This document shows positions 1-64,000 of a stretch of 64,000 nucleotides of DNA, in pieces. The notes below the pieces were generated by a model, which made no database searches, had not been told where the DNA came from, and saw nothing but the letters and a program-made list of their open reading frames with translations. Location of the stretch: NCBI RefSeq assembly GCF_028641065.1, contig NC_073415.1:5146001-5210000 (forward strand), read 5' to 3'. The number at the start of each line of letters is the position of its first letter. Positions within the stretch are counted from its first letter, which is position 1. The translations under genes and the position numbers were made by a program. This DNA is from Leucoraja erinacea. Taxonomy: Eukaryota.

Positions 1-809
1 TTGAGCAGTATCAATTAGTTATAATTTGATCATTTTTACCCTGCAATTATTTACCCGATTTCTTACATTGATGTATTTATTTAGTAAGCTATCTGTGAAT
101 GCAGGAAAGGTACAGTATATTTTTATAAACTGATGAAAATATCCATGGGTGATGGCCATCAGGGTCTTCAAACATGTCCTACCATTTCATGATTGTGGAT
201 GATATATTTTAGCCTGAACTCCTCTTCAGTGCACTTTCCTATACCCTGCTATTTGTCAATATATAAAATGTGTCTACCTCTACGTTAATGATCCAAAGGC
301 AAAACTATAGCCCAGGCATAGCAGAGGACACGCCACAGTGTTTGATTCAGGCCTGCATTATTGGGCCTGAATGCCCTTTACAGTCACGAGGCTTAAAGAA
401 ATGCCAAACTTATTAAGTAAAAACTTTACAAATATCAGCTTTGGATTCTGCCAAATCTGGCGTACTGGGTAGAATTTTACAATTGGTGTTAGAACTGGGT
501 TGATTTTAATTTTTGTAACTACACCAGAACCAACCAGCAGTAGATCCAAATGAAAAATATTGAACATTCTGGCAATCTGAAATGAAACAACATGCTCAGT
601 CTTCAGGAAGTCAGGCTGTGAAGAAAACAGAATTAATATATCAGGTGGATCACCTTACTGTTATGAAAAAGATAATTGATCTCAAAACGTCAAGCTTTAT
701 TGTCTCTACAACATTAATACATTGCTTCTTATAAAGTGGGCATAGTTTGGCTGGAGGATTCATTAATTAAATTTTTATTTGCCATCACTGATTCTGAGTT
801 CTGCTGTAG

Positions 810-940
810 GTATTGGTATGGAGCAGTGCATGAAAAAGGTGGAGGCGGCTCATTGTATGGCCTGTGATCTCTTCATCCCAATGCAGACTGGCTTCATTGC
901 ACAACATTTAAGGTCAGCTGAGCACACCAGGAACCGCAAA
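810..940 (+). CDS. AKAP8L: AKAP8L-like gene, internal coding exon (second AKAP95-type C2H2 zinc finger); 5' part of gene lies upstream of the window
   Basis: tag|G..AAA|gtaagt, 131 bp; GIGMEQCMKKVEAAHCMACDLFIPMQTGFIAQHLRSAEHTRNRK closely resembles AKAP8L ZF2 (KKVEAAHCAACDLFIPMQFGII). Paralogue assignment also rests on gene order (AKAP8L upstream of AKAP8). Confidence 0.8.
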
Positions 941-1071
941 GTAAGTGGAACAATTTCAACACCACTTGGAACAAAACTGTTTGGCCCATTGAGTCTATGC
1001 TCTAATATCTCCATGTATTGTCACTTTTAGAGCTGTTAATGTTAATGCTGTGTTTTTGAACTCCTTTCTAG

Positions 1072-1167
1072 ATTGCTCTTGAGAGAGCCAAAAAGGGTAG
1101 CCTGGTTATTGCTAAGAGCATCCTGAACAACAGCAACATTGCAACAATGCTGGAGAAATATGTTAAA
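1072..1167 (+). CDS. AKAP8L: AKAP8L-like gene, penultimate coding exon
   Basis: ttctag|ATT..AAA|gtaaga, 96 bp, phase 0/0; IALERAKKGSLVIAKSILNNSNIATMLEKYVK, same size and motif as exon 25136-25231. Confidence 0.85.
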
Positions 1168-1329
1168 GTAAGAATTGTTATTTTCTTTAAGTGTAATTGA
1201 TTTCCCGAATCAACGATTTTGGGGCCAGGGAGAAATGAATTTCCTCATTGTGCATTCCTGTTTGACCTGGGACAAAGTTCTATCACAAAATCCCAATAAC
1301 TTGTTAACATTGAAGGAAGGAACTGCTGA

Positions 1330-2290
1330 TTGATAGAAAATTGGCTTCATGGAATGAAGCAGAGAGTGATGATGGAAGGTTGCTTCTCGGACTGGAAGCC
1401 TGTGACTAGTGGTGTGCCTCAGGGTTTGGTGCTGGGCCAGTTACTGTTTGTCATCTATATCAATAATTTGGATAAGAACATATATGGCAAGATTAGCAAG
1501 TTTGCAGATGATATTAAAGTGGGTGGTTTTGCAGATAGTGAAGATGGTTGTGAAAAAATACAGCATGATCTGAATCCATTGACCAAGTGGGCTGAGGAAT
1601 GGTTGAAGGAATTTAATGCAGAAAAATTAGGTTACATTTTGGGAAGTTTTAACATGGACATTGAATGGTAGGGTTCTGGGTAATGTTGTAGAGCAGAGGG
1701 ATCTAGTAGTGCAGGTGCATAGCTTCCTGAAGGTGGAGTCGCAGGTAAATCGGGTGGTCAAAAGGGCGTTTAGCAAATTGGCATTCATCAGCCACAGTAT
1801 TGAGTATAGAAGTTGGGAGGTCATGTTGCAGTAGTACAAGACATTGGTGGGGCCACATTTAGGGTATTGTGCTCAGTTCTGGGCACCGTGTTATAGGAAA
1901 TATGTTGTTAAGCTGGAAAGGGTAGAGAAGATTTACGAGGATGTTGCTAGGACTAGAGGGTCTGCGCTATAGGCAGAGGTTGAGTAGGCTGGGACTCTAT
2001 TCCTTGGAGCGCAGGAGGATGAGGGAGTGATCTTATAGAGGTGTATGAGGTTTAATAGGAATCTGAGGAGTGACTTTTTCACACAAAGGATGGTGGATGC
2101 ATGGAACACGCTGCCAGAGGAGGTAGAGGCACGGATTGTCCCAACATTTAAGAAGCAGCTGGTCAGCTACATGGATATGACTGGTTTGGAGCGATATGGA
2201 CCAAATGCTGGCAGGTGGGACTAGTGCAGCTGGGATGTGTGAGCAAGTTGAACCGAAAGGCCTGTTTCCGCACTGTATCACTATATGACT
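1330..2290 (+). mobile_element. Old 5'-truncated CR1-clade LINE in the last intron
   Basis: Decayed RT: WKPVTSGVPQGLVLG..ISKFADD, then the CR1 C-terminal region and a short repeat tail. Confidence 0.85.
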
Positions 2291-2309
2291 ATGCTAGTTT
2301 ACACCGAAA

Positions 2310-2500
2310 TATAAACACAAAATGCTGTAGTAACTCAGAGGGACAGGCAGCATCTCTGGAGAGAAACAATGAGACGTTCTAGGACAAGACTCTTCAGACT
2401 GAGACTGACTCTCAATCTGAAGGAAGGTCTCGACCTGAAACGTCACCCATTCCTTCTCTCCAGGGATGCTGCCTGTCCTGCTGAATTACCCCAACAGTTT
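2310..2500. repeat. Inverted head-to-head pair of the Penelope-derived short repeat
   Basis: GGACAGGCAGCATCTCTGGAGAGA followed by its near reverse complement TCTCTCCAGGGATGCTGCCTGTCC, with a CTGAAGG..GAAACGTC motif at 2417-2444. Confidence 0.7.
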
Positions 2501-2883
2501 GGGTCTAACATTGAGTACTGTTCCCTTAAACACTAAACTATATTCTATATTCCTTTTGTTTCTGCTTGCTTTAATCAATATAACTTTTTGTTTTGACATT
2601 GACACTAATTTTGAAATGGTTGGGGCAAAGGTGCTTCAAGTAATGTTAGATTTTGTTTATGTGAATGAGACTCGTTCTGAAATGAGCCTTCATTTCTTGA
2701 TGCCCAAGATCTCTTTGAAAGTAGACTAAGGTAGAGAATTCCTTACTCTGTCCCTTGGCTGGAAGGAATAAAGTAATGACTCTTTTAAAAGCATAATGAA
2801 GCCTTACTTTCAGGATTACACCCACTGCGGGTAATTTTGTTTGCAAGTCTTTCGTACTTAATTTTGCTCTTTTCTTTTCACAG

Positions 2884-3357
2884 GGAGAAAAACCATTCAC
2901 TGATGATCCAGATGACAAAGATGAAGAAGAGGGTGCAATACATGAGGGTGAAGGTGATGGCGAGGGTGATGGGCTCAATGACAGTACCAATGATGGTGAG
3001 AAGAAAGAAGGTGGTGAGGGAGAAGGGGTGGAGGGCGAAGGGGGAGAGGAAACCAAGGAGGGAGAAGGTGGAGAGGGAGGGGTAGAAGGTGTGAAGGGAG
3101 AGAATAAAGGAGAGGGTGGTGAAGATGGAGAAGAAAACGTCACTGCAGGGGAAGGAATAGATGCATCTGAGGAACCAATTAATACTGTGGATGACGAAAT
3201 GGAGGTGGCAGAAGGAGACCCTGAAGACGAAGACTTGGGCGACGCAGATGATGATGCTATTGAAAGCAAGGACCCTGAGGAATGTCTTGAAGCTGATGAA
3301 GATAAGATTCTGGAGGGAGAGGATGATCCATTGTCATTTGATACAGAATTAGAATAA
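2884..3357 (+). CDS. AKAP8L: AKAP8L-like gene, last coding exon (GEKPFTD plus acidic Gly/Glu tail)
   Basis: Polypyrimidine tract and cacag|GGA; in frame to TAA 3355-3357; GExPFT motif of the AKAP95 family. Confidence 0.85.
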   Translation, partial: GEKPFTDDPDDKDEEEGAIHEGEGDGEGDGLNDSTNDGEKKEGGEGEGVEGEGGEETKEGEGGEGGVEGVKGENKGEGGEDGEENVTAGEGIDASEEPINTVDDEMEVAEGDPEDEDLGDADDDAIESKDPEECLEADEDKILEGEDDPLSFDTELE

Positions 3358-3606
3358 TTTAGCCCGACTTCCTGAAAAATGTGGACAGATGATTATGTTC
3401 CCCTGTCATTCTCTGAAGCTTGTATTAGTTTTAACGTTACTCTTTGTTTGACTTGCAGGTAGATTTGTTATTGCTGTACTTAAGTTCCAGCTGATTGTTC
3501 CATAGTTTCAAAAGTCTAGTAAATGCTCCCTGTGTACTGTGCTGAATGGCTTTTCACAATGATGTAGACCGTAATCTCTCCTGAACCTTTGTGTGGAACA
3601 TTTTAC

Positions 3607-3612
3607 AATAAA
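3607..3612 (+). terminator. Polyadenylation signal of the AKAP8L-like gene
   Basis: AATAAA 250 nt after the stop, followed by a GU/U-rich tract (ttgtgtgttaatttgtt). Confidence 0.6.
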
Positions 3613-6600
3613 CATTCTTTCTATAATTGGACTTGTGTGTTAATTTGTTAGGTTGCAGCCCACTTTGGCACTGTAAACCATGACAATCTAATTTTTAAAA
3701 TTATTGGCTTGCGTTTTGGAGAACAAGATGATGAGGAGAGTGTGGTACGAAATTGGAAGTATATTGTTACAATTGGGCAGTGGTTCATGTGGGATAGTTT
3801 TTGGTCAGTAATCCAAAAGCACTATTTGGTCTGTATCTTATTTGATCAGTACAAAAATAAATTGTACAGCAATCATACAGAAATTTCACAAAATTCTGAG
3901 AGGCTGAAAAAAGATTGCAAAAGAACAATATATTATTGCAAATCACAATGAGGTAAACAAAAATAGCAAGTCTGTGGTGGTGCATGATGTAGTCCAGTGT
4001 TCCTTTGTCAAGGTAGGAGTAGGATTGTGTGGGTTTGTTAAAGAACCAGATAGTTGAAGGAAAGCAGGTGTTCCTGAGCCCGGTGTTGTGCGACATCAGG
4101 TTTATCTGCCAGATGGTAGCAGGAAGAGTGGATGATAGGGATCCTTGCTGACAGATGTCACCTACTTGAGAGACCATGTCTCGTATAGATGCACCATATC
4201 TGCGAAACTGATCACGCAGTATCTAGTTTCATTTACTGTACCGTTCACCTAATTGGAAAGCATCTGTTAGAAATGGAAGTCAATCGGTCTGAAACAACAT
4301 CTACTCCCTTCGCAATATTGTCTGGCTACTGAATATCCAACAGTCTGGCTTTAACAAACACAATTGTTTAAAGGCAAATCTGACCTGTAACTTGCTCAGG
4401 AACTGAAGATATAAGCAATCAAATTATTAGCAGAAGTTAAACTGCTTCATTCTTTAATAAGATTGTGGCTGACTTGATTGTCACCTTACTTCATGTTCCT
4501 CTCCACCCACAATAGCCTTTCACCCTTTTGTTTATCAAATATCCAGTTACCTCTGCCTTGAATCATTTTAAAGAGTGGTTTGAGTGCAGTTTGTGGAAGT
4601 GAGTGCCAAAGACTCCATCGTACAAAGAACAAAAGGTGTCCTCTCCACAAATGGGCAAGTCATGAAACAGTAACAGTTTGTACTGAATTCTCCCACTGAG
4701 AGAATGTTATTTCCACATTCACTCTATGAAGACCACTTAGCATCTTATGTGTTAAGCTAGTTGCCCCTCTTCCAAATTCCAGTGCTGTCCAACTTTGCTC
4801 ATTAGACAATCCACCCATTCAGGGTGTATTCCAGAAAACTTTCTCTGAACTGCATCCAATGTATTAACATTCTTCGCTAGATAAAGACTAGTATTGTGCA
4901 CCATACTCCAACTATGGTCTCAGTGGTGTCCCTCTCGTGAATATCTACTTTTATAAGCTAAAAAATACTGAAATGGAGACAAGAGACTGCAGATGCTGAA
5001 ATCTTTACCAAAACATACAAAGTGTCATGCAGTATCTATGAAGAGAATGGGCAGGTGATGTTTCGTATCTGAAGAAGGGGGCTGACTCGACTTCTGGAAA
5101 AAATGGATTATTAAGATTACTAATTACATGTTTTTATGGATATTTTGGACAAATTTGCATTGGAATGCATTCATCAAATTGTGAACACTCATTTATAATC
5201 AAAAGGAGCAGGTCTTTTTGGGGATAGACACAAAAAGCTGGAGTAACTCTGGGACAGACACCATCCCTGAAGAGAAGGAATGAGTGATGTTTTGGGTCAA
5301 GACCCAAGAGATTTGTAAGGAAATGGCTTTGAGGCTTATCATATGGTGATTAATGCATTACACTTTGTATAAATCAACCTACCTAAATTGGAATGAATTG
5401 GTTAATTGCAGATAGTGGAAACGGGCCCTTCAGCCCGAGCACCCGAAGAAACCCCACATGATCAAAGAGAATATGCACAGTAGCCAAGGTCTGAATCAAA
5501 TCCAGTTCTACTGCTGCACCACTGCCGCCCACAAATGGCAGATTAATTGCCAGGACCTGCTTAATGTGTGGAGTGTGCCGAGAGTTTTGGATATCCTGCA
5601 GATGTTACACACTTTTTAAAATAGATACTATAATCTAGGGAAATGTATCTAAAATTTATGACATGAAAGTCCAACTCTTTCCCTTAAGTTGTATTCCAAT
5701 ATTCTATATTCCAAATTTAGAAGCCAAATAAAACTGCAGATCCAGGAAATTCAGGGAGAGGGAGGGGAGGAGGAATAAGCTTTTAAATGATTTAAGCAGG
5801 AATTTAAATTTAGCATTACAAGAGGGAAAGTTGGAGCATAGGCTATAGAACTAAAGAGCGGTCCTGAACTACTATCTACCTCATTGGAGACATTTGATTA
5901 TCTTTGATCAGACTTTACTGGCTTTATCTTGCACTAAACGTTATTCCCTTTATCATGCATCTACACTGAGAATGGCTCTATTGGAATTGTCTTTCCAAGT
6001 TAGCAAGCAACAAAAGCTTTTGACTTGACAATAAATAAACCTACTCAACAAAATAAATAAATGTCCAGTTGCCCCACCATCGCACTCAACAAGGCTATAC
6101 GCTCCCAATCAGGTAATATTGGTTATAATATTGCTTAGGCAGCTTACAACCCAGTGGGATGAATATTGATTTCTCTAACTTCAAGCAACTATTGATTTCC
6201 CTCTAAGGTACACAACAAAATGCTGGAGAAACTCAGCGGGTGCAGCAGCATCTATGGAGCGAAGGAAATAGGCGACGTTTTGGGCCGAAACCCTTCTTCA
6301 GACTGATTTCCCTCTATGTCTGTTTCCCCATCCCTCTCCTAATTCTTTGACTAGTTTAACTGTCCTGATTAATTTTGCTGATTGTATGCTTTGTTAACAG
6401 TCACCTTCCCCTGATGTAAAATTGAACCATTCTACATTTCCGTAACCATTGTCTGCTTTGATCTGTCGTTTTCACACCTTACTCATCCATGTCTCTAATG
6501 CCCCAACCTTGACTCTCAGTCTGAAGAAGGGTCTCGGCCCAAAACATCCTCCATTCCTTCTCTTAAGAGATGCTGCCTGTCCCTTGTCTATCTCCAAAAA

Positions 6601-6621
6601 TGCTGCCTGACCCGCTGAGTT

Positions 6622-7249
6622 AATGGTATGTTAGCTTTCATTGCAAAAGGATTTGAGTATAGGAGCAGAGAGGTTCTACTGCAGTTGTACAGGGTCTTGG
6701 TGAGACCACACCTGGAGTATTGCGTACAGTTTTGGTCTCCAAATCTGAGGAAGGACATTATTGCCATAGAGGGAGTGCAGAGACGGTTCACCAGACTGAT
6801 TCCTGGGATGTCAGGACTGTCTTATGAAGAAAGACTGGATAGAGTTGGTTTATACTCTCTAGAATTTAGAAGATTGAGAGGGGATCTTATAGAAACTTAC
6901 AAAATTCTTAAGGGGTTGGACAGGCTAGATGCAGGAAGATTGTTCCCGATGTTGGGGAAGTCCAGGACAAGGGGTCACAGCTTAAGGATAAGGGGGAAAT
7001 CCTTTAAAACTGAGATGAGAAGAACTTTTTTCACGCAGAGAGTGGTGAATCTCTGGAACTCTCTGCCACAGAGGGTAGTTGAGGCCAGTTCATTGGCTAT
7101 ATTTAAGAGGGAGTTAGATGTGGCTAAGGGGATCAGGGGGTATGGAGAGAAGGCAGGTACGGGATACTGAGTTGGATGATCAGCCATGATCATATTGAAT
7201 GGCGGTGCAGGCTCGAAGGGCTACGAATGCACCTAACTATGTTTCTATG
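6622..7249 (+). mobile_element. Young 5'-truncated CR1 LINE (HER1-like), 3' end
   Basis: Open 180-aa ORF (LVRPHLEYCVQFWSP..RRLRGDLIETYKIL..TRGH), near identical to other copies; ends in a TTCTATGT-type tail. Confidence 0.9.
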
Positions 7250-7262
7250 TTAATCCACCAAT

Positions 7263-7486
7263 TTGTGTCTATGGCCAGAGATGCTGCCTGACCCACTGAG
7301 ATACTCCAGCAATTTGTGTCTATCTCCAGAGATGTTGCCTGACCCACTGAGTTACTCCAGCACTTTGTGTCTATCTCCAGAGATGTTGCCTGACCCACTG
7401 AGTTACTCCAGCACTTTGTATCTATCTCCAGAGATGCTGCCTGACCCACTAAGTTACTCCAGCACTTTGTATCTATGGCCAGAGAT
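7263..7486 (+). repeat. Minisatellite, 51-bp unit, about 4.4 copies
   Basis: Unit TTGTGTCTATCTCCAGAGATGCTGCCTGACCCACTGAGTTACTCCAGCACT, seen as a 17-aa repeat in the ORF track. Confidence 0.9.
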
Positions 7487-7554
7487 CTCTCTCCAATATA
7501 GACTCACATCCATGGTTACAGTCGTTAGGGGGGGAAATGATTGACGTTAATTAT

Positions 7555-8130
7555 GGCTAATCAGGATTGGGGATGCTAAGACCCGCCCACACACCTCGGG
7601 CCCGACCAATGGGCGGCAGCGGGCGGGGGTACATCCGGGTGAGTGGTAGGTAGCTGGTCGCGGCGGCGGACTTCTCTCCGAAGCAAAATGGACGGTCGTT
7701 ATTCAGGTCAGTCCAGCGCGGCTTCACAAGCGCCACGGGAGGTTTGATCTCCATATACCCTTCCTCACTGTGACCGCCGTGCATTTGGAAAGAGAGACTG
7801 TCGTCGCGGTATTGGAGTGCGTGTGTTTTTTTTTTACCTGAGGGGAGGAAGATGGTTCGCATCAAGCAGCAACCAAACCTGCTGGTCCCGCCCCCCGCTC
7901 TAGTCCCGCCCCCTCCTGAGGTGATTGGCTGAAGAACCCGTCGGTGGGCGGAGTCCTGTCGCATGATTGGCTGTTGCTCACGTCACTCAACGGCGGGGCT
8001 AGGTTAGGTTGCACCGGGTAGTCGAGGCCTCCCACTTCGACCGCGGCTCCCAGCCGCCTCCGGCCGGTCACCCCCTCCACCCGCCTTCTCCCCATCGCAA
8101 CCCTCGCACTGCGGACCGACTGTCCGTAAA
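7555..8130 (+). promoter_or_regulatory. CpG island and promoter of the AKAP8-like gene
   Basis: CpG-rich; CCAAT boxes (GATTGG about 7565, CCAAT 7606) and GC boxes upstream of the ATG; tandem GTCCCGCCCCCC and more ATTGG motifs in intron 1. Confidence 0.8.
7688..7706 (+). CDS. AKAP8: AKAP8-like coding exon 1 (MDGRYS-G)
   Basis: aaaATGG Kozak context in the CpG island, 19 coding nt then gtcagt donor; resembles AKAP8 MDQGYG. Confidence 0.75.
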
Positions 8131-11100
8131 CGTAGGAAAGACACAAAACGCTGGAGTAACTCAGCGGGACAGGCAGCATCTCTAGAGAGAAGGAATGGGT
8201 GACGTTTCTGGTCGAGAACAAGGGGTCACAGTTTAAGGATAAGGGGGAAATCTTTTAATACCGAGATGAAGAAAACATTTTTCACACAGAGAGTGGTGAA
8301 TCTGTGGAACTCTCTGCCACAGAGGGTAGTTGAGGCCAGTTCATTGGCTATATTTAAGAGGGAGTTAGATGTGGCCCTTGTGGCTAAAGGGATCAGAGGG
8401 TATGGAGAGAAGGCAGGTACAGGATACTGAGTTGGATGATCAGCCATGATCATATAGAATGGCGGTGCAGGCTCGAAGGGCCGAATGGCCTACTCCTGCA
8501 CCTATTTTCTATGCTTCTATGACCCTTCTAACTCCGTGAACGTAGCTCAGTTGTTTAGAGATACAAGATGGGGGTGTCTTGAATTGGTTCTTTCACTAAC
8601 CAAGTGGCCACTTTCTACTTGCTTACAATTTATTCCTGGGTTTCAATAAACCAGTATCTGCAGTTCCTTCCTACACACACACACTGGGGACTAGTTTACG
8701 ATAGCCAATTAGCCTACAAACCTAAGATAGACACAAAAAGCTGGAGTAACTCAGCGGGACAGGCGGCATCTCTGGAGAGGACGAATGGGTGACGTTTCGG
8801 GGTCGAGACCCAGCTTCCTCCAGCATCTGCAGTTCCTTCTTACACTATGCTACACACATTAGGGACATCTTAGGTGTGTGAGAAGGAAACTGGAGCACCC
8901 AGAGAAAATCCACGCAGGGTTCTCACGAGGAGACTACAAACTCCATACAGACAGCACCCGTAGTTGGCATTGAAAGCGGGGCGCTGGCGCTGTGTGGCAG
9001 CAACTCTACCACTGCGCCACCAACTCTATCTCTGCCGCCCCGGCAGTCGAGAGCAGATGCCTCTGCTCCCTCACAGTCCGGCCCAATCTGAACGGCGGCT
9101 GCAGGGCTTATCCCCGCCCTCTCCCTTACAAAATGGTGCCAGTCCAGCTGATGGGCGCGCGCTTCGCATGCGCGTGCACGCGCTCTTCCCAGTGCTCCCG
9201 TCCCCGCCATGGTGCACGCCCGTGGCGGGCGGTGTTAGGAACACTCGGCAGGTCAGGCGCATCTGAAGGAAGAGAAACAGTGAACCTAGGGTTTCCAGCC
9301 TGAAACGTTAACTTATTTCCAACGGATGCTGCCCGAACTACTGAGGCAGTCAGAAGAATGGTCTCGACCCGAAACGTCACCTATTTTCTCCAGTGATGCC
9401 GAGTTACTCCAGCCTTTTGTGTCTATCTTCGGTTTAAACCACCATCTCCATTTCTACGCATACTGAGTGTTACGCATTCATTTAAGATTTACAACGTTTG
9501 TACTTATTTTTTTTAATGTTCATTTTTAAATTGCGGATGCAAAATTAGCTCTGCCCCGTTTGGGTAACTACATGTATGATTGACATCTATTCTGTACTCT
9601 GTCTTAAACTTTGTTGCATCTATTGTACTTCTATTGTAAGGTATAGGGGGGTTGCACGAAAGGTCACTGGGTCAGAGGGCTCGACGCACGGAGCCGCTAA
9701 ATCCATCTGGAGGACATCCGTCAGTTCCGGTATATGTTATTAATGCTGAACACGCGTACTTTCCTACCTGTTAAAAACCGCCAAAATGTTGAATTTATGC
9801 GCTGAACAAAATTGTGGCAGTCGGGGTAAGTGTGAGAGACATGTACCCAAGTTTAGATTTCCAAAAATGAAGCTATAGAGAAGCGAGAACTGAAGGAATA
9901 ACAGCAGCTAAAGTGCTTGGTAAACATTTGCCGTGCAGATATCGGAATTGAAAATATTGGGAATTATCGCGTTTGCTCACTGCATTTCATCAAGTAAGGC
10001 ATTATTTGTGTTTTTCACGATTCCTTTGGTATCTAAAAATTCTCAGAAGTGATAAATCTGGCTGTAAATTTTTCTTCAGGTGCGTTTTCATTTTGTATGT
10101 AAAAACCCACGGGAACCATGGGCGATTTAAAAAAATTACAGCCAGATTTATCACTTCTGAAACTTTTTAGATGCCAAAGGAATCAAGAAAAAACACCTTA
10201 GGTGATGAAATGCAGTGAGCAAACGGCCAATGTTCTCTAAGCACTCTGTCTGTTGTTGTCCCTTCAGCTTTCGCTTCTATCTGCCGTCATTTCTCCTCAC
10301 TTTTGGAATTCTGAAGTAGGCTAATTGTCTCACACACTTATCCCGATTACCATAATTATTTACATCGCAAAAATTGACATTTTCGGTGGGTTTTAACGGG
10401 CCCACTACGCTGGAAACAATGGTAAGTGCCTACCTGCAGTTCATCGCGTGTAATCCATTTGGAGTAGCGTAGCAACAGTATGGGTCGTGACCCGACTGCC
10501 GTGAAACCTCCCTATATGTGATTTGCTGATAGCTTGCAAGACAAACATCTCTGTACCTCAATACATGTTCAATGGTGCTTGAATGTGGCAATAATAGACC
10601 TAAACAGCAAGGAATTGCAGATACAGGAGAAAAACAGGAGAAAAACACAAAGTGTTGGAGTTACTCTGCAGATCAGGCAGCATCTTTGGAGGGAATGGGC
10701 ACACAATGTTTCTGGTTCAGCTCTGAAGCCAAGTTCTGACCATTCCCTCCACTGATGCTGCCTGACGTCGGTTCCTCCAGCATTTTGAGATGGGAGTGGG
10801 GAGTGTCTGATTCAAAAATGGGAATATAACCCTGGATTTGTAGAGCTTGCAAGTTATGCAGAGGGCTCCATTACTTCAAAGATACTCTTCCCTTTGAGTT
10901 GGCACCAAGAAGGAGTAGGATCTAATGTAGCAGTAGTGAGTTGCTTACCTGGATGTCTGTGTAGGAAAGAACTGGCGATGCTGGTTTAAATCGAAGATAA
11001 ACACAAAATGCTGGAGTAACTCAGCGGGACAGGCAGCATCTCTGGAGAGAAGGAATGGGTAACGTTCCTTTTGTCTGAAGAAGGGTCTTGACCCAAAACG

Positions 11101-14100
11101 TCATCCATTCCTTCTCTCCAGAGATGCTGCCTGTCCCTCTGAGTTACTGCAGCATTTTGTGTCTCCCTGGATGGCTGTATGTTTTACAAAGCAAAACAAA
11201 ACTGGTTATGCAAGTTATACTGGAATGGCTGACAATGACATTAACCCTGTGTTTAAGAAAGAACTGCAGATGCTGGAAAAATCGAAGGTTGACAAAAAAT
11301 GCTGGAGAAGGAGTAGGCGATGTTCTGGGTCCCGAAACATCGCCTATTCCTTCTCTCCATAGATGCTGCCTCACCTGCTGCGTTTCTCCAGCATTTTTTG
11401 TCTATCTATGACATTAACCCTTTTCTCCGGTGTAGTTGCTTACTAAAAAAGTTAATTTAAATAAGGGAAAATCTTCTAGCAGAATAAGCACATTTTAAAT
11501 TATATTTTCATGTAAAACTGACTTCTGAACAGACTGCATTCCTGTTGAAATTCTGTTTGGAGAAATGGATTCAAAATCAATTGTGGTAATGGCAGAGGGA
11601 TTTCTCTACTGAGGAAAGTCCTTGTCAGCCCCTTCCTCCCTGTGGCTGAAAAGATTCTCCTTCACCCCTTGAGTAGAGCTGTTCAACCAGATGTATAATT
11701 GATAGTTTCCTCATTATGTGATGCCATCTTAAATCATTGCATTGGACCTTTGCTGACCTGACAAAACCCTTTGATTCTGTAATTTAAGAGGGAACATGAA
11801 GTACATATCTCAGGTTTTGCTGCTGAGCAATTCATGTTAATTCTCCATCTGCTCCACATTGTTATGCAAGTCATGATTTTAACCCCCAGGTTCTGAATGC
11901 ACACTGGTGTCAAGGAAGGTTGTGTTGTCTTCCCAACAATTTTCTCTATTTTTCACGGTGCATTACGTCTCCAGCAAGCTTTGTGCTGCAGTGAACTAAT
12001 TCAGAAGACAAGTAGCAAACTGCAACCCATATCGTCCAATATTAAGGTCACTCTAACCTCGGTCATCAAGCTGCAATGTGCTGACAAAGCTTGCCTGTGC
12101 ACTCAATTGGAAGCCAGGCTCAAAATCGTGACTTGTTTCCCAAAGTGTATGAGAAAATTATCCTTGCACAAAGCATCAGCAAGACAAAGGAGTTGTACAA
12201 CTCGCCATTCTAGAAAATGCTTCCTCTCCACCCAGCCCAAAAAAGACATGCTCTTCTGCACTCTTGTGGCAAGAGATATTTGGGTGGGCAGCAGTGATTT
12301 AAGGTTGTTATCCAGTTCCTGAAAGCTGAAAATCAAGGAGGAACAATCAGGATGACCTCGAGCCTTCTGGAGAATGCTAAAACCATGGGAAAACATCAGA
12401 AACAAGGCGCCACCTCCCATACTATCTATCCATCTCCCGTGTCTTGTACGGAAGATAGACACAAAATGAAGGAGTAACTCAGAGGGACAGGCAGCATCTC
12501 TGGAGAGAAGGAATGGGTGACATTTCACGTCAAGACCCTTCTTCAGACTCGTGTCATATATCTCCACATTGGCCTCATTAGGTACCTTAGAATCCACACA
12601 GCATGTGTGAAAGCTAGTCACCATTAACCTCAAGGGACTGAACAACAGGAAGACATACTTTCATAATGCAATGGTAGTTTGGTTTTGATCTGTCTTTTCG
12701 GCTTTGGAATTGATTAATTTGCCAATATGTAAACGCTGGTTCAAATGTTAAAACAATTGGTTCCTAGAAAGATAGGTTGCCAAATGTGTGCATCTGTTTG
12801 AAAGATTTTTACAATTATCATCTAATTAAATGAAACAATTACACATTTAAAAATATTGTGAACAATAGTAATGTAAATATACACACACATTGGAATATAA
12901 ATGTAACAAATGCAATCACCAAACAGATCCTCTGAATTCTGTTATGGTCATAATGTCCAAGAATGGCATTTGAAAATAGATGGTATGAGTGAACTGTATC
13001 AAAGTATCTTCAATGTTCTGTGTTTACCTTGGGTGTCTAACAACTTTTAAAATTCATTATTTAATGAATCTGTTTTTGCCATGAACATAATCACAAGAAT
13101 AACCTGGATATATCAAAGAAAGAAAGCTTCAATTATTACATTTACATTCCACTGATCATGATTTCTGTCATCTAAAGATTTTACAGCAAATTATACCTTT
13201 GATGTGAAGTTTATCTCTAGTTGTAAGAACGCAGTGACCAGTTTGAGGGGGAAAAGAACATCTGTGAGAAATTGGTGGGATGATCTTTGGCTGAGAGGCA
13301 AATATTGGTGAACACTTTGGGAATAACTACTGAATTCTTGGATGGTGTCATGGAACCCTTTAAGACCATCTGAGATATTATCTGTGAGGTTTAATGATCA
13401 TTCTATTGCACCACGTGTACAAGTAGCTCAAGGTTCTAGCTTTAAGTCAAACTCAAGCACAACATCATGGCTGCAGCAAAGGAATTGCTGTGTTGCTAGA
13501 GTTTTACATTGTGAACAGTTTGTCTGCTGAGTTCCCTGAAATGCAAATGTAGTTACACTTGTAGGTACATTATTGGCTGTAAAATGTTTTGCAAAGTTGT
13601 GGAAGTTGCTTTATAAATTTAGTTTAGTTTAGAGATACACCACGGAAACAGGCCCTTCGGCCCACTGAGTTCGCACCGACCACTGTCCCCACACATTAAC
13701 ACTATCCTACACATTCTAGGGACAATTTACTTATACCAGGCCAATTAACGTATAAACCCTCTACGTCTTTGGAATGTGGGAGGAAACCGAAGATCGGGGA
13801 GAATGTACAAACTCTGCACGGACAGCACCCGTAGTTAAGATTGAACCCGGGTCTACTGGCGCTGTAAGGCAGCAATACCGTTGCGCCACCGTGTGGCCCT
13901 AAAATGCTACATGTCTTTTATCACTGGAGCAAACATTTAGTGAACAACTTTAGTGAATTGTTATTATATTCTGTTCGTCAGCTTGTATCAGAATTAACTT
14001 TTTTTTAAATCTGAAGTAAATCAAAACATTTAAAATGTCTTTCATTTTGTAGGCTCATATGGAAACTGGAACGCTGAATCATCCGGCGCAGGTAAAAATT

Positions 14101-17100
14101 CTCAGTGACACAAAGGGAGAGACTGATGAGGCAAAATAGCTACTCTGGTCCCTTTTTCTTAATTGTTTGCCCCTCCACCAACATTGGAATTATCATTTGA
14201 ACCTGTGGCTGTATTGAAAGGCTTAACAGGTTCTGCATTAAGAATCCTCACACTAATTGATATGCTTGTTCTTTGTTTTTAATGTCAAATATTGTTTCTG
14301 TTACATTGGTGTACTGAACAAAGGATGATAAATTTTTGGGGGCTATGGTAGGCTAGCAAATAGAGAAGAGAAGGGAACCTCACCTTGGCCACATCGTTAA
14401 AACTGGTGACAACTACAACTATACTGCAACATTACTTAATTGGCTGATGCAATGTTGAACATTTGTAATTCATTTAATTTACTTTTGACTTATTTCCAGA
14501 TAGAAATGCTATTGCACTATTTTACAAAGTCAAAATTAGTTACCTATGGGATGGATTTTTATAATGTAAATGATTTTTTTTTTAAAACTAGTATCATCTA
14601 TATCACTTACAAACTGATTTCTATACTGACGACTAGTTTTTCAGTCCAAATATTTGATAATATGATCAATGATTTATTTTTTAGACATAGCCTCCAGCTT
14701 TCAGTCATCTGGCTAATGTTTTTATGAACATTATCTATCAATACATCAATTGTTCTCTATATTGTGAAATTGTTACTAGTATCACTGATAACTTGCAAGC
14801 TCAGTCTATTCTTTTTTTCTTCCTCAGGCTATGATGTCTATGACTACGACTATGGCTATGGACAAGGCTCTGGATCAAACTATGGCTATGGTGGCAAATC
14901 ATGGGACTCGCACAGAGGCAATGCCAGCCATAATTCTGAATCCATTGTTACTAAAATTAACCAACGGTTAGATTTGCTTTCTCGTAACGACAATGACGAA
15001 CAGGAAAGGTATCAAAACTTAGGAATTGCTGTGTATTGGTCAGGAGACTAATCTAGTAGGTGATCATTCTATACTAGTTGAGGTATTTTGAGTTTTATAG
15101 ATTATGCCTCCAAAGTCATTGAGTGAGTCATTACACTTCACTTTTTGTTTCAATGGTGGATACATTGTTCACTCTGTCCTTCTGACATTATTTGCTTATG
15201 TAATTTTGTACATTTACTGTAGATTTAGGTGGTGGACATGAAGGTTAAGTAATTTACCTCTGATTGCTAGTGCTAAAAGGCCGTGAGATAAGCAGTTGCA
15301 GGAATAATGGTTGCGTTTCCTGATACTTGATTCCATTGACTCCTGATGCTTGATTCCATTGACTTTAACCAAACCACATGTCAAGAAGCAATAGCAACGT
15401 AGCCAATACTCACAGTCATCAGTACGAGTTATTAAGCAGAATTTCTTGACCTAAACAGCTTTTGTCTTGTAGCTCTCTGTGGTAGTTTCATTGGCAAGTC
15501 AACATTTGTGGTTTTAAATTGGTTGTAGAGAAATAATTTCAAGATGAATCGAGGCACTATTGTAATTGTTCAAGCCTTGTGCTGAATTGCTGTTTGACTA
15601 ATGCACTTATCAAAGCAGTATATAGCTGTTCAGGTTCAGAGGAAAAGTGAGACAATGGGACTAATAATAATTGCACTGTTGTAACTATTGGGTGAAGGAT
15701 TCCTAATAGATCCCAAGTAGCTTCATTGATAGGTGCCATGTGTTTTATGATTTAAGCAGTTGTGAGATTATTCCTGATCTTGTCTCTGTAGCAGAGTAGC
15801 CTGTGGTCCACTACTGACGTCTTGGTTTTTGGAAAGTGCTTGATATGTCACTGGACTTGAGGTAGCCATATACATGCAAATATAACTGTAAATGTCAATG
15901 AGGGTAAAATTCAGTATAGCAAGGTAACCATTTATCAGGGTTTGCTGAAATAGACATGCAGTTTCTTGAGGGTAAAGTAATGGACACTACCAATTCTTAT
16001 GGAACACTGATTTTGTCAATGACATGGACGGACGTGCTTGTATCGTGCAGTTTGACTTTCCGCGAATTAATTCTTGTGCTACAACTACCATATTTCTATG
16101 TCTGCTACTTTGAAACACGTTGTCTTTAAATACAATTTCTTGTCTCATGAAAGGATAAGAATGCATATCTGCACCGTACAGAACGTCTACATAGCTGGAG
16201 GTTGTTGCAGACATTGAGATGCAAGGGGGTAGAGTAAGGAACTTGCACTCCTTTGGTGGTGTTGAAGTATTTGGATGGGTTGAAGGCTGGATTTGAGCAG
16301 TGGTCATGGATAGTAGAATGTAAGTACAAGATAGACAGTAATTGGTATCTATAAGAGAGTGATTGAGAAGTCTTGGTATGTATACTTGTCCAACAGGAAC
16401 AAACTGCAAGCAGATTATGAGAAAAGGTGGGGAGTACAAATAAGATGTTGGTGGTATGGGGGACCGTACAAGTGGGAGGGGTAATGAAAAGGAACATTCT
16501 AGTTATAGGAGACAACATACTCTGCTCAGTTGCTGCCTGACCTGCTGAGTTCCTCCAGCAATGTCCTTTTGCTCAATAGTCCAGCACCTGCAGTCTCTTG
16601 TGTCTGCTTGAAGACATATTGATTGGCTGTTTAATTCAGCATGGTAAATTACCCTTTATGTTGTGGGCGGTGAGAAAATCAGGGTGAGATTGATCAACAT
16701 GCAGGAGAGAACAGGGGATATGGGGGATTAGATTATTGGGATTGCCCTGAGAGCATTGTATCTGGTCTGAATGGCCTCCTATTATGCCATAAGAATAATT
16801 TCAATCTTAACCATTTTAACCATTTATCTTTCAACCATTATTAGTTGTCTCATTTCTCAGGGACGATGAATAGTGTACAGGTGTAGAGCACATAGGTTAG
16901 CATCTATGAATACTTGTTAACGTTAGGGCATAGTCCACTCTAGAGTTTAGAGTCAATAATGTGGCTTTTAAATTGGTAACAGCCGGATCATTACTGGTCT
17001 ATTATCAGATTCCGTTGCTAATTTAGGAAATATTCTTTGTTTCTTTAAAAAAAAACCCAGTATTCTTGGTCTTTGATTATAGTTCTGACTGTTACTCAGT

Positions 17101-20100
17101 ATGTTCCAGCTACTGACCACATTCCTTACTTGCTGTGCAACTCTTTCAGGTTTGCTCCTTTTGAGTCCTATGACTCCAGGTCTTCATTAGACGACCGCGA
17201 TCTGTTCCGACCTGGCTTCGATTACAGTGAATCTGGACCTTATCGTAATGATTCCTATGGAGGTCGTTTTGACCGCTTTGACAACTTCAACAGGAACCGC
17301 AGGGATAACTTCCGCTACAGAGCACGTGATGGTCCGGGCAAGTTTCGGGGTCAGAACTGGTCTAGAGACTGGGTTCCAAATAACAGGCCTTACCGGAACG
17401 ACCACTTCTCATCATCGAGTACTGAGCGACTGTCGGCGTGCTGGAATGAGATGTCGATGGGAATGGGTGGCAGGGGTTATGCTGCTCCCTCCAGGAACCC
17501 CCCTTCACTCTTCTCCCATGCCTTCACCTCTGGCTATGGGTCATATGGCATGCAAGGAATGGGAAAACAGTTTGGAGGTTACAGACCACGAAGGAGAGAT
17601 TGGAATCGGGGCAGAGGTGTAAGTAAAATACTTGTACTATTTTACAAGGTTGTAAGCAAAAGCATTCAGTTAGGTGAAATTTTAGCAACTCAAAGACTTC
17701 AAATTCCAAATGCCAGGCACAATCCCTTTCTGATCTGTAATTTTTTTTTAAGTAAAATGTAAAGGCTAGTTGAAAGACAAAATAGAAATGGTCAAATATA
17801 CAGAATGGTTCAGAAAATCCAAATAAAAGATTTGTGGGTGCAACGTTAGTTTAATAGAAACAATGCCTACTGTTAGATGAGAACTTAAAAGGTCTGGATA
17901 CAGAATACAAAATTCAAGGCCAGTTGAGAATGTTAGCATGGTAAAATGTTGTTAACACAGAGAATAAATAACAGATATGTATAGCATAGTGGTTGTTGGT
18001 CTCTTTGATATTTGCTTTTCATTTGCATTACATCTATTTCATTGGAAACATATCATGCACAGCTGGAATTTTAAAACAAGTTTTAAGATTCACTGTTCCA
18101 ATTTCTGGGTGTAACGGTTTTGTACGCTTCAGTTAATTTTCATTTAAGTGCTTAGATGTATTCAACCATTTTCACAAACTAGTGGATGACTGGATTACAG
18201 ACAAAAGTTTTGATTTGATTAAACGTGTATGAAATATTAGAATTGGAACATTGTCTCTATTGAATTGTAGAAAGAGATTAGTTGGTTGTTTTGAGCATTT
18301 GCAAGAATTAGAAATGAATCTGGGTTAAAGTTTGAATCCAGAATAGTGATGTGAACAATTTGTGTTCTATGCACCTGAGGAACATGATTTCTTTTAGTTA
18401 ACAGAATCATGTTGACCAATACTGTAATATCTTTGTGACAGAGGAGAGGTAGAGGTGGAATAATAGGTGGAATGAAGAGGAAGCAATCAACTGGAAGCAA
18501 TGATGAACCAGACTTCAAAATGTCAAGAACAGACCAGTCAGATTTATCAGACAGTGAAGAAGGTAACTTTTAAAAATTTGATATTGCACCTTCTTCCTCT
18601 TTGACTTGATTGTCATTCTAGATAAGGAGTTTAGGTAATATTCAACTGTAGAGTTAGTCAAACATCATAAAACTGATTTTAACCAACTTTCATGTAGCAC
18701 TTTCCAATAGTGGTGATAGGCAGCAGTTTGGAACAATTACCTGTCTCTCCCTCTCTGGGAATGGATTTGAGTTCCATTATTTTAATATTTAAAGTATATT
18801 AAGGTTGGAATTTGGGCACGTATTGTGTTGTATGGTGTATTTCCCCAATGTTATAAAACCTGTATTTTTATTTAAAACGTGTAGCAACCTGTAATGCTGA
18901 ACCCAATGTATCTTCCTAAACAGCTACCAGCCAGGATGTCATTTTGAGACTAGCAATTCATGGGTTGTTTTTTTTTTTGCTGTAATATAGCACAAGAAAA
19001 ATCTATGTGATGGTGTTTTTTTTGTTTTTTGTCTTTCCTTCGTTTAAGGATCTTAGCAAATTTTCTTTAGAGTGTTTTTCTTTTTTCTGAAATCTAATGA
19101 TTTGACCAACATGTTAATAAGTATATTAATTGTGTTTTGTATATAGAAGAGAGGGACGCAGATGATGCAGAAGATGCTGAAGATGTTGCTGCAGGTGACG
19201 CAAGTGCTGTGAGTATTTATTGAAGTCTTGAAAATTGTGGCCATTTTAAACAGTAATGATTTCAGTAAGCCAGTGAGTTAGGTTTCTGGAGATACATCTG
19301 GAGAGCTCTAACCAATTTAATATTCGCTGTTATATTGAATTCCCTAATTTTTCTTCACGTCGTATGAAATGGTAAAATGCTAAAGATCAAAGGGGTTTCT
19401 GCTGACCCACAATCATTATTATTTATCTATATATTTTTAATTTATTTCCAGGATCTGGGGAATGCTAGTAAAGCTTTCGATTTATCGCCCTTAACCACTT
19501 GAACCACTGTAGACCTTCAGGTGGAGGGAGGGAGTCCCAGGAATTAGACTCTGTGACAATGAAGGAGAAACTGTATAGTTCCAAGTCTTGATAGTATATG
19601 ACTTGGAAGGGTACCTGCGTGCAGTGGTTTCCTATATACTAACTCAATCAATCAGATTTATTCATCACATACACAATAAAGTGCAGTGAAATGAACTTGC
19701 CAGCAGCGGTACAATCAAAAAGAACACACAATACACAATGGAAATATAACACAAACATCCACCACAGCATTCTTCACTGTGATGGAAGGCATAAAGTACA
19801 GTCAGTCCTCCATTGTTCCCCTGTGGTTGGGGCCATAAACCTCCACAGTCGCCGCTGCGGGCGGCCAGATGCACAGGCCCTCGCAGTCTGGAAGGTAAGT
19901 CCCGAATCGGTGCTTCCCAACCAGAGACCGCGGCTTCAGGGTGACGTAGGCCACAGGCCGGCGGTCGGAGTTCTTTTCCAGGGATCCTCAGCGAGGGATC
20001 CCGCTTGAGGGAGCCTCAAGAGATTTGTTGGTATTGTGGTCATCCAGGCAAGTGAAGAGTGGTCCTTCAAATGTCTGATTTGTGCTTATAGATAGTGGAA

Positions 20101-23100
20101 GGGTCCACCATAATTAATTTTGTTTTTATTCTTTGGTAGTTTAGGGGAGAAATTTAGTTTCATTCAATTATCCTGTAGGGCCTGATTAATGAAATCTCCA
20201 GATAATCTACACTAAATTTCAATTATTCCACATCTGAGCCAGTGTAGGTTTGTAAAAGAAAATGAGGATATTTTTTCAGTGTATCATTTAAATGTTTTTT
20301 TTTTGTATTTAGGGGGTTGAGGATAAAGAATCAAGTGATAGCCCTGAAAAGGAGAAAAAAGAGTCTGCTGAGGGTGAAGATGATGAGTCCAAGAAATGTA
20401 AGAGTACTGGTTTTCTGTTATTTTTTTGCTTGTGTGTATCTGATGGAATCCCTGTGATGCTAACTCCTGTTTTTGTTAGCTGGTGACCTCCAAGAAGAAA
20501 CTAGTGACAGTAAAAAGAAGCAATATATCAAAGAGAAACCAAAGAAGAAGCAGCGAGATCGTATTACAGAAAGGTAATTAGGTTTTGCATTTATACATGT
20601 CCTGTTTGTAAATATTTATTCTAAACGTAAAAGGAAAATATTCCCAAATTACTTGAAGAAACTGTTTTGTGGAATAAGTGGATAGCCGGAACTAATGTTT
20701 TTGCATTATGAGTTGTGGAATTTAAACAGCTCCGTTGTGATTAAACGGTGTACATTTTCATCTTTATAGTGATTTCTTATGAATATTAATGCATTAATTA
20801 TAACCTACTTTAATGACTAAGTAGTTATTTTTACTAGGTTGAGTATTGATTCACTGTTGATAAGAAAATACTATGTATAGAATATCCTGCAGTACGTATC
20901 TAAAACACGCCCAAAGCCTTCCCACTGTCTACAAGGCACAGGAGTGTGATAGAGTACTCTCCAACTACCTTTGGGTTTATTTTTTCATTACCGATGCACA
21001 GCAGCTGCAGTGAGCACCATCTATAAAATTCACAGGCATTACCTGCCTGGGCTGCTCAGGCAGCACTTCTCAAACCTGCAATCTCCAGCACAAAAAGGAC
21101 AAAGCCCAATGTGCATGTGAATACCACTGCCTTCTGATTTCTCTCTCAGTCACTCTCTATCTTCATTTGAGAATAAATTGCCAGTCCTTCATGATTGCTA
21201 TGTCTAAATCATGAAATCCTCAACCTAACAGCACATTGTGTGTGTATGTTCCTTGCCAGAGAAACTGCAGTGTTTAAGACAGCACACCACCACCTTCTTG
21301 TGGACAATTAAAGATAGGTGGTAAATGCTGGCCTTGCTGAATTCTTTTTTTTAAATGTTTAAACCCAAAATGATCTGAACAATGCATTGTTCAGATCATT
21401 TTGGGTTTAAACATTAAAAAAAAAAAAGAATTCAGCAAATGTTTAAACATTTTTTTGTTGCTTTGTTGTTGGTAGGGTTGGTTGGACATAAACTAAGAAA
21501 CTTGATTTTTATTCAAACTGAGATCAATCAACTAAAGGGCCTGTCCCACTTGTGCGTCATTTGCGCGTCACGCCGGTAGCGCGCAAAGATTTTGTGAATC
21601 CCAAAATCCTGGGGCGCTGCCCGCGTCTGCGCCTCACTGCCTACGCCACCATGTCTCACCACGCACCATGCGCGTGTAATGCACGCCATGTGCACGTCAC
21701 AACGCACACGTGACGTGTAAATGATGTCGCGTAAATGGCGTGCAAATAATGCCCAAGTGGGACAGGCCCTTAAGTAAGCACATAGATTTTTGCAAACTTT
21801 GTTTTTTTTTTCATTCAGTGGCCCCTTTAGAGTGAATCTCTTGTCAGGTATAAAAGCAAATCTCAGTTTGAACTCAATTTGAAGCTTCGATAATTAGCAT
21901 AAATTAGCACATTACAGGAAAGATATGAATGCAATGGAAACTTGTGAAAGAGTTGCCATGGATGGAATATTACATCTGTGTATAAAAGAGGAAAGATTGG
22001 ATAAGCTAGTTATTTTCTAAGCAGTAAAGGAGGCTGAATAGTGTGTGGGGGGTTGAACGAAGAATGGGTGATGGTAGTGATTTAACTTAAAGTCGTTAAC
22101 AGATGAATTGGACGGCAGAAAAGGAATATGTTTCCAGCCAGAGGTAGTGAGAATTTAGAACTCACTGCCTGAAATGGTGGGAGAGGTAGAAATCATCATC
22201 ATACTGTGGATGTGTGCATGATGTCCTGTGTCTTGCATGGTTTTAGGTCCAGTATGGGAAGATGGGGAAGGGCTGTGTAATTCTTTTGTACCTATGATAT
22301 AGAAATTATGGACTGGATGACTTTCTATGGTTCTCTGGAACGAATTAGCAGACTTGTGAGGTTACTTTGCATTTAAGTTTCAGCTCTGCAGTTGAATACA
22401 GGACAGTGTCTGCATCTTTTCCACCACTAACCAAACTTTGTTATTTCAGGATAATGTACGTCTGCTCAGTTTGCAAGTTTCGCACCTTTGATGATGATGA
22501 AATTTTCCCTCACTTGGAAAGTAAATTCCATAAGGAAAACTTCAAATTCATTGGGACCAAGCTTCCCAAACAAACTGCTGACTTTTTGCATGTAGGTTAA
22601 CTTTGTATTTAAACATAATGTTTTTCTTAAACTTTTATTAGTACAATGTAAACTAGATGTACGTTGTGAGATTCCCTGACTCAATATCTTGAGTGGGGAA
22701 CGTTGGCTTATTTTTTCAGTTGCTGTAATGATGCACGGTATTGAACTAATAGCCTCTGATGATGTTTTGTACAAGTTGTACGGTTGCCATTCACCCTGTA
22801 GAAACTGAGACATATTCTGTTGCTTTACCGAAGGTATCTGTTGTTTCAATATTCTGTAAATGCAACATACCTGTTAACAGATATTTTGAATATGACTTTG
22901 GGCATGCATCTCCATTGTGAAGTGTAGCCATTTTGACTGGCTATTTCAGTCTGGTGTCCCATCTGAAGGACAGGCATGATCCTCTGAGTTCTTTCCCAGG
23001 GAATTTCAATTATTGCTGGGATCTTGTGTTGCCAGCCTATAATTTTCCTTTCAATTAAAATAGGGAAGTACATATAGTAAATTGTAGCTTTATTTAATCA

Positions 23101-26100
23101 TTTTGTAGTAGCATCAGTATATTGAGATTGTTTTAAGATTTTGGTTGTCTTTCCTTCCAGGAATATATTCTGAACAAGAATAAGAAGACTCTGAAGTTCC
23201 GTGATGCAATGGAAGATAAAAACGCAATTAAAAAGCGGATCCAGGAACAAAACCTATTGCATGGTGAGTATTGCCAAGAGGGGTAATGGGTATGAGAAAC
23301 TCAAAAAGATTGCATCTCAGACTACACTATATCTGTATTGGAATAAAAGTACAGAAGTGCTGTAAACATTGATGAAAGCAGTTCACGGAGCGTTCCTGGC
23401 AAAATAAACAGTTAATATTTCAGATTGAAGATCTATTAGTTCAGTTCTGAGGACTTAAAACATTAAACCCGTTTTATTTACAGATCTAATTTCATTAATA
23501 ATCATAATTTTTTATTGTTTCTTCAATTTTCATTCCCTTTTCCAAATCTCACCATAACTATCTATTGTCCAAGGGTAGTTTAACATTTCATCCAAAAGAA
23601 ATAAACTTGACAAATATTGCCTCTGCAAACTGGATGCATCCCAACAATGATGACTCAAATGATATTTCAATCGGATAAATTATATTTCCAAGAATTCAAG
23701 TACACTCTGCTTACAATTCCATCTTGATTGTCCCAGTCCAACTTCTATCTGCTCATAAATAACTTCCCATTTATGTTTTCCTTTGTGGTTGCAACTGATA
23801 TAAAGATCTTTTTTTCCTCAATTCTGTCTTCTAAAATAAGCAACATAAACATAGTTCTTTTGGTGTTACTCTTGCTGTAGAGTTCTTGGACATCTGCATT
23901 AGAATGCTGTGAAATGGAAAGGTTACTCATTGCTTTAATAATAACATATTATCACACTCATTTCTATTAATCCTGCAGAATTTGTATTTCATTGTAAACC
24001 AAAGCGAAAAAGCATCTTTGCTAATCTACACCCTGCAGAGTTGCCATTTTCATGCTTGTATCAAGTGTTTAACAGACCCGTAAACACAATATACATGAGA
24101 TATAATAATCAAGAGTCAGTAAATTAACAACATTAATACTAGCTAAACACAGTGGTGCAAAATTATAATATATCCAAATATTGCCCTCTATTTGCTAGCT
24201 ATCTAACTGTTCTGGTAGACGTTGTCAGATGTGTTGTTAATGAGTTTGTGACCTTTCCTCAAAACATGAATTACAAATACAGCTCCCCTTCACAAACCAG
24301 TGGGTTTTTTTTTATGTTGCAGGTATTAGTATTGACAATTTCATGAAGAAGGTGGAAGCTGTTCACTGTACGGCTTGTGAAATGTTTATTCCGATGCAAT
24401 ACAATGCCATCCAGCGACACATGAAGGCCCCTGATCACAACAGAAATAGAAAAGTAAGTTTTCACGCTTTACTAACATCAAGCAGCAAAAATGGAAACAC
24501 AAGAAACTGTAGATGATGGAATCTTGAGAAAAACAAAGTGCTTCAGTAACTCTGGTCAGGCAGCATATGTGGAGGAAATGGTGATGTTTCAGGTTGGGAC
24601 ACTTCTTCAGATTGCAGAAGGGAAATGCAGGCTGTAGGTTTTTGCAGATTCAAAATCTGTAAAATTTACGGCGGTTCATCAATAATAGAAGAGTGAGGAC
24701 TTAAGAATGAGGACATCTCCGATGCCCTGCCCTGGAACACCTCATCCTGGGTGCAGATGTGGCGTAGAGTCCTTACAGGAAGCAGGGTGGGAAGAAGTGT
24801 AGTCCAGATAGCTGTGGGAGTCAGTGGGTTTGTAATAGATGTCGGTCAGTAGTCAGTTAGTGGTAAGGAATGACGTGATTTGAATAGTATGATGAACATT
24901 TTGTTCCATGGACATTTGGATGAAGTACAGACATGAATCAGTTAGTGTGTGAGGGCAGTAACACTGCTGCTAAGATTGTTTGACAGGTCGGTGAATAGTT
25001 ATAATTTGTATTAATATAATGTGCTGGTTCTGTGCAACAAGTAAACAAAAACAGGTCATCTGAAACAATCTGACAACTAAATCCTGACGAGAGTGTCTAA
25101 TTTCTTGTAAAATAACATTATTTTTTCTTTTTCAGTTGATGCTCGAGCAGTCAAAGAGGGGTGGCCTTCAAGTAGCAAAGAGTATTCTGAATAATCGAAA
25201 TATTGGGAGCATGTTGGAGAAATATTTACAGGTAATCCTCCTAAACATGCGATTGCATATGTGGCCAAATAATTAAAAAGAGTTTGGTTAGCTTGTATTA
25301 AACAGGCTGGTTACCTTGTAGGATTGTAGGAACAACGAATATTGTATGGTTCTGGAACAGCCTGCATTTGGGGCAATTCCATGCTATAACTGTCCCAAAT
25401 CTGGGATGGCTCTTCTTACTGGCTTTGTCAAACAATTTTTCTGTGAAATGATGTTTTTCTGTGAAAGTGCTTTGTGAGTGCATTTGCCCTGTTACCTTTT
25501 AAAAACAAATCTTCCAGAATAGGTGACATTGACCTGTGTGATTCATTCAGGATGCACACAGAACATTATGGAAATGGTTTGTCCTGGTTAATTTGTTGTT
25601 TTTATAAAAGGATATTCAGAATTAAGATTATCTGGACACTTGCATGAACATAGGGATTTTTTCCTACATGGCAAAAAGGAATTGGTAGTTCCCTGTGTTT
25701 AGTGGCGTGGTGAGACTCCTCAAAACTGCTGTGTTTCGATCTTTGGTTTGAAGATGTTGATGGGGGCGTCATGAATACAATCTGCTTCAGGAAAAACTTG
25801 CCTGGCAATGCTTACTATTCTTACATTGCCTTTAAAGGTGAGCAGAAGTTGTATTGTGCAATCAAAACTTTCTATAGGCAGGAGAAAGGGGGTGATAATT
25901 TTGGACGTAATCGCTGTTATTAATTGTAATTGTGTGGCAGCGCGGTAATGGGATCATTCACGTAAAATAAAAGTGGTGACTCATTTTATGTAGCAGGTCA
26001 AGCTACACATTCAAGAAAGGCCTCAAGATTTACTTGCAACATGAAATTTCAAAAGTACTTGTATGGATATGTGTGAGAACAGGACTGGGTTTATCATGAC

Positions 26101-27018
26101 TTCCCACACATGCATTTGCAACCTAAGCACAAAGTGGAAGCAATTCAGTCCTTTGGTTCTGAAATGGTTTTGAAAGAGGCATTCAATTAATAGCACGCCA
26201 CTCGTTCACTGTAATCCTATTTATTTGCATTTCACATGCTTATCGAATCTTCTGGACAGTGTCTCCCAGATCACAATAACTTGCTGTGGGTAAAATGCAA
26301 AGCCTCCTCTTCACCTCTCGTTCTTTTATCAGGAACTTTAAATCTGTGTCATTTGTTTGGCATAAAAGCTAATTTTGGTGTACTTTGACAAAAGTCTTCA
26401 GCGTTTTGTAAACATATTAATTAGTTCTTAAACAGCTTCTGCTGAAATCCTGCAATAGAGTGTCGCCAAACCATCCCTTAGAAGATTGCAATTCCCCACT
26501 GGGCGAATGGTGCTAATTTTGTTTGGAAGCCTTGATATAACTTCTAGTAAATTCATGTAAAGATTTTAACAATTTTAAACATTTGTATTTCACAGGGTGA
26601 CAATCCATTTACTGAAGAAGATGCTAAAGATGATGATGCTGTTGATGACTCTATGAAGGGAGAGGGACATAATGAGAGTGTTACAGGTGAAAATGCTGGA
26701 GACAAAGGTGAAACTCCAGAAGGGGAGGGGGCAGAAGAGCCAGGGACAGAGCCAAAAGGAAATGAAGGGGGCGATGAAATTGTTAGTGCACCCAAGACTG
26801 CTGTAGAGCCACCTGAGAGAGGGGTTGATATCACTAATGAAGAACCTGACTCCAATATGACAGCAGATCGGGATGGTGAAGAATCCCTTCCAGTAGGTAA
26901 AGACACCAAAGCATCTCTCTTAGCTGAAGATGAAGACAATATCTCAGAAGTTGGTGCAGAAGGAAATCCCGATGAGTGTTCTCCAGGTGAAAATGATGCA
27001 GAAGAAGAGACAGAATAA
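7688..27018 (+). CDS. AKAP8: A-kinase anchor protein 8 (AKAP95)-like gene, 13 coding exons, 654 aa
   Basis: join(7688-7706,14053-14091,14828-15008,17150-17618,18442-18562,19147-19208,20313-20397,20480-20573,22450-22591,23161-23263,24323-24453,25136-25231,26596-27018) = 1965 nt, all GT-AG and in frame. YG-rich N-terminus, [31 protein letters not shown] and two AKAP95-type zinc fingers. Confidence 0.85.
8217..8521 (+). mobile_element. Young CR1 3' fragment in AKAP8 intron 1
   Basis: Near identical to the 3' half of 6622-7249; TTCTATG tail. Confidence 0.9.
8840..9020 (-). mobile_element. tRNA-derived V-SINE (HE1-like) fragment
   Basis: Reverse complement of the V-domain (gcgtggattttctctgggtgctccagtttcc) and a tRNA-like head. 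Confidence 0.6.
9646..10512. mobile_element. Foldback-type MITE with long imperfect inverted repeats, TATA/TA flanks
   Basis: tata|GGGGGGTTGCACG ... CGTGAAACCTCCC|tata; internal arms about 9970-10075 and 10130-10225 are reverse complements. Confidence 0.75.
11740..12200 (+). mobile_element. Decayed RTE-clade LINE reverse-transcriptase remnant
   Basis: [28 protein letters not shown] and LQCADK (degenerate YADD) in order. Confidence 0.6.
13618..13895 (-). mobile_element. V-SINE (HE1-like), near full length
   Basis: On the minus strand: CACGGTGGCGCAACGG A-box head, GGTTCAATC B box, V-domain, CR1-like tail with (CTAAA)n. Confidence 0.8.
14053..14091 (+). CDS. AKAP8: AKAP8-like coding exon 2 (39-bp micro-exon)
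   Basis: ttttgtag|GC..G|gtaaaa; [13 protein letters not shown] resembles GYGAWSAG. Confidence 0.75.
14828..15008 (+). CDS. AKAP8: AKAP8-like coding exon 3
   Basis: [29 protein letters not shown]; strong acceptor, AG|gtatca donor. Confidence 0.9.
17150..17618 (+). CDS. AKAP8: AKAP8-like coding exon 4
   Basis: [22 protein letters not shown]; ttcag| acceptor and |gtaagt donor. Confidence 0.9.
18442..18562 (+). CDS. AKAP8: AKAP8-like coding exon 5 (NLS region)
   Basis: [40 protein letters not shown]; phases match neighbouring exons. Confidence 0.85.
19147..19208 (+). CDS. AKAP8: AKAP8-like coding exon 6 (acidic)
   Basis: tatag|AA..GCT|gtgagt, 62 bp, bridges phase 1 to phase 0. Confidence 0.75.
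20313..20397 (+). CDS. AKAP8: AKAP8-like coding exon 7
   Basis: tttag|GGG..T|gtaaga; [28 protein letters not shown]. Confidence 0.8.
20480..20573 (+). CDS. AKAP8: AKAP8-like coding exon 8
   Basis: Follows an 82-bp intron; ..[15 protein letters not shown]; AG|gtaatt donor. Confidence 0.85.
21334..21438. repeat. Palindrome: perfect 62-bp core (21354-21415) within a 105-bp inverted repeat
   Basis: AATGTTTAAACCCAAAATGATCTGAACAATG|CATTGTTCAGATCATTTTGGGTTTAAACATT. Confidence 0.95.
21536..21770. mobile_element. PIF/Harbinger-type MITE, 235 bp
   Basis: Perfect 17-bp TIRs AGGGCCTGTCCCACTTG and a TAA target-site duplication on both sides; CpG-rich interior. Confidence 0.88.
22450..22591 (+). CDS. 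AKAP8: AKAP8-like coding exon 9 (zinc finger 1)
   Basis: [47 protein letters not shown], 142 bp. Confidence 0.92.
23161..23263 (+). CDS. AKAP8: AKAP8-like coding exon 10
   Basis: ttccag|GAA..G|gtgagt; [20 protein letters not shown]. Confidence 0.9.
24323..24453 (+). CDS. AKAP8: AKAP8-like coding exon 11 (zinc finger 2)
   Basis: [38 protein letters not shown], 131 bp. Confidence 0.92.
25136..25231 (+). CDS. AKAP8: AKAP8-like coding exon 12
   Basis: [32 protein letters not shown], 96 bp. Confidence 0.9.
25331..25874 (+). repeat. Direct copy of AKAP8 3'UTR segment 27114-27659 inside the last intron
   Basis: 544 vs 546 bp, colinear, with only scattered substitutions and a 2-bp indel. Confidence 0.95.
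26596..27018 (+). CDS. AKAP8: AKAP8-like last coding exon (GDNPFT plus acidic tail)
   Basis: cacag|GGT, open to TAA at 27016-27018. Confidence 0.9.
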   Translation, partial: GDNPFTEEDAKDDDAVDDSMKGEGHNESVTGENAGDKGETPEGEGAEEPGTEPKGNEGGDEIVSAPKTAVEPPERGVDITNEEPDSNMTADRDGEESLPVGKDTKASLLAEDEDNISEVGAEGNPDECSPGENDAEEETE

Positions 27019-27672
27019 TTCTCATATGAATAAACATCACTCCTTATTTCCCCTCTCTCATCATTAAATTCTCTAACTACATTGGATCTGAATCAATGAA
27101 ATGTATTTTAGTTAACAACGAATACTGTATGGTTCTGGAACATCCTGCATTTGGGGCAATTCCATGCTATGACTGTCCCAAATCTGGGATGGCTCTTCTT
27201 CCTGGCTTTGTCAAACTATTTTTACGTGAAATGCTGTTTTTCTGTGAAAGTGCTTTGTGAGTGCATTTGCCCTGTTACCTTTTAAAAACAAATCTTCCAG
27301 AATAGGTGACATTGACCTGTGTGATTCATTCAGGATGCGCACAGAACATTATGGAAATGGTTTGTCCTGGTTAATTTGTTGTTTTTATAAAAGGATATTC
27401 AGAATTAAGATTATCTGGACACTTGCATGAACATAGGGATTTTTTCCTACATGGCAAAAAAGAATTGGTAGTTCCCTGTGTTTAGTGGCGTGGTGAGACT
27501 CCTCAAAACTCTGCTGTGTTTCGATCTTTGGTTTGAAGATGTTGATGGGGGTGTCATGAATACAATCTGCTTCAGGAAAAACTTGCCTGGCAATGCTCAC
27601 CATTCTTACATTGCCTTTAAAGACGAGCAGAAGTTGTATTGTGCAATCAAAACTTTCTACACCAAATGTTTA

Positions 27673-27678
27673 AATAAA
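27673..27678 (+). terminator. Probable polyadenylation signal of the AKAP8-like gene (alternatives at 27029 and 27848)
   Basis: AATAAA followed by GU-rich sequence; the intronic UTR copy stops just short of it. Confidence 0.5.
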
Positions 27679-30255
27679 ACACAACTTATTGGAGATGTGA
27701 CCGAACATGTGTTTTCAGTTGGTATTTTTGACTAAAAGTTGAGTTTTGCTTTGGAGTTTAGCAATACCATCTGGGTACTGATGGAGTGTAATGCTTGTTT
27801 TACTACTGGAAAGAGGTGTGGTTGCTTGAATGGAGATAATTGTATACAATAAAATATTAAACCCTTTTTATAAATGTTAATGTTTTGATGGAATCACTAT
27901 TCTTTTCCTACTTTAGAAAAGTATCATGTTTTTTTTCCCCAATAATTGCTACAGAACATAGAACAGTACAGCACAAGAACCAGCCCTTCGGCCCACAATG
28001 TCTGCGCCAATCATAATGCGACCATCTCGTTTCTACATGCACACAATCCATATCCCTTCATTCCTTGCATATCCATGTGCCTATCCAAAACTCTTAAATG
28101 CTATTGCATCTGCCTCAACCACTGATTACCACTGCGCGTTCCATGCACACACCACCCTCAGTGTAAAACAAAATACTTGGCTTGCACATCTTTAAGCTTT
28201 GCCCCTCTCTCATCTTAAAGCTGTACCCTCCAATATCTGATTTGTTCTATTCTGGGTAAAAGGTTCTGACTGTCAACCCTATCTATACCTCTAATAATTT
28301 TATATACATCTATCAGGTCTTCCCGTAAACCACCGGTGTTGGCAGCAGACTCAGAATTGGCAACATTTTGGGTCAAGACTCTTCCTCAGTCTGAAGAAGG
28401 GTCTCGACCCGAAGCATCGCCAATTCCTTCTCTCCATAGATGCTGTCTCACCCGCTGAGTTTCTCCAGCATTTTGTGTCTACCTTTGATTTTTCCTGCAT
28501 CTGCAGTTCTTTCTTAAGCATATCTAGATAACTTGGATAGGCAATGTTTCAGATCGGGCCTCTTCTGAAAAAAGTTCCTGAACCAAAATGTTGCTTATCA
28601 ATATTCTTCTGACATGCTGCATGACCCATTGAGTGTTATTTGTTCCAGATTCCAGCATCTGCAATCCCCTATGTTCTTGCATTTTTCAATGAGTAAAATG
28701 AAATGGGGCTATATTTACCCTTTCCAGGTATAATGATGCACTGACTCAGACTGCAATCTCAAAATCAGTTAATTATTTAATGCTAATAAATCAGTCAAGT
28801 TTAAACGTAAACTAAAAGGAATTGGAAAAACACTTTGTGTTTTATGGATATCATGCAGTTTTCAAAAATCAGAAATAACTATTCAGCTCTCGGAAAGATA
28901 GAAATGTGCTAAGAATTCAAACTACAATTTTCAGTAAAATTACTTACAATTGAGAATTACATTCTGTTACCAATCTAGGGTGCTTAAATTGGATTATATA
29001 AGCAGCAAGCAGTTTTTCATCTTTTAAAAAATAAATTACATAAAATGTAAATAGAGAACTGAGGGGAAAAAAGGATTTAATCAAGTTGCTGGTTTATTTA
29101 GTCTCTATCAGAGGTAATATAAAAGTTAAGACTATTCTGTTGTGTATCAAATATTGCATAAGCCATCCATTGCATCCAGAGGACTTTAGGGCCTTCAGTG
29201 AACATCAATAGATTTTTCTGAAAATATCTCCAGTCTGGAGTTTAATTTAAGCCAAACTGATGAGAAGAAAGACGCAAAGTGCTTGAAAGCACAGTGGGTT
29301 AGGCAAGATCTCTGGAGAACATGCATAGGTGGTGTTTCAGGTCAGGCCTTTCTTCAGTCCTGACCCAAAACATCACATATCAGTGTTCTCCAGAGATGCT
29401 CCCTGACCCACTGAGGTACTCCAGCACTTTTTGTCTTTTTTAGTATTAAACCCACGTCTGCACAAGTGTCTCGACCTGAAACGTCACACATTCCTTCTCT
29501 CCAGAGATGCTGCATGTCCCACTGAGTCACTCCAGCATTTTGTGTCTATTGTCTGTACTTCCTGCTATATCCTTATGAGATGAAAGCTTTTTCTCACTCT
29601 ACAGATCCTTGTGTGCAGGTGTTGACGAAAGTGCTGTCAGAATATTCCGTCATTAAAATCCAGTGACTACAAGTGAACAGCAAAATCTCGCCAGGTCAGG
29701 TGTGACTTGGAGAGGAACCTGCAGGTGGTGGTGTTGTCAAGTGCTTGCTGCTGCTCCTGAGAGTTTGGGAGATGCTTTCAGAGGCCAACGCAGTGTGGTG
29801 GCAATGGAGAGAATGAGTGTTTATGATGGTAGATGAAGTCATAATCAATTGTTGGCACAAATGCATTGTCCGATAGAGGAAGGGTTAAAAGTCAGGCTAT
29901 TGTGTGTAATGTTCAGAACCCAGAGTTGGGAACAAGAGAAAAGATTTTCAGAAAGTTCAAACACTTTCTTGCAGCTCTTTAACTTGTCTATATCATAAGG
30001 GATATTTGAATCAACTCACAGTTAACAATTTATTTCTTATAGTTTTATAGCATGTCTTGTGCTGTTGGCTGTGTGCAAAGTTAAGTGCAAGAACCCAAAT
30101 ATCTGCCCCCCCCTTTGTTTTACTCGCCTTATCCCCTTCTCTACTTCCCTCTCCTTCCCAAGTGGAACTACAATGAGATTTTTGTAAAATGTCACTACCC
30201 TAATTCGTAGAGAAGAAGATTTAGATGCTGGTTATTCAATACTCACGTTTCAGAT

Positions 30256-32568
30256 TCATGACATATTTTCTATCTGCTCCCTGACTTCTAGAGGCAATGT
30301 TTTAAAAATGTCATCCTCGACACAGAGTTGGTTTCTCCGGAGACAAACACACTGTCCCAGTTCAATTGGAAGCTTATCCAATTTGTTGGCTTTAAGATCG
30401 AGGAGTTGCAGTTGACGCAGACGTCCAATATAGGGAGAGAGAAAAGTCAGGTTATTGTGCGAAATGTTCAGAACCCGGAGTTTGGTGCAGGAGAAAAGAT
30501 TTTCAGGAAGTTCTGTCACTTTATTGCATTCAATAGCAAAATGTTGCAACTCCACTAGCTGGTCAATATCAGGAGGAATCTTTGAAATGTGATTATGGGA
30601 AACATCTAGAAAGAGTAGTTTTGTTAGTTTAAATAGACTCAGGGGCAGGAATTCAATCTTGTTCTTATTGAGGTACAGCATTTCCAGTTTTGGAATTTTA
30701 GCAATGTGAACAGGAATGGAAGTGATATTGTTATGCCACAGCCTTAGGCAGATGAGCTTCCGGAGGTTTTGGCAACTGGCGAGCTCTTCTGTTGAGCTCA
30801 GGTTGTTATCTTTAAGGTCCAGTTCCTGTAGGTTGGTCAGACTGAAGATGGCACTGGGAATTCTTTCCAAGTTGCAGTGGAGCAACCTCAGCAGAGTCAG
30901 GCCAAAGAGCTTCTTAATGTTTGTAAGTGATGTTATTTTGACCCCTTCGTTGTGAATTACCAAGCACAATAGGTGATTTGCCATGTCTAAAATTGCATTG
31001 GGAAGTTTGGTTATATTGGTCTTCAGATGCAAGGTATCTATTTTCGGCAGCTCACAAAACATCTGCAGGGCAGTGGAGATTTTACTGTCTGTTTGCAGTT
31101 GCCCTTCGATGTAGAGTTCGTGCAAATTTTTCAAGGTGAATATCCATGGTGGTATTTCATCAGCGATACCAAATCGCACACGCAGAGTTATCAAGTTCTC
31201 CTTTAGGAATAATAGAGCCTGCCTTTCCACCTTAACCGAGCAGTTGTACAACCACATTTCTTTCATCATTTTCAGATTGGAAATAGCAGCAGAAATGGCG
31301 ACACCTTTGATGAGCTCCAGCTTTAACACTTCAATCTCTGTCAGGTCGTACACCTGGATGGGGATCCCAGGCATCATGAAGAGATGCATTTCAACCTTGT
31401 TCTCCATGTTTGTGATGAGACGCTGCTTTAGTCGTTCCTGAGTCCACTCGTGGTTCAGATTGAGCTGGAGAAGTTTATTTTCACTCACATCCGACAGAAA
31501 CACTGCAAATTTCCTGGCGTAGAGTTTGTCATACTGGTCAATGAGATGAAGCAAGAATGCAAAGTCATTTCTCACATCTGGGATATCATCCATCCCAGTT
31601 TCAACTCTCACGTTTTCAAATGAATACTCTTTCAATTTATAATACAGTATCCAGTGCAGTGTGTAGAGACACGTGCAACTATACAAGGCTATAGCAGTTA
31701 TGTACAACAAGGATAACATTTGGAACATTCTCCATAAGCCGTGAATGCAGAAGAAGTCAGTGAATCCCGTGATGTGCAGTGCATCGACACAGTGAATGTT
31801 GTTACGCATCTGAGGAATGAAAATGCTGATGTAGACAAGAATGACCACACTTTGCACAGTGCGGACAATGGTCTGATTCAAGTACATTGTATAGAGAATG
31901 TCTCCCTCTTCGGTATGCAGGCGAAACTTCTTCACTTTTTCAAAGAGGGATTTGGCCTGCTCACCTTCCTTTTTATCCAAAATTTTCATGGAGGAGTTGT
32001 CTACCATAATGCCACCAGCAGACTTCAGAACTTCTGAGGAGCTTTTGGACAGAAGAGAAACCTTATCCCCTTTAAGAACATCGTTACTGAATGCAATCTC
32101 TTGTGATAATGATTCGGAAAAGTCAACTTTCAGTGGACTGTCCATAGAGGATAAGGATTGATCTGTACTGGATTCAGAAACTACAGGCATTCTCGGGGTA
32201 GACTCCTCATAGACAGTTTCTGACAGTGCTTTGGTGGTCCATGGCGAGTCAAGGCATTTCCCAAGGACAGTAATAAAATGCTCTATCTTAGAACTTGTAC
32301 CAGGAAATTTGAACCAGAAGTTGCTGCTGATGAGGAATATTAAAGAATGTAGAAGCACCAGATAAGGGAAATACTTGGAAAACCATATCACTGCGTTATC
32401 ATAGCACCACTGGTTAATCAGATAGTACTGCTGAACATCTAGGCCAGTCTGGAATCCGGAAGCAAACACATTAAGCTTAAGCCCTTCCAAAATTGAGTTG
32501 TTCCATTGTCGTTCCTGAATAGAGAGGCCCTCTGGCACTGGGATACACAGAATCTGCCCATTTGATAC
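30256..32568 (-). CDS. LRRC8-like large second coding exon (TM2-4, intracellular loops, LRRs)
   Basis: ttttcag|GTA; 770 uninterrupted codons to TGA. Confidence 0.95.
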   Translation of the reverse strand, partial: VSNGQILCIPVPEGLSIQERQWNNSILEGLKLNVFASGFQTGLDVQQYYLINQWCYDNAVIWFSKYFPYLVLLHSLIFLISSNFWFKFPGTSSKIEHFITVLGKCLDSPWTTKALSETVYEESTPRMPVVSESSTDQSLSSMDSPLKVDFSESLSQEIAFSNDVLKGDKVSLLSKSSSEVLKSAGGIMVDNSSMKILDKKEGEQAKSLFEKVKKFRLHTEEGDILYTMYLNQTIVRTVQSVVILVYISIFIPQMRNNIHCVDALHITGFTDFFCIHGLWRMFQMLSLLYITAIALYSCTCLYTLHWILYYKLKEYSFENVRVETGMDDIPDVRNDFAFLLHLIDQYDKLYARKFAVFLSDVSENKLLQLNLNHEWTQERLKQRLITNMENKVEMHLFMMPGIPIQVYDLTEIEVLKLELIKGVAISAAISNLKMMKEMWLYNCSVKVERQALLFLKENLITLRVRFGIADEIPPWIFTLKNLHELYIEGQLQTDSKISTALQMFCELPKIDTLHLKTNITKLPNAILDMANHLLCLVIHNEGVKITSLTNIKKLFGLTLLRLLHCNLERIPSAIFSLTNLQELDLKDNNLSSTEELASCQNLRKLICLRLWHNNITSIPVHIAKIPKLEMLYLNKNKIEFLPLSLFKLTKLLFLDVSHNHISKIPPDIDQLVELQHFAIECNKVTELPENLFSCTKLRVLNISHNNLTFLSPYIGRLRQLQLLDLKANKLDKLPIELGQCVCLRRNQLCVEDDIFKTLPLEVREQIENMS

Positions 32569-35370
32569 CTGAAAATGACAAATCACACTGAACAGAAATT
32601 CATTTGATTATAGATTTATTTTCCTTATTTATTGCATGTAAAGCTTGTGAGTCTTTTAAATGTTGTTATTATAGCAAAACCTCGAAATTTTTTTAATGAA
32701 TTGTGTCATAGTCTTCAAAATATAATTATTTACTGAGTTTTGTATCGTTTTCCTTGTGGCAAGACAGATGACAAGAGCATCATGGCTTAAGTGTAGGCAG
32801 TTGCCAGCGAAAATGTGTTTATGAGCGTTGAGATCTTTACAATCCACACATAGGCACTGTAAATGAAGAGGATTATTGGTCTATTCCTCTGAACTATTGC
32901 ACAATAAACAATATAGATGCCATTGGAAGTAAATGCTTAGGTGTGGTCTCAGCGTTGTAAATGACATCAGCACAAGACATTAGATTGAAAACAAAGAGGG
33001 TGTATAATCTCTCGCATAAAGGAAACATAATATGCTCCCCTCCATTGCTCCCCTCCATTGAGTGTCCAAAACAAGCGCTGTCTGCGGAGGGCGCTCAGCA
33101 TCGCCAAGGACTGCTCTCACCCCAACCATGGACTGTTTACCCTCCTACCATCCGGGAGGCGCTACAGGTCTCTCCGTTGCCGAACCAGCAGGTCGAGGAA
33201 CAGCTTCTTTCCAGCGGCTGTCACTCTACTCAACAACGTACCTCGGTGACTGCCAATCACCAACCCCCCCCCCCCCCCCGACACTTATTATTATTTATTC
33301 AAATCGTTTGCTATGTCGCTCTTCCAGGGAGATGCTAAATGCATTTCGTTGTCTCTGTACTATACACTGACAATGACAATTAAAATTGAATCTGAATCTA
33401 ATATCTTGCCACAAGAGAACTAGACACAGAATTCAGAGAATAATTCATTTTTGAAGACCACAACATCAGTTTAAAAAAAGGGGGTGTAGGCATGGGTAGA
33501 GGTATAACATTTAAAGAACATTCACACAGAAACGTGGATAGGAGAGATTTGGAGGGATATGGGATGGAGGAAAGCAGGTTCTATGATTCTAACACGTATT
33601 ATATTTCAATATTCTCAAATGAATGCAATTGCAGGTTGTTCCAGCTGTCTTAGCTTTATCTAGGTACTATATAATGAGGCAATCATACCATGTGATTCAG
33701 ATGAATCAACTGGGTGCAAAGGAAGTGACAATTAAAGGCATATAAAAGTGTACATAAAGTAGATTGTTCTCAGCCACGTCTAGGGCAGCAGTAACCCTCC
33801 ATAGATGCTGCCTCAGCATTTTCCAGCTGAGGCAGCAATTTTGTCTACCTTCGATTTTCCAGCATCTGCAGTTCCTTCTTAAACAATAGATTTTACTTAT
33901 GTCCATTTTACATATTCCTCTAAATGTGTAGAAATGTGGAATTCACAATATCAAGAAAATATATCCATATTTACTCAGAATGCCAAACTTTTATAATAAT
34001 CTACAATAAAGTTTGATAGTAAACTGGTTGATATTTATCTACAGTAGATTTTAATGACCAAGAAAAAAATATATTTCCTAGCCACATCTAGGGCAGTAGT
34101 AACCCTTCTGGTGAAGATAATCCCAGTATTTTTGAGGAAGGAATTCCAGAATGTTGATGTAGTGATGAATAACTGGCACATTTCAAGGTCAGAATTGTGT
34201 GCAATTCAGAAGGGAAGCTGCAAGTATAAAGTATTCTCATGAACCTGTTGACTTTGTCTATCTTCATAGTCTTGTGCTGGAGATTGTGGGCTTTAGAGAT
34301 GCTGATGGAGTTGCCTGGTTGAGTAATTACAGGGGAATCTGTGGACATGTGCCAGTGGTGGATGGAATTAACGTTTGGGTACATCGATGGGTACCAATGA
34401 TGTTTTGGCCTGATGATATTGAGCTTCTCCAGAGCTGTTGATGCAACACTCAACCAGATAGTTATGGACTGCTTATATTTACTGATAAATTGCATTTGGA
34501 ATTAAACACAAAGCCTTCATCAGCAAACATTGTCACTACTTTCCTGACCTAATGTTGGCTGGAAGGAAGCTGCTGCTGATGGCTGGGCTGAGGGCACTGT
34601 TCTGAGGAACTGCAGTGATGATGTGGGGATGGGTTGATTGTCCTGGCAATCGCAACTACTTCCCCTTGTGTGACTCCAACCACTGCAGTGTTTTCCCTGT
34701 GTTACCCATTGACTTTAATTTTAATAGGACACCATGATGCCACAGTTGGTGCCTGGTTGTCAAGTGCAGTCGCCCTCAGCTCACACATTCATCTCTGATG
34801 AAGTTTGGAGCTGAGTCGCCCCACTGAAACCCAAACTCAGCATCAGTGAGTAGGTTATTATCAAAGACTTCCATAACTTTATCTTGTTCAGCTAAAAGCA
34901 CCCTTTCTCTCTGTTGGCATTTACAGCAAATTGGGGCACCAAAATATATTTGCTAATTTAAATCGGCATCGAGACACTTCCCTATTTAACAATGTTTTGT
35001 CTGAACTCAACCTAAAGAAGTGGCAATACCCGTAATCATGTCCAAGTTTAGTTCATATCTTGAAAGGACAAAAATTGTGGGGAGAATAAAGTAACTCCTC
35101 ACCACTTCTAATTTTAAATGCCTACATTTAGAAACTAATGATCAGCGGTACTTTTTGGTGTCAACTCAACAGAATCTAATGCATTAGTGACCCAGACAGG
35201 TTACAATAGGTCACTCTTTCCTTTGTTTTTACCTGCAGTGCTCCTCCAAACATTGACACCAGAACCATTAGAAGGGTCAGATATTCTGCAAATACATCCC
35301 ACCAGGGCTTCAGGATTTTGAATGCTGGGTCTTGTTCCCCAAAATATGATAGTTCTGTCACTGGAATCAT
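30256..35370 (-). CDS. Volume-regulated anion channel subunit, LRRC8 family (LRRC8C/E-type gene structure, divergent), 816 aa
   Basis: complement(join(30256-32568,35233-35370)). [98 protein letters not shown], then a C-terminal LRR domain. Confidence 0.95.
33080..33400 (+). mobile_element. Rex1/Babar-type LINE 3' fragment
   Basis: SHPNHGLFTLLPSGRRYRSLRCRTSRSRNSFFPAAVTLLN; (GAATCT)n tail. Confidence 0.75.
35233..35370 (-). CDS. LRRC8-like first coding exon (138 nt, N-terminus and TM1)
   Basis: Acceptor cttcccag a few nt before the ATG; CAG|gtaaaa donor, phase 0. Confidence 0.92.
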
Positions 35371-37784
35371 TTCTACTGGGAAGAAAAGATAATGAAGTAA
35401 AATCAAGAGCAGAAGAAATTTTCCAATTCATTCAGTGTATTGGCTAGGAGAGTTAGTACAGACCTGGATTGTTTTCTCTGGAGCATTGGAGGTTGAGGGG
35501 AGACCTGAAATAAGTTTTTTTAATTATGACAGGCATATACATTAGGGATAGACATCTTTTTCTCATGGTGGAAATGTCAAAGACTAAAGGGCATAATTTT
35601 AAGGTCAGCAGGGCAAAGTTTAAAGAAGATGTCGGGAACAGAGAATGGTGGTAGACACAGATACGATATTGGCATTTAAGAGGCTTTTCGATAGCCACAT
35701 GGATATGTAGGGAATGGGTCATGTGCAGGCAAAGGAGATTAGTTTAACTTGCTATAATGTTAGGTATGGACATTATGGGCTGAAGGGCCCGTTCCCACTC
35801 ACAGCCAAGGTGAGTTTGTTCTTGTCCTCATCAGAACACCATCAACAGCCAACTCCAGCTGGATTCACTGGATTATAATGACGACCACAAAATTGGATGG
35901 CTTTTTCTTTCCTTCCTCACGAGCACCAATGTTGATTCTAATACCCAATCTACAGTACGCCCTTGTTTTAATGGACCTCTTTATAACAGAGTTTGGTTAT
36001 AGTGGCCAGACTGTGCTATCTAAATAACAGCATGGAGCAGATATTAAACGTGGGTTAGGTGGTATGAATGGCTTAACCACTCATTCCATTACCTCGATCA
36101 TTGGGTAACTCAATGTACATGATTCAGTGTTCATCAACAACCTACTTACTTTTACTGATACTAAGTTTGGATTTCACTGGGACTGATATTTAAAAGTATT
36201 TTTTCTGCTTCACATTGTTGTAAAAAAACAAAATAATTATAGTATTGTGGGATTTTTTAACTGCTAATATGTTACTAAATTTTAAAATTATTCATTCTTT
36301 CTGCAGGCTAATAAGAATATATAATAGTCTAATATGGTGAAGACCCTAATATAATTTTCAAACCATAGGATGTTTCACTTCATGTTTTGAGGAATCATCA
36401 GATCCAGTTTTCTGACCACAGGAACAGCTTGGCCTGCTGAGCATCGCCAACATTTTCTGTTATTTTACATTATCATCAAAAATTTGGTTTTGGTTTTATC
36501 TGTTCTTGGTGAATGTTTAATTAGATAGGCTACTTTTTGTTTTTGTCTGAGACCTTAATGCTTTTCTAACCAAAGCTGATGGTAGTTATTGTACTTTCCT
36601 GCACTTACAAATTGATCAAAGTGTTTGGAATATATCGATGGGACACATTATTCTATTCAATTTAAATATAATTTAACGTGTTATTTTTGATGCTTATATG
36701 CTTAATTGAACTAGGAAGATGGCTGATCTTAATGTTCTTCAGTCCAGAATTTATTCCTGGGAATTTACACAATAGCTTGGCTGCGTTCCAGCTGAGCAGA
36801 CTGTCAGACGAAAGACAGCAGATTGGGAGCAATAATCTGCATTTCTATTTCAGCATTCTGTCGGAGAAAGAGTGAAAAAAACCATGTTGCATGATTAATT
36901 TCATCTTTAAAATTAGTTCAGGTTAAATGAGCTTGTTAGATTGATATTCAAATTTCTGATTGCTGAAGGTTTGTATTGTGTACTTTTCGTCTGCAGGTAA
37001 AAGTTATGTTTTAAATGTTGGTTGATAGGAACAAAACATAAACCAGAGTTAATGTCTCAGATCAATGACCTTTCCCCAAATCATGATGTAAAATATTAAT
37101 TGTTTATAAGACATATTAGTGTCTTCACTATAGTAGACTGTGTTCTATATTCTCCTTAGCTTGCATAAGATACTTTTAAAATGTAGCCACATCATTTTTC
37201 AAGAGAGAGTTAGATTTAGCTTATAGGGCTAAGGGAATCAAGGGATATAGGAAGAAAGCAGGAACGGGGTACTGATTTTGGATGATCAGCCATGTTCATA
37301 TTGAATGGCGGTGCTGGCTCGAAGGGCCGAATGGCCCACTCCTGCACCTATTTTCTCTGTTTCTATAATTGATAGCGCAGGGCACCACCTTCCATTTTCT
37401 GAAGTATACTTCTCAGGCAATTCCTCGAGATTGAGGATGACTTGCTTCCACTCTGCTTTAGTGGAGTCTCATGAGGCAATGTAGGAACAACAGACTGTTC
37501 CACACAAGTCCATCTTTCAAATAGGTAGCAGTTTGTAACCGAGGGCACCCCTTCTACAAGGCACCAAGGTTCCCAATACCACCCTGAATGCTCCTCCTCC
37601 ACTTGAACAACCACGGGGCCATTGCATGCAGGCAGTTAGACTGATATTGTCCTTGCAGCCTGGTGACCTTCTCTGTCAAGCATGGAATGTCATTATTTAC
37701 TTGACAGCATTTATATACTGCCAATGTTGATCCTTGACAAAGATGGAGACATGCTGGGTGACCTTCGAGTCTGTCCAAAGCAAT

Positions 37785-38100
37785 GTCTGCTGAGGGCGCT
37801 CAGCATCGCCAAGGAATGCTCTCACCCCAACCATGGACTGTTTACCCTCTTACCATCCGGGAGGCGCTACAGGTCTCTCCGTTGCCGAACCAGCAGGTCG
37901 AGGAACAGCTTCTTCCCGGCGGCTGTCACTCTACTCAACAACGTACCTCGGTGACTGAAAATCACCAACCCCCCCCCCGACACTTATTAAACATGACATT
38001 ATTAGATTGGAATCATTTGCTATGCTCTTGGAGTAAATGCATTTCGTTGCAGGTCACTGGCACTGACATTGCAATTAAAATTGAATCTGAATCTGAATCT
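37785..38100 (+). mobile_element. Rex1/Babar-type LINE 3' fragment, sister of 33080-33400
   Basis: Nearly identical coding portion, similar 5' start and (GAATCT)n tail. Confidence 0.75.
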
Positions 38101-38863
38101 CAGCAGGTCAGGCAGCATTGCTGGAGAAAATGGAGAGGTGATGTTGCATCAGACCTATATTTGTTATATCTTTGGAACAAAGCAGCATCTGCAGTTTCTT
38201 TTTATTACATGAAAACATGACATTTTTTTCTAAAAACAATCTCTGAAAGTCAGCTAAACAAATATAGAAAAGTTGTGAAGAAGAGACCCAACCACAAAGT
38301 CACATATCCATGTTCTCCAGAGAGACTGCCTGACCCTGTGAGTTATTCCAGCACATCGTGGTGTTTATTTTAATAGTAAAGATAGGCTGGAGAACGAGTA
38401 TATTTATTTTAACCTGTTCAACTGTGCAGTTGGGGAACAAAAGCCACTTTTCATTTCACTGCACATCTCGTATGTGTATGTGACGAATAAACTTGACTTG
38501 ACACAATGACCTTCAGCGATGATAACTTAGTGGTGAAATTAAACAGTTCAAAGGTGGCATCACAGACCTGTGATACCCACGTGTTGGGCTATCCTGAAAT
38601 GCCTTACAATGGCTGTAGACCGAAGGCCCATCAGAATTTTGATTTCAGTCAATGTCTTCAACAGATAATGATAATGAACGTGTAGTGGGACAAGCTGCCA
38701 GACTGCAATGCAATAACTACTGCTCACAGGATGGACCCGGCGATGCTTCGGGAGAATGGTACTTTCGTTAAAGTATAACTCAAAATAAGATGTGTCCTGG
38801 TTCCCTCGATTACTTAGTGCAAGCAAGGAAGCTCTAGAGAAAGTAAAGGAGACAATCACTTAC

Positions 38864-39150
38864 TGACAGGATTCACACCCAACGAACGTTTGTGCTCGGA
38901 GTTTAAACACTTCAATGAACCGCCGAGGGTGCAGCCAGTTGAGATTCTGTCTGAGATTCTGTCAACTTTGTTGAGGTATTCATGTCTAGAGATTGTCGAG
39001 TGATCGGGCTTGTCCTTCCAACGGCCGCTCCAACCGTCGGGAGAGACCGAGGTGCGAACGCTCCTCGCCTTCTAAACAAGTCAACGTTCCCCACCCCACC
39101 CAGAGAGCGAATTTACCGCCAATCCCGAGATTTAAAAGGGGGTGGGATCT
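38864..39150 (-). promoter_or_regulatory. Candidate promoter and non-coding first exon of the LRRC8-like gene
   Basis: Local CpG enrichment, CCACCC boxes, TTTTAAA about 39131-39137 and a consensus minus-strand donor CA|GTAAGT at 38863. The LRRC8 ATG exon starts with an acceptor, so an upstream exon is needed. Confidence 0.45.
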
Positions 39151-39300
39151 GGAAGAGAGTCTTTGAGAGCATTTGTTGGGCTTCAGACAGACGCTTAATG
39201 TTATTATTGCACTATTATTGTTGTTTTTTGTGTACGTTAGTGTGCGTATAGAAGCAATCTAATTATTGATTAGATTAGATTTGTATCTATCTTCGGTGTA

Positions 39301-39356
39301 AACATACATACACACATATACATACATACACACAATTACATAATACACACACACAG
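39301..39356. repeat. (ACAT)n/(AC)n microsatellite
   Basis: Read directly from the sequence. Confidence 0.7.
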
Positions 39357-39920
39357 TTTTAATATATAATAGATTTGCACTAATATGATCTAATTCTTTT
39401 TATTCTGGATTTTAATTCATGTATTGTGGTTTTTTTTAATGTATATATAATGTGTGATGCTTTTATAAGTGATATACTAAGATTGTATATGTACTTTATG
39501 ATGTTTTTAATATATTATGCATTTTTATGTAATGTTGTCCCTTGTCTGGACCTTGAGTCTGAAATGAAGTTTATTATTATTATTATTATTTATGTGTATT
39601 TGTGAGTATGTGCATAAATACACACACACTGAATTTGTTTTCTCTCGTTTATTATATTGTTTATAGTGTGCTATGTTTGCATATTCTGTTGTGCTGCTGC
39701 AAGTAAGATTTTCATTATTCCATCTGGGACATATGACAATAATGAGACAAGACAACAATGAACCTCCAAATGAGAAAGATTGGACATCAGCGTGTGGATA
39801 TAAGGAACTGCAGATGTTGGTTCACAAAAAAATGTAGGGAAGAATTGCAGAAATAGATATAGAATAATATCTCTCGATATCTCCATCTATATCTCTCATT
39901 TCCCTTTCACCTGGCTCTCA

Positions 39921-39952
39921 GTCTGAAGAAGGGTCTCGACCCGAAATGTCAT
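39921..39952 (+). ncRNA. Minimal type I hammerhead ribozyme motif in the Penelope-derived repeat (best-preserved copy)
   Basis: gt-CTGAAGA-A-GGGT ctcg ACCC-GAAA-tg-TC-at: conserved CUGANGA/GAAA/UH core and 4-bp stem II; predicted cleavage after 39950. Confidence 0.6.
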
Positions 39953-40362
39953 ATTTTCCTATTCTCTAGAGATGCTGCCAGACCTGCTGAGTTACACTAG
40001 CATTTTGTGTCTATGTTCAATGTAAACCAGCATCTGCAGTTCCTTACTACACAGCACATTCCCAACTCAATTTAATATTTCATCATAATTTAAAAGTCTG
40101 AAGCTGGATTGAACAATGACAATCCCAAGGCAACTACAACAAATTGGGGGACCATAGATACTAAAATGTATATATACAGTGCCCTCCACAATGTTTGGGA
40201 CAAAGACCCATCGTTTATTTATTTGCCTCTGTACTCTGTACGATTTGAGATTTGTAATCGGAAAAATCACATATGGTTAAAGTGCAAATTGTCAGATTTA
40301 AATAAAGGTAATTTTTATACATTTTGTGTGTATGTATATATACACACTCTGGTTTCCAGTTT

Positions 40363-40645
40363 ATAGAAACATAGAAATTAGGTGCAGGAGTAGGCCATTC
40401 GGCCCTTCGAGCCTGCACCGCCATTCAATATGATCATGGCTGATCATCCAACTTATCCCGTACCTGCCTTCTCTCCATACCCCCTGATCCCCTTAGCCAC
40501 AAGGGCCACATCTAACTCCCTCTTACATATAGCCAATGAACTGTGGCCTCAACTACCCTCTGTGGCAGAGAGTTCCAGAGATTCACCACTCTGTGTGAAA
40601 AAAGTTCTTCTCATCTCGGTTTTAAAGGATTTCCCCTTTATCCTT
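40363..40645 (-). mobile_element. Young CR1 3' fragment
   Basis: Reverse complement of the CR1 3' end seen at 8217-8521. Confidence 0.88.
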
Positions 40646-41809
40646 ATTGTTTACAGTGTACTATGTTTGCATATTCTGTTGTGCTGCTGCAAGATAAGAT
40701 TTGATCTGGGACATATGACAATAAAACACTCTTGACTCCTGAGTGCCCACCCCCAAGGGGAACTGCAAGGGTTAAGGGGAGAGGCGGGACCTCCGGATGA
40801 TTGCCAGCCGGCGTCTGGCGTCACGCAGGGGCGGAAAGGTCGGGTGGAATCGGAAGGCCGCGGGCGCAAACCACAGGTAAAATAAAATTTACGGCAAGCA
40901 ACGCGAATTCAACTGCTCTATATATATGTATAGGTTTATTGGGGTGTGTGTGGGGGGGAGAGAGATGGTGAGGCGGAAACAAAATGGGTTGAAAGTGGGC
41001 GAGAAGGGGAGGTGGCGGCGCCTCGGTACGGGCCCGAGTGCTGGAGCCGCGGCCTCGGGTACATCATCTTGCCGCCTCATCGTCCTACCCTGCCCGTCTG
41101 AACAAAGGTCCCTCCCCCCCCCCCCACCCGAAACCTCACCCATTCCTTCTTTCCACAGATGCTGTCTGACGCGTGGAGTTACTCCAGCACTTTGTGTCTA
41201 TCTTCTGTGCAAACCAGCATCTGTAGTTCCTTCCTACACAGTTATAATAACTATTAGTTCTGGTATCATCCCTGTGTATTGTATACAAACTTAGAATTCG
41301 CGTTTTGAATTGGGTACCAACTTAGAATTCAAATTTTGAATTGGGTGGGCCCTCAATTCCACACACAATGGTGGTCGGGAGTTATGGTGAGAATGCAGGA
41401 GAATGGGGTTGAGAGGGAAAGCTAGCACTGCCATGGTTGAAATGGTGGAATAGACAATAGACAATAGGTGCAGGAGTACACCATTCGGCCCTTCAATGTG
41501 ATCATGGCTGATCATCCCCAATCAGTACCCCGTTCCTGCCTTCTCCACTGACTCCGCTATCTTTAAGAGCCGAATGGCCTAATTCTGTTCCTTTAATTTA
41601 GGGACGTGAATAAGTCAGCCTGTTTTCCCTTCCAGAAGTAAACCAGTTCACCCTTATCGCAACCTTTGTTATCCCACGAGTCACGTCCTTAAAGTCCAAC
41701 AGTCCATTCAATAGCTCAGTCTAAAGAAGGGTCTCGACCCGAAACGTCACCATTCCTTCTCTCCAGAGATGCTGCCTGTCCCACTGAGTTACGCCAGCTT
41801 TTTGTGTCT

Positions 41810-42390
41810 ATCTTGTTTGTCTGCCTGACTCTTATATATCGGCGAGACCAAGCTCAGACTGGGCGATCATTTCGCTGAACACCTCTGCTCAATCTGCCTT
41901 GGCCTATGTGATCTCTGGGTTGCTTTAACACTTTAACTCCCCCTCCCATTTGTCTTTCTGTCCTGGGTCTCTTCCACTGTCAGAGTGAGACGCAGGGCAA
42001 ACTGGAGGAACAGCACCTCATATTTCACGTGGACAGCTTACAACCCAGCTGTATGAATATTGATTTCTCTAACTTCAAGTAACCCTTGCTTTCTCTCTCC
42101 CTCTATGTGTCTCTCCCCCACGCTAGTTCTACTAGTTTCTCTATCCTCCTGATTAATTTTACTGATGTTATGGCTCATTGTTACTTTCCGCTCAGCTAAC
42201 AATGAACCATTCTACATTTCCTTGAACAGCACCTCATCTGCTCTGTCCTTTTCACACCGTACTCTTCCATATTTCTTACTTCCCTCTCCCCTGTCTGTCT
42301 GAAGAAGTGTCGACTCAAAACATCCCCTATTCCTTTTCTCCAGAGATGCTGCCTGTCCCACTGAGACACTGCTGCATTTTGTGTCTGACT
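41810..42390 (+). mobile_element. Penelope-like element remnant (GIY-YIG C-terminus and 3' repeat)
   Basis: LYIGETKLRLGDHFAEHL at about 41833-41886, running into the CTGAAGAAG..GATGCTGCCTG repeat. Confidence 0.8.
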
Positions 42391-42512
42391 TGTGAAGCAG
42401 CGGCGAGTAGATGTTCTGTATAGGATGGAACTGCAGATGCTGATTTTACACCGAAGATAAGACACAAATGCTGGAGTAACTTAGTGGGATAGGCAGCATA
42501 TCTGGAGAAAAG

Positions 42513-42781
42513 GCACAGTGGTCCAATAGTAGAGATGCTGCCTTTCAGCATCAGAGACCCGGGTTCAATCCTGACTACTGGTGTTATCTGCAGAGTTTGT
42601 ACGTTCTGCCCATGAATGTGTGGGTTTTCTCCGGATGCTCCGGTTTCCTACCACACTCCAAAGACGTGCAGATTAACCGCCTTTGTATAATTGTACCCAG
42701 TGTGTAGGATAGCGTTAGTGTGCAGAGGTTGCTGGCCAGCATTTTGAAGGGCCTGTTTCCACGCTGTAATTCTAAACTAAA
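42513..42781 (+). mobile_element. V-SINE (HE1-like)
   Basis: GGTTCAATCC B box, V-domain (GTGTGGGTTTTCTCCGGATGCTCCGGTTTCC), CTAAACTAAA tail. Confidence 0.8.
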
Positions 42782-42878
42782 AGGATGGGTGAGGTTTTGT
42801 GTCGAGACCCTTCCTTTAATTTCTTCTCTCCAGAGATGCTGCCTGACCCGCTGAGTTACTCCAGCACTTTGTGTCTAT

Positions 42879-43352
42879 CACAAGGTTCACCAGACTGATT
42901 CCTGGGATGTCAGGACTTTCATATGGAGAAAGACTGGATAGACTCGGTTTGTACTCGCTAGAATTTAGAAGATTGAGGGGGGATCTTATAGAAACTTACA
43001 AAAATTCTTAAGGGGTTGGACAGGCTAGATGCAGGAAGATTGTTCCCGATGTTGGGGAAGTCCAGAACAAGGGGTCATAGTTTAAGGATATGGGGGAAAT
43101 CTTTTAGGACTGAGATGAGGAAGACTTTTTTCACACAGAGAGTGGTGAATCTCTGGAATTCTCTGCCGCAGAAGGTAGTTGAGGCCAGTTCATTGGCTAT
43201 ATTTAAGAGGGAGTTAGATGTGGCCCTTGTGGCTAAAGGGATCAGGGGGTATGGAGAGAAGGCAGGAATAGGATACTGAGTTGGATGATCAGCCATGATC
43301 ATATTGAATGGCGGTGCAGGCTTGAAGGGCTACTCCTGCACCTATTTTCTAT
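42879..43352 (+). mobile_element. Young CR1 3' fragment
   Basis: RFTRLIPG..RRLRGDLIETYK with a 1-nt frameshift; same family as 6622-7249. Confidence 0.88.
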
Positions 43353-43404
43353 CTCCAGAGATGCTGCCTGACCCACTGAGTTACTCCAACACTTTATGTC
43401 TGTC

Positions 43405-44420
43405 TCAGGCGGGGGGGGGAGGGGAACGAGGGTGTCAGCTATCACGTGCCAGGAGGGCAGGCCGGCCAATCGCCGCGCGGCGCCCCCGTCACGTGATGGA
43501 CCACCCCCTTTTTGTCATGGAAGGAGGAGGGGGTGAGGGAGGAAATCATTCCCTCTCCTTCGGTGCCCGCTAGGAAAAAAAAAATCAAACCGGGATTCCG
43601 GGAATGGCTTTCGCTTTTTCCCCCATCGCGGAGGTTCCGACGTCAGCGGCCGGCCGTCGCCATGACTCACACGGTGATGGTAACCAATGGTGATGCGGGC
43701 CCGCGGTCACGTGGGAGGCCGCAGCCAATGGGGACGGGCGGTTTTCCGTCACGTGGGGCGCGCTGGCCAATCGGCGCGTCCAAGATGGCGGGGGGTATAT
43801 AAGGTGTCGTCGGGGTGCCATTTGCGGAGCGTAGGCTCGGCTTTAGGGAGTCGCTTCTCGTCGGATTTATGTAGAAATCCCCAAACGAAACGGGTGTAAT
43901 ATAGGTTTAAAAACTCTCCCGAAGGCGCCGGCACTCGGTTGCCGTTTTCGACAGCTGGATTTTAAGCGGCAGCATGGAAAGTGAAGGCGGTTCTGCGGCC
44001 CCGGCAGGCCCAACGACTCGGTGAGTGCCGGCGGGGACAAGGCCAAACTGCGGGCGGGGGGAGGGAGGGAAGGAAGGAGAGGCCGGGCGATCGGCTTTTA
44101 TTGTTATCGGCGCCGAGCGGGAAACGGCTTCCTGACGCCATTTTGTACGTGTGTGTGTGTGAGGCCCAGCGCCGGGGCCGTCTCGGTGCTCGCCGCCACT
44201 TTCATTTCAAGAAGGAAAGAAACGCCCGTTACCCTTTCCGCACAGCGGCGGCGCCGCCTAAAGATGGACGTCGGTGTGTGGCCGCAATGGATGGTGTGGG
44301 TGGCAGCAGAGTGCTTCTTGTGCATTAATTCCGCCGCCTCCCTCCCTGACCTGTTTTTTTTTGGGGCCTATTAATTAATAGCGTCTACTTCCCCGGACGG
44401 ATAGCTACGGAGCCGAAATG
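43405..44420 (+). promoter_or_regulatory. CpG-island promoter of an unidentified + strand gene
   Basis: Four TCACGTG E-boxes, four CCAAT boxes, TTCCGGGAA, TGACTCA, YY1 CAAGATGGCG (43781), TATATAA (43796), GCCATTT initiator (about 43817) and donor CG|GTGAGT at 44021. Confidence 0.85.
43974..44020 (+). CDS. Possible coding part (or uORF) of exon 1 of the unidentified gene, MESEGGSAAPAGPTT-R
   Basis: Strong Kozak agcATGG, open to the splice donor (phase 2). No downstream exon recognised in the window. Confidence 0.35.
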
Positions 44421-47400
44421 GCAGCAATAGCAAAGTCTTTAGTTGTAAGAGAGTACATCATTTCACTCAGTGCTGTGTTCGCCCCTACTTTTACACAATA
44501 AAATACTTCAAATGTATTCCAGAAAGTTAGTTATGTATCTATTACATTATTGTTGATTACCTGGTCCTAATATAGGTAATATCGACGGTAATATGTGATT
44601 TCGGTATTTGAACGCAAGCATTGGTATAGGCTTTTGTAAGCTGGCCAAGCCTGTGGATAACTGCTTTGATTTGTTTACCTTAGATATGGGTTCAGGTGCC
44701 GGCCATTTCAACCAGTACGCGAATGCGCGGAAGTGCGAAGTTGATGCACTCGATCTTATTAAATGGAGGCATTGTAAAGTCGTTTGCAGAAAAGGCTCAG
44801 TTTCACGTGACGATAGTTAGTTAATTGCTACCCATCTCCAGCGTTGTTAAATTATGAATTCAGAACGTGACCAAGATACACGTGTACTTGGTGGTATAAT
44901 TATGAAACTAAGAGTTCGGCCATTCGTTATGACAATCTGAACGTTGTCTTGAAACCCATGTTTGAAATATGGTGCAATTTGCATGCTCTGCTTTTCTGTG
45001 TGACAAAATTGTATTGATCACAATCTTGATTAAAGCTAACGTGATGGCAGTTTTGACTCAATTTGATATATGCACACTACTATTAACAATCAGCAATCGA
45101 ATTTCTTATGCAATTCTATGTGGACATGAAAACATTACAGTATTCTGTGATCTACATTGAACACATGGGATGTTTTAATTATGACATTTTAGTTTGGGGC
45201 TCTGTTTGTATAGCATAGACACAAAGTCCCTATCTTGTGGCCTTTAGTTATTTAACTGATTACACGAATCTTGTACAGCCTGTTTAAAACAGTGATTTAT
45301 TTACCTTTTATGCAAATTAATATTTCCACTTGAAGAATGGTGTGCTATGTTTGCTAAATGTGATGCAAATGTATTCCTAAGAATTACTCTTGAAACAATA
45401 TTGTCTATAATCAATTCTCCTCAACCTTTCACTGTAAAAATGATAGGAAATGTAGGAATATTATATTGTTAATTATGATGAAAAGACTGGCCAAGTTGTG
45501 TTGTATCTTGGTTTGTGAATGTAAAATGATTTTTCCTATTTGAATTAATAACGTGCAATACACGCATCGCTGGGAATGCAGCTCAAAGGAATTCCTTCAA
45601 CTTAATGAAATTTGGAGCATTGGTTAAATTTGTAATTAAGAAACTGAGCAAATGAATGCAATGTCTACTACTCTGGATTCAATTATTTTATTGATTTAAA
45701 AAAATTAATATTGTATTTCATTATCATTTTCAAGCACTGAGGTGACCCTATCCATTATCAAATCTGTATCTCATAAAATATTTAGTACTATGGAAATTTA
45801 TTTTATCACTGCAGCTGGTCAATTTCAATATTTTGTGGCATGGTTGGACGCGTTTTATCTCTGAATTTTCACTTTAGTTTTACGGTAGAAATGGTATCAT
45901 TGCATTTGTCAAATCGAATATGACAATGTTAAATAGTTTGCATGGTTTAAATTGCTATTGGAAATCGACAAACAGAATTACTCTGGCAGTTCCAAATAGT
46001 TAAATTGGAGTCTGTAGAGGCTGTCTTGCACCTTGGATGGTTTGTGATTTAAGTCCATGAAATTGTGAAACTCTTTATTGCTTTATGCTAGACGTTTTTC
46101 ACTCTGCATAATAAGGAAGCTTAGCTTTGAATATGTATTTGCCATCATGAAGTACATTAGATTGGAAAACTGATATCTCACCTGCTGAGTTTCTCCAGCA
46201 TTTTTGTCTACCTTCAATTTTCCAGCATCTGCAGTTCCTTCTTAAACATTTAACTAACGAACCTAGGCTGAAATATGATTCCTTGATTGAATTAAGCGCT
46301 GTTGGATGTGAAGCTAATTAGGCCTGTCAAATTTGTCTCTTCTTCAATTGGATCCACCATCTCTTGCACAGGTCTGGCTGTAATATTAAATAATACCGCA
46401 TTGAGATTCTGTGCCTGAATTTAGCCGTTTGTGTGTATGTTGGGTTGATGTGGGGGTGAGTGTTTGTTTGGAATTTGACTGTTTCTTCATCTCAGTGAAG
46501 TAGTGTCATCTTTACGTTGTGTTTAACTGTCCTGTGGCTCCTCTGATGATGAGCAAAAAGAAAAAAATTGTGAGATCAAGATGATGAGAGGCGATGGGTA
46601 GCATGAGTGGGAATAAGTAGCAGAATGAAAGAAGCATGTTTACACCATTCACAATTTTGGGGATTTATGTTCCTGGTTGAATCCAGATGAGAGCAATTTT
46701 CTTAACAGTGTACATGGCTGATAGGATTAATTTTCATCTGTAAGTATTTACATTGTTGTATTGGACAGTTTCAGTCAATTCTGTGCCCTCTTTTGCACCT
46801 GGAATGCACTGAATTGCACACAATGGCAATAAACTGCAGTTTGGTATCTCCATTTCAAAAACTGAATTTAATTTGCCCAGATTACTCATTTGTGCTACCA
46901 TTTTTATTTTGGTAGCTATTTGACAAAAATAGAGTAAGATGCAATTCTTGTAAGAAATAAATGATATATCCACTTATTGTGGCTGAAATTATTCTCTCTT
47001 CCGACTGCTGGTACTCCCCTTCAAAGTTAATGATGAACATGTTAAAGGTTACAGGAGTACTCAATTGTTAATTAGAATAAGTTATTTAAAAGTGCACTTT
47101 TTGATGAATTTTGCTCTTTCTGGTTAAACAATATGTTTGTAATACAGCCTTTAGGGTTTACAAGGTGTGAGAGAAAGTGGGAAATCTTGTTATTTGGTTA
47201 ATTTAAAAAAAAAAACAACATTCCTAGAAGGTGACAAAACAGGTTCTTCAATTTTTGCCTTTTTTGGGCTGTGATTTTTTTCCCCAGATGAGATTTGTTG
47301 TAAAAATGAAGATAGACACAAAAAGCTGGAGTAACTCAGTGGGACAGGCAGCATCTCTGGAGAGAAGGTATGGGTGACGTTTTAGGTTGAGACTTCTTCA

Positions 47401-47874
47401 GACTTAGTTGTAAAAAATGTATTGTTTAATCAGGAGGCCCGGAGCATAAAGTTGACTGGAAACAAAACAGCATGGTAGGTTAGGAAATCCGGTCTATTCT
47501 GGGCCTACTTCTGAAATATCTGCTAGATTCAGATTTTTTTGTGTAATAAACTGATTCTTTTGGAAAGTTTCACAATGTTGTTACATGCCATTAACACGTT
47601 CTCTGGTATATTTTCTCACGTTTAAATTAGCCGTGGTGGAGTGTGTGCCGCCTCCCTCCTCGCAGACAAGGTCATCATTATCTTTGTGGATAATGAGTAC
47701 CAACATTCTCCTTTTTAGCAACTCCAGAGGCTGAATAAGAAATTTAGTGGTGTAAATTACGTGAGTAATGTTGGCAAACTCCACCCTGTCTCACTCCTGT
47801 GTTACTTTTGCACTGTGAACTCCTCTATGGAATACACTCCTGGCTGGCCTGTGTCTTACATGTGCCATAAGGCT

Positions 47875-48168
47875 CGGTGGGGGAGGACCACAGTCTAGGG
47901 TCCTTCCTCCTCTGCTGGACATGGGGGGGGGGGGGGGGGGGGGGCAGGGAGTGGTGGAGATGTCCCAAAAAAATGAGGGAAGGGATTCAACGCCAGTGGG
48001 CCACATGAGTGCCAAGGGTGGGGGATAAACGTGAAATTTGTGCAATGTGTATAAACTGTATTGAATGTAAAGCCTCCGAGAATGTAGGATGAGTTTTTTT
48101 GCACAGTTCCTGTTTTGTATATATTTATTACTTGAATAAAGTCTATTTTGAAACATAAAAAAACAAAA
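47875..48168 (+). mobile_element. Tx1/L1-clade LINE 3' end fragment
   Basis: Reverse-complement match to 50590-50815; AATAAA and A-rich tail. Confidence 0.7.
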
Positions 48169-48715
48169 TAATAATTGTGAGGTCATCCAAACCTCGGTTT
48201 CCAGTATCATGGACCAATTAATTTGTACCCCTCTCTCCTGTCTTTCTGATTTGCATCTCTGCTGAACAATATCCTTACTTTTAGAATTCTAAAATTTCAG
48301 CAAATCTTAAAACTTTGCAACCATCTTCGATCTTCACATTCTAGCTACAATGTAAACTTCCTGCATGCGGCTGATTTTAATGGTGCCTGGGCCATGGGCA
48401 ATTGTCCTGTAAAATTTGGTTGCGTAATGCTCTTGTGAAAGATCGTTGAATATCGTAATTCATTATGTTTTAATCTCATTCATGCCATTTGTTCACCGGG
48501 GGGGGGGGCACTATTCTTGTCCTTATTTGACATACAAATACATTTCCAGCATGCTTTGCTAGATAGTGGCAAGTTGGGATATTGAAAGATTTTTTTTTTT
48601 TTTTTTCTAGCTTGACTGCATATAATGGCAGTGCTATGCCTGGCAATTGTGACCAAATTACCCAATCAAACTTCTTTGAAAGTGTCCAATGTTGAATTTA
48701 TGTGAACAATTAATA

Positions 48716-49754
48716 TAGCAATGTTACAAAATTTTGAGATTTAAAAAATCAAGTCTGTAATTTATCCCATCAGATAAAGCATAAAAAGAAGTTTAATTTG
48801 ACACCTAATTCACTTTCATATCTCAAGTATTTAAAATGTTATGGCCATTTTCATACTTGGAAATTAGCATCTTGTTCTCTATTGATTTTCTATGGACAAG
48901 ACAAAAAAGCTGATCGTGTGCTGTCAAAAGGCCATAACCTTCTTAAAAATTAAGAGAACTGAATGAAATTTTCAGTTATCGTAGATTGAACCATTCTGAA
49001 ACAAATATAAAATAATCTTACTTGGATGACCTGAAATTAAAACATATAATTAGTTAGTTACCCAAGTGTAGCTAATTTCAAACTTCAATTACTAGATCTA
49101 AACATCTATCCATTTCTTAATAAATGATTAACATTTTTAAATAGCCCAAGTATCCAAATAATATTCATAAATAATTCACAATAAAACATGATTTTGAAAT
49201 CTCATTTACATTAATTTATAGGCCAAATGGAAGGAATTTAGTGTTCAATTGCTGTAAATTAAAGTCCATTTAAATCAGCTTTCTAGTGGGATCCTGTGAA
49301 CGCGCTGGTTTAGAACGTTCACATTGCGCTAGTTTTGTGCCCTCAAATGCCCAGAAAAATACTGCGGGATATAAAGAGCCCAAAATTAGCTACTCGCAAT
49401 AGTAAACTTTGTATAAAGGGTTCTTAAGAAGCCCTTTTTTAATGTAAAAATAAGCTACATACCTTCTGTATACAGCTCCATGCGGCCCTGTGGTTGCGTG
49501 AGGTCGCGGGTTTAGAGAGTGATTTTTAAACTATTATAACTATTATACAAGGCCATAAAAACTAATAATACCTTTTGCGACGGGGTCTTTCAGCGATTTT
49601 TCGTTAATGATTTACTAGGCTGAACATCTTCGATTGGAACAGCCTAGTGAAAATCGCGTTTTAAACCCGCCCCCCTCTAAACGGCGCCACAATCACGCAC
49701 ACCCTCAGCGCCAGATTTTCAGCGACGCTTCAGGTAGGCTTTGTAACATACCTA
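48716..49754. mobile_element. Probable non-autonomous DNA transposon, about 1 kb
   Basis: Imperfect terminal inverted repeats TAGCAATGTTACAAA / TAGGTATGTTACAAA (13 of 15); CpG-rich right part; no clear TSD. Confidence 0.5.
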
Positions 49755-50584
49755 ATTTATATGAAATTAACCTGACTGCTTTTTCTGAGGTAAGTATCCT
49801 GCTTTAATGACGAAAAATTTGTGTTTTTATCTCCTCTGCTCTTTAAATAAAGTTGACATGATTATGAATCATTTGAGTTACTCAACCTATTTATTGGTTG
49901 TCATAGGTATTCTGTTCCTATTTTGTGTTTTCTACAAACCACCACCTACACCGCAGTTGGTGAACTGCGCTTACTGCTGAGTCATTGAATCTTCTAGTTT
50001 GTCTACTTCGCTGTTTTAACAAGTTGAACCTTTTGAGGGAACATTTTGTAAAACACACATGTACTGGTAAATCTTCCCTGGAGTGAATTTCAAAATGGTT
50101 AATTAAATATGTAACACAGATAATTTTAAGAGTATAAACTAATACCAAAATAATTGCATATTTTTTGCAACACGTAAAAATACTTCTGAACTTTCATTTC
50201 GAGAGTGTATTTTGAATCATTGGGGTCTAAAGAATCAATTGGAGTAATTTGAGATGGTTCATTTTAGCCTAAGAAAGTTGTTCACGTTGACTCTGTTTTT
50301 TCCTGTATGCCACTTACTCTCCTTGTTTCGAATAAAACCTACATGTGCTTTATAATAAATATACACAGAACAACCTAATGTTTCAGCAGAATTTGGGGTT
50401 TACTGATTCTGTGAATTGCTTGGTTACAGCACTTAACAGCAATTTTCAATCAAATATATAGTCTATAAAAGTTATTAGTTACTAATGTTAGTGTCGTTTA
50501 GAGTTTAAGAACCTGATGGTTGTTATGAAGAAGATGGTTGTTTTCAGGCTCTTGTGCCACTTTCCTGATGGTCGGAAGGATTGT

Positions 50585-52550
50585 TTTGTTTTGAATTTCA
50601 AATTAGTCTATTCAAGTAATAAATATATACAATATAGGAACCGTGCAAAAAATTTGTTTGCACAAATTACACACATTTATCCCCCACCCTTGCCACTCGT
50701 GTGGCCCACTGGCGTGGAATCCCTTCCCTTATTTTTGAAGGGCGTCTCCACCACACCCTGCCTCTCCCTAATATCCAGCAGCGGAAGGACCCTAGACTGT
50801 GGTCCTCTCCCACAGAGCCTTGGCGTTGGCTACCAGGCTTCCATGAGTCCCTCAGCACGTACTCCTGCAGTCTGCAGTGCGCCAATCGGCAACATTGCCC
50901 AACGGACATCCCGCTCCGCTGGGAGGTCAACAAAGCTTGGGCAGACCAAAGAGCGTCTTTCACCGAGTTGATGACCTTCCAGCAGCACTCGCTGTCAGTC
51001 TCTGAATACGTCCCTGGAAATAGTCCGTAAATCACAGAGTCCTCTGAAGGAGCTGTTCGGAATAAATTGTGACTGGGACCCTTGCTAACCTTTCCAGACT
51101 TTCTTTGCGAATCCACACTCTGCAAAGAGGTGGGCAACCGTCTCCTCTCCATAGCAGCGTGTGCAAGTAGTGAGGTTCCGACAGTACAGGAAGGATCTGA
51201 TTGGGAGGGCTCCCCTCACCACCAGCCAAGCCATGTCTTGGTGCTTGTTGGTTAGTTCTGGCGATGAGGCATTTTGCCAGACAAGCTTGACAGTCTGCTC
51301 TGGGAACCATGCCACAGGATCCATGGAGTCAATTCCTTGGAGTGCCAGTAAGACGTTCTGTGCTGCCCACCCACTGCCCAATGGACTTGTGGTCAAAGGT
51401 GTTGGTCCAGAAGAACCTTTCCACGAACGACACATGGTGCAGCAATGTCCAGCTGATTGGCAGATTGCGTGGCATCTGCACCAGGCCCATCCTTTGCAAC
51501 ACTGGGAACAGATAGAACCTCAGTAGGTAATGACACTTGGTGCCCACGTGCCTTGGCCCTACGCGTTGTCTGATGCAACCACACACGAAGGTGGACATCG
51601 GGGTGAGGGCAACGTTGGGCACAATTTTACCCCCATTGTCTGCCGAAGTGCATTGCGGCTCGTTGCACCCAGTCTATCGTCAACCTCCAGATGAACTGGA
51701 AGACGGCCCGGTGATACCTGTGGCGTAGGAGGGAGGGACAGGTCACACTTTTGCCAAGTACAGCAGACCTGAGAGCACTTCATACCTGATGACCAAATTT
51801 TTCCCCGTTATAGAGATGGAGTGCTGCTTCCACAGCTCCAGATTCTTCCCCACCATGGCTATCTGCTCCAGCCAGTTCTTGTCACACGCCTCAGCTCCCC
51901 CGAACCAGATCCCCAGCATCTTCATGAAGTCATGCTAGATGGTGAAGGGGACAGAAGATCGGTCAGGCCAGTTGCCAAAGAGCATGCCCTCGCACTTCTT
52001 GCAGTTCACCCTGGCTCCCGTGGCCAACTCAAACTGGTCGCAGACGTTAATCAATCTGCGGACCGAACCTGGATCTGAGCAGAAGACGGCGACATCGTCT
52101 ATGTTCAGGGAGGTTTTGACCTTTGTGCCCCCACTGTCTGGCAATGTAACTCCTCTGCTCGCGTCCTTCCTGATGGACAAGGATTAGGATCAGTGATACA
52201 CAGACGAAGACGGGAGAGAGGGCAACCCTGCCTGACTCCAGACCTGACAGGGAAGCTGTCTGATTCCCACGCATTGATTTGGACTGCACTACAGATATTG
52301 GTGTAAAGCAGTTGGATCCAATTTCTGATTCCCTCCCCAAAGCCCGTTTTGGAGAATACGTCCCTCATGTACGTGTGCGATATCCTGTCGAAGGCCTCCT
52401 GGTCCAAGCTGTCAAGGCAGGCTTTCTGCCAGGTACAGCACAGGTTTGGGCCGGGTTGATCACCCTTTCCAGAGCAGACTTGACCCGGTTGGCGATGGCC
52501 TTAGACAGGATCTTGTAATCAACATTCAACAATGTGATGGGTCTCCAATT
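50585..52550 (-). mobile_element. Tx1/L1-clade LINE, 5'-truncated and frameshifted
   Basis: LDQ-EAFDRISHTY, SGVRQGCPLS, IDDV, LGIWF and the C-terminal zinc knuckle CTRC..ETVAHLFAEC. Confidence 0.9.
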
Positions 52551-52964
52551 CTCATTCTCATTCAGATGGTTGGAATGAGGGTATGGTCATAGTTGTGTGG
52601 ATCTTTAATAAAGGCTACCCTTTTGAGGCAGCGCCCCCTTATAGACCCCTTTGATGGTGGGGAGGTCCATGCATATGATGTACCATACACTTGTAGAGGC
52701 TTAATTGAGTATTTCATGCAGCATTGACCTGAATCTTCTCAATCTTAAAAAAGTAGAGGCATTAATGAACTTTTTAAAAAAATATATATTTTTTATGTTC
52801 TGGATCCAGGATAGATCTTCAGAGCCCAAGAGCTCGAAGCTGTTGATTCTTGCACTGTCCTGTCAATGAATGGTCTGTGGATTCTTGGCGTTACCCTCTT
52901 AAAGACAATCAGTTCCTTGGTCTTGCTGGCATTGCAAGTAAGATTGTTCTGGCACTATCAATTA

Positions 52965-53165
52965 GAGCACACGCACCCTCCCCCCCCCCCCATCCCCCAC
53001 CTCACTCACTGGGGCCATTGTTGCCGATCGGCAAACTGACCTGTAAGTTCCCGCATTACCCGCTAAATAGCCCACCGCACGGAATATGTTAAGAGCTTGC
53101 CGTGGGCCGCATAAATTCTCGTGGCGGGCCGAATGTGGCCCACGGGCCATATTTTGGAGGCCCTG
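52965..53165 (-). mobile_element. hAT/Charlie-like MITE fragment
   Basis: Minus-strand terminus CAGGGCCTCCAAAATATGGCCCG with repeated GGGCC subterminal motifs; the other terminus is not clear. Confidence 0.4.
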
Positions 53166-53769
53166 GTGTAGAGTAAAGCACAGGACTGAGCACACAATCT
53201 TGAGATGCTCTATGTAGATGGTTATTGAGGAGGAAGCATTGTTGCCAATTTGTACAGTTTGTGGTCTGCTGATGAGAATCCAGGGCTGAGTGGAGACCTA
53301 GTTTGAGTTTGGAGGGATGATGGTTTCACAGTTTCCCAATTGGGAGATCCAATTTATGAAATTAATAAGTTTGGAGGGATGATGGCGATGAATGATTGTC
53401 GATAAGCCATAGCCCGTGTATGTGTTCAAATGGTACAGTGAGTGCATAGTGGAGACCCAACAACTTTGCATCAACGCAGCACCATTTTGCCATGCTTCAA
53501 ATGGAACATGCATGTATTGTAACATCTACAGACGTGGCTTGAAAGGTTATAACATCTTTTACAACCATGTCTAAAGTCAATCAAATAGGTTGAATGCATC
53601 TTTCTCCTTAATGTGGCATCAATCTCCTTCCTGTGATAGCACAACCAGGCAGCTCTGCATATGATAACAAGATCAACTATTTAATTATTTAGTAGTAAAG
53701 GATGCTTTTGATGAGGTCCCTTATGGTAGACTGATTGAGAAGATTAAGATGTACATAATTCAAGATTAC

Positions 53770-54385
53770 TTGGTCGCATGATCTCTATTCCCTGCATTTC
53801 TATGCACCTATTCAAAAGCCTCTTCTTAAACGTCACTATCACATCAGTTTCCACCACCCTGGCAATGCATTCCAGACCCCCCCACCCCCATGTGAAAATC
53901 CTGCCTCGCACCTCCCTTAAGCATTTCCTTCTCTTACCTTCTTGCTCCGCTCTAGTGTTGGACTTTTTCACCCTCGGAAATTGGTTCTGACCATACCTTA
54001 TCTAGTCGCACAATTTTATATTCTTCTATTAAGTCTCCCAGCAACCTCTATAACATTCCAGAGAAAACAATCCAAGCTGATTGTTGTAGCTGAAACCCTC
54101 TAATCCAGGCAGCATTCTGGTGAACCACATCTGTGCCCTTGCCAAAGCTACAGCTTTCCTGTAAAGTAGGGACCAGAACTGCACGTAATATTTGAAATGC
54201 GGTCCAACCAAAGTCCCACGGGACTACACTATGACTCTGACTCAAAGCCCCTAGCAATGAAGGCAAGCGGGAGATCCCTCTGCACATCATTGCTGTTAAG
54301 GCTCTTGCCATTAACTGCTCAATATCTCCTTATATTCAACCTTCAAAATGCAAAACCTCGCATATGCTCGAGTTTAACAATATCT
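53770..54385 (-). mobile_element. Old CR1 fragment
   Basis: VGPHFKYYVQFWS..FTRMLPGLEGFSY, decayed. Confidence 0.7.
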
Positions 54386-57300
54386 TAAACGCAAATTTAA
54401 AGTCTAAAATGTGATTTGTAGAATTTTATGCAATGAAGTATATGTATATACTGCATAGAACATCTGCCTAAAATGTACATATTGATGGCAATGTTGTTAA
54501 AGATCTCTCCTTCACATGGACTGGCATTCAATATACTGCATTCATTTATGCTTCGGTTTATACATGCCATTGGCTTTGCATTGTGCCAATTAGCTAAATG
54601 ACAGTTCCTCACTCCCAATTGAAGCTACTTGTTTTGTTTTACTGTGCTTTTCACAGCTGTGTTTCTTTAGAACCTGGACTATTTACGTACCTTCGAGCAC
54701 TGTTTAATCTTGATACCATTATTAAGAATAAGGGGTAGGCCATTTAGGACTGAGATGATGAGAAACTTTTTTGTTACTCCTTAACCAATGTGCCCAAATT
54801 AATTTATAATTTTTAATTCTATTTATACTAATGCACAGACTAATTACTAATTTTAAGCAGCGGGAGTGGATGATGGGCAGATAGAACTGGGTGGGGAGAG
54901 GAATGGGTAGGATAATTGAAGATAGACTAAAAACTAGGTGAGAGGGAAAGCATCTTGATAGAGGGCATTCTGAAATTAGAAAGTTCAATATTCATACCAT
55001 TGTGTTGTGTTCATCCCTCCTATTCTCTTCCCATCTGGTTCCACCTATCATTTACCAGCATATATCCCAAACTCCTTTGGTCTGCCATTTACTGGCAATC
55101 TACCTGTTCATGCATGACCATAACCCGAAATGTTGACTTACACCTTTTGCTTCCACAGATGCGGATTTTTTCTTCTTGATTCTACCATCTCTATATTCTC
55201 GCATCTTCTGAAGTTTACACTGGTGCTAGGTAATATCATGCCTTTCCATTGAATGCATTTGGTTAGGATAATGGAATTGAAATGCCAATTCAGAAGGTTA
55301 TTAGTTAATATTAGATCTATGCTCTTATTCAGACTTTGGATAGCTATTGAGCAAATTAAAAATTAGATTGATTCTATCAGTTTCAAGGTTGACTATATTG
55401 GAGTATTTTAACTTGCCTATTTGTTGGATTTTATTTATTGGTGTCAGTGAAGAAAATATTGAAGGATATCATGTATAAAATATGTGGAAATAGAAATAAA
55501 ATGTATCTAATCCTTCATTGAATCTTCGAATGTTAGGAATCTTTACAATAAGAAATAAAACTTTGAACACTGCAGCGCTTATCTTGTTTACCGATCTATA
55601 GTGCTTCCTCATTGAAATTAAAAACAATTAATTGTAACAATAAATTAATTCTGCAGAAAAAGAAATTGGGGTAACACATCAGATTGAAAATCCTTCATCA
55701 GGTCATTTATTCTTGCTGTTTTCTGCCCATTAACTAATCCTCAATCTAGACCAGTATATTACTCCTTAAATAACGGCAACCTTTTATGTTTCACCGTGTC
55801 AAAACCCCGATGGAAGTCCAAATGCATTGTATTAACCAGTTCACTCTTATCTATTTTATTGGTTGCAACCTCAAAAAAACCCATCACTTTCCCTTTCATA
55901 AACCAATATTGACTTTGCCTGTTCCTTTTGTATTTCCAATAAGCCATGTCACTGCTCGCGATGTGAGCTGATTTTGGTGTTCTATTTATTTACAGCATTT
56001 TCTGCTTTATATTAGCATTAATAAATTCATTTTTGCATTATCTATTTCTGCTGCTGCATCTAATGCGACATTATGTCATGTGATCTTTTATATATTAGTA
56101 TTCAAGTACGTTTTAATTTGGTCCAATTTGTATGGGGTAAATGAGCAAATTTAGGTTTCCGTGAATGTGCTGTAAATTGTCATGTTTTTTTATGTAATAA
56201 CAGTTGTCATGTTATTTGATGTAATAACAAGTTCTAAAATGGAATATTAATAAGCTGGAATTTTAATTATCCAAACAATGAGGCCTATGAGTTACTGAAT
56301 TTTTTTTAAAATTTGTAAGCCTACATGCCTGAGGGCACGCTTAAAAGCATTACAGGTTATAATTCTGTCAGTCCTATTTGATGTTTATCCGAGTATATTT
56401 GAAAGGGTGTGATGATGGCCTATTTTCGGCACTTGAACACAAAGCAATGAACATTATAATACTTGACTAGACACAAGGAACTGCAGATGCTGGTTTACAA
56501 AAATAAACAAAGTGCTGAAGCAGCTCAGTGGGTCAGGTAGCGCCTGTGGGGAATGTGGATAGGCAAGGTTAGATGCATTTGCTGCTATTTCCTTGCGTCA
56601 TGTTTCTGTTTCTAAAGGTAGGTCCAGCCTGTTCATCCTTCCCATTTGCCAATTTTTTTTATTACATGAATTAACCTCTTTTCATAGCCCTCAATCTCCC
56701 CCAAGCATGTCTCATCTATCACAGTATTGTAGGTATACCTCAAAGGACTGCAGCGGTTTCACCACCATCTTAAGGGCAATTAGTATTGGGCAATTAAATG
56801 CTGGCTCAGCCTGTGCAGCTCATCCCATGAATGTGAAAAATATCTTGAGAGCCTGGAGATCAAAATTATGCGTGATGTTCTAGATAAAATTGAATCTTGC
56901 AATAAAGGATAATATTCAATTTTAGCAAAACTGACGGAACCTGATGATTCATGATTAGATTGATGTCTTAATTTTGCGGAGGGCTAGTTAATTTTAATTC
57001 CTTTAATGGGAATCTCCATTTGCAGTAGAAAAGAGGCCGATTAAAATTTTGCAATTTTGGCTTCAGAACAGTTGCCGTGGTGAAAGTTATTTTGAATGTG
57101 TACTAATTTAAGCAAAGTGTTCTCCATTGATTATAAAACAAACTTATTTAAAGCAGAAAGGACCAAATACTCAGCTAACTGTAGAAGCCGAACAAAATTT
57201 GGATTTAAAAAAAAAAGGAAATTTCTTGCTATGTGTTGATTTTGATGTACAAATATCGGTTTCTATAAATTTAGCAATACATACACCATTTGCAGTTGAA

Positions 57301-58250
57301 AACAAACTGCATGGAGTATTAAAATATTTTTTAGTGTTTGCATTAAATATTATTGTCAATCTTACTATACCTCGTGATCATTTTTTAAATTTGGCCTTTG
57401 GAGCTGTCTTCTATCTGGCATTATTTTTGAGGAAATAAATCGGAGATAAATAGAAAGACTTTATATTATCGTTGATAAATTATATGCAGGTCAAGTGACC
57501 ATGAAAGCCCTAGGAGAAATCTAAATTACAGCATGTAACAAAAATTGTGGTACTACATAATTTTTTTTGAATACATTTAAATTACAGCAATTAAAAGTAC
57601 AGCTGGCTTTTAATCTGTCTTTTGTCAACAAACCCAATACTAGTCAAAGTTCTTTCTTGCTGAATTAGGCAATTAAAGCAATTAAAGTCTGCTGTGTATC
57701 ACTCGCCTTGAATAAGTGATAAGAGTGATCTAGATTTACTAATGCTTTAGAGTTTAATGGTGAATTATCAAACCCGTGTTTAAAATAAGTAGTTAGATAA
57801 ACCAGCAGTGCAAAGTGATGAGGATGTCAATATAATTAAGGACCTTTAACACCCCAGTCATTCCCTTCTGTCAGGCAGAAGATGCAAAATTTGAAAGTGT
57901 ACCACCAATTTCAGGAACAGTCTTCCTTCTTATGAGACCACTGATCCTCTCATAAGATAAGGGTGCATTTCCAATCTAACAAACCTACCTCACTATGGCA
58001 CTTGTACATTTTTTAAAATCTGAACTTTTGTCTAACTGTAACACTATAATACTTGCATTATAGTCTGCCTTCTATAATTTTTTTCTTTCCACTGCCTGTT
58101 ATGCTTGTGAATGGCATAATTTTACTGATGCATTACATGATTTGACTGGATAGTACGCAAACAGTTTTTCTTTTTCTCTGTACACAAAGATAATAAACCA
58201 ATATTAGTATCATTATTACCATTGTTCTACCTCAACGTTTTTATTATACG

Positions 58251-59210
58251 CTAGACCAACTGGGACCCGTTGGGTCCCTGTCACACGGGAGGAGGCCTGG
58301 TCCCCCAACGCAACCTGTTCCCCAATGCAATATTGCACTACTAACCCGTAGCCCCCACGGGAGGCGTGGTCCCCACCCCTCCAACCCGTTGCCGAACGTA
58401 AGATTCCCACCCTCCATAACCCCTCTCCCCTCCCTACCCTCCTGACCCGTTGGGCTCCATTTCCCCAACGCAATATTCCACCACTCACCTGTTTCCACCA
58501 CTCACCTTTTTCCCCCAATGCAATCAATCCTCCCCACCTGAGGGGGTGGGGGGGCAGTCGACGCTTGTCGAGGCTCCATTGGGTCAATCAATCCTTCCCA
58601 CATGGGGGGGGGGAGCAAAAATCTCACTCTCTCCTTACTCCCCTTGAAGCTGCTGACCCCATTGTTTCTCGTGTCACCTCTCCCTCGCACTCCTTTTCTC
58701 TAAACTCAGTCACTCCCTCGGTCAGCTCTCCCCTTTCGCACTCCCCCATTAAAGACAATGTTTAAATGACATTTGTTCTCCTCCCATCCCCGACTCCATC
58801 AACTCTCATAACTTCTGTATTGGCAGCGGAAATCACATTGTGATGTCATTTTTGGTTTTCGGAATCTTCACGGCAGCTTGTGTAAATGAGCTCCCATTGT
58901 GATTGGCGAACTGTGAGATACCATTGTGACATCATCACTGGAAGCTGCTAGAAAAGTCTCCCACTCACAGGCAGTTATTATATTCAAAGTTGGCTTTTTA
59001 AAAACTTTAACTATCAATAACGTGAAAAATATCAAATGTGAAGAAACTTGATACAAACGACCACGGGGAAAATTTGAGAAGATTCTGCAAAAATGTTCGC
59101 GCTATTGTGTTCCGTTTTGGCGTAGTTCCTCGATCTCACAGACAGACAGATAAAACAAGACAAGACTTTTAATAGTATACTAGACCAAGTGCAGACCCGT
59201 TGGGTCTATT
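58251..59210 (-). mobile_element. Non-autonomous Helitron-like element with a second 3' terminus abutting its 5' end
   Basis: Minus strand ends GGGACCC-aac-GGGTCCC hairpin, 7 nt, CTAG (58251-58254); starts TATACTATTAAAAG directly after another hairpin plus CTAG (59180-59207). Confidence 0.6.
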
Positions 59211-59384
59211 CCCAATTTGTCAGTGAACAAGTGCAGACGAAATGTATAATTTCAATCAAATCAGCTGAGTACATGGTCCAATTTTGTTTTGTTAAGGTTA
59301 GGAAAATTTGAAGATAGTTGCAAAATGCTGGAGTAACTCGGTGGGACAGGCAGCATCCCTGGAGAGAAGGAATGGGCGACATTT

Positions 59385-60133
59385 CATAGAAACATAGAAA
59401 TCAGGTGCAGGAGTAGGCCATTCGGCCCTTCGAGCCTGCACCGCCATTCAATATGATCATGGCTGATCATCCAACTCAGTATCCCGTACCTGCCTTATCT
59501 CCATACCCCCTGATCCCCTTAGCCACAAGGGCCACATCTAACTCCCTCTTAAATATAGCCAATGAACTGGCCTCAACTACCCTCTGTGGCAGAGAGTTCC
59601 AGAGATTCACCACTCTCTGTGTGAAAATGTTTTTTCTCATCTCAGTTTTAAAGGATTTCCCCCTTATCCTTAAGCTGTGACCCCTTGTCCTGGACTTCCC
59701 TAACATCGGGAACAATCTTCCTGCATCTAGCCTGTCCAACCCCTTAAGAATTTTGTAAGTTTCTATAAGATCCCCTCTCAATCTCCTAAATTCTAGAGAG
59801 TATAAACCAAGTCTATCCAGTCTTTCTTCATAAGACAGTCCTGACATCCCAGGAATCAGTCTGGTGAACCGTCTCTGCACTCCCTCTATGGCAATAATGT
59901 CCTTCCTCAGATTTGGAGACCAAAACTGTACGCAATACTCCAGGTGTGGTCTCACCAAGACCCTGTACAACTGCAGTAGAACCTCCCTGCTCCTATACTC
60001 AAATCCTTTTGCAATGAAAGCGAACATACCATTCGCTTTCTTTACTGCCTGCTGCACCTGCATGCCTACCTTCAATGACTGGTGTACCATGACACCCAGG
60101 TCTCGCTGCATCTCCCCCTTTCCCAATCGGCCA
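59385..60133 (-). mobile_element. Young CR1 LINE, longest copy of the young family here
   Basis: Open ORF QRDLGVMVHQSLK..KKANGM..LEYCVQFWSP; (ACATAGAA)n tail. Confidence 0.92.
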
Positions 60134-60580
60134 CCCTTCTTCAGACTGATGTCAGGGGAGTTGGCGGGACAAAGAAAGCATGTAGTCAGAGACAGTAAGA
60201 CTGGCGGGAGAATTGGGAAGGAGGAGGGGATAGAGAGGGAAAGCAAGGGCTATTTGAAGTAAGAGAAGTCAATGTTCATACCGCTGGGGTGTAAACTACC
60301 CAAGCGAAATATGAGGTGCTTTTCCTCCAATTTGCCCTGGGCCTAACTCTGACAATGGAGGACCAGGACAGAAGGTCAGATTGGGAATGGGAGGGTGAGT
60401 CGAATTGCTGAGCAACCGGGAAATCAGGTAAGTTAAGACAGACTAAGCGGAGCGGTTCAGCGAAACGATCGCAGAGCGGGCTCTTAATCTCGCAAATATA
60501 GAGAGGTTGACACCTGGAACAACGGGTATAGTAGATGGGGTTGGAGGAAGTGCAAGTGAACCTCTGCCTCACCTGGGCAG
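60133..60580 (-). mobile_element. Penelope-like element remnant (GIY-YIG endonuclease end)
   Basis: QVRQRFTCTSSNPIYYTRCSRCQPLYICEIK..DRFAEPLR; homologous to 41810-42390; its 3' repeat is split by the CR1. Confidence 0.8.
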
Positions 60581-63004
60581 ACTGTTTGTGGGCTCGCAAG
60601 TGAAGTGTGCGCCCCAGGGAGGCGCCCACAGACTGAGTGGAGTGTTAGTGATGCTTACTCCGCTCCTTCAGCTTTATATTCTCCTCGCTAGGCGAGTCGG
60701 GTGCCGCCTGTAACTGACAGCACACCCGGCCAATCAATGCGGCGATGGAGCAGGAAGAGGCGTTGCCGTCCCTGACAGGAGAGGAGACCAATCTACGTTG
60801 CGGCGAATGACAGGAGAGGGGACCAATCTGCGTATGCATGGATTTTAAAATCTTAACTTTTAAAATAAACATAGATCGTAACAAAACTTGCTGTCTGTGT
60901 AGCACAGGAGAATGGTGAGTAAGTTGGCGAAAATTGTAGCGCTATCGTGTACCGTTTTTGCGAAAATAGAAAAAACTGCAAAACTGGAAGAGCACAAGAT
61001 CAGAGTTTTAGAATTTGCATAGATTTGGATGTGTGCTTGAAGAACCTGACTGCTTGTCTTGGACATGCTGGAAGATGGATTTTGACTGAGTAGTTTTTTA
61101 ATTGGCACAGGTGGGATGAATGAAATATTTTCCTTTTCTATTTTGTAAAGTCTTATTCTCATCTATGAAATTAAAACCTAAGTTTGCAATTCACTAAGTA
61201 GCTTAGTTTTTACATTTGGCAGATGGGAATGTCTACAGATAATGATTTGGGTCAAAGTTGAAGTGCGTGCACAAGAGCCTGAATGACCTTTCGCAATTAA
61301 ACCTAAGTGTGTGGTGTGGTGAGGCGGACACTGATAGTGATCTGACTGCATTATGTTTGGAGTTTTAAAATAGTGGCATGCATTCTCTACTCTTGTGACA
61401 TCTGTTCTGAGCAGCAACCCACACAAAGCTAACTGAGAACTCTCCATCTTGCAAATCCATATATAGATGGATCAAAAAGAACCCCTTTTCAAAAGATATT
61501 GCCACTTTATTTCCTCTTTGGTTTTATTATAACATTTTTTTAACACAATCTTGTTGGTTATGTTGAACTGTATGTAGCACGTTCTTCTCAGTCCTCTTGT
61601 CTCAATTTCTAGGAGTACATTGTTCTCACCCCATGTGCTCCTACTTAATAACTTTCTCAAAATCTAAATTAGAATTAAAGAAGTAGATGGACAGCTGATT
61701 AAAAGTCCTTTTATTTAAATTTTAAATGCATTGGCTGGTACATGTTTAAAATTAATTTGGAAATTAGATTTTTTTTAAATCACATTGCAGTGAATATATA
61801 TACTTTAAATAATTTGAAAAAGCTGGAAATGACTTCATAGTTTTGAATTTCCTTAATCTGATCATTTTACTTTGCAGTAACATGCAGTTCTGAAAATATC
61901 TCTCCCTAACTCACTGGGTTAAAGTATTAGATCAATGAGTGAATGCTTAACTTCCATTGTGTATAATTCTTACCTTAAAAAAAAAACTACCAAGGTTTAC
62001 AAAAATGTTGCCAAATTAGTGAATGATCATGTCCATTGGTTGTTTCATTCACTAATGAGGTGTTGTTACCGAAAATAGGCCATCTGGTTCTAAATTTATG
62101 CTGTTTTTTTCTTTTTGTGACAATATTCGGACACCTGTCATTGCCATTCTTTTCCCTTCACTTTCCCCTTCAAGATTCCTTACGAAGTGGACCATATGAG
62201 ATCGCTATGTCTAGCAGACCATTTTGTTTTGAGGATCTTTGCCTTTCATAATCTCTACACATGCAATTAATAGGAATATGTTTATTTATAGTTATCAATA
62301 TCTATCTAGATTTAAAGGAGATAGATCGATTATTTATTTCCATTCCCATCACTTCCATATTCTAATGGATTTGATGCCAATACTAAAGTAATAATCTGAA
62401 ATGAGCGTTTTCCAAGACATTCTTTTTGATCAAGCTTTGCATCTGTCCAGAAGATTTCATGTGGTAGATTAGTGCAAATGTTTTTGTTGATTGATATTTG
62501 GGAAAAGATGTTTCTCCCATGCATAGTGCAGTAAATATAGGGTTTTTAAATCATTAAACAATAACATTATCAGATTGCTTTAATGATTTATATCTGGAAC
62601 ACACTGGATAACTTTCAAATTTATAGTTTAAACTAATACTCTTTTTCATTATTCTTTTAACTATCTCAGATATTACAAGATAATTAGTAGTATGAATTAA
62701 TTTTGTTTCATTGGAATGATAAATTTTGCATTTCTTCCCTTCATCCCTGATGGAATTGTTTGTTGTAAGGATTTTTGCCATGTGGATTTGCCATTAAAGC
62801 TTAACTGGTCCATATATTTACATGACTGTTTACTTTTCTATGTATCAGCATTTATTGCATCATGCATTGCTGTTGCCAATCAGCTACTAGGATCTATTTA
62901 AATTTATTGTTGGGTTTCTTCTTTTGTTAGTTGCTCACAGTGTATCTCTGGCATTATGTTATGCTTAGCAAAAATGAAATTTCTCCCTGTATTACTGAAC
63001 TGGT

Positions 63005-63880
63005 TTAATAATAATAATAAATACTTTATTGATCCCCTCAGGGGAAATTCAGATGTCCAGAAGCCCCCAACCAACAAACCCACAGATTCAAAACGAACGC
63101 AGACAGAAAATACATAGAATACACTGTGGACACTACCTGAGAGCAATAAATACTTAAAAAGACCAATAATTAACAATTAAAAATGCATCCCCCTACAGCC
63201 TAGCGGTCCGAATTATAAAATCTAATGGCTGCAGGGGTGAAGGATCTCCTGAACCGCTCCGTTCTACAGGGCAGGGAGAGGAGCCGGTTGTTGTTCAGAG
63301 TGCTCTTTTGACTCTCCAGAATTACATGGAGGGGATGCCCGGGGTTTTTCAGGATGACCTGCACCTTGTGCCTCATAAGCCTCTCAAGCACATCCATCCC
63401 AGAGTCTACTCTCCCCTCCAGCACTGAGCTAGCTCGTTTAACCAGTTTGACCAGCTTCTTGTTGTTTTTTTTCACTAATGCTGTTGCCCCAGCAGACAAC
63501 AGCGTAGAAAATAACACTTGCAACCACAGTGTTGTAAAACATGTGCAGCATATCACTACACACATTGAAGGATTTGAGCCTTCTGAGGAAAAAGAGTCTG
63601 CTCTGGCCTTTTTTGTAGAGGGAGTCAGAGTTGACAGATCAGTCCAGTTTGTTATCAAGGTGCACTCCAAGGTATTTATATGTCTGCACCACCTCAATGT
63701 CAGCCCCAGCAGCGTTGACTGGCTGAAGGGGGAGCTTGGACCTGCCAAAGTTAACCACCATCTCTTTAGTCTTAGTTGTGTTCAGGATGAGACGGTTCTC
63801 TTCACTCCAGGCACAAAAGGAACTGGTCAAGTTCCTGTATTCCTCCTCCTGCCCGTTCCTTACACATGCCACAATCGCTG
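63005..63880 (-). mobile_element. Rex1/Babar-type LINE 3' portion
   Basis: LNTTKTKEMVVNF, YKYLGVHLDNKLD, RTERFRRSFTPAAIRFYN; (TTA)n tail. Confidence 0.85.
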
Positions 63881-63882
63881 TA

Positions 63883-64000
63883 TAGAAACAGACATAGAAA
63901 CATAGAAATTAGGTGCAGGAGTAGGCCATTCGGCCCTTCGAGCCTGCACCGCCATTCAATATGATCATGGCTGATCATCCAACTCAGTATCCCGTACCTG
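63883..64000 (-). mobile_element. Young CR1 3' end running off the window
   Basis: (ACATAGAA)n tail and near identity to 59385-59490. Confidence 0.85.

Follow-up and report, generated by a model that had tools for sequence, protein, structure and literature searches.

Short hammerhead-bearing repeats of a cartilaginous fish as probable terminal-repeat remnants of a Penelope-like element

A short repeat dispersed through the window (the whole 64,000-nucleotide stretch of Leucoraja erinacea DNA analysed here) carries a minimal type I hammerhead pattern, and both the repeat and its pattern are real. From sequence relationships, we hold with high confidence that the repeat is the pseudo-LTR (pLTR; minimal hammerhead plus tail) of a Penelope-like element (PLE) with a reverse transcriptase (RT) and a GIY-YIG endonuclease (EN). 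The short copies are likely abortive insertion products of this parent element, made on an uncut RNA template and now decaying. The family is ordinary in kind; what is notable is its copy number and the mechanistic footprint that it has left.

The copy at 39923 comprises the following features.

39921..39952, plus strand: minimal type I hammerhead motif, by the definition in the available text of PMC4209133
39886..40052, plus strand: whole copy, made up of a short 3'-UTR remnant, hammerhead, pLTR body and tail
39801..39826, minus strand: inverted piece of the tail end, lying upstream of the whole copy

The sequence at 39923-39950 (+) is CTGAAGA-A-GGGT-CTCG-ACCC-GAAA-TG-TC, with flanks GT and AT. 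C3-A9 occupy 39923-39929, the extra base is 39930, stem II is formed by 39931-34/39939-42, and GAAA at 39943-46 is followed by helix III, AUGU, and a stem I of 2 bp; cleavage is predicted from this layout after 39950. The core C3-A9, G12-A14 and U16.1-H17 is complete, and the minimal type I assignment made by an earlier sequence-only reading agrees with the features given in the available text of PMC4209133, all of which the family motif shows (extra base after A9, G10.1-C11.1, palindromic 15.2-16.2). That reading had also described most copies as mutated, this one as keeping its core and its stem I as about 2 bp, and these statements stand: among 44 window fragments, the copy at 39923 alone has both core bases and stem II intact. 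It had given helix III as the palindrome ACGU, which is the family form (CG at 15.2-16.2 in 78/127 copies, the remainder mostly CpG decay) and not that of this copy; for the four-base self-duplex, AUGU is predicted at +2.6 kcal/mol vs −1.7 kcal/mol for ACGU. The copy stretches ∼37 bases upstream into 3'-UTR-like sequence, has the first of two 3' sites described below at about 40013 and the second at 40052, and likely has its decayed inverted partner in 39801..39826. As an insertion it is decayed, and nothing points to a function of its own.

Scanned with Rfam at E ≤ 10, the window gave no hammerhead model and 11 other matches. The miRNA-family matches in the window were rejected, being fold-back repeats with scores far below gathering. 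Long fold-backs at 10015-10190 and 21345-21424, which are unrelated to the Penelope repeat and appear MITE-like, gave sub-threshold miRNA matches, and sequence similar to them lies near 47240-47290.

Copies in the window were located in three ways. A 24-letter pattern with ≤3 mismatches gave 11 matches, whereas 100 shuffles averaged 0.02 and never exceeded 1, a looser script gave 12 copies, and BLAST with the family majority line gave the 44 fragments, 17 of them across the core. By pattern, script and BLAST, each of the 12 positions previously listed holds a copy. The principal ones are given below, with positions relative to C3 = 0.

41716..41814, plus strand: copy from −5 to the first 3' site, G5>A
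41816..42386, plus strand: 5'-truncated element, with GIY-YIG remnant, 3' UTR and degraded hammerhead plus pLTR; an inverted partial copy follows at 42418-42513
60133..60580, minus strand: GIY-YIG remnant and 3' UTR, the entry point used to reach the parent element
6128..6583, plus strand: third endonuclease-end remnant, with a hammerhead at 6521 carrying G12>A; split by an inverted subfamily-B copy at 6202-6310
2291..2507, no single strand: head-to-head inverted pair of hammerhead-plus-tail copies
10959..11168, no single strand: head-to-head inverted pair, whose fold-back is the source of a chance miRNA-family match
9347..9455, plus strand: copy from −4 to +120, U4>A
28386..28516, plus strand: copy spanning −5 to +126; a short inverted partner lies immediately upstream
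12451..12556, minus strand: copy with stem II broken
47304..47404, minus strand: copy with a stem II deletion and G12>A
8718..8817, minus strand: copy with the 5' core damaged
7275..7475, plus strand: tandem array of four ∼51-bp units of pLTR body, without hammerhead

Two GIY-YIG remnants had been said to end in the repeat. Both are present, together with the third (∼6128-6204), and in the remnant at 60133 a LINE-like insertion breaks the hammerhead within the 5' strand of stem II, so that only the first 12 bases from C3 are left. The LINE-like 3' fragments at 6619-7170 (+) and 59476-60133 (−), which we take to be CR1-like and which gave no Pfam match, are 98.5% identical over 134 bp. Each abuts a Penelope pLTR copy, and at two loci elsewhere (L273 and L283) similar sequence follows the Penelope tail; an insertion preference is possible. 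Elsewhere in the window, a 783-codon open frame at 30256-32607 (−) encodes an LRRC8-family protein that matches Pfam Pannexin_like (E 1.5e-95) and contains LRRs, and low-complexity open frames (Arg/Gly/Asp-rich; Glu/Gly-rich) at 17049-17762 (+), 2800-3357 (+) and 26551-27018 (+) look like host exons, the first of them having no Pfam match.

The parent element was reached by searching the host's own genome (2.19 Gb) with the endonuclease remnant at 60133-60585, from which 24 other loci were fetched. They run on into the hammerhead and stop at either of two places ∼38 bp apart, and their 5' ends are variable. Four more upstream search steps led to RT motifs, a proline-rich region and the start of an ORF, and immediately upstream of that start lies the same hammerhead plus tail. 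At 30 loci holding the ORF start, 6 have the full EN-UTR-hammerhead-tail sequence directly upstream and in 6 others the copy opens with the edge of the hammerhead and extends into the ORF. Since the same hammerhead and tail stand at both ends of the element, the repeat is read as a pseudo-LTR and not as a tandem retrozyme. Thus, the Penelope origin proposed from the window alone is upheld by the upstream walk, and the proposal of a separate, non-autonomous, retrozyme-like family gives way to a terminal repeat of the RT/GIY-YIG element.

This element is ∼3.9–4.4 kb long and comprises reverse transcriptase, a Cys linker and GIY-YIG endonuclease; one locus (L191) is a broken pLTR-ORF-pLTR element of ∼4.4 kb. 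A protein search returned open frames of up to 1052 codons with no stop within the match. At the locus with the longest frame (L304; G000:C4:36645001-36655000), 955-bp direct repeats that are 98.2% alike flank the 1052-codon frame, with hammerheads 3886 bp apart, and the frame contains DKG, YIDD, a CX4CxxC linker between RT and EN and a GIY-YIG-type end. Its Pfam matches, RVT_1 at E 7.4e-6 and GIY-YIG at E 0.009, are both below the curated cut-offs. The first ATG, at +167, is downstream of the tail and in another frame than the 1052-codon frame (the N-terminal part is off-frame), and this ORF is therefore not fully intact; none was fully intact among the 10 long-frame loci inspected. The element ORF gave nothing significant in a PDB sequence search, and the endonuclease remnant of the window gave no Pfam match. 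By its linker rather than by a tree, the element is assigned to the Neptune/Nematis-type PLEs, which the CX2-5CxxC linker marks according to the available text of PMC8557442. Among named proteins, the nearest relatives come from Mobula (74%), Chiloscyllium (70%), Rhincodon (67%) and Hypanus (65%), in line with the chondrichthyan host named by the earlier reading. L304 is a young subfamily-B element; in subfamily B the cleavage triplet is GUU or GUC and a U-G pair tops stem II. Hammerheads of other families, with different stem II sequences, occur in the same genome (L309:7423-7465 (+) and L233:3094-3137 (−)).

Copy number was estimated from 80 stretches of 10 kb (800 kb) taken at round coordinates in the larger contigs, which is not a formal random sample. 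These held 136 matches across the core and 276 with the tail (0 in shuffled sequence), from which hammerhead-spanning copies are estimated at ∼3.7 × 10^5 in the genome. An exact intact-core descriptor with ACGU, which constrains stem II at the closing pair only, gave 103,879 matches in the whole genome vs 15 for a reversed control, or ∼47 intact cores per Mb. The high copy number claimed for the family is thus borne out. In the sampled full copies, core and stem II are intact in 32/127, and ACGU as well in 22/127. The available text of PMC4209133 gives, with a different descriptor, ∼4,000 minimal hammerheads for coelacanth and 9,000 for Xenopus tropicalis; the intact-core density here far exceeds the published vertebrate counts, with the proviso that the descriptors differ.

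Most copies of the hammerhead-plus-tail repeat are mutated and decayed. The extra base after A9 is A in 119/127 copies and G10.1-C11.1 is kept in 88/127. CpG decay accounts for the common G12>A and C11.1>T changes and for those in helix III: G12 is changed in 36/112 and C11.1 in 30/111 copies, vs 30/108 and 28/108 at a CpG of the pLTR body outside the ribozyme. Outside CpG sites, the core is mutated to about the same extent as the pLTR body; for A and C, the values are 4.1% in the core vs 6.1% in the tail and 5.4% vs 9.7%, a comparison in which the choice of rows favours lower core values. The sequence-only reading had taken stem II variants as pairing that is kept. The AGGT/ACCT double change occurs in 2/127 copies (Fisher p = 0.15), and GGGT/GCCC is a one-sided U-A to U-G change that marks the younger subfamily B (mean divergence 4.8%, 15 copies, vs 13.4% for subfamily A, 87 copies). 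Stem II variants within the genome are therefore neutral decay or wobble and not compensation, and covariation within the family, sought in 127 copies, was rejected.

Two-sided stem changes are seen between distant families only. In an alignment of 11 hand-picked sequences, chosen in part for stem II pairing and representing few independent families, 5/7 pairs change on both sides, a figure reached by 0/500 shuffles and by no slid register. The changes include a G-C to C-G swap in stem I, which the descriptor did not demand. Distant relatives, with ∼35–63% protein identity, came from 80 metagenome loci (L313-L392), 50 of which were usable, having the endonuclease end and enough downstream DNA. 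A minimal hammerhead lies 79–142 bases after the endonuclease in 24 of these 50 and on the opposite strand in 0/50; the 24 are essentially one family, 23 of them from a single assembly. That family has a TATA box 36–41 bases upstream of C3 in 34/46 copies. It also has a TTTTGTG word at +89..+95 in 25/46, an offset similar to that of the fish family's first 3' end site (+86).

The ends of copies were collected over 944 kb, made up of the sample together with the window and 80 kb of flanking DNA, counting fragments that reach at least +40. In the resulting 366 tail-bearing fragments, whose BLAST ends are imprecise by a few bases, 159 3' ends fall at +83..+95 and 124 at +119..+129; 110 5' starts fall at −6..+1, 14 at +25..+32, and 2 at the cleavage site itself (+27..+29). 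The predicted cleavage site is crossed by 239 fragments, and 127 begin downstream of +24. When 179 copies were anchored at A9, the match to the element was 0.75 at −2 and 0.54 at −5, and near background past −6. Upstream of these copies lies unrelated DNA in 77 cases, direct or pyrimidine-rich UTR-like sequence in 47, and an inverted partial copy within 130 bases in 55, a count in which both members of a pair are often included. Many of the inverted partners join at a TCAG-T-CTGA palindrome or in the stem II hairpin. A test for target-site duplications was weak, with a shared word of ≥7 bases at 4/46 single matches vs 2.4% of shuffled pairings. The two fixed 3' sites are the PLE tail, which is optional and 30–40 bp long in the available text of PMC8557442 and PMC3846280, and the shared start and end points of copies likely record how the element copies itself.

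The same data bear on whether the repeat is a non-LTR retrozyme, that is, a self-propagating non-coding unit excised by its hammerhead, circularised and re-inserted. Retrozymes originate from PLE pLTRs, persist as numerous monomers and have been reported from one chondrichthyan genome, with a mean unit of 363 bp (bioRxiv 10.64898/2026.07.22.740005, available text), and the very high copy number and one head-to-tail duplication of 85 bp (L234) would suit them. They form tandem units bounded by cleavage sites (PMC7229834; bioRxiv 10.64898/2026.07.22.740005; both as available), whereas here no unit length is fixed: 196 hammerhead-bearing matches in 944 kb gave 19 same-strand neighbour pairs within 1 kb, at irregular spacings of 85–961 bp. 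Because of this spacing and of starts away from the cleavage site, the retrozyme features are absent from the 944-kb sample. Furthermore, the repeat is continuous with the RT/EN element, the sole tandem array in the window has no hammerhead, and small unplaced contigs with pLTR-ORF junctions held broken single elements only and no intact tandem arrays. A retrozyme is accordingly a very improbable reading.

We return to abortive insertion from uncut RNA. In the available text of PMC11167929, the two 3' sites of the anole element PAc are those at which reverse transcription starts inside the RNA, and its main template is uncut RNA; the copy-end pattern found here fits that one in vitro study as to the uncut template. 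By analogy with PAc, the element protein would nick DNA and prime reverse transcription inside its own RNA, ∼90 or 129 bases past C3. Priming at the last pLTR of a transcript would yield the long, variably truncated copies, whilst priming at the first pLTR would likely lead to run-off at the RNA 5' end after 95–135 bases and leave a solo or fold-back stub. The hammerhead itself is likely a weak cutter that acts as a dimer or is assisted by protein; it would serve the RNA of the parent element and not the stubs.

Where run-off would occur is more tentative. We infer an RNA start just before C3, and give this close to an even chance. Such a start is supported by the six copies whose 5' end lies at the edge of the hammerhead and which extend into the ORF, and TCAGTCT at −5..+1 of the fish element is, we assume from the consensus, initiator-like. 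A TATA box was not found upstream of the hammerhead in this element, so that the run-off step rests on the end positions, the TCAGTCT motif and the TATA box of the distant family. The stubs may then be strong-stop-like cDNAs, in which RNA starts just before the core and priming at +90/+129 integrates a copy of 95–135 bp; we regard this fuller version as possible, with a chance somewhat short of even. With an RNA start a few bases before the core, the first ribozyme would have a stem I of just 2 bp, and with so short a stem it would stay uncut.

The TCAG-T-CTGA palindrome, at −5..+3, occupies the same spot as the 5' edge, and self-priming there could set the boundary instead. The stubs would then be ordinary 5'-truncated insertions whose start is set by the palindrome, or by the C-rich 3' UTR, stopping or turning the RT. 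The inverted partial copies upstream of 55/179 copies are what such turning would leave, the palindrome pairs between two molecules in co-folding predictions, and self-priming has been argued for palindromes at pLTR 5' ends (PMC3846280, available text). However, the 77/179 copies with neither inverted partner nor upstream similarity mostly start near the same spot, and the six ORF-continuing copies begin there too. We consider a structure-set start rather unlikely.

Predicted folds are relevant to whether the motif acts as a ribozyme at all. For families A and B, the hammerhead helices are predicted to lose out to a hairpin that involves the pyrimidine stretch further downstream, with a predicted probability of 0.0 for both stem II and stem I; such out-competed helices fit weak, dimer- or protein-dependent cleavage. 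They would also be expected if the motif were a chance look-alike or dead, lacking ribozyme function in the parent element too, as would the 2-bp stem I, the lack of an Rfam match in the window and the 8/9 predicted Xenopus dimers without cleavage in the available text of bioRxiv 10.64898/2026.07.22.740005. PolyA reads (∼6% of a run whose source organism is not established as the host species) cover hammerhead plus tail equally on both strands, and 90–96% of them continue into dissimilar sequence. The ORF start is covered to a depth of ≤13. No pile-up of read beginnings or ends was found over the hammerhead and tail in these fragmented reads, which a dead motif could also give, and the pattern fits passive transcription of dispersed copies. 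Against a dead motif, all published minimal-hammerhead features are present, position and core are kept in the distant family together with the G-C to C-G swap in stem I, and the PAc hammerhead cuts only with protein (PMC11167929, available text). A motif without function in the parent element is thus improbable.

PLEs and telomerase are sister groups, and for PLEs both the route of integration and the function of the hammerhead still await an answer. The fixed 3' sites, the 5' edge before the core and the few starts at the cleavage site form a large natural record of integration, and a young subfamily with near-intact RT/EN frames makes the model testable. If the stubs are strong-stop products, a single genome would preserve several hundred thousand footprints left in vivo by Penelope initiation and run-off; ∼10^5 intact cores would be carried in host transcripts, in both orientations, and could in principle pair in trans. 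No published account of this family in cartilaginous fish was found, Repbase/Dfam, subscription journals and bioRxiv supplements being outside the search; no cartilaginous fish is named among the minimal-hammerhead hosts in the available text of PMC4209133, and shark and skate terms are absent from its searchable supplements.

Compared with known systems, as described in the available text of the sources cited, the motif resembles the minimal hammerheads of PLEs (PMC4209133) in CUGANGA, the one extra base between A9 and 10.1, G10.1-C11.1, the palindromic 15.2-16.2 and the absence of loop III. It is also found mostly as single dispersed motifs from truncated PLEs and in opposite-strand pairs, and differs in its shorter helices (II 4 bp, I 2 bp) and far higher copy number. 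With non-LTR retrozymes (PMC7229834; bioRxiv 10.64898/2026.07.22.740005), the family shares a type I hammerhead, PLE ancestry, non-coding copies and many monomers; unlike them, it shows no hammerhead-bearing tandem units of 150–450 bp in 944 kb, its hammerhead is minimal and not canonical, and its ends lie away from the cleavage site. PAc (Poseidon, Anolis; PMC11167929), which belongs to another clade than the fish element, likewise has two 3' sites ∼40 bp apart with the hammerhead shortly upstream, genomic copies that cross the cleavage site and no read ends there, but its ORF starts within stem II, whereas here the first ATG is past the tail. The parent element is most like the EN+ PLEs of the Neptune/Nematis type (PMC8557442, PMC3846280), with RT, CX2-5CxxC linker, C-terminal GIY-YIG and DKG, a pLTR in partial tandem, inverted 5'-truncated copies, an optional tail of 30–40 bp, and an initiator-like motif and palindrome at the pLTR start; it is unlike them in that stubs of 95–135 bp greatly outnumber the ORF-bearing copies.
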